A DNA stretch of 25,957 nucleotides from a virus (lineage: Duplodnaviria > Heunggongvirae > Uroviricota > Caudoviricetes), in IMG/VR virus record IMGVR_UViG_2693429508_000004, one strand, 5' to 3'. Within the stretch, counting starts at the first letter, position 1, and the number at the start of each line of letters is the position of its first letter. The position numbers were made by a program, and so were the translations under genes. Positions 1 to 25,957 of the stretch are shown piece after piece. The notes under the pieces are model-generated. The model was not told where the DNA came from and did no database searches. It was given only the letters and a program-made list of their open reading frames with translations.

Positions 1-48
1 CCTCAAAAACACCATCATACACTAAATCAGTAAGTTGGCAGCATCACC
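1..48 (-). mobile_element. IS1 left-end (IRL) terminal fragment; element continues beyond the window start
   Basis: Positions 1-48 are the reverse complement of the IS1 left terminus as I recall it (GGTGATGCTGCCAACTTACTGATTTAGTGTATGATGGTGTTTTTGAGG); the same terminus occurs in forward orientation at the window end. Confidence 0.85.
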
Positions 49-195
49 AATATTCTCTGTGGCTAAATAGTAAATGTAATGTGAGACATTGTGACGTTTT
101 AGTTCAGAATAAAACCAGTGATAGTTTAAATTATTTCGCACTTTATCGAATATTTGTTTAAAAATGGCAACCTGAGCCATTGTAGTACCTTCCAT
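22..195 (-). CDS. Small ORF of unknown function reading from prophage DNA into the IS1 end (possible gene truncated by IS1 insertion)
   Basis: Hand translation of the minus strand gives [49 protein letters not shown], then 8 IS1-derived codons (GDAANLLI) and TAG at 24-22. A GGAAGG Shine-Dalgarno-like motif lies 7 nt before the second ATG (180-178). Not in the ORF track because it is under 60 codons. Confidence 0.3.
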
Positions 196-237
196 GTGAT
201 ATGAGGGGGCGTAGTCTGCACGATTATCTAAATTGCT

Positions 238-468
238 TCAATCTGGTCTAACCTGTTTTCTGAGCAATTCAGTAATGTCACTCTTTTCTTTGTTTGCTTC
301 AGGCGAAACTCTTTTTTCTGAGCACAGTCTCCGGCGGCAGGCTTCAATGACCCAGGCTGAGAAATTCCCGGACCCTTTTTGAACAAGAGCGATGTTAATT
401 TGTTCAATCATTTGGTTAGGAAAGCGGATGTTGCGGGTTGTTGTTCTGCGGGTTCTGTTCTTTGATGA
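238..468 (-). CDS. YlcI/DUF3950-like small protein (possibly ribbon-helix-helix), copy next to the IS1 side; start codon lost in the N gap
   Basis: C-terminal part of track ORF 238..759(-): ...SSKNRTRRTTTRNIRFPNQMIEQINIALVQKGSGNFSAWVIEACRRRLCSEKRVSPEANKEKSDITELLRKQVRPD. Family name is from memory of the small gene found divergently upstream of nohD-type terminase genes in E. coli prophages. Confidence 0.6.
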   Translation of the reverse strand, partial: SSKNRTRRTTTRNIRFPNQMIEQINIALVQKGSGNFSAWVIEACRRRLCSEKRVSPEANKEKSDITELLRKQVRPD

Positions 469-469
469 C

Positions 470-588
470 ANNNNNNNNNNNNNNNNNNNNNNNNNNNNNN
501 NNNNNNNNNNNNNNNNNNNNNNNNNNNNNNNNNNNNNNNNNNNNNNNNNNNNNNNNNNNNNNNNNNNNNNNNNNNNNNNNNNNNNNNN
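470..588. other. Assembly gap (119 N)
   Basis: Run of n characters in the sequence. Confidence 0.99.
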
Positions 589-759
589 ATTCATACCCGA
601 ACTCTCTGTTGACAGCCTTCTTCTGCAGGCTTCAATAACCCACGCTGAAAAGTTTCCTGAACCTTTCAGATCAAGAGCGATGTTAATTTGTTCAATCATC
701 TGGTTTGGAAATCGGATGTTGCGGGTTGTTGTTCTGCGGGTTCTGTTCTTCGTTGACAT
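589..759 (-). CDS. Second, diverged copy of the YlcI/DUF3950-like gene; 3' end lost in the N gap
   Basis: N-terminal part of track ORF 238..759(-): MSTKNRTRRTTTRNIRFPNQMIEQINIALDLKGSGNFSAWVIEACRRRLSTESSGMN, with ATG at 759-757. Differs from the other copy at several residues. Confidence 0.6.
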
Positions 760-819
760 GAGGTTGCCCTGTATTCAGTGTCGCTGATTTGTATTGTCTG
801 AAGTTGTTTTTACGTTAAG

Positions 820-997
820 TTGATGCAGATCAATTAATACGATACCTGCGTCATAATTGATTATTTCTCGTGGTTTGATGGCGTACACACATGTTGTGAT
901 AAACCTTATATAGATGATAATAATTATCATTTCGTGAGTCCTTTCCGGCGATCCGACCGGTTACGGGGCGGCGACCTCGCGGGTTTTCGCTATTTAT
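820..997. other. Lambda-type cos region, copy 1 (right-end/cosQ-side sequence plus canonical cosN)
   Basis: Matches the lambda right-end sequence I recall (...GATCCGACnGGTTACG) followed by the 12-nt cohesive-end sequence GGGCGGCGACCT at 965-976 and CGCGGGTTTTCGCTATTTAT. Ends at a single n at 998. Confidence 0.8.
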
Positions 998-998
998 N

Positions 999-1320
999 TT
1001 GATGCAGATCAATTAATACGATACCTGCGTCATAATTGATTATTTGACGTGGTTTGATGGCGTAGATGCACGTTGTGACATGTAGATGATAATTATTATC
1101 ATTTTGCGGGTCCTTTCCGGCGATCCGACAGGTTACGGGGCGGAAGGCGCGCGGGTTTTCGCTATTTATGACAATTTTCCGGTTTAAGGCGTTTCCGTTC
1201 TTCTTCGCCGTAACCTAATGTTTTTATTTAAAACACCCCCTGAAAAGAAAGGAAACGACAGGTGCTGAAAACGGGCTTTTTGGCCTCTGTCGTTTCCTTT
1301 CTCTGTTTTTGTCCGTGGAA
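999..1320. other. cos region, copy 2 (variant cosN at 1137-1148 plus cosB with Nu1-binding repeats), contiguous with nu1
   Basis: Same right-end sequence as copy 1 with SNPs; cosN position reads GGGCGGAAGGCG. Downstream are the lambda left-end motifs CGTTTCCGTTCTTCTTCG (R3-like, 1190-1207) and the inverted pair GGAAACGACAG (1251-1261) / CTGTCGTTTCC (1287-1297), which correspond to R2/R1. Confidence 0.8.
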
Positions 1321-1326
1321 TGAACA

Positions 1327-1846
1327 ATGGAAGTCAACAAAAAGCAGCTGGCTGACATTTTCGGTGCGAGTATCCGTACCATTCAGAACTGGCAGGAACA
1401 GGGAATGCCCGTTCTGCGAGGCGGTGGCAAGGGTAATGAGGTGCTTTATGACTCTGCCGCCGTTATAAGATGGTATGCCGAAAGGGATGCTGAAATTGAG
1501 AACGAAAAGCTGCGCCGGGAAGTTGAAGAACTGCGGCAGGCCAGCGAGACAGATCTCCAGCCAGGGACTATTGAGTACGAACGCCATCGACTTACGCGTG
1601 CGCAGGCCGACGCACAGGAGCTGAAAAATGCCAGAGACTCCGCTGAAGTGGTGGAAACCGCATTCTGTACTTTCGTGCTGTCGCGGATCGCAGGTGAAAT
1701 TGCCAGTATTCTCGACGGGATCCCCCTGTCGGTGCAGCGGCGTTTTCCGGAACTGGAAAACCGACATGTTGATTTCCTGAAACGGGATATCATCAAAGCC
1801 ATGAACAAAGCAGCCGCGCTGGATGAACTGATACCGGGGTTGCTGA

Positions 1847-1872
<26 letters not shown>
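1327..1872 (+). CDS. nu1: Terminase small subunit Nu1
   Basis: Track ORF of 181 aa, MEVNKKQLADIFGASIRTIQNWQEQGMPVLRGGGKGNEV..., near-identical to lambda Nu1 as recalled. Lies immediately downstream of cosB and overlaps the start of A. Confidence 0.96.
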
Positions 1873-5553
<3,681 letters not shown>

Positions 5554-5573
<20 letters not shown>

Positions 5574-5847
5574 TCTCCCGCATATTGCCAGCATGGCTTT
5601 TAATGAGCCGCTGATGCTTGAACCCGCCTATGCGCGGGTTTTCTTTTGTGCGCTTGCAGGCCAGCTTGGGATCAGCTGCCTGACGGATGCAGTATCCGGC
5701 GACAGCCTGACTGCCGGAGAGGCACCCGCGGCGCTGGCGTTATCCGGTGATGATGACGGACCACGACAGGCCCGCAGTTATCAGGTAATGAACGGCATCG
5801 CCGTGCTGCCGGTGTCCGGCACGCTGGTCAGCCGTACTCGGGGATGA
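5554..5847 (+). pseudogene. C: N-terminal fragment of head maturation protease/scaffold gene C, ended by a frameshift
   Basis: GTG at 5554 opens ...VTAELRNLPHIASMAFNEPLMLEPAYARVFFCALAGQL...VSGTLVSRTRG, then TGA at 5845-5847. Lambda gpC is a single ORF of about 439 aa with this N-terminus. Confidence 0.7.
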
Positions 5848-6854
5848 CCGGTTACAACGGCATTATCGCCCGTCTGCAACAGGCTGCCAGCGACCCGATG
5901 GTGGACGGCATTCTGCTCGATATGGACACACCGGGCGGAATGGTGGCGGGAGCATTTGACTGCGCTGACATCATCGCCCGTGTGCGTGACATAAAGCCGG
6001 TATGGGCGCTGGCCAATGACATGAACTGCAGCGCAGGTCAGCTGCTTGCCAGTGCCGCCTCCCGGCGTCTGGTCACGCAGACCGCCCGGACAGGCTCCAT
6101 CGGCGTCATGATGGCTCACAGTAATTACGGCGCTGCACTGGAGAAACAGGGCGTGGAAATCACGCTGATTTACAGCGGCAGCCATAAGGTGGATGGCAAC
6201 CCCTACAGCCATCTACCGGATGATGTCCGGGAAACATTGCAGTCCCGGATGGATGCAACCCGCCGGATGTTTGCACAGAAGGTGTCGGCATATACCGGCC
6301 TGTCCGTGCAGGCTGTGCTGGATACCGAGGCTGCAGTGTACAGCGGTCAGGAGGCCATTGATGCCGGACTGGCTGATGAACTTGTTAACAGTACCGATGC
6401 GATCACCGTCATGCGTGATGCACTGGATGCACGTAAATCCCGTCTCTCAGGAGGGCGAATGACCAAAGAGACTCAATCAACAACTGTTTCAGCCACTGCT
6501 TCGCAGGCTGACGTTACTGGCGTGGTGCAAGCGACGGAGGGCGAGAACGCCAGCGCGGCGCAGCCGGACGTGAACGCGCAGATCACCGCAGCGGTTGCGG
6601 CAGAAAACAGTCGCATTATGGGGATCCTCAACTGTGAGGAGGCTCACGGACGCGAAGAACAGGCACGCGTGCTGGCCGAAACCCCCGGTATGACCGTGGA
6701 AACGGCCCGCCGTATTCTGGCCGCAGCACCACAGAGTGCACAGACGCGCAGTGACACTGCGCTGGATCGTCTGATGCAGGGGGCACCGGCACCGCTGGCT
6801 GCAGGTAACCCGGCATCTGATGCCGTTAACGATTTGCTGAACACACCAGTGTAA
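5844..6854 (+). CDS. C: Remainder of gene C (S49-type protease region plus Nu3 region) in a different frame from the N-terminal fragment
   Basis: 336 aa from ATG 5844, MTGYNGIIARLQQAASDPMVDGILLDMDTPGGMVAGAFD...NDMNCSAGQ...; matches lambda gpC residues from about 104 onward, including the region around the recalled catalytic Ser. Confidence 0.8.
   Translation: MTGYNGIIARLQQAASDPMVDGILLDMDTPGGMVAGAFDCADIIARVRDIKPVWALANDMNCSAGQLLASAASRRLVTQTARTGSIGVMMAHSNYGAALEKQGVEITLIYSGSHKVDGNPYSHLPDDVRETLQSRMDATRRMFAQKVSAYTGLSVQAVLDTEAAVYSGQEAIDAGLADELVNSTDAITVMRDALDARKSRLSGGRMTKETQSTTVSATASQADVTGVVQATEGENASAAQPDVNAQITAAVAAENSRIMGILNCEEAHGREEQARVLAETPGMTVETARRILAAAPQSAQTRSDTALDRLMQGAPAPLAAGNPASDAVNDLLNTPV
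6249..6854 (+). CDS. nu3: Scaffolding protein Nu3 (in-frame internal start nested in C)
   Basis: ATG at 6249 (MDATRRMFAQKVSAYTG...) is in frame with the C ORF and shares its stop. Nesting of nu3 in C is established for lambda; no independent signal in the sequence. Confidence 0.5.
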   Translation: MDATRRMFAQKVSAYTGLSVQAVLDTEAAVYSGQEAIDAGLADELVNSTDAITVMRDALDARKSRLSGGRMTKETQSTTVSATASQADVTGVVQATEGENASAAQPDVNAQITAAVAAENSRIMGILNCEEAHGREEQARVLAETPGMTVETARRILAAAPQSAQTRSDTALDRLMQGAPAPLAAGNPASDAVNDLLNTPV

Positions 6855-6863
6855 GGGATGTTT

Positions 6864-7196
6864 ATGACGAGCAAAGAAACCTTTACCCATTACCAGCCGC
6901 TGGGCAATAGTGACCCGGCTCATACCGCAACCGCGCCCGGCGGATTGAGTGCGAAAGCGCCTGCAATGACCCCGCTGATGCTGGACACCTCCACCCGTAA
7001 GCTGGTTGCGTGGGATGGCACCACCGACGGTGCTGCCGTTGGCATTCTTGCGGTTGCTGCTGACCAGACCAGCACCACACTGACGTTCTACAAGTCCGGC
7101 ACGTTCCGTTATGAGGATGTGCTCTGGCCGGAGGCTGCCAGCGACGAGACGAAAAAACGGACCGCGTTTGCCGGAACGGCAATCAGCATCGTTTAA
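6864..7196 (+). CDS. D: Head decoration protein D
   Basis: [42 protein letters not shown]...AISIV, 110 aa from ATG 6864; near-identical to lambda gpD. Confidence 0.96.
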
Positions 7197-7213
7197 CTTT
7201 ACCCTTCATCACT

Positions 7214-7238
7214 AAAGGCCGCCTGTGCGGCTTTTTTT
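7214..7238 (+). terminator. Hairpin plus T7 between D and E (terminator-like)
   Basis: GCCGC-CTGT-GCGGC followed by TTTTTTT. Confidence 0.4.
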
Positions 7239-7251
7239 ACGGGATTTTTTT

Positions 7252-8277
7252 ATGTCGATGTACACAACCGCCCAGCTGCTGGCGGCAAATGAGCAGAAAT
7301 TTAAGTTTGATCCGCTGTTTCTGCGTCTCTTTTTCCGTGAGAGCTATCCCTTCACTACGGAGAAAGTCTATCTCTCACAAATTCCGGGACTGGTAAACAT
7401 GGCGCTGTACGTTTCGCCGATTGTTTCCGGTGAGGTTATCCGTTCCCGTGGCGGCTCCACCTCTGAATTTACGCCGGGATATGTCAAACCCAAGCATGAG
7501 GTGAATCCGCAGATGACCCTGCGTCGCCTGCCGGATGAAGATCCGCAGAATCTGGCGGACCCGGCTTACCGCCGCCGTCGCATCATCATGCAGAACATGC
7601 GTGACGAAGAGCTGGCCATTGCTCAGGTCGAAGAGATGCAGGCAGTTTCTGCCGTGCTCAAGGGCAAATACACCATGACCGGTGAAGCCTTCGATCCGGT
7701 TGAGGTGGATATGGGCCGCAGTGCGGCGAACAACATCACACAGTCCGGCGTCACGGAGTGGAGCAAGCGTGACAAGTCCACGTATGACCCGACCGACGAT
7801 ATCGAAGCCTACGCGCTGAACGCCAGCGGTGTGGTGAATATCATCGTGTTTGACCCGAAAGGCTGGGCGCTGTTCCGTTCCTTCAAAGCCGTCAAGGAGA
7901 AGCTGGATACCCGTCGCGGCTCTCATTCCGAGCTGGAGACAGCGGTAAAAGACCTGGGCAAAGCGGTGTCCTATAAGGGAATGTATGGCGATGTGGCCAT
8001 CGTCGTGTATTCCGGACAGTACGTGGAAAACGGCGTCAAAAAGAACTTCCTGCCGGACAACACGATGGTGCTGGGGAACACTCAGGCTCGCGGTCTGCGC
8101 ACCTATGGCTGCATTCAGGATGCGGACGCACAGCGCGAAGGCATTAACGCCTCTGCCCGTTACCCGAAAAACTGGGTGACCACCGGCGATCCGGCGCGTG
8201 AGTTCACCATGATTCAGTCAGCACCGCTGATGCTGCTGGCTGATCCTGATGAGTTCGTGTCCGTTCAACTGGCGTAA
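7252..8277 (+). CDS. E: Major capsid protein E
   Basis: MSMYTTAQLLAANEQKFKFDPLFLRLFFRESYPFTTEKVYLSQIPGLVNMALYVSPIVSGEV...; 341 aa from ATG 7252; near-identical to lambda gpE. Confidence 0.97.
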   Translation: MSMYTTAQLLAANEQKFKFDPLFLRLFFRESYPFTTEKVYLSQIPGLVNMALYVSPIVSGEVIRSRGGSTSEFTPGYVKPKHEVNPQMTLRRLPDEDPQNLADPAYRRRRIIMQNMRDEELAIAQVEEMQAVSAVLKGKYTMTGEAFDPVEVDMGRSAANNITQSGVTEWSKRDKSTYDPTDDIEAYALNASGVVNIIVFDPKGWALFRSFKAVKEKLDTRRGSHSELETAVKDLGKAVSYKGMYGDVAIVVYSGQYVENGVKKNFLPDNTMVLGNTQARGLRTYGCIQDADAQREGINASARYPKNWVTTGDPAREFTMIQSAPLMLLADPDEFVSVQLA

Positions 8278-8278
8278 T

Positions 8279-8305
8279 CATGGCCCTTCGGGGCCATTTT
8301 CTCTC
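8279..8305 (+). terminator. Hairpin after E (TGGCCC-TTCG-GGGCCA plus T-rich tail)
   Basis: 6-bp GC-rich stem followed by TTTTCTCTC. Confidence 0.35.
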
Positions 8306-8318
8306 TGTGGAGGAGTTC

Positions 8319-8717
8319 ATGACGAAAGATGAACTGATTGCCCGTCTTCAGGAGCTGGGTGAGCAATTGAACCGCGATGTCAGTTTGACGGGAACGAAAG
8401 AAGAACTGGCGCTTCGTGTGGCAGAGCTGGAAGAAGAGCTTGATGACACGGATGAAACTGCCGGTCAGGACACCCCTCTCAGCCGGGAAAATGTGCTGAC
8501 CGGGCATGAAAATGAGGTGGTATCAGCGCAGCCGGATACCGTGATTCAGGATACGGCTGAACTGGTCACGGTCGTGGCACTGGTGACGCTGCATACTGAT
8601 GCACTTCACGCCACGCGGGATAAACCTGTGGCATTTGTGCTGCCGGGAACGGCGTTTCGTGTCTCTGCCGGTGTGGCAGCCGAAATGACAGAGCGCGGCC
8701 TGGCCAGAATGCAATAA
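8319..8717 (+). CDS. FI: DNA-packaging/head completion protein FI
   Basis: MTKDELIARLQELGEQLNRDVSLTGTKEELALRVAELEEELDDTDETAGQ...; GGAGG Shine-Dalgarno-like motif at 8312-8316; matches lambda gpFI. Confidence 0.93.
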   Translation: MTKDELIARLQELGEQLNRDVSLTGTKEELALRVAELEEELDDTDETAGQDTPLSRENVLTGHENEVVSAQPDTVIQDTAELVTVVALVTLHTDALHATRDKPVAFVLPGTAFRVSAGVAAEMTERGLARMQ

Positions 8718-8728
8718 CGGGAGGCGCT

Positions 8729-9082
8729 GTGGCTGATTTCGATAACCTGTTCGATGCTGCCATTGCCCGCGCCGATGAAACGATACGCGGGTACATGGGA
8801 ACGTCAGCCACCATGACATCCGGTGAGCAGTCAGGTGCGGTGATACGTGGTGTTTTTGATGACCCTGAAAATATCAGCTATGCCGGACAGGGCGTGCGCG
8901 TTGAAGGCTCCAGCCCGTCCCTGTTTGTCCGGACTGATGAGGTGCGGCAGCTGCGGCGTGGAGACACGCTGACCATCGGTGAGGAAAATTTCTGGGTAGA
9001 TCGGGTTTCGCCGGATGATGGCGGAAGTTGTCATCTCTGGCTTGGACGGGGCGTACCGCCTGCCGTTAACCGTCGCCGCTGA
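8729..9082 (+). CDS. FII: Head-tail connector protein FII
   Basis: GTG start; MADFDNLFDAAIARADETIRGYMGTSATMTSGEQSGAVIRGVFDDPENISYAGQG..., 117 aa; matches lambda gpFII. Confidence 0.94.
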   Translation: MADFDNLFDAAIARADETIRGYMGTSATMTSGEQSGAVIRGVFDDPENISYAGQGVRVEGSSPSLFVRTDEVRQLRRGDTLTIGEENFWVDRVSPDDGGSCHLWLGRGVPPAVNRRR

Positions 9083-9093
9083 AAGGGGGATGT

Positions 9094-9672
9094 ATGGCCA
9101 TAAAAGGTCTTGAGCAGGCCGTTGAAAACCTCAGCCGTATCAGCAAAACGGCGGTGCCCGGTGCCGCCGCAATGGCCATTAACCGCGTTGCTTCATCCGC
9201 GATATCGCAGTCTGCGTCACAGGTTGCCCGTGAGACAAAGGTACGCCGGAAACTGGTAAAGGAAAGGGCCAGGCTGAAAAGGGCCACGGTCAAAAATCCG
9301 CAGGCCAGAATCAAAGTTAACCGGGGGGATTTGCCCGTAATCAAGCTGGGTAATGCGCGGGTTGTCCTGTCCCGCCGCAGGCGTCATAAAAAGGGGCAGC
9401 GTTCATCCCTGAAAGGTGGCGGCAGCGTGCTTGTGGTGGGTAACCGTCGTATTCCCGGCGCGTTTATTCAGCAACTGAAAAACGGCCGGTGGCATGTTAT
9501 GCAGCGTGTGGCCGGGAAAAACCGTTACCCCATTGATGTGGTGAAAATCCCGATGGCGGTGCCGCTGACCACGGCGTTTAAACAGAATATTGAACGGATA
9601 CGGCGTGAACGTCTTCCGAAAGAGCTGGGCTATGCGCTGCAGCATCAACTGAGAATGGTAATAAAGCGATGA
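9094..9672 (+). CDS. Z: Tail completion protein Z
   Basis: 192 aa, MAIKGLEQAVENLSRISKTAVPGAAAMAINRVASSAISQSASQVARE...; lambda gpZ length and position. Confidence 0.94.
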   Translation: MAIKGLEQAVENLSRISKTAVPGAAAMAINRVASSAISQSASQVARETKVRRKLVKERARLKRATVKNPQARIKVNRGDLPVIKLGNARVVLSRRRRHKKGQRSSLKGGGSVLVVGNRRIPGAFIQQLKNGRWHVMQRVAGKNRYPIDVVKIPMAVPLTTAFKQNIERIRRERLPKELGYALQHQLRMVIKR

Positions 9673-10064
9673 AACATACTGAACTCCGTGCAGCCGTACT
9701 GGATGCACTGGAGAAGCATGACACCGGGGCGACGCTTTTTGATGGTCGCCCCGCTGTTTTTGATGAGGAAGATTTTCCGGCAATTGCCGTTTATCTCACC
9801 GGCGCTGAATACACGGGCGAAGAGCTGGACAGCGATACCTGGCAGGCGGAGCTGCATATTGAAGTTTTCCTGCCTGCTCAGGTGCCGGATTCAGAGCTGG
9901 ATTCGTGGATGGAGTCCCGGATTTATCCGGTGATGAGCGATATCCCGGCACTGTCAGATTTGATCACCAGTATGGTGGCCAGCGGCTATGACTACCGGCG
10001 CGACGATGATGCGGGCCTGTGGAGTTCAGCCGATCTGACTTATGTCATTATCTATGAAATGTGA
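9669..10064 (+). CDS. U: Tail tube terminator protein U
   Basis: 131 aa, [54 protein letters not shown]...; matches lambda gpU. Confidence 0.95.
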
Positions 10065-10071
10065 GGACGCT

Positions 10072-10812
10072 ATGCCTGTACCAAATCCTACAATGCCGGT
10101 GAAAGGTGCCGGGACCACCCTGTGGGTTTATAAGGGGAGCGGTGACCCTTATGCGAACCCGCTTTCAGACGTTGACTGGTCGCGTCTGGCAAAAGTTAAA
10201 GACCTGACGCCCGGCGAACTGACCGCTGAGTCCTATGACGACAGCTATCTCGATGATGAAGATGCAGACTGGACTGCGACCGGGCAGGGGCAGAAATCTG
10301 CCGGAGATACCAGCTTCACGCTGGCGTGGATGCCCGGAGAGCAGGGGCAGCAGGCGCTGCTGGCGTGGTTTAATGAAGGTGATACCCGTGCCTATAAAAT
10401 CCGCTTCCCGAACGGCACGGTCGATGTGTTCCGTGGCTGGGTCAGCAGTATCGGTAAGGCGGTGACGGCGAAGGAGGTGATTACCCGCACGGTGAAGGTC
10501 ACCAATGTGGGACGTCCGTCGATGGCAGAAGATCGCAGCACGGTGACGGCGACGACCGGCATGACGGTGACACCCGCCAGTGCTTCCGTAGTGAAAGGGC
10601 AGAGCACCACGCTGACCGTGGCATTCCAGCCGGATGGCGCAACCGACAAGAGCTTCCGTGCGGTGTCTGCGGATAAAACAAAAGCCACCGTGTCGGTCAG
10701 TGGTATGACCATCACCGTGAAAGGTGTTGCTGCAGGCAAGGTCAACATTCCGGTCGTATCTGGTAATGGTGAGTTTGCTGCGGTTGCAGAAATCAACGTC
10801 ACCGCCAGTTAA
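10072..10812 (+). CDS. V: Major tail tube protein V
   Basis: [57 protein letters not shown]...; 246 aa from ATG 10072; matches lambda gpV including the C-terminal Ig-like region. Confidence 0.96.
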
Positions 10813-10827
10813 TCCGGAGAGTCAGCG

Positions 10828-11250
10828 ATGTTCCTGAAAACCGAATCATTTGAACATAACGGTGTGACCGTCACGCTTTCTGAACTGTCAGCCCTGCAGC
10901 GTATTGAGCATCTCGACCTGATGAAACGGCAGGCAGAACAGGCGGAGTCAGACAGCAACCGGAAGTTTACTGTGGAAGACGCCATCAGAACCGGCGCTTT
11001 TGTGGTTGCGATGTCCCTGTGGCATAACCATCCGAAGAAGACGCAGATGCCGTCCATGAATGAAGCCGTTAAACAGATTGAGCAGGAAGTGCTTACCACC
11101 TGGCCCACAGAGGCAATTTCTCATGCTGAAAACGTGGTGTACCGGCTGTCCGGTATGTATGAGTTTGTGGTGAATGATGCTCCTGAACAGGCAGAGGACG
11201 CCGGGCCTGCAGAGCCTGTTTCTGCGGGAAAGTGTTCGACGGTGAGCTGA
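10828..11250 (+). CDS. G: Tail assembly chaperone G
   Basis: 140 aa, MFLKTESFEHNGVTVTLSELSALQRIEHLDLMKRQAEQAESDSNRKF...; matches lambda gpG. Confidence 0.95.
   Translation: MFLKTESFEHNGVTVTLSELSALQRIEHLDLMKRQAEQAESDSNRKFTVEDAIRTGAFVVAMSLWHNHPKKTQMPSMNEAVKQIEQEVLTTWPTEAISHAENVVYRLSGMYEFVVNDAPEQAEDAGPAEPVSAGKCSTVS
11226..11232 (+). promoter_or_regulatory. Programmed -1 ribosomal frameshift slippery heptamer G GGA AAG (G to G-T fusion)
   Basis: GGGAAAG lies in the G frame as G-GGA-AAG, 6 codons before the G stop, and the -1 frame continues into the T ORF (GKVFDGELSFALKLAREMG...). The G-T frameshift is established for lambda. Confidence 0.85.
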
Positions 11251-11666
11251 GTTTTGCCCTGAAACTGGCGCGTGAGATGGGGCGACCCGACTGGCGCGCC
11301 ATGCTTGCCGGGATGTCATCCACGGAGTATGCCGACTGGCACCGCTTTTACAGTACCCATTATTTTCATGATGTTCTGCTGGATATGCACTTTTCCGGGC
11401 TGACGTACACCGTGCTCAGCCTGTTTTTCAGCGATCCGGAGATGCATCCGCTGGATTTCAGTCTGCTGAACCGGCGCGAGGCTGACGAAGAGCCTGAAGA
11501 TGATGTGCTGATGCAGAAAGCGGCAGGGCTTGCCGGAGGTGTCCGCTTTGGCCCGGACGGGAATGAAGTTATCCCCGCTTCCCCGGATGTGGCGGACATG
11601 ACGGAGGATGACGTAATGCTGATGACAGTATCAGAAGGGATCGCAGGAGGAGTCCGGTATGGCTGA
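11232..11666 (+). CDS. T: Tail assembly protein T region, expressed as a G-T fusion via -1 frameshift
   Basis: -1 frame ORF overlapping the 3' end of G: ...FDGELSFALKLAREMGRPDWRAMLAGMSSTEYADWHRFYSTHYFHDVLLDMHFSG...; no independent start is expected. Confidence 0.9.
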   Translation: MFDGELSFALKLAREMGRPDWRAMLAGMSSTEYADWHRFYSTHYFHDVLLDMHFSGLTYTVLSLFFSDPEMHPLDFSLLNRREADEEPEDDVLMQKAAGLAGGVRFGPDGNEVIPASPDVADMTEDDVMLMTVSEGIAGGVRYG

Positions 11667-14217
11667 ACCGGTAGGCGATCTGGTCGTTGATTTGAGTCTG
11701 GATGCGGCCAGATTTGACGAGCAGATGGCCAGAGTCAGGCGTCATTTTTCCGGTACGGAAAGTGATGCGAAAAAAACAGCGGCAGTCGTTGAACAGTCGC
11801 TGAGCCGACAGGCGCTGGCTGCACAGAAAGCGGGGATTTCCGTCGGGCAGTATAAAGCCGCCATGCGTATGCTGCCTGCACAGTTCACCGACGTGGCCAC
11901 GCAGCTTGCAGGGGGGCAGAATCCCTGGCTGATCCTGCTGCAACAGGGTGGTCAGGTTAAGGACTCCTTCGGCGGGATGATCCCCATGTTCAGGGGGCTT
12001 GCCGGCGCGATCACCCTGCCGATGGTGGGGGCCACCTCGCTGGCGGTGGCGACCGGTGCGCTGGCGTATGCCTGGTATCAGGGCAACTCAACCCTGTCCG
12101 ATTTCAACAAAACGCTGGTCCTTTCCGGTAATCAGGCGGGACTGACGGCAGATCGTATGCTGGTCCTGTCCAGAGCCGGGCAGGCGGCAGGGCTGACGTT
12201 TAACCAGACCAGCGAGTCACTCAGCGCACTGGTTAAGGCGGGGGTAAGCGGTGAGGCTCAGATTGCGTCCATCAGCCAGAGTGTGGCGCGTTTCTCCTCT
12301 GCATCCGGCGTGGAGGTGGACAAGGTCGCTGAAGCCTTCGGGAAGCTGACCACAGACCCGACGTCGGGGCTGACGGCGATGGCACGCCAGTTCCATAACG
12401 TGACGGCGGAGCAGATTGCGTATGTTGCTCAGTTGCAGCGTTCCGGCGATGAAGCCGGGGCATTGCAGGCGGCGAACGAGGCCGCAACGAAAGGGTTTGA
12501 TGACCAGACCCGCCGCCTGAAAGAGAACATGGGCACGCTGGAGACCTGGGCAGACAGGACTGCACGTGCATTCAAATCCATGTGGGATGCGGTGCTGGAT
12601 ATTGGTCGTCCTGATACCGCGCAGGAGATGCTGATTAAGGCAGAGGCTGCGTTTAAGAAAGCAGACGACATCTGGAATCTGCGCAAGGATGATTATTTCG
12701 TTAACGATGAAGCACGGGCGCGTTACTGGGATGATCGTGAAAAAAAACGCCTGGAGCGGGATGCAGCCCAAAAGAGGGTAGATCAACAGCGTCAACAGGA
12801 CAAAAATGCGCAGCAGCAGAGCGATACCGAAGCGTCACGGCTGAAATATACCGAAGAGGCGCAGAAGGCTTACGAACGGCTGCAGACGCCGCTGGAGAAA
12901 TATACCGCCCGTCAGGAAGAACTGAACAAGGCACTGAAAGACGGAAAAATCCTGCAGGCAGATTACAACACGCTGATGGCGGCGAAAAAGGATTATGAAG
13001 CGACGCTGAAAAAGCCGAAACAGTCCGGCGTGAAGGTGTATGCGGGCGATCGTCAGGAAGACAGTGCTCATGCGGCCCTGCTGACGCTTCAGGCAGAACT
13101 CCGGACGCTGGAGAAGCATGCCGGAGCGAATGAGAAAATCAGCCAGCAGCGCCGGGATTTGTGGAAGGCAGAAAGTCAGTTCGCGGTACTGGAGGAGGCG
13201 GCACAACGTCGCCAGCTGTCCGCACAGGAGAAATCCCTGCTGGCGCATAAAGACGAGACGCTGGAGTACAAACGCCAGCTGGCTGCACTTGGTGACAAGG
13301 TTACGTATCAGGAGCACCTGAATGCGCTGGCGCAGCAGGCGGATAAATTCGCACAGCAGCAACGGGCAAAACGGGCAGCCATTGATGCGAAAAACCGGGG
13401 GCTGACTGACCGGCAGGCAGCGCGGGAAGCCACGGAACAGCGCCTGAAGGAACAGTATGGCGATAATCCTCTGGCGCTGAATAACGTCATGTCAGAGCAG
13501 AAAAAGACCTGGGCGGCTGAAGACCAGCTTCGCGGGAGCTGGATGGCAGGCCTGAAGTCCGGCTGGAGTGAGTGGGAAGAGAGCGCCACGGACAGTATGT
13601 CACAGGTTAAAAGTGCAGCCACGCAGACCTTTGATGGTATTGCACAGAATATGGCGGCGATGCTGACCGGCAGTGAACAGAACTGGCGCAGCTTCACCCG
13701 CTCCGTGCTGTCCATGATGACAGAAATTCTGCTTAAGCAGGCAATGGTGGGGATTGTCGGGAGTATCGGCAGCGCCATTGGCGGGGCTGTTGGTGGCGGC
13801 GCATCCGCGTCAGGTGGTACAGCCATTCAGGCCGCTGCGGCGAAATTCCATTTTGCAACTGGGGGATTTACGGGAACCGGCGGCAAATATGAGCCAGCGG
13901 GGATTGTTCACCGTGGTGAATTTGTCTTCACGAAGGAGGCAACCAGCCGGATTGGCGTGGGGAATCTCTACCGGCTGATGCGCGGCTATGCGGAAGGTGG
14001 TTATGTGGGCGGTGCCGGAAGTCCGGCGCAGATGCGGCGGGCTGAAGGCATTAATTTTAATCAGAACAATCACGTGGTGATTCAGAACGACGGCCCCAAC
14101 GGGCGGGCAGGGCCGCAGCTGATGAAAGCGGTGTATGAGATGGCCCGCAAGGGGGCACAGGATGAACTCCGGCTGCAGTTGCGTGATGGCGGTATGTTAT
14201 CAGGGAGCGGTGGATGA
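11659..14217 (+). CDS. H: Tail tape measure protein H
   Basis: 852 aa, MAEPVGDLVVDLSLDAARFDEQMARVRRHFSGTESDAKKTAAVVEQ..., with long coiled-coil-like Q/A/K/E-rich middle and glycine-rich C-terminal region; lambda gpH position and size (853 aa recalled). Confidence 0.96.
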   Translation: MAEPVGDLVVDLSLDAARFDEQMARVRRHFSGTESDAKKTAAVVEQSLSRQALAAQKAGISVGQYKAAMRMLPAQFTDVATQLAGGQNPWLILLQQGGQVKDSFGGMIPMFRGLAGAITLPMVGATSLAVATGALAYAWYQGNSTLSDFNKTLVLSGNQAGLTADRMLVLSRAGQAAGLTFNQTSESLSALVKAGVSGEAQIASISQSVARFSSASGVEVDKVAEAFGKLTTDPTSGLTAMARQFHNVTAEQIAYVAQLQRSGDEAGALQAANEAATKGFDDQTRRLKENMGTLETWADRTARAFKSMWDAVLDIGRPDTAQEMLIKAEAAFKKADDIWNLRKDDYFVNDEARARYWDDREKKRLERDAAQKRVDQQRQQDKNAQQQSDTEASRLKYTEEAQKAYERLQTPLEKYTARQEELNKALKDGKILQADYNTLMAAKKDYEATLKKPKQSGVKVYAGDRQEDSAHAALLTLQAELRTLEKHAGANEKISQQRRDLWKAESQFAVLEEAAQRRQLSAQEKSLLAHKDETLEYKRQLAALGDKVTYQEHLNALAQQADKFAQQQRAKRAAIDAKNRGLTDRQAAREATEQRLKEQYGDNPLALNNVMSEQKKTWAAEDQLRGSWMAGLKSGWSEWEESATDSMSQVKSAATQTFDGIAQNMAAMLTGSEQNWRSFTRSVLSMMTEILLKQAMVGIVGSIGSAIGGAVGGGASASGGTAIQAAAAKFHFATGGFTGTGGKYEPAGIVHRGEFVFTKEATSRIGVGNLYRLMRGYAEGGYVGGAGSPAQMRRAEGINFNQNNHVVIQNDGPNGRAGPQLMKAVYEMARKGAQDELRLQLRDGGMLSGSGG

Positions 14218-14543
14218 AAACCTTTCGCTGGAAAGTGAAGCCGGATATGGAGGTGAACTCGCAGCCATCGGTGCGTGAAGTGCGTTTTGGTGACGGGTAC
14301 TCACAGCGTATGGCGGCAGGGCTGAATGCTGACCTGAAAACATACAGGGTGACGCTTTCCGTGACCCGGGAGGAGGCCCGGCATCTGGAAGCGTTCCTGG
14401 CAGAGCACGGTGGCTGGAAGGCATTTTTGTGGAAGCCACCCTATGCATACCGGCAGATAAAGGTGACCTGTGCCGGGTGGTCTGCGCGGGTCGGGATGTT
14501 GCGCGTTGAGTTCAGCGCGGAGTTTAAGCAGGTGGTGAACTGA
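14214..14543 (+). CDS. M: Tail tip protein M
   Basis: 109 aa, MKTFRWKVKPDMEVNSQPSVREVRFGDGYSQRMAAGLNADLKTYRVTLSV...; matches lambda gpM. Confidence 0.95.
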   Translation: MKTFRWKVKPDMEVNSQPSVREVRFGDGYSQRMAAGLNADLKTYRVTLSVTREEARHLEAFLAEHGGWKAFLWKPPYAYRQIKVTCAGWSARVGMLRVEFSAEFKQVVN

Positions 14544-15241
14544 TGCAGGATATTCGCGAAGAAAGTCTGAACGAGTCGGTTAAGTCAGAGCAGTCACCGC
14601 GGGTGGTACTCTGGGAAATCGACCTGACGGTACAGGGTGGTGAGCGGTATTTTTTCTGTAATGAGCTGAATGAAAAAGGGGAGCCGGTCACCTGGCAGGG
14701 GCGTAAGTATGAGGCATACCCGATTGACGGCAGCGGCTTTGAGATGAACGGCCGGGGCAGCAGTGCCAGACCGTCGCTGACGGTGTCCAATCTGTTCGGT
14801 CTGGTCACCGGGATGGCGGAAGACCTGCAGAGTCTGGTGGGGGCCACGGTGGTCCGCCGCCGGGTGTATGCCCGTTTTCTGGATGCGGTGAATTTCGTTG
14901 CGGGCAATCCGGAGGCGGACCCGGAGCAGGAGCTGAGTGACCGCTGGGTGGTGGAGCAGATGTCGCAGCTGACAGCCATGACGGCCTCGTTTGTGCTGGC
15001 TACACCGACCGAGACGGACGGGGCGCTGTTTCCCGGTCGCATCATGCTGGCGAACACCTGTATGTGGGATTACCGGGGAGATGAATGCGGGTATAACGGT
15101 CCTGCGGTGGCGGATGAGTTCGACAACCCCACCACGGATATCCGTAAGGACAGATGCAGCAAGTGCATGCGCGGGTGTGAACTGCGCAGGAATGTCGGCA
15201 ATTTTGGCGGTTTCCTTTCCATTAATAAACTTTCGCAGTAA
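14543..15241 (+). CDS. L: Tail tip protein L
   Basis: 232 aa, MQDIREESLNESVKSEQSPRVVLWEIDLTVQGGERYFFCNELNEKGEPVTWQGRKYEAYP...; contains the C-terminal cysteine cluster; matches lambda gpL. Confidence 0.95.
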   Translation: MQDIREESLNESVKSEQSPRVVLWEIDLTVQGGERYFFCNELNEKGEPVTWQGRKYEAYPIDGSGFEMNGRGSSARPSLTVSNLFGLVTGMAEDLQSLVGATVVRRRVYARFLDAVNFVAGNPEADPEQELSDRWVVEQMSQLTAMTASFVLATPTETDGALFPGRIMLANTCMWDYRGDECGYNGPAVADEFDNPTTDIRKDRCSKCMRGCELRRNVGNFGGFLSINKLSQ

Positions 15242-15251
15242 ATCCCGGTTT

Positions 15252-15995
15252 ATGACACAGACTGAATCAGCGATTCTGGCACATGCCCGGCGGTGTGCGC
15301 CTGCGGAGTCGTGCGGCTTCGTGATAAGCACGCCGGAGGGGGAGCGGTATATCCCTTGTGTGAATATTTCCGCAGAGCCGGAGGCGTATTTTCGTATCGC
15401 ACCGGAAGACTGGCTGCGGGCAGAGATGCAGGGGGAGATTGTGGCACTGGTCCACAGTCATCCCGGTGGGCTGCCCTGGCTGAGCGAGGCTGACCGGCGG
15501 TTGCAGATAAAAAGCGCACTGCCCTGGTGGTTGGTCTGCCGGGGTGACATTCACAAATTCCGCTGTGTGCCACATCTGACAGGACGGCGCTTTGAGCACG
15601 GGGTGACGGACTGTTACACGCTGTTCCGGGATGCTTATCATCTGGCGGGGACTGAAATGCCGGATTTTCATCGCGAGGATGACTGGTGGCGCAACGGTCA
15701 GAACCTTTACCTGGACAATATGGCGGTCACCGGCTTTTACCGGGTGCCCCTGTCCTCTGCACAGGCGGGCGATATTCTGCTGTGCTGCTTTGGTGCTTCG
15801 GTACCGAACCATGCCGCCATTTACTGCGGCAACGGTGAGCTGCTTCACCATCTGCCTGAACAACTGAGTAAACGGGAGAGGTATTCCGAAAAATGGCAAC
15901 GACGAACGCATTCAGTCTGGCGTCACCGCCACTGGCACGCATCTGCCTTCACGGGGATTTACAACGATTTGGCCGCCGCCTCAGCCTGTATGTGA
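15252..15995 (+). CDS. K: Tail tip assembly protein K (MPN/JAMM-like plus NlpC/P60-like motifs)
   Basis: From ATG 15252: MTQTESAILAHARRCAPAESCGFV...ALVHSHPGGLPWLSEADRR (JAMM-like HxH...S..D) and GVTDCYTLFRDAYH (NlpC/P60-like Cys). Overlaps the start of I by about 100 nt. Confidence 0.85.
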   Translation: MTQTESAILAHARRCAPAESCGFVISTPEGERYIPCVNISAEPEAYFRIAPEDWLRAEMQGEIVALVHSHPGGLPWLSEADRRLQIKSALPWWLVCRGDIHKFRCVPHLTGRRFEHGVTDCYTLFRDAYHLAGTEMPDFHREDDWWRNGQNLYLDNMAVTGFYRVPLSSAQAGDILLCCFGASVPNHAAIYCGNGELLHHLPEQLSKRERYSEKWQRRTHSVWRHRHWHASAFTGIYNDLAAASACM

Positions 15996-16573
15996 ACACG
16001 GCAGCGGAAGCCATTCGCGCCCTGTCGATGCAGATGCCGGGCTTTCGCCGTCAGATGAACGAAGGCTGGTACCAGATACGTATTGCCGGTTATGACACGG
16101 CACCGGAGGCGGTGTACGCCCGTCTTCACGAACAGCTGGGTGAGGGAACGGTCATCCACATTGTGCCGCGACTGGCCGGGGCCGGAAAGGGTGGACTGCA
16201 GATTGTGCTGGGGGCGGCAGCCATCGTGGGCTCTTTCTTCACTGCCGGGGCATCAATGGCGTTATGGGGTTCAGCCCTGGCAGCCGGTGGTTTTTCTGCC
16301 ACCACGATGCTGTTTTCACTTGGAGCCAGCATGATTCTGGGCGGTGTGGCCCAGATGCTGGCCCCGAAGGCAAAAACACCGGATTACCGCGCAACGGATA
16401 ACGGCAGACAGAACACGTACTTTTCCTCACTGGATAACATGATTGCCCAGGGGAACCCGATGCCGGTGCCTTACGGGGAAATGCTGGTTGGCTCCCGCCG
16501 TATATCCCAGGACATCAGCACCCGTGATGAAGGCGGGGGCGGAAAGGTCGTGGTTATCGGGCGGCAGGGGTAA
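15893..16573 (+). CDS. I: Tail tip assembly protein I
   Basis: 226 aa, MATTNAFSLASPPLARICLHGDLQRFGRRLSLYVNTAAEAIRALSMQMPGFRRQMNEGWYQIRIAG... with hydrophobic glycine-rich C-terminal half; lambda gpI homolog, somewhat diverged. Confidence 0.9.
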   Translation: MATTNAFSLASPPLARICLHGDLQRFGRRLSLYVNTAAEAIRALSMQMPGFRRQMNEGWYQIRIAGYDTAPEAVYARLHEQLGEGTVIHIVPRLAGAGKGGLQIVLGAAAIVGSFFTAGASMALWGSALAAGGFSATTMLFSLGASMILGGVAQMLAPKAKTPDYRATDNGRQNTYFSSLDNMIAQGNPMPVPYGEMLVGSRRISQDISTRDEGGGGKVVVIGRQG

Positions 16574-16577
16574 AAAG

Positions 16578-16619
16578 AATAAAAAAATCCCGCAGTGATC
16601 GCGGACAGGAACTGCGGGA
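16578..16619 (-). terminator. Minus-strand intrinsic terminator immediately after the I stop
   Basis: Plus-strand TCCCGCAG (16588-16595) pairs with CTGCGGGA (16612-16619), with a 16-nt loop. On the minus strand the stem is followed by TTTTTTT (plus A-run 16581-16587). Confidence 0.45.
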
Positions 16620-16677
16620 GAGTTACGAAGATTAAGTGTAAGGAATTATTCTTATATCACGACAAAAAAATTAACGC
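16578..16677 (-). ncRNA. Candidate ~100-nt small RNA (promoter-to-terminator unit with no ATG-initiated ORF)
   Basis: Bounded by the minus-strand promoter-like element at 16684-16711 and the terminator at 16578-16619. The minus-strand sequence between them has no ATG. Prediction only. Confidence 0.3.
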
Positions 16678-16683
16678 AGAGAA

Positions 16684-16711
16684 ATTATACGCGCCACAGT
16701 CAGTTTGTGAA
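16684..16711 (-). promoter_or_regulatory. sigma70-like promoter on the minus strand (TTCACA - 16 nt - TATAAT)
   Basis: Minus strand reads TTCACAAACTGACTGTGGCGCGTATAAT; perfect -10 hexamer (plus 16684-16689), 5/6 match at -35 (plus 16706-16711). Confidence 0.4.
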
Positions 16712-16779
16712 AATGTGAAGATATTCAGAATTTTTATGCCATTACCGGTTTTAACCAACAGGATTATCGGTGGGCATGA

Positions 16780-16819
16780 AAGAAAACCCCGGTATCTGCT
16801 GATACCGGGGTTTCTCTTT
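16780..16819. terminator. Bidirectional-looking intrinsic terminator hairpin upstream of J
   Basis: Perfect 10-bp stem CCCCGGTATC (16787-16796) / GATACCGGGG (16801-16810) with 4-nt loop; TTTCTCTTT follows on the plus strand and TTTTCTTTC on the minus strand. Confidence 0.5.
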
Positions 16820-16916
16820 AGCATGGCAGAAATGTGTTTCATGCTTTTCGGGCGAAGGATATCCGACTTCTGTACGGAATGGCAAGTGGCGGTTAATTTA
16901 TTCAGGGGAAGGCTGT

Positions 16917-19900
16917 ATGGGAAAAGGTGGCGGTAAGGCACACACGCCTCGTGAGGCGAAGGATAATCTCAAATCCACGCAGATGATGAGCGTGATTGAT
17001 GCGATTGGTGAGGGACCGATAGAAGGTCCGGTGAAGGGACTGCAGAGTATCCTGGTGAACAAAACCCCGCTGACGGACACGGACGGTAATCCCGTGATAC
17101 ACGGTGTGACGGCGGTCTGACGCGCCGGGGAGCAGGAGCAGACACCACCGGAAGGCTTTGAGTCCTCCGGTGCTGAAACCGGACTGGGCGTGGAAGTGAC
17201 GAAGGCAAAACCGGTGACGCGCACCATTACGTCCGCGAACATTGACCGCCTGCGGGTTACCTTCGGGGTGCAGTCACTGGTGCAGACCACGTCAAAGGGT
17301 GACCGAAACCCGACATCCGTCCGCCTGCTGATTCAGTTACAGCGTAACGGTAACTGGGTGACAGAAAAGGATGTCACCATTAACGGCAAGACCACCTCGC
17401 AGTTTCTGGCGTCGGTGATTCTGGATAATCTGCCTCCCCGTCCTTTTAACATCCGGATGGTCCGGGAGACAGCGGACAGCACCACGGACCAGCTGCAGAA
17501 TAAGACGCTGTGGTCGTCATACACCGAAATCATCGATGTGAAACAGTGCTACCCGAACACGGCCATTGTGGGGCTGCAGGTGGATGCGGAGCAGTTCGGC
17601 GGCCAGCAGATGACGGTGAACTACCATATCCGCGGTCGCATCATCCAGGTGCCGTCAAACTATGACCCGGAAAAACGCACGTACAGTGGTATCTGGGACG
17701 GCAGCCTGAAACCGGCATACAGCAACAATCCGGCCTGGTGTCTGTGGGACATGCTGACTCACCCGCGCTACGGCATGGGAAAACGTCTGGGGGCGGCGGA
17801 TGTGGACAAGTGGGCGCTGTATGCCATCGGGCAGTACTGCGACCAGACGGTCCCGGATGGTTTCGGGGAGACCGAGCCGCGGATGACCTTCAATGCGTAC
17901 CTGGCACAACAGCGTAAGGCATGGGACGTGCTCAGTGATTTCTGCTCGGCGATGCGCTGTATGCCGGTATGGAACGGCCAGACGCTGACGTTTGTTCAGG
18001 ACCGCCCGTCGGATGTGGTGTGGCCGTACACCAACAGCGATGTGGTGGTGGATGATAACGGCGTGGGTTTCCGCTACAGCTTCAGTGCCCTGAAGGACCG
18101 GCACACGGCGGTGGAGGTGAATTATACCGACCCGCAGAACGGCTGGCAGACCTCCACGGAACTGGTGGAAGACCCGGAAGCCATACTGCGCTACGGACGC
18201 AACCTGCTGAAGATGGACGCGTTCGGCTGTACCAGCCGCGGTCAGGCCCACCGTGCCGGACTGTGGGTGATAAAGACCGAACTGCTGGAAACGCAGACGG
18301 TGGATTTCACGCTCGGGTCTCAGGGGCTGCGGCACACACCCGGTGACATCATTGAAATCTGTGATAACGACTATGCCGGGACCCTGACCGGCGGACGTGT
18401 CCTGTCCATTGATGCTGCCACCCGCACTCTGACGCTGGACCGTGAAGTGACACTTCCGGAGACCGGTGCCGCCACGGTGAACCTGATTAACGGCAGCGGT
18501 AAGCCGGTGAGTGTGGACATCACCGAACACCCCGCGCCGGACCGGATACAGGTCAGTACCCTGCCTGATGGTGTGGAGACATACGGGGTGTGGGGACTCT
18601 CCCTGCCGTCACTGCGCCGTCGCCTGTTCCGCTGTGTCTCCGTCCGGGAAAACACGGACGGCACCTTTGCCATCACGGCGGTGCAGCACGTACTGGAAAA
18701 AGAAGCCATCGTGGATAACGGTGCCCGCTTTGAGCCGCAGTCAGGTTCCCTGAACAGCGTCATCCCACCGGCAGTGCAGCACCTGACGGCCAGTATCTGG
18801 CGCAGGCGAAATGGGACACGCCGCGGGTGGTGAAGGGTGTGCGCTTCAGTCTGCGCCTGACCAGTGGTAAGGGAACGGATGCCAGACTGGTGACCACCGC
18901 CATCACCGCAGACACGGAGCACCGTTTCAGCGGCCTGCCGCTCGGGGAATACACCCTGACGGTGCGGGCGATAAACAGCTATGGCCAGCAGGGTGAACCT
19001 GCCACCACCACCTTCCGGATTGCCGCACCGGCAGCACCGTCGCGGATTGAGCTGACGCCGGGCTATTTTCAGATAACCGCAACGCCGCATCTTGCCGTTT
19101 ATGACCCGACGGTACAGTTTGAGTTCTGGTTCTCGGAAAAGCGGATTGCGGATATCAGGCAGGTTGAAACCAGCGCCCGCTATCTTGGCACGGCGCTGTA
19201 CTGGATAGCCGCCAGTATCAATATCAAACCGGGCCATGATTATTACTTTTATATCCGCAGTGTGAACACCGTTGGCAAATCGGCATTCGTGGAGGCTGTC
19301 GGTCGGGCGAGCGATGATGCGGAAGGTTACCTGGATTTTTTCAAAGGAGAGATAGGGAAAACACATCTGGCTCAGGAGCTGTGGACGCAGATTGATAACG
19401 GTCAGCTTGCGCCTGACCTGGCTGAAATCAGGACGTCCATTACGGATGTCAGCAATGAAATCACGCAGACTGTCAATAAGAAACTGAAAGACCAGAGTGC
19501 GGCAATCCNNNNNGTCGCGGATTGAGCTGACGCCGGGCTATTTTCAGATAACCGCCACGCCGCATCTTGCGGTTTATGATCCGACGGTACAGTTTGAGTT
19601 CTGGTTCTCGGAAAAGCGGATTGCGGATATCAGGCAGGTTGAAACCACAGCACGCTATCTTGGCACGGCGCTGTACTGGATAGCCGCCAGTATCAATATC
19701 AAACCGGGCCATGATTATTATTTTTACGTTCGCAGTGTGAACACCGTTGGCAAATCGGCATTCGTGGAGGCTGTTGGTCAGCCGAGTGATGATGCATCCG
19801 GTTATCTGGATTTTTTCAAAGGCGAGATAGGGAAAACCCATCTGGCTCAGGAGCTGTGGACGCAGATTGATAACGGTCAGCTTGCGCCTGACCTGGCTGA

Positions 19901-20861
19901 AATCAGGACGTCCATTACGGATGTCAGCAATGAAATCACGCAGACCGTCAATAAGAAACTGGAAGACCAGAGTGCGGCAATTCAGCAGATACAGAAGGTT
20001 CAGGTTGATACAAATAATAACCTGAACAGCATGTGGGCTGTGAAGCTGCAGCAGATGCAGGACGGACGCCTTTATATCGCGGGTATTGGTGCCGGTATTG
20101 AGAACACCCCTGACGGCATGCAGAGTCAGGTGCTGCTGGCGGCGGACAGGATTGCGATGGTTAATCCTGCGAATGGCAACACAAAACCGATGTTTGTTGG
20201 TCAGGGCGATCAGATATTCATGAACGACGTGTTCCTGAAATGCCTGACGGCCCCCACCATTACCAGCGGTGGAAATCCATCGGCATTTTCCCTGACTCCG
20301 GACGGAAAGCTGACCGCTAAAAATGCGGATATCAGTGGCAGTGTGAATGCGAACGCCGGGACGCTCAACAATGTCACGGTAAATGAAAACTGTACGATTA
20401 AGGGCATGCTGGAGGCGACTCAGGTCAGAGGTGACTTCGTTAAAGCTGTATCCAAATCATTTCCGAAACAGGCTGGTACGTGGGGTAACACGGAAACACC
20501 AAACGGGACGGTTACAGTCACCATAAGCGATGATCATAACTTTGACCGCCAGATTATTATTCCGCCCATTATTTTTAACGGTATAGCGTATGACGATCCG
20601 GGGAGCGGAAATAACCCAGGAGGCACGCGATACACGGGTTATGGTTTTGAAGTTCGCAAAAACGGCGTATTAATCGCATCCAGAGAAACTAAAGGTGCCA
20701 TTCCCGGTAGTTACAGTGCAGTTATTGATATGCCTAGTGGTGGTGGTAGCGTCACTCTGGAGTTTAAGATTTTCCAGAAAGGCAATCAGGGGGCAGGCAA
20801 TATCACCGACTGTACGGTGATTGTGACCAAAAAAGCGGCTTCCGGCATCAGTATTCGTTGA
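16917..20861 (+). pseudogene. J: Central tail fibre / host specificity protein J, interrupted (in-frame TGA, frameshift, gap-flanked duplication)
   Basis: Four consecutive track ORFs (16917..17120, 17190..18833, 18827..19525, 19497..20861) together cover a lambda gpJ-like protein: MGKGGGKAHTPREAKDNLKSTQ..., ...ITAVQHVLEKEAIVDNG..., ...[39 protein letters not shown]..., ...[44 protein letters not shown].... The C-terminal ~200 aa differ from lambda as recalled. Confidence 0.85.
19509..19513. other. Assembly gap (5 N) inside J between two diverged ~470-bp direct repeats
   Basis: nnnnn in the sequence; 19039-19508 and 19514-19983 are about 97 percent identical by eye. Confidence 0.99.
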
Positions 20862-20883
20862 AATATTTATAACCCCAATAAAT

Positions 20884-20907
20884 GGCGTCAGGAATGACGC
20901 CTTTTTT
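20884..20907 (+). terminator. Intrinsic terminator after J, upstream of lom
   Basis: GGCGTCA-GGAA-TGACGCC followed by TTTTTT. Confidence 0.6.
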
Positions 20908-20931
20908 ATTGCAGAAAAGCGAGAGGTAATT

Positions 20932-21454
20932 ATGCGTAAAGTTTGTGCAGCCATTTTGTCCGCAGCCATTTGCCTGGCCGTATCCGGTGCGCCTGCATGG
21001 GCGTCTGAACATCAGTCCACGCTGAGCGCGGGGTATCTTCATGCCCGGACCAACGTTCCCGGCAGTGATGATCTGAACGGGATTAACGTGAAATACCGTT
21101 ATGAGTTTACGGATACGCTGGGGCTGGTGACGTCATTCAGCTATGCAGGAGACAAGAATCGCCAGCTGACCCGTTACAGCGATACCCGCTGGCATGAAGA
21201 TTCCGTGCGTAACCGCTGGTTCAGCGTGATGGCGGGGCCGTCTGTGCGCGTGAATGAATGGTTCAGCGCGTATGCGATGGCGGGTGTGGCTTACAGCCGT
21301 GTGTCGACTTTTTCCGGGGATTATATCCGCGTAACTGACAATAAGGGGAAAACGCACGATGTGCTGACCGGAAGTGATGACGGTCGCCACAGCAACACGT
21401 CTCTGGCGCACTGACGGTTTCATCGTGGGTGTCGGTTATAAATTCTGATTAGCC
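20932..21454 (+). pseudogene. lom: Lom/Ail/PagC-family outer membrane protein gene, apparently frameshifted near the 3' end
   Basis: Track ORF 20932..21414: MRKVCAAILSAAICLAVSGAPAWASEHQ...GINVKYRYEFTDTLG...AYAMAGVAYSRV... (signal peptide plus Lom-like core), stop at 21412-21414. The family-typical C-terminal strand ...WRTDGFIVGVGYKF* is encoded in the +1 frame at 21404-21454. GAGAGG Shine-Dalgarno-like motif at 20921-20926. Confidence 0.7.
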
Positions 21455-21474
21455 AGGTAACACAGTGTTATGAC

Positions 21475-21501
21475 AGCCCGCCGGTTCAGGCGGGCTTTTT
21501 T
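21475..21501 (+). terminator. Intrinsic terminator after lom
   Basis: AGCCCGCC-GGTTCA-GGCGGGCT followed by TTTTTT. Confidence 0.65.
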
Positions 21502-21512
21502 GTGGGGTGAAT

Positions 21513-24500
21513 ATGGCAGTAAAGATTTCAGGTGTACTGAAAGACGGCACAGGAAAACCGGTACAGAACTGCACAATCCAGCTGAAAGCAAAACGTAACA
21601 GCACCACGGTGGTGGTGAACACGCTGGCCTCAGAAAATCCGGATGAAGCCGGGCGTTACAGCATGGACGTTGAGTACGGTCAGTACAGCGTTATTCTGTT
21701 GGTGGAAGGATTCCCGCCGTCACATGCCGGGACCATCACCGTGTATGAAGATTCCCGACCCGGTACGCTGAATGATTTTCTCGGTGCCATGACGGAGGAT
21801 GATGCCCGTCCGGAGGCACTGCGCCGTTTTGAGCTGATGGTGGAAGAGGTGGCGCGTAACGCGTCCGCGGTGGCACAGAACATGGCAGCCGCGAAGAAAT
21901 CAGCCAGCGATGCCAGCACATCAGCCCGTGAGGCGGCAACCCATGCGACTGATGCTGCAGATTCAGCACGTGCAGCCAGCACGTCAGCCGGACAGGCCGC
22001 TTCGTCGGCTCAGTCAGCGTCTTCCAGCGCAGGAACGGCATCAACAAAGGCCACTGAAGCCTCAAAAAGTGCTGCCGCTGCAGAGTCCTCAAAAAGCGCG
22101 GCGGCTACCAGTGCCGGTGCGGCGAAAACGTTAGAAACGAATGCGGCAGCGTCACAACAATCAGCAGCCACTTCTGCATCCACCGCGACCACGAAAGCGT
22201 CAGAAGCTGCCACCTCAGCCCGGGATGCGTCGGCTTCAAAAGAGGCGGCAAAATCATCAGAAACGAACGCATCATCAAGCGCCAGTAGCGCAGCTTCCTC
22301 GGCGACGGCGGCTGCAAATTCTGCGAAGGCGGCCAAAACGTCCGAGACGAACGCCAGGTCTTCTGAAACGGCAGCGGGACAGAGTGCCTCAGCTGCGGCA
22401 GGCTCAAAAACAGCGGCTGCGTCGTCTGCCAGCGCCGCGTCAACAAGTGCCGGGCAGGCCTCAGCCAGTGCCACCGCCGCCGGAAAATCGGCAGAAAGCG
22501 CCGCATCATCCGCTTCAACAGCCACAACGAAGGCTGGCGAAGCCACTGAGCAGGCCACGGCAGCAGCGAGGTCAGCTTCCGCAGCGAAGACATCCGAAAC
22601 GAACGCGAAAGCGTCGGAAACCCGTGCAGAATCCTCAAAAACGGCTGCCGCATCGTCCGCCAGTTCGGCGGCGTCATCGGCATCATCGGCGTCTGCTTCA
22701 AAAGATGAGGCGACCAGACAGGCGTCAGCAGCGAAGGGCAGCGCCACGACGGCATCCACGAAGGCGACAGAGGCTGCTGGTAGTGCGACGGCAGCAGCTC
22801 AGAGCAAAAGTACGGCGGAATCTGCAGCAACGCGCGCTGAGACAGCGGCAAAACGGGCAGAGGATATTGCATCCGCCGTGGCGCTGGAGGATGCGAGCAC
22901 GACGAAAAAGGGGATAGTACAGCTCAGTAGTGCGACTAACAGCACTTCCGAGTCACTGGCGGCAACACCAAAAGCCGTTAAGGCCGCGTATGACCTGGCT
23001 AACGGGAAATACACCGCACAGGATGCAACGACAGCACAGAAAGGGATAATCCAGCTAAGCAGCGCGACCAACAGCACGTCTGAAACGCTGGCGGCAACGC
23101 CAAAGGCAGTAAAAGCAGCCAATGACAATGCTGAGAAACGTCTGCAGAAAGATCAGAACGGTGCGGATATCCCTGGCAAAGACACCTTTACGAAAAATAT
23201 TGGTGCCTGCCGTGCCTTCGGTGGGTCAGTAAGCACAACAACAGGAAACTGGACGACTGCACAGTTTATCGAGTGGCTGGATTCTCAGGGAGCATTTAAC
23301 CATCCATACTGGATGTGCAAGGGTTCCTGGTCTTATGGCAATAATAAAATCATTACTGATACTGGCTGCGGTAATATTCATCTCGCCGGAGCTGTCATTG
23401 AAGTAATGGGGATAAAGTCAGCGATGACGATCCGCATTACCACTCCGACCACATCCAGCGGTGGCGGAACAACCAACGCCCAGTTTACCTATATTAATCA
23501 CGGAACAGATTATTCACCTGGCTGGCGAAGGGACTATAACTCCAGAAATAAGCCAACGGCATCAGAGATCGGGGCGCTACCGTCAGGTGGAACAGCAGTA
23601 TCATCAGTTAATCTGGCTTCAAAAGGTCGGGTAGCCGCGCTGACAGACAATACGCAGGGGGCAGCAGGTCTTGAGTTATACGAGGTGTATAACAACGGAT
23701 ATCCAACAGCGTATGGAAATATCATTCACCTGAAAGGGATGACAGCCGTTGGCGAAGGTGAGTTACTCATCGGCTGGAGTGGTACAAGCGGTGCTCATGC
23801 TCCGGCATTTATTCGTTCACGACGGGATACGACCGACGCAAACTGGTCGCCGTGGGCGCAGCTTTACACCTCGGCTCATCCTCCTGCAGAGTTTTATCCA
23901 GTCGGTGCACCAATCCCGTGGCCATCAGATACCGTTCCGTCTGGTTATGCCCTGATGCAGGGGCAGACTTTTGACAAATCTGCTTACCCGAAACTTGCAG
24001 CCGCTTATCCGTCAGGCGTGATCCCTGATATGCGTGGCTGGACGATTAAGGGCAAGCCCGCCAGTGGTCGTGCCGTATTGTCTCAGGAACAGGATGGCAT
24101 TAAATCGCACACCCACAGCGCCAGCGCATCCAGTACGGATTTGGGGACGAAAACCACATCGTCGTTTGATTACGGCACTAAATCCACGAATAACACCGGG
24201 GCGCATACGCACAGTCTGAGCGGCTCTACAAGTTCAGCTGGGGCCCACCAACATAGTCAGACTGGGCCCAGAACGAATAGCGGGAGTCAACCTACTGGAA
24301 TGTTTCCGGCAGGGAGTACTCAAGTTAGCGGGACTAATCAGGTTGGTATCAGTGGCTCATTAACCAGTGGCACCTCCCAATGGGTAGGTAAATCATCTTC
24401 AGAAGGAAACCATACACACTCACTGTCCGGCACAGCAGCATCTGCGGGTGCACACGCGCATACTGTCGGTATTGGTGCTCATACGCACTCTGTTGCGATT

Positions 24501-24596
24501 GGTTCACATGGACACACCATCACCGTTAACGCTGCTGGTAACGCGGAAAACACCGTCAAAAACATCGCATTTAACTATATTGTGAGGCTCGCATAA
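21513..24596 (+). CDS. stf: Side tail fibre protein Stf (full-length, uninterrupted)
   Basis: [80 protein letters not shown]..., a ~370-aa Ala/Ser/Thr-rich repeat region, and the lambda Stf C-terminus with H-x-H repeats (GAHTHSLSG...GNHTHSLSG...[49 protein letters not shown]). An alternative GTG start lies at 21507. Confidence 0.92.
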
Positions 24597-25177
24597 TGGC
24601 ATTCAGAATGAGTGAACAAGCACGGACCATAAAAATTTATAACCTGCTGGCCGGAACTAATGAATTTATTGGTGAAGGTGACGCATATATTCCGCCTCAT
24701 ACAGGTCTGCCTGCAAACAGTACCGATATTGCACCGCCAGATATTCCGGCTGGTTTCGTGGCTGTTTTCAACAGTGATGAGTCATCGTGGCATCTCGTTG
24801 AAGATCATCGGGGTAAAACGGTTTATGACGTGGCTTCCGGCGACGCGTTATTTATTTCTGAACTCGGCTCATTACCGGAAAATGTCACCTGGTTATCCCC
24901 GGAAGGGGAGTTTCAGAAGTGGAACGGCACAGCCTGGGTGAAGGATACGGAAGCAGAAAAACTGTTCCGGATCCGGGAGGCGGAAGAAACAAAAAACAGC
25001 CTGATGCAGGTAGCCAGTGAGCATATAGCGCCGCTTCAGGATGCTGTGGATCTGGAGATCGCAACGGAGAAAGAAACCTTGTTGCTGGAAGCCTGGAAAA
25101 AGTATCGGGTGTTGCTGAACCGTGTTGATACATCAACTGCACCGGATATTGAATGGCCAGTAGCACCTATAGGGTAA
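24596..25177 (+). CDS. tfa: Tail fibre assembly protein Tfa
   Basis: 193 aa, [62 protein letters not shown]...; near-identical to lambda Tfa as recalled; start overlaps the stf stop. Confidence 0.95.
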
Positions 25178-25260
25178 ATTCGTAATGATTACCTAAATAC
25201 GTTATTCTTTTGTTAAAAAAGTGATTTTGCTATAGGTAGGGAGTATGTTCTTGGATTAAG

Positions 25261-25294
25261 AATAAAAAATCGCCATGAAAGAGCTTCATGGCGA
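25261..25294 (-). terminator. Strong minus-strand intrinsic terminator in the AT-rich region
   Basis: Perfect 10-bp stem TCGCCATGAA (25270-25279) / TTCATGGCGA (25285-25294) with 5-nt loop; on the minus strand it is followed by TTTTTTATT (plus A-run 25261-25269). Confidence 0.55.
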
Positions 25295-25442
25295 GTACAT
25301 AAACGTACAAAATGTGATGAAAGTAGAGTGGCGTAAGCCACTATATTAAGATATGACAATAGCGAAGAAAAGTAAATAACATTTTATGGACGTTTAATTG
25401 TTAATTATAAAAACTAGAGTGCCCGATATTGTTTATCTTGCT

Positions 25443-25544
25443 TTAAAATAATGTACTCAAACCAAATTTTTGAGCTAAAAGCTCAAATAATATAAATGCA
25501 ATAATAATGTTTAATAAGACAATTAGCTTGCTTTGTATTTTCAT
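25443..25544 (-). CDS. Candidate 33-aa hydrophobic small protein (speculative)
   Basis: Hand translation of the minus strand: MKIQSKLIVLLNIIIAFILFELLAQKFGLSTLF*. One predicted transmembrane-like segment. No clear Shine-Dalgarno motif; a TTGACT-17 nt-TATTGT promoter-like element lies about 40 nt upstream on the minus strand. Confidence 0.2.
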   Translation of the reverse strand: MKIQSKLIVLLNIIIAFILFELLAQKFGLSTLF

Positions 25545-25926
25545 TTCGGAATACTGTTAAGTAACTTTGATGACCCTAACAATAGATCGGAATTTTCTTA
25601 GAGTCAATGGTCACTGTTTTTGCTTGCAAAGCAAATGTTTTGGTGGTTATAAGTTGTCTTAATATAGTCACGCATGCAACTTGTTCCATGCGGAGATTAA
25701 AGATTGGAATATAACGCGAAGATGGAATTAAATTACATTTGCAATAATCAATTTATTATTACTCAATAATTACCGATATTATTATTGTAAATTAATCATT
25801 AGAGTGCAAAAAGAAATGTAACGGCAAAATAAGAGGACGATAGCTGAGAAAAAAGCGTGCTTTCCCAATCTGGGGCAAATCACGTCTGAATGACACCTGA
25901 AAACAGGTGGTAGCCTCAAGAAGGCT

Positions 25927-25957
25927 GGTGATGCTGCCAACTTACTGATTTAGTGTA
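25927..25957 (+). mobile_element. IS1 left-end (IRL) terminal fragment; element continues beyond the window end
   Basis: GGTGATGCTGCCAACTTACTGATTTAGTGTA is the IS1 left terminus in forward orientation and the exact reverse complement of positions 18-48. Confidence 0.85.

Follow-up and report, generated by a model that had tools for sequence, protein, structure and literature searches.

A predicted antisense small RNA gene of the PasB/EcOnc22 family in the I-J tail gene spacer of a lambdoid prophage

Results

Two modules occupy the spacer between I and J

The window analysed here, a stretch of 25,957 nucleotides (IMG/VR record IMGVR_UViG_2693429508_000004), covers the late region, with its head and tail genes, of a lambdoid prophage. 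Within it, tail assembly gene I (TAA at 16571-16573) and tail tip gene J (ATG at 16917) are separated by 343 bp (16574-16916; Table 1), against 60 bp in lambda (NC_001416 15445-15504, with I ending at 15444 and J starting at 15505). An earlier reading of the letters alone (termed here the sequence-only reading) had given the same 343 bp and put the lambda spacer at about 60 bp, which the lambda coordinates bear out; the comparison with lambda that it suggested detected no sequence homology between the two spacers. It had also treated the extra ~280 bp of the spacer as one insert. That part stands insofar as this is extra DNA without lambda homology, but it fails insofar as the spacer is not a single unit: it is a mosaic of an sRNA module (~16578-16737) and a J-proximal module (~16738-16916), which assort independently of each other.

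J itself has decayed. Compared with the nearest genome, Trp68 is replaced by an in-frame stop (W68*, 17118-17120), and a 22-bp deletion near 18790 and another frame change near 19500 follow. J is a pseudogene and the prophage therefore tail-defective, with the sRNA unit beside J still intact.

Table 1. Features of the I-J junction, with coordinates in the window unless an accession is given
Feature	Position	Strand	Basis or details
Tail assembly gene I	15893..16573	+	ORF list; 'tail assembly protein' in CFT073, E2348/69 and the nearest genome
Predicted primary transcript, PasB-family sRNA, W allele, ~97 nt	16581..16677	-	CM match, PasB alignment, fold
Intrinsic terminator	16581..16619	-	UCCCGCAG (16619-16612) pairs with CUGCGGGA (16595-16588), then U7 (16587-16581)
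Single-stranded body	16620..16662	-	Unpaired in consensus structure; allele comparison
Sigma-70 promoter	16684..16711	-	-35 TTCACA (16711-16706); 16-nt spacer; -10 TATAAT (16689-16684)
Conserved upstream region	16714..16740	-	A/T-rich stretch and inverted repeat TCTGA-N6-TCACA (16729-16714)
J-proximal 'long' module, ~180 bp	16738..16916	+	Runs up to J ribosome-binding region
Second hairpin	16783..16819		CCCCGGTATC (16787-16796), loop TGCT, GATACCGGGG (16801-16810); A/T flanks
Tail tip gene J, pseudogene	16917..20861	+	In-frame stop, 22-bp deletion and further frame change
CFT073 W-allele spacer	NC_004431.1 1364141-1364483		

A minus-strand unit runs from promoter to terminator

The sequence-only reading had described, on the minus strand of the spacer, a near-consensus sigma-70 promoter, about 100 nt free of ATG and an 8-bp GC stem followed by seven T residues, and all of these elements were recovered. 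The promoter (TTCACA-16-TATAAT) agrees with the consensus at 11 of 12 positions and is the single best promoter-like match within window positions 1-20000. It aligns column for column with that of E. coli E2348/69 and of 36 other variants of the unit; across the 37 variants, promoter, 5' leader and terminator are kept, and it is the transcribed body that varies.

Upstream of the -35 box lies an inverted repeat. Its half-sites, TCTGA and TCACA, are invariant in the 37-variant alignment and in prophage Sp15 of strain Sakai, and its 6-nt spacer reads ATATCT, ATTTCT, AATTCT or AACTCT. The distance of the element from the -10 box is constant at 24 nt, and this holds also for Sakai Sp15 with its poor -35 region. 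The half-sites are CRP-like, and the repeat is a candidate regulator site, possibly of the CRP type: PasB, a relative of the unit (see below), is reported at higher levels in LB than in DMEM, as catabolite control might produce, but the repeat is centred near -44.5 and not at the canonical -41.5.

Placing the start at about G16677, from the position of the -10 box, gives a predicted RNA of 97 nt from there through the U-run ending at 16581, with no AUG. The annotated 5' end of PasB, taken from read coverage, lies ~14 nt downstream of this start, past the U-run of the leader, so that a processed form of ~82 nt is possible for the window allele (termed here W) as well. Folding of the minus strand, another of the checks proposed beforehand, yields the terminator hairpin followed by U7, and upstream of it a body that is unpaired in the family consensus. 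The terminator stem has eight pairs in the window and seven in the family consensus (CCCGCAG/CUGCGGG); a simple terminator scan picked an alternative 6-pair inner stem at the identical site. The stem is invariant in nine of nine aligned alleles and almost unchanged in the 37 variants, and the 3' end of the convergent RNA and the I stop codon are 7 nt apart. Read from the plus strand, the stem has an A-run before it but no U-run after it, and the terminator is thus one-way and should not stop late transcription passing from I into J.

The body combines constant and variable stretches. The leader GCGUUA with its U-run, an (AAN)n tract, (C/U)UCCUU and AUCUUC are conserved across alleles; in W they appear as the (AAN)3 tract AAGAAUAAU (AACAAAAACAAC in PasB), an anti-Shine-Dalgarno-like UUCCUUA and the invariant AUCUUC. 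Between this block and the terminator lie 8-12 nt that differ by allele, being GUAACUCU in W and AUUUGUCUGU in PasB; this stretch, directly upstream of the terminator, occupies the position proposed for the seed. Among nine alleles no covariation was detected, the consensus structure consisting only of the 7-pair terminator stem, which never varies, and an exact-match search found no 10- to 12-mers complementary to the sRNA elsewhere in the window.

The unit belongs to the family of PasB and EcOnc22

Two small RNAs of pathogenic E. coli prophages provide the relevant comparison. PasB ('pathogenicity-associated sRNA B') belongs to a set of five prophage sRNAs that RIL-seq revealed in EPEC O127:H6 strain E2348/69, where it is encoded in prophage PP6 as an 83-nt RNA on the minus strand (NC_011601.1 1466343..1466261; Pearl Mizrahi et al., 2021, PMC8550237 and its Table S6). 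Gene I of E2348/69 stops at 1466255 and its J begins at 1466496; when this spacer is aligned with that of the window, promoter and terminator are nearly identical and the body diverges. The Northern probe used for PasB, AATCCCGCAGTGATCGCGGAGCT (PMC8550237), matches window positions 16586-16605 with its first 20 nt. EcOnc22, EcOnc23 and EcOnc24 come from prophages Sp15, Sp14 and Sp11 of EHEC O157:H7 Sakai (Tree et al., 2014, PMC4104026 Table S2). The first 23 nt of their common probe match the reverse complement of the I-J RNA of Sp15; the remainder of the probe as printed differs, possibly from PDF conversion. The Sp15 sRNA lies at NC_002695.2 2902834-2902926 (+), and the published position of EcOnc22, 2902714-2902774, is offset from it by ~120 bp because the published coordinates are those of an older Sakai record, 128 bp shorter overall; the link between EcOnc22 and the window therefore rests on the probe sequence. 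In the papers examined on PasB and on EcOnc22-24, we found no cross-reference between the two.

Units gathered from 120 viral contigs, together with those of several E. coli genomes, amounted to 37 distinct variants, and a covariance model (CM R1) was built from nine alleles, with the window type excluded. CM R1 matches the window at 16581-16677 (-) along its full length (model positions 1-97 of 97), scoring 71.7 bits (E 5e-13). The pattern AAAAAATCCCGCAGN{5,25}CTGCGGGA, used in a contig scan, was too generic and gave unrelated terminators from many phyla, which served as a negative control; across 80 unrelated loci with the same terminator stem and A-run, CM R1 scored at most 36.8 bits, and about half of the window score therefore comes from the body rather than from the terminator.

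Position, promoter and terminator agree with this assignment: the unit lies antisense in the I-J spacer with its 3' end by the I stop, as in E2348/69 and Sakai Sp15, has its own sigma-70 hexamers with the conserved upstream region, and ends in the CCCGCAG/CUGCGGG stem with a U-run of at least 7 after an unpaired body. The presumed seed differs from that of PasB, as described above, and identity in the body is 67%, so that the window RNA is a distinct allele and not PasB itself. Because the family has already been described, the unit is a small RNA gene of known type rather than a new kind of element.

General searches were less informative. The sequence-only reading had pointed to Rfam, and here the outcome was divided: no credible family emerged for the spacer, and the custom model of PasB-type alleles did match. 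Among the Rfam 15 families, none reached its gathering threshold for the spacer or gave a credible match at E up to 10 (16400-17100), because PasB is not in Rfam; the best sub-threshold score in that interval, 27.3 bits for SSRC34_2 against a threshold of 48, was driven by the second hairpin, and all others stayed below 20 bits. The AgvB/AsxR models RF02702 and RF02703 gave no gathering-score match anywhere in the window and none at E up to 10 within 16400-17100, and a location in the tail operon is also unlike theirs. A full-text literature search for the terminator sequence returned nothing. Three other small RNAs were considered and set aside: PapR of UTI89, which has a similar strain distribution but whose Northern probe CGCGGTCTTTTTTCGAATTGCGGGCTGTCGTCTCTC is absent from the spacer region; HnrS (= EcOnc10-12), which occupies other prophage positions; and sRNA-17 of RS218, by its description a 193-nt RNA of a mEp460-like prophage present in 60 of 1,676 genomes.

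The second hairpin lies in a separate J-proximal module

The sequence-only reading had also noted a second, perfect 10-bp hairpin with T-rich tails on both strands at 16787-16819. The hairpin is as described: A-U pairs can lengthen its 10 perfect pairs, either strand has T-rich runs, which reach to 16819, and its folding z is -6.1 on the minus and -5.7 on the plus strand. By its form it resembles a terminator in both directions; a simple terminator scan called it on neither strand. It belongs to a different module, outside the sRNA gene. This 'long' module is at least 99% identical in 1442 of 1451 records (1446 genomes) and is found joined to either the W or the E sRNA allele, and E2348/69 and Sakai carry non-homologous 'short' J-proximal modules of 86-96 bp instead.

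Directly before the 10-pair hairpin, the plus strand can form a further strong stem-loop (16733-16780; AUGCC..ACCGGU / AUCGGU..GGGCAU), and the 101-nt plus-strand stretch there has a folding energy of -42.6 kcal/mol (z -5.7). The long module yielded no promoter on the plus strand, so this stem-loop is probably part of the late mRNA. A second minus-strand sRNA ending at the second hairpin was considered and rejected, its only promoter candidate (TTGCCA-18-TATCCT, 9 of 12 positions) being at chance level. With no convincing promoter on either strand, we therefore claim no independent transcript from the long module.

A sense-strand hairpin and T-run occur shortly before J in lambda (15463-15490) and in every spacer variant examined, conserved in position although the sequences are not homologous. 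In the short modules the stem stays paired through C-G, U-G and U-A, the G-U pair being legal on the sense strand only; 98.3% of cells are paired, a value equalled by 97 of 500 shuffles and thus, with six sequences, weak as a statistic. The second hairpin is most likely the local version of this sense-strand element of the late transcript. It may serve as a terminator passed only by Q-modified polymerase or as a 3'-end barrier and, being symmetric, may in addition halt antisense transcription that emerges from J.

Other hairpins resembling sense-strand terminators are found between head genes of the late operon, at 5620-5641 (+), ~7215-7239 (+) and 8280-8297 (+); one of these head-gene hairpins matches the sRNA model weakly (E 0.12), via its terminator part only.

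The W allele is widespread and unannotated

In one allele or another, the sRNA unit is present in 1848 of 5426 complete E. coli genomes, i.e., about a third, in up to 9 copies. W itself, at 99% identity or more, occurs in ~636 complete E. coli genomes, including those of CFT073, S88, ATCC 25922, CE10, an avian pathogenic strain and ST131 strains, and is the common allele of major extraintestinal lineages. W-like alleles of 93-98% identity are found in Stx2c-converting phages and in phage PhiR5_1. RefSeq annotates nothing at the spacer in any of 1,667 matching records.

A recent survey of PasB, made with the E2348/69 sequence as query and a word size of 28, reported variants with only few nucleotide differences (Zhu, Shabalina and Storz, 2026, bioRxiv 10.64898/2026.05.13.724894). 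The longest exact word common to W and the 83-nt PasB is 25 nt, shorter than the word size, and the survey therefore probably missed W. The same survey reports IS009 as a frequent neighbour of PasB loci (bioRxiv 10.64898/2026.05.13.724894); the window contains a full-length match to Rfam IS009 at 24939-25137 (+), with 218.5 bits against a gathering threshold of 117, inside an open reading frame (24596-25177).

Discussion

A probable small RNA gene read against the late operon

We interpret 16581-16711 on the minus strand as a self-contained sRNA gene of the PasB/EcOnc22 family, read against the late operon, with a product that by homology would be Hfq-bound and trans-acting, and we put the probability of this reading at roughly 80%. 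The suggestion of the sequence-only reading, an antisense prophage sRNA, thereby gains support from homology to two Hfq-dependent sRNAs in the same position and orientation. The near-consensus sigma-70 promoter would fire in the lysogen with no need for phage late functions, giving a non-coding RNA of ~97 nt, possibly trimmed to ~82 nt, that would end at the one-way terminator 7 nt from the I stop codon. Its layout, with an unpaired, AAN-containing and C/U-rich 5' part, eight allele-specific nucleotides, the terminator and U7, resembles that of a Hfq-bound base-pairing sRNA. By analogy with its relatives, for which expression, Hfq dependence and multiple RNA partners have been demonstrated, the W RNA would bind Hfq and regulate mRNAs of the host and of the accessory genome in trans, with their ribosome-binding regions as the likeliest sites. 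Its target set is probably in part different from that of PasB, because the proposed seed differs, and PasB targets are not transferable to W, given that its body is only 67% identical.

Other readings of the same DNA account for part of the evidence. The RNA is complementary to the late mRNA across the I-J junction and could act mainly in cis, dampening leaky or lytic expression of J by transcriptional collision or duplex-directed cleavage, with any trans targets incidental. Such a role would explain why the unit sits strictly at this junction, and antisense, in every locus examined, and free divergence of the body would be tolerable, since an antisense RNA always matches its own locus. We nevertheless regard it as unlikely: PasB has many trans partners on Hfq in RIL-seq, pure antisense action has no need of the single-stranded UCCUU, AUCUUC and AAN tract that are conserved between alleles, and the unit has been kept intact where J is already a pseudogene. 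This last point would be expected if the unit served the host and not the phage, and it fits the view that decaying prophages keep host-useful parts.

That the spacer holds transcription signals only, as terminators or insulators, with the W promoter match fortuitous or silent and no functional RNA made, is very improbable, even if hairpins with U-runs do precede J in lambda and in every spacer variant and expression is known only from the relatives' alleles. A promoter matching 11 of 12 positions, at fixed spacing, is conserved in alleles proven to be expressed; the sRNA terminator is non-functional in the sense direction, where no plus-strand U-run follows; and the full-length CM match lies far above the terminator-only controls. 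We give hardly any credence to the last alternative, a small protein encoded by a 66-aa frame from the ATG at 16736 or by 44-aa or 94-aa minus-strand frames. The spacer ORFs have no Pfam match and PHROG matches only at E of at least 0.095, the ATG at 16736 has no Shine-Dalgarno before it and its frame crosses the 10-pair hairpin to enter J, and the sRNA itself contains no AUG. Such ORFs do exist, and phage record ASU11 places a hypothetical protein on this stretch, against which stand the 1,667 matching RefSeq records that are blank here.

Beyond the assignment of this unit to the PasB/EcOnc22 family, the variants invite a broader and more tentative proposal, to which we would give somewhat worse than even odds: the I-J junction may be a modular site for sRNA cassettes, in which constant arms (promoter, leader and terminator) flank a body swapped by recombination, with at least four body types (W, E, E3 and Sakai-type) and an independent J-proximal module. 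W, the dominant allele of extraintestinal and B2-type strains (CFT073, S88, ST131 and ATCC 25922), would then have a seed and regulon of its own, and TCTGA-N6-TCACA would bring all alleles under a common, possibly cAMP-CRP-type signal. W would have gone unrecognised because a word-28 BLAST with PasB misses it and RefSeq is blank.

What is new here is the divergent and widespread W allele, the mosaic structure of its locus and the link between the names PasB and EcOnc22-24. Roughly one in three complete E. coli genomes carries a unit that RefSeq annotates in none, and its common extraintestinal allele differs from the two studied relatives at the presumed target-recognition stretch. If expressed, W would add a Hfq-dependent regulator to strains such as CFT073 and ST131.

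Comparison with known systems

The I-J spacer of lambda resembles that of the window in having, shortly upstream of J, a sense stem-loop (ACCGCC-tgcg-GGCGGT) followed by the T-rich TTTGTCATTT, and differs from it in being 60 bp long, non-homologous and without an antisense promoter-RNA-terminator unit. Relative to lambda, the window unit is a moron in the sense of Juhala et al. (2000), i.e., extra DNA absent from the lambda junction with its own promoter and terminator, and the moron-like architecture that the sequence-only reading saw inside the tail operon is borne out on all three counts: promoter, terminator and non-lambda DNA. Unlike a classic moron, it carries an RNA gene instead of one for a protein and is oriented against the operon.

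The EHEC anti-sRNAs AgvB and AsxR (Tree et al., 2014) are likewise prophage-borne, Hfq-binding and short, with their own promoter and terminator, and they too form families in which a constant 3' part is combined with a variable targeting part containing ARN/AAN motifs. They differ in lying downstream of PR' (the classic moron site), in their length of 51-60 nt and in a conserved 42-nt 3' part, and show no sequence similarity to the window.

In Sakai Sp15 the EcOnc22 unit occupies the slot between I (ECs_2945) and J (ECs_2944) on the opposite strand, as in the window, and shares the terminator stem with U7, the AUCUUC block and the TCTGA-N6-TCACA element. Identity between the Sakai type and W is 74%, the Sakai -35 region being different and poorer and the terminator loop also differing. 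On Northern blots EcOnc22, EcOnc23 and EcOnc24 are ~85 nt long, and they are 'destabilised' without Hfq (PMC4104026).

PasB is likewise 74% identical to W overall and 67% outside the terminator; the terminator loop of W is 5 nt longer, and GUAACUCU in W stands in the place of the PasB seed AUUUGUCUGU, which has been proposed to lie just upstream of the terminator (Zhu, Shabalina and Storz, 2026, bioRxiv 10.64898/2026.05.13.724894). PasB has been detected by Northern blot, depends on Hfq for its stability and ranks 15th by number of RIL-seq interactions (PMC8550237), and its strong decrease in the RNA-seq table (log2 values of -6.8 and -2.4) is read here as hfq mutant versus wild type. The two RNAs share their place immediately behind the I stop and ahead of J, their antisense orientation relative to the tail operon, the promoter hexamers and their spacing, the leader running from GCGUUA to a U-run, the CCCGCAG/CUGCGGG stem, the U7 tract and a similar size.

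Follow-up and report, generated by a model that had tools for sequence, protein, structure and literature searches.

An AT-rich mosaic behind tfa in lambdoid prophages of Escherichia coli: a YncL-like small reading frame and a candidate small RNA

Introduction

An AT-rich stretch of about 750 bp separates the tfa gene of a lambda-like prophage from the end of an IS1 element, which raises the question of whether it is an ordinary spacer or contains genes of its own. The stretch covers positions 25178-25926 of the DNA analyzed here, a viral sequence of 25,957 nucleotides (Caudoviricetes, record IMGVR_UViG_2693429508_000004), which is referred to as the window. The original prediction, made from the letters alone, described a sharp drop in GC content, the lack of any open reading frame (ORF) of 60 codons or more, and a minus-strand hairpin with a T-run that implied a transcription unit to its right. 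It proposed horizontally acquired accessory DNA at the place of the b-region genes of lambda, which might contain small genes, an sRNA, or the remnants of a disrupted locus.

Extra genes with their own promoter and terminator and a deviant base composition are well known from lambdoid phages as morons, a concept of Hendrix and Juhala, and include lom and bor of lambda. Lambdoid prophages of pathogenic E. coli additionally encode Hfq-dependent sRNAs, such as PasA-D, Esr41, AgvB, and AsxR (PMC8550237; PMC4104026; bioRxiv 10.64898/2026.05.13.724894). The small protein YncL of E. coli K-12 (b4598, 31 amino acids; NCBIfam model NF000537, "stress response membrane protein YncL") is induced by heat shock as well as during stationary phase and growth in minimal medium, and its production leads to sublethal (partial) membrane depolarization, nucleoid condensation, a phage-shock response, lower protein synthesis, and slowed metabolism (PMC12542507). 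YncL is also a substrate of RseP in vivo (PMC10470546).

Results

Composition and layout of the region

The base composition of region 25178-25926 is clearly distinct from that of its surroundings, with a GC content of 0.316 compared to 0.552 for positions 1-25177 and 0.486 for tfa, and the drop estimated by eye (about 30% against the mid-50s) is thereby confirmed as one from 55.2 to 31.6%. The next-lowest value of any 749-bp segment, 0.346, is found in the first approximately 750 bp of the window. Neither strand has an ORF of at least 60 codons that overlaps the region, in agreement with the original prediction; the longest ones comprise 52 amino acids (minus strand, 25782..25940, starting within the IS1 end) and 48 amino acids.

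The coverage by BLAST matches divides the region into three parts, namely 25178-25755 (GC 0.30), 25756-25841 (GC 0.26), and 25842-25926 (GC 0.48). The final 85 bp are thus not AT-rich. As judged from these matches, the region is a mosaic of three unrelated pieces and no plain spacer. The view of a single acquired block has to be modified accordingly: the DNA is acquired and accessory, but it consists of three unrelated pieces. The features assigned to the region and its borders are as follows.

25035..25177, plus strand: 3' end of tfa, which travels together with the module behind it; left recombination boundary, partly overlapping the Rfam IS009 match
25178..25261, no strand: variable spacer from the tfa stop codon to the minus-strand terminator, as seen from haplotype variation
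25262..25294, minus strand: predicted intrinsic terminator, stem of 10-11 bp followed by a T-run (scan, fold, and conservation)
25262..25343, minus strand: conserved structured RNA block, candidate sRNA or 3'UTR-derived RNA (fold and divergence)
25350..25378, minus strand: weak and doubtful promoter-like site TTTACT-17-TATCTT 5' of the RNA block, read from the alignment
25443..25544, minus strand: YncL-family ORF of 33 codons, MKIQSKLIVLLNIIIAFILFELLAQKFGLSTLF, predicted single-pass small membrane protein (HMM, BLASTP, and selection)
25579..25607, minus strand: sigma-70-like promoter TTGACT-17-TATTGT predicted for the small-protein gene (9/12 consensus, conserved)
25645..25722, no strand: conserved block upstream of the promoter (low divergence between lineages)
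25756..25841, no strand: very AT-rich junction (GC 0.26), present only in the AraC-type arrangement
25842..25926, plus strand: first 85 bp of a 535-bp module, putative fossil att arm truncated by IS1 (matches to prophage right ends)
25927..25957, plus strand: presumed left terminal inverted repeat of IS1 (sequence, and the neighboring IS1A transposase in locus L063)

Distribution and spread of the first piece

Many E. coli chromosomes contain the whole 749-bp region with an identity of 99-100%, as do the lambdoid phages mEp332, PhiR70_1, and ev099. Intact copies show the gene order J, lom, stf, tfa, about 1.5 kb of unannotated DNA, a gene for an AraC-family regulator, IS remnants, the right prophage end, and ybhB-bioA. 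An order ending at ybhB-bioA identifies a lambda-like prophage at the lambda attachment site with the region in the b-region position, exactly as had been proposed.

The first piece (25178-25755, referred to as the module) has a distribution of its own. It recurs directly 3' of tfa in prophages lacking the AraC-family gene, with identities of 91-96%, or of about 79% in one lineage, and most of its carriers are of this kind. In every locus opened, it follows immediately after tfa, while the cargo beyond it differs, consisting of a Qin-type right prophage end at ydfJ in L005, an MFS transporter gene plus sitABCD in L006 and L012, and sitABCD alone in L011, L013, and L014. Homology to the window already starts at position 25035, inside tfa (97% identity in L002, 76% in L006), and L005 and L006 contain a second, directly repeated 3' fragment of tfa past the module, suggesting that the cassette moves by recombination at this site. 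The Rfam model IS009 matches tfa at 24939-25137 (218 bits), in the same conserved 3' end that is the presumed recombination zone.

Among 5426 complete E. coli genomes, the segment with the 33-codon ORF was found in 828 and the RNA block in 827, in all cases on the chromosome, which shows that the two are co-inherited. The carriers, about 15% of the complete genomes, include many clinical and livestock isolates. Module DNA was found in 4 of 50,697 phage records, which represent three phages because ev099 is entered under two accessions. A search of 185,579 species-representative genomes with exact and degenerate DNA patterns yielded no copy, and 24 metagenome contigs as well as the matches in IMG/VR all fell within the same four lineages. 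From these searches, the module appears to be confined to the accessory DNA of E. coli. The annotation under the matching segment is "none" in every one of the 800-plus RefSeq genome records listed, and neither the ORF nor the RNA block is annotated in any RefSeq record checked.

A 33-codon reading frame related to YncL

The 33-codon ORF on the minus strand (25544..25443) is intact with respect to its ATG, TAA, and length in all 35 unique haplotypes, which were derived from 57 genome, phage, and IMG/VR loci. Compared to the most diverged lineage (L006), it shows 18 nucleotide differences (7, 1, and 10 at the first, second, and third codon positions) and only five residue changes, all of which are hydrophobic swaps or surface changes. 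When substitutions of the same number and kind were placed at random, the ORF remained intact with five or fewer changes in 0.015% of the trials (P = 1.5e-4), and a second comparison with six nucleotide differences and one residue change gave P = 0.014. Because there are four sequence lineages in all, the conservation tests amount essentially to one deep comparison, and it is this record of mostly synonymous changes which indicates that the ORF is under purifying selection.

In a search against NCBIfam, the peptide matched only the YncL model NF000537, over positions 1-28 of 30 (E = 1.3e-5, 25 bits). The three natural variants scored 25.0, 23.5, and 22.5 bits (E = 1e-5 to 8e-5). None of eight shuffled peptides matched any NCBIfam model at E values up to 10, and hence the similarity to YncL is not due to hydrophobic composition alone. 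BLASTP against YncL of strain K-12 gave a gapless alignment of residues 1-28 from Met1 onward with 11 of 28 positions identical (39%) and 18 of 28 similar (E = 2e-7), and the YncL positions S5, V9-L10, N12, A16, L19-F20, L22, and [KR]26-F27-G28 are kept in all three variants. All natural variants score below the NF000537 cut-off of 35 bits. A significant match under the cut-off indicates a distant paralogue rather than an equivalog of YncL, and the distance of the 25-bit score from the cut-off would also account for the ORF being left unannotated by PGAP.

Close relatives of the peptide are very rare in the databases. In a collection of 15 billion proteins, the exact sequence occurs only as two unnamed metagenome calls, and phmmer against 1.84 billion representatives recovered only the peptide itself and one frameshifted metagenome variant (P0018). 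The peptide has no match in Pfam or PHROGs, and tblastn against phages returned none although the DNA is contained in four records, for which the low-complexity filter may be the cause. A full-text literature search for the peptide, RNA, and terminator sequences did not retrieve any paper.

No Shine-Dalgarno sequence precedes the ATG of the ORF (upstream sequence ...AGTATTCCGAA), in contrast to the start of K-12 yncL, which is preceded by AAGGTGG. In the centroid fold, the leader and the start codon of the ORF are unpaired. Translational coupling to an upstream ORF was considered and discarded, as the sole start codon of such an ORF lies inside the -10 hexamer (hand reading). On the balance of selection and homology, we regard it as probable that an unannotated small-protein gene is present at 25544-25443, in line with the suggestion that the region could hold small genes.

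Four other short ORFs were rejected as candidates. A 37-codon ORF at 25576-25689 (minus strand), which is annotated in PhiR70_1, has ACG in place of its ATG in three lineages and is interrupted by indels in L006. The 24-codon ORF at 25275-25349 (plus strand), inside the RNA block, lacks a Shine-Dalgarno sequence, and four of its five changes are non-synonymous. Finally, the 48-codon ORF at 25213-25359 (minus strand) is broken by a deletion in the T-run, and the 52-codon ORF at 25782-25940 (minus strand) has its start codon within IS1.

Promoter-like sites and a conserved upstream block

The best minus-strand promoter match in the region, TTGACT-17-TATTGT at 25607-25579, agrees with the consensus in 9 of 12 positions and differs from L006 in 3 of 29 positions, compared to 46% in the adjacent upstream stretch. 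It is predicted to represent a sigma-70-like promoter of the small-protein gene. The second site, TTTACT-17-TATCTT at 25350..25378, matches the consensus in only 8 of 12 positions and was therefore not listed by the promoter scan; its -35 hexamer is kept in all lineages. Further upstream, block 25645-25722 shows a divergence of only 10-14% between lineages (18% between L013 and L006), whereas the middle stretch and the spacer diverge by 44-49% from L006. The block may perhaps be regulatory; its predicted folding is unremarkable (z = -2.4 and -1.2), and no convincing divergent promoter or structure was detected in it. The homology of the sit-type lineage to the window starts at this block.

The terminator and the adjoining RNA block

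The hairpin noted in the original prediction was recovered at 25262-25294. Its stem of 10-11 bp is formed by TCGCCATGAA and TTCATGGCGA at 25294..25270 on the minus strand and is followed by TTTTTT; the terminator scan of 25000-25957 reported two sites compared to 0.7 expected from shuffles. An RNA of 82 nt ending in this terminator (25343..25262) has a predicted folding energy of -27.1 kcal/mol (z = -7.0), and none of 200 shuffled sequences was as stable. The predicted fold consists of a 6-bp hairpin, an 18-nt single-stranded stretch rich in U, C, and A (CUCUACUUUCAUCACAUUUU), a 4-bp hairpin, and the terminator. It thereby combines an intrinsic terminator, a U-tail, and a preceding single-stranded stretch, as in Hfq-type sRNAs. 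The RNA block lies on the strand of the ORF, about 100 nt downstream of it.

In comparison with L006, the RNA block differs in only 5 of 82 positions (6%), as opposed to 105 of 368 of the other non-coding columns (28.5%; Fisher p = 3.7e-6). The spacer just 3' of the ORF has diverged by 44%, compared to 21% in the 42 nt directly 5' of the RNA block. The spacer on the other side of the terminator (25178-25261) varies in 43% of its columns among the 35 haplotypes and diverges by 35% from L006. The terminator stem-loop varies in 2 of 25 columns; the T-run also occurs as five T or as TTTCTT, and strain A20 has a mismatch within the stem.

The comparison with the closer L013 lineage did not show any excess conservation of the RNA block over its flanks. 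Two of the five substitutions in the block between the window and this lineage are unpaired and two are compatible with G-U pairing (CG to UG and AU to GU), while the fifth disrupts the pair that closes the 4-bp hairpin (GC to GA, seen in 2 of 7 rows). Two other rows carry an additional change by which the outer pair of the terminator is lost (UA to UC). The alignment of the block shows no compensatory changes of base pairs. Moreover, the terminator is the exact point at which L014 changes from L013-like to L006-like sequence, and recombination at this site could therefore also yield a patch of high identity.

Rfam contains nothing that matches region 25178-25926 significantly, the best scores being those of MicC (22.8 bits, gathering threshold 90) and Esr41 (15.6 bits, gathering threshold 102) with E values of about 1-5, that is, at chance level. 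An identity with PasB was rejected: PasB of E2348/69 maps to the gap between I and J, and its sole match to the window is that of the 25-nt terminator, at 16581-16605. In the preprint of Zhu, Shabalina, and Storz, PasB is linked to IS009 hits; in the window, the IS009 match lies in tfa, just upstream of the region. Predicted duplexes of the RNA block with the 5' region of the YncL-like ORF, K-12 yncL, the leader of the AraC-family gene, and 26 translation initiation regions of the window were in no case better than those of shuffled seeds. From the modeled fold and the conservation, the block may represent an sRNA, for which we see roughly equal chances either way. The sRNA surmised in the original prediction has a candidate counterpart in a structured block ending in the predicted hairpin, which matches no Rfam family and shows no excess conservation over its flanks in the comparison with L013.

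The right end of the region

Segment 25756-25841 is found only in the AraC-type arrangement, while the homology of the Qin-type, sit-type, and L006-type loci stops at 25755. Segment 25842-25926 was recovered from over 1000 genomes and forms the beginning of a 535-bp module common to the right ends of other lambdoid prophages. This module is 99% identical between L004 (5665-6199) and L008 (4001-4535), where it forms the right end of a prophage beside zinT, and its first 213 bp (L004 5665-5877) are 97% identical to L007, the end of an O157:H7 prophage adjoining uspF. In L004, the 535-bp module holds the 3' part of a tRNA (T-arm and acceptor end) about 115 bp past the point at which IS1 has cut the window's copy, and a search of the intact L004 spacer against Rfam gave only tRNA-like covariance signals. 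We take this fragment to stem from tRNA-Ser(CGA), serU, a gene that presumably lies near zinT. The third piece would then be the phage-side (outer) arm of a fossil attR left by a prophage of a type that integrates beside serU.

The last 31 bases of the window (25927-25957) presumably represent the terminal inverted repeat of IS1. The annotation of an IS1A transposase immediately behind the matching junction in L063 supports the IS1 end assumed as the border of the region, and at least 80 complete genomes share the exact junction. In L063, IS1 stands in place of 550 bp (L004 5750-6299), and the regulator gene follows 207 bp past the element. It encodes an AraC-family regulator of 247 amino acids resembling YdeO and GadX (NF007407, E = 1.9e-43, under the cut-off). 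As judged from this comparison, the window's lineage has a YdeO-like gene of the AraC family whose long leader is interrupted by IS1, and together with the fossil att arm this agrees with the notion that the region contains remnants of a disrupted locus.

Discussion

The preferred reading of the locus is that of acquired accessory DNA composed of three pieces, consisting of a leftward moron with a YncL-family gene and an RNA segment, junction DNA, and a remnant of an att arm. We assign it a probability of about 0.68. The first piece, 25178-25755 plus the last approximately 140 bp of tfa, would be a phage moron that is read leftward against the late operon. In lysogens, the promoter at 25607-25579 would drive a transcript of about 310 nt, which encodes a YncL-family protein of 33 residues with a single helix in the inner membrane (25544-25443) and ends at the intrinsic terminator at 25294-25262. 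The minus-strand unit postulated to the right of the hairpin has its predicted counterpart in this series of a promoter-like site, a selected YncL-like ORF, and a structured block containing the hairpin. The last approximately 80 nt before the T-run may persist as a small RNA, generated either by cleavage of the 3' UTR or from a weak promoter of its own, with about even odds that such an RNA from the 3' segment has targets in the host. In the lytic cycle, transcripts reading through from the late operon would run antisense to the entire cassette. The cassette would spread when tail-fibre genes are swapped, through recombination in the conserved tfa 3' end. The second piece (25756-25841) would be junction DNA and the third (25842-25926) the outer arm of a fossil attachment site; in the intact relatives, both form part of the 1.5-kb AT-rich leader of the YdeO/GadX-like regulator gene, into which IS1 would have inserted in the window's lineage with removal of 550 bp. 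Transcription and translation of the cassette, the small RNA, and any physiological role are what we infer from this arrangement.

A view on the known systems places the cassette among the phage morons. It has a promoter-like site and a factor-independent terminator of its own, a GC content about 24 points below that of its neighbors, a position at the end of the tail-fibre genes, and a variable presence among related phages, which in terms of sequence features are the hallmarks of a moron. Unlike the usual morons, its cargo would consist of a gene of only 33 codons and a possible sRNA instead of a protein gene of normal size. The orientation of the cassette is against that of the late operon. 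With K-12 YncL, the predicted phage protein shares the size class, a short basic N-terminus, one hydrophobic helix with Asn12, and the [KR]-F-G motif after the helix. However, K-12 yncL belongs to the core genome, between patD and ortT, whereas the phage gene is part of a prophage moron after tfa, lacks a Shine-Dalgarno sequence, codes for two additional residues at the C-terminus, is AT-rich, and is accompanied by its own conserved 3' RNA block; no similarity to the K-12 yncL locus is apparent by eye at the DNA level. Membrane insertion, stress induction, and depolarizing activity are features known from the K-12 protein (PMC12542507). By analogy with K-12 YncL, the phage copy may modulate the membrane energetics or stress state of the lysogen as a form of lysogenic conversion and could push it to a low-energy, tolerant state; alternatively, the peptide may interfere with incoming phages or membrane-active peptides. 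The RNA block resembles the prophage sRNAs in its intergenic location in a lambdoid prophage, its size of about 80 nt, the 3' stem-loop with a U-tail, the single-stranded stretch before the terminator, and a patchy distribution confined to Escherichia. This similarity is one of architecture alone, as neither sequence nor covariance models connect it to PasA-D, Esr41, AgvB, or AsxR, and it has nothing in common with PasB, which occupies the I-J gap instead of the position after tfa.

The status of the RNA block is the part of this reading that is most open to a different explanation, namely that the 82 nt represent only the terminator and the 3' UTR of the small-protein gene, and that they are so alike between lineages owing to recent recombination at a mosaic joint, without any selection on the RNA. 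The switch of L014 at precisely this position is what such an event would look like, and the lack of covariation, of excess conservation in the comparison with L013, of an Rfam family, and of detectable target complementarity points in the same direction, as does a putative upstream promoter with only 8 of 12 consensus positions that escaped the scan. We consider this explanation a serious contender at less than even odds. Against it stand a fold far more stable than those of shuffled sequences, substitutions that are mostly unpaired or wobble-compatible (with one exception, in which a hairpin pair is lost), an arrangement like that of Hfq-type sRNAs (5' hairpin, U-rich single-stranded stretch, U-tailed terminator), and a better preservation that extends to the 42 nt just 5' of the block.

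The combination of a short hydrophobic peptide with an adjoining conserved structured RNA is also reminiscent of type I toxin-antitoxin systems such as TisB/IstR-1, ShoB/OhsC, ZorO/OrzO, and Hok/Sok, in which case the peptide would act as a membrane toxin and the RNA would repress its translation by base pairing. The related YncL indeed depolarizes the membrane and lowers viability when produced (PMC12542507), and K-12 yncL adjoins the orphan toxin gene ortT. However, the RNA block is encoded downstream of the ORF in the same direction and does not overlap it in antisense, the best duplex with the 5' region of the ORF reaches only -7.7 kcal/mol compared to a shuffled mean of -8.0 (51% of the shuffles being equal), and the conserved upstream block offers no convincing divergent promoter or structure. 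Given that the pairing is no better than chance, a type I system is unsupported and in our view improbable. Similarly little weight is given to the idea that the region is non-functional AT-rich filler, made up of a decaying remnant and the H-NS-silenced leader of the AraC-family gene, in which a small ORF occurs by chance. Such a view would be compatible with the missing annotation in the 800-plus RefSeq genomes listed, with the ease by which hydrophobic ORFs arise in AT-rich DNA, and with the missing Shine-Dalgarno sequence, and it is correct for the right third of the region, which is truly part of the AraC leader. It does not account for the majority of carriers, which have the module next to ydfJ, sitABCD, or an MFS gene without the AraC gene, for the preservation of start, stop, and length of the ORF with mostly synonymous changes in all lineages, nor for the specific homology to YncL, which is lacking in shuffled peptides; moreover, none of the 35 haplotypes contains a frameshift in the ORF, the metagenome variant P0018 being the one frameshifted case.

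Beyond the preferred reading of a moron with a YncL-family gene, the cassette might be imagined as a two-part device for lysogenic conversion, in which a depolarizing YncL paralogue is combined with a 3'-end-derived sRNA acting on host mRNAs. This is rather unlikely, but if true, about 15% of the E. coli strains would use it to tune dormancy, stress tolerance, or their resistance to superinfecting phages or membrane-active peptides. A milder form of this idea would be a toxin-like small protein of a new kind, paired with an RNA that is not antisense to it.

In kind, the cassette is unsurprising, consisting of a phage moron, a small protein of the YncL family, and a candidate prophage sRNA, but it is a concrete and widespread example. 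No earlier description of a mobile YncL paralogue was found in the libraries and papers searched. That the ORF is left unannotated in about one seventh of the complete E. coli genomes illustrates how genes of some 100 nt can escape annotation pipelines when they lie in AT-rich islands, and the RNA block would add a further candidate to the growing set of prophage sRNAs. With mEp332 and PhiR70_1, culturable carriers of the cassette are at hand that grow on E. coli K-12 or E. coli C. YncL belongs to the small membrane proteins of E. coli whose effects are beginning to be characterized (PMC12542507), and a diverged copy on the tail-fibre cassettes of lambdoid prophages would represent a mobile paralogue of its family. 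If this is true, phages would traffic in YncL-like micro-proteins as conversion genes.

Probable remnants of an attachment site beside the IS1 element

In L004, an intact relative that carries no IS1 at the point where the window is cut, the sequence extending beyond this point (L004 5665-6199) is a 535-bp module which is 99% identical to the right prophage end adjoining zinT in another locus (L008), and which carries the 3' portion of a tRNA gene (approximately positions 5862-5922 of L004) that we take to be serU, coding for tRNA-Ser(CGA). Located inside a lambda-att prophage, this module resembles a fossil attR, and as such it would record a past recombination event between prophages of different integration sites. 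Its first 85 bp are retained in the window as a presumed fossil att arm (25842-25926), in which the following structures are seen, the latter two being perfect and short:

ca. 25847-25885, minus strand: imperfect hairpin, followed by TTTTTT
25894-25909: hairpin
25912-25926: hairpin

The hairpins of this stretch (25847-25926) may have served the old phage arm as terminators or as sites for protein binding.

L063 (6168-7142) shares the IS1 junction of the window; there the element has replaced 550 bp of the AT-rich leader and is located 207 bp upstream of a gene for a YdeO/GadX-like regulator of the AraC family, in the same orientation. As this junction has become fixed, being present in at least 80 genomes, the insertion may alter the expression of this regulator.

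Tail genes and probable recombination of tail-fibre cassettes

The tail tip gene J (window 16595-20861) is broken into four ORFs of 113, 547, 232, and 454 amino acids, and its alignment to J of strain E2348/69 shows 22 gaps in 2.6 kb and a stretch of about 470 nt that is duplicated internally; the split gene reflects either decay in a prophage or indel errors of the assembly. At the junction of I and J, the window contains on the minus strand (16581-16605) a 100% match to the last 25 nt of the EPEC sRNA PasB, which form its terminator; the 5' body of this sRNA is missing. The gap between I and J comprises about 20 nt, compared with 240 nt in E2348/69. The first positions of the window (1-800), which precede the packaging and head genes, form a second AT-rich stretch, with a GC content of about 0.35.

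Upstream of yncL in E. coli K-12 (L010, approximately 12195-12350, minus strand), some pipelines call an ORF of 52-71 amino acids, whose 3' end overlaps the yncL start codon by ATGA and which is clustered with YncL in the protein collection, although it is the product of a different reading frame.

The Rfam family IS009 gives a full-length match (218 bits) at 24939-25137 on the plus strand of the window, wholly within the coding sequence of tfa. Directly repeated fragments of this tfa 3' stretch are found beyond the AT-rich module with the YncL-like ORF in the Qin-type locus (L005 6333-6421) and in the MFS/sitABCD locus (L006 5542-5646). The IS009-matching stretch resembles a handle for the recombination of tail-fibre cassettes more than it does a gene for an RNA.
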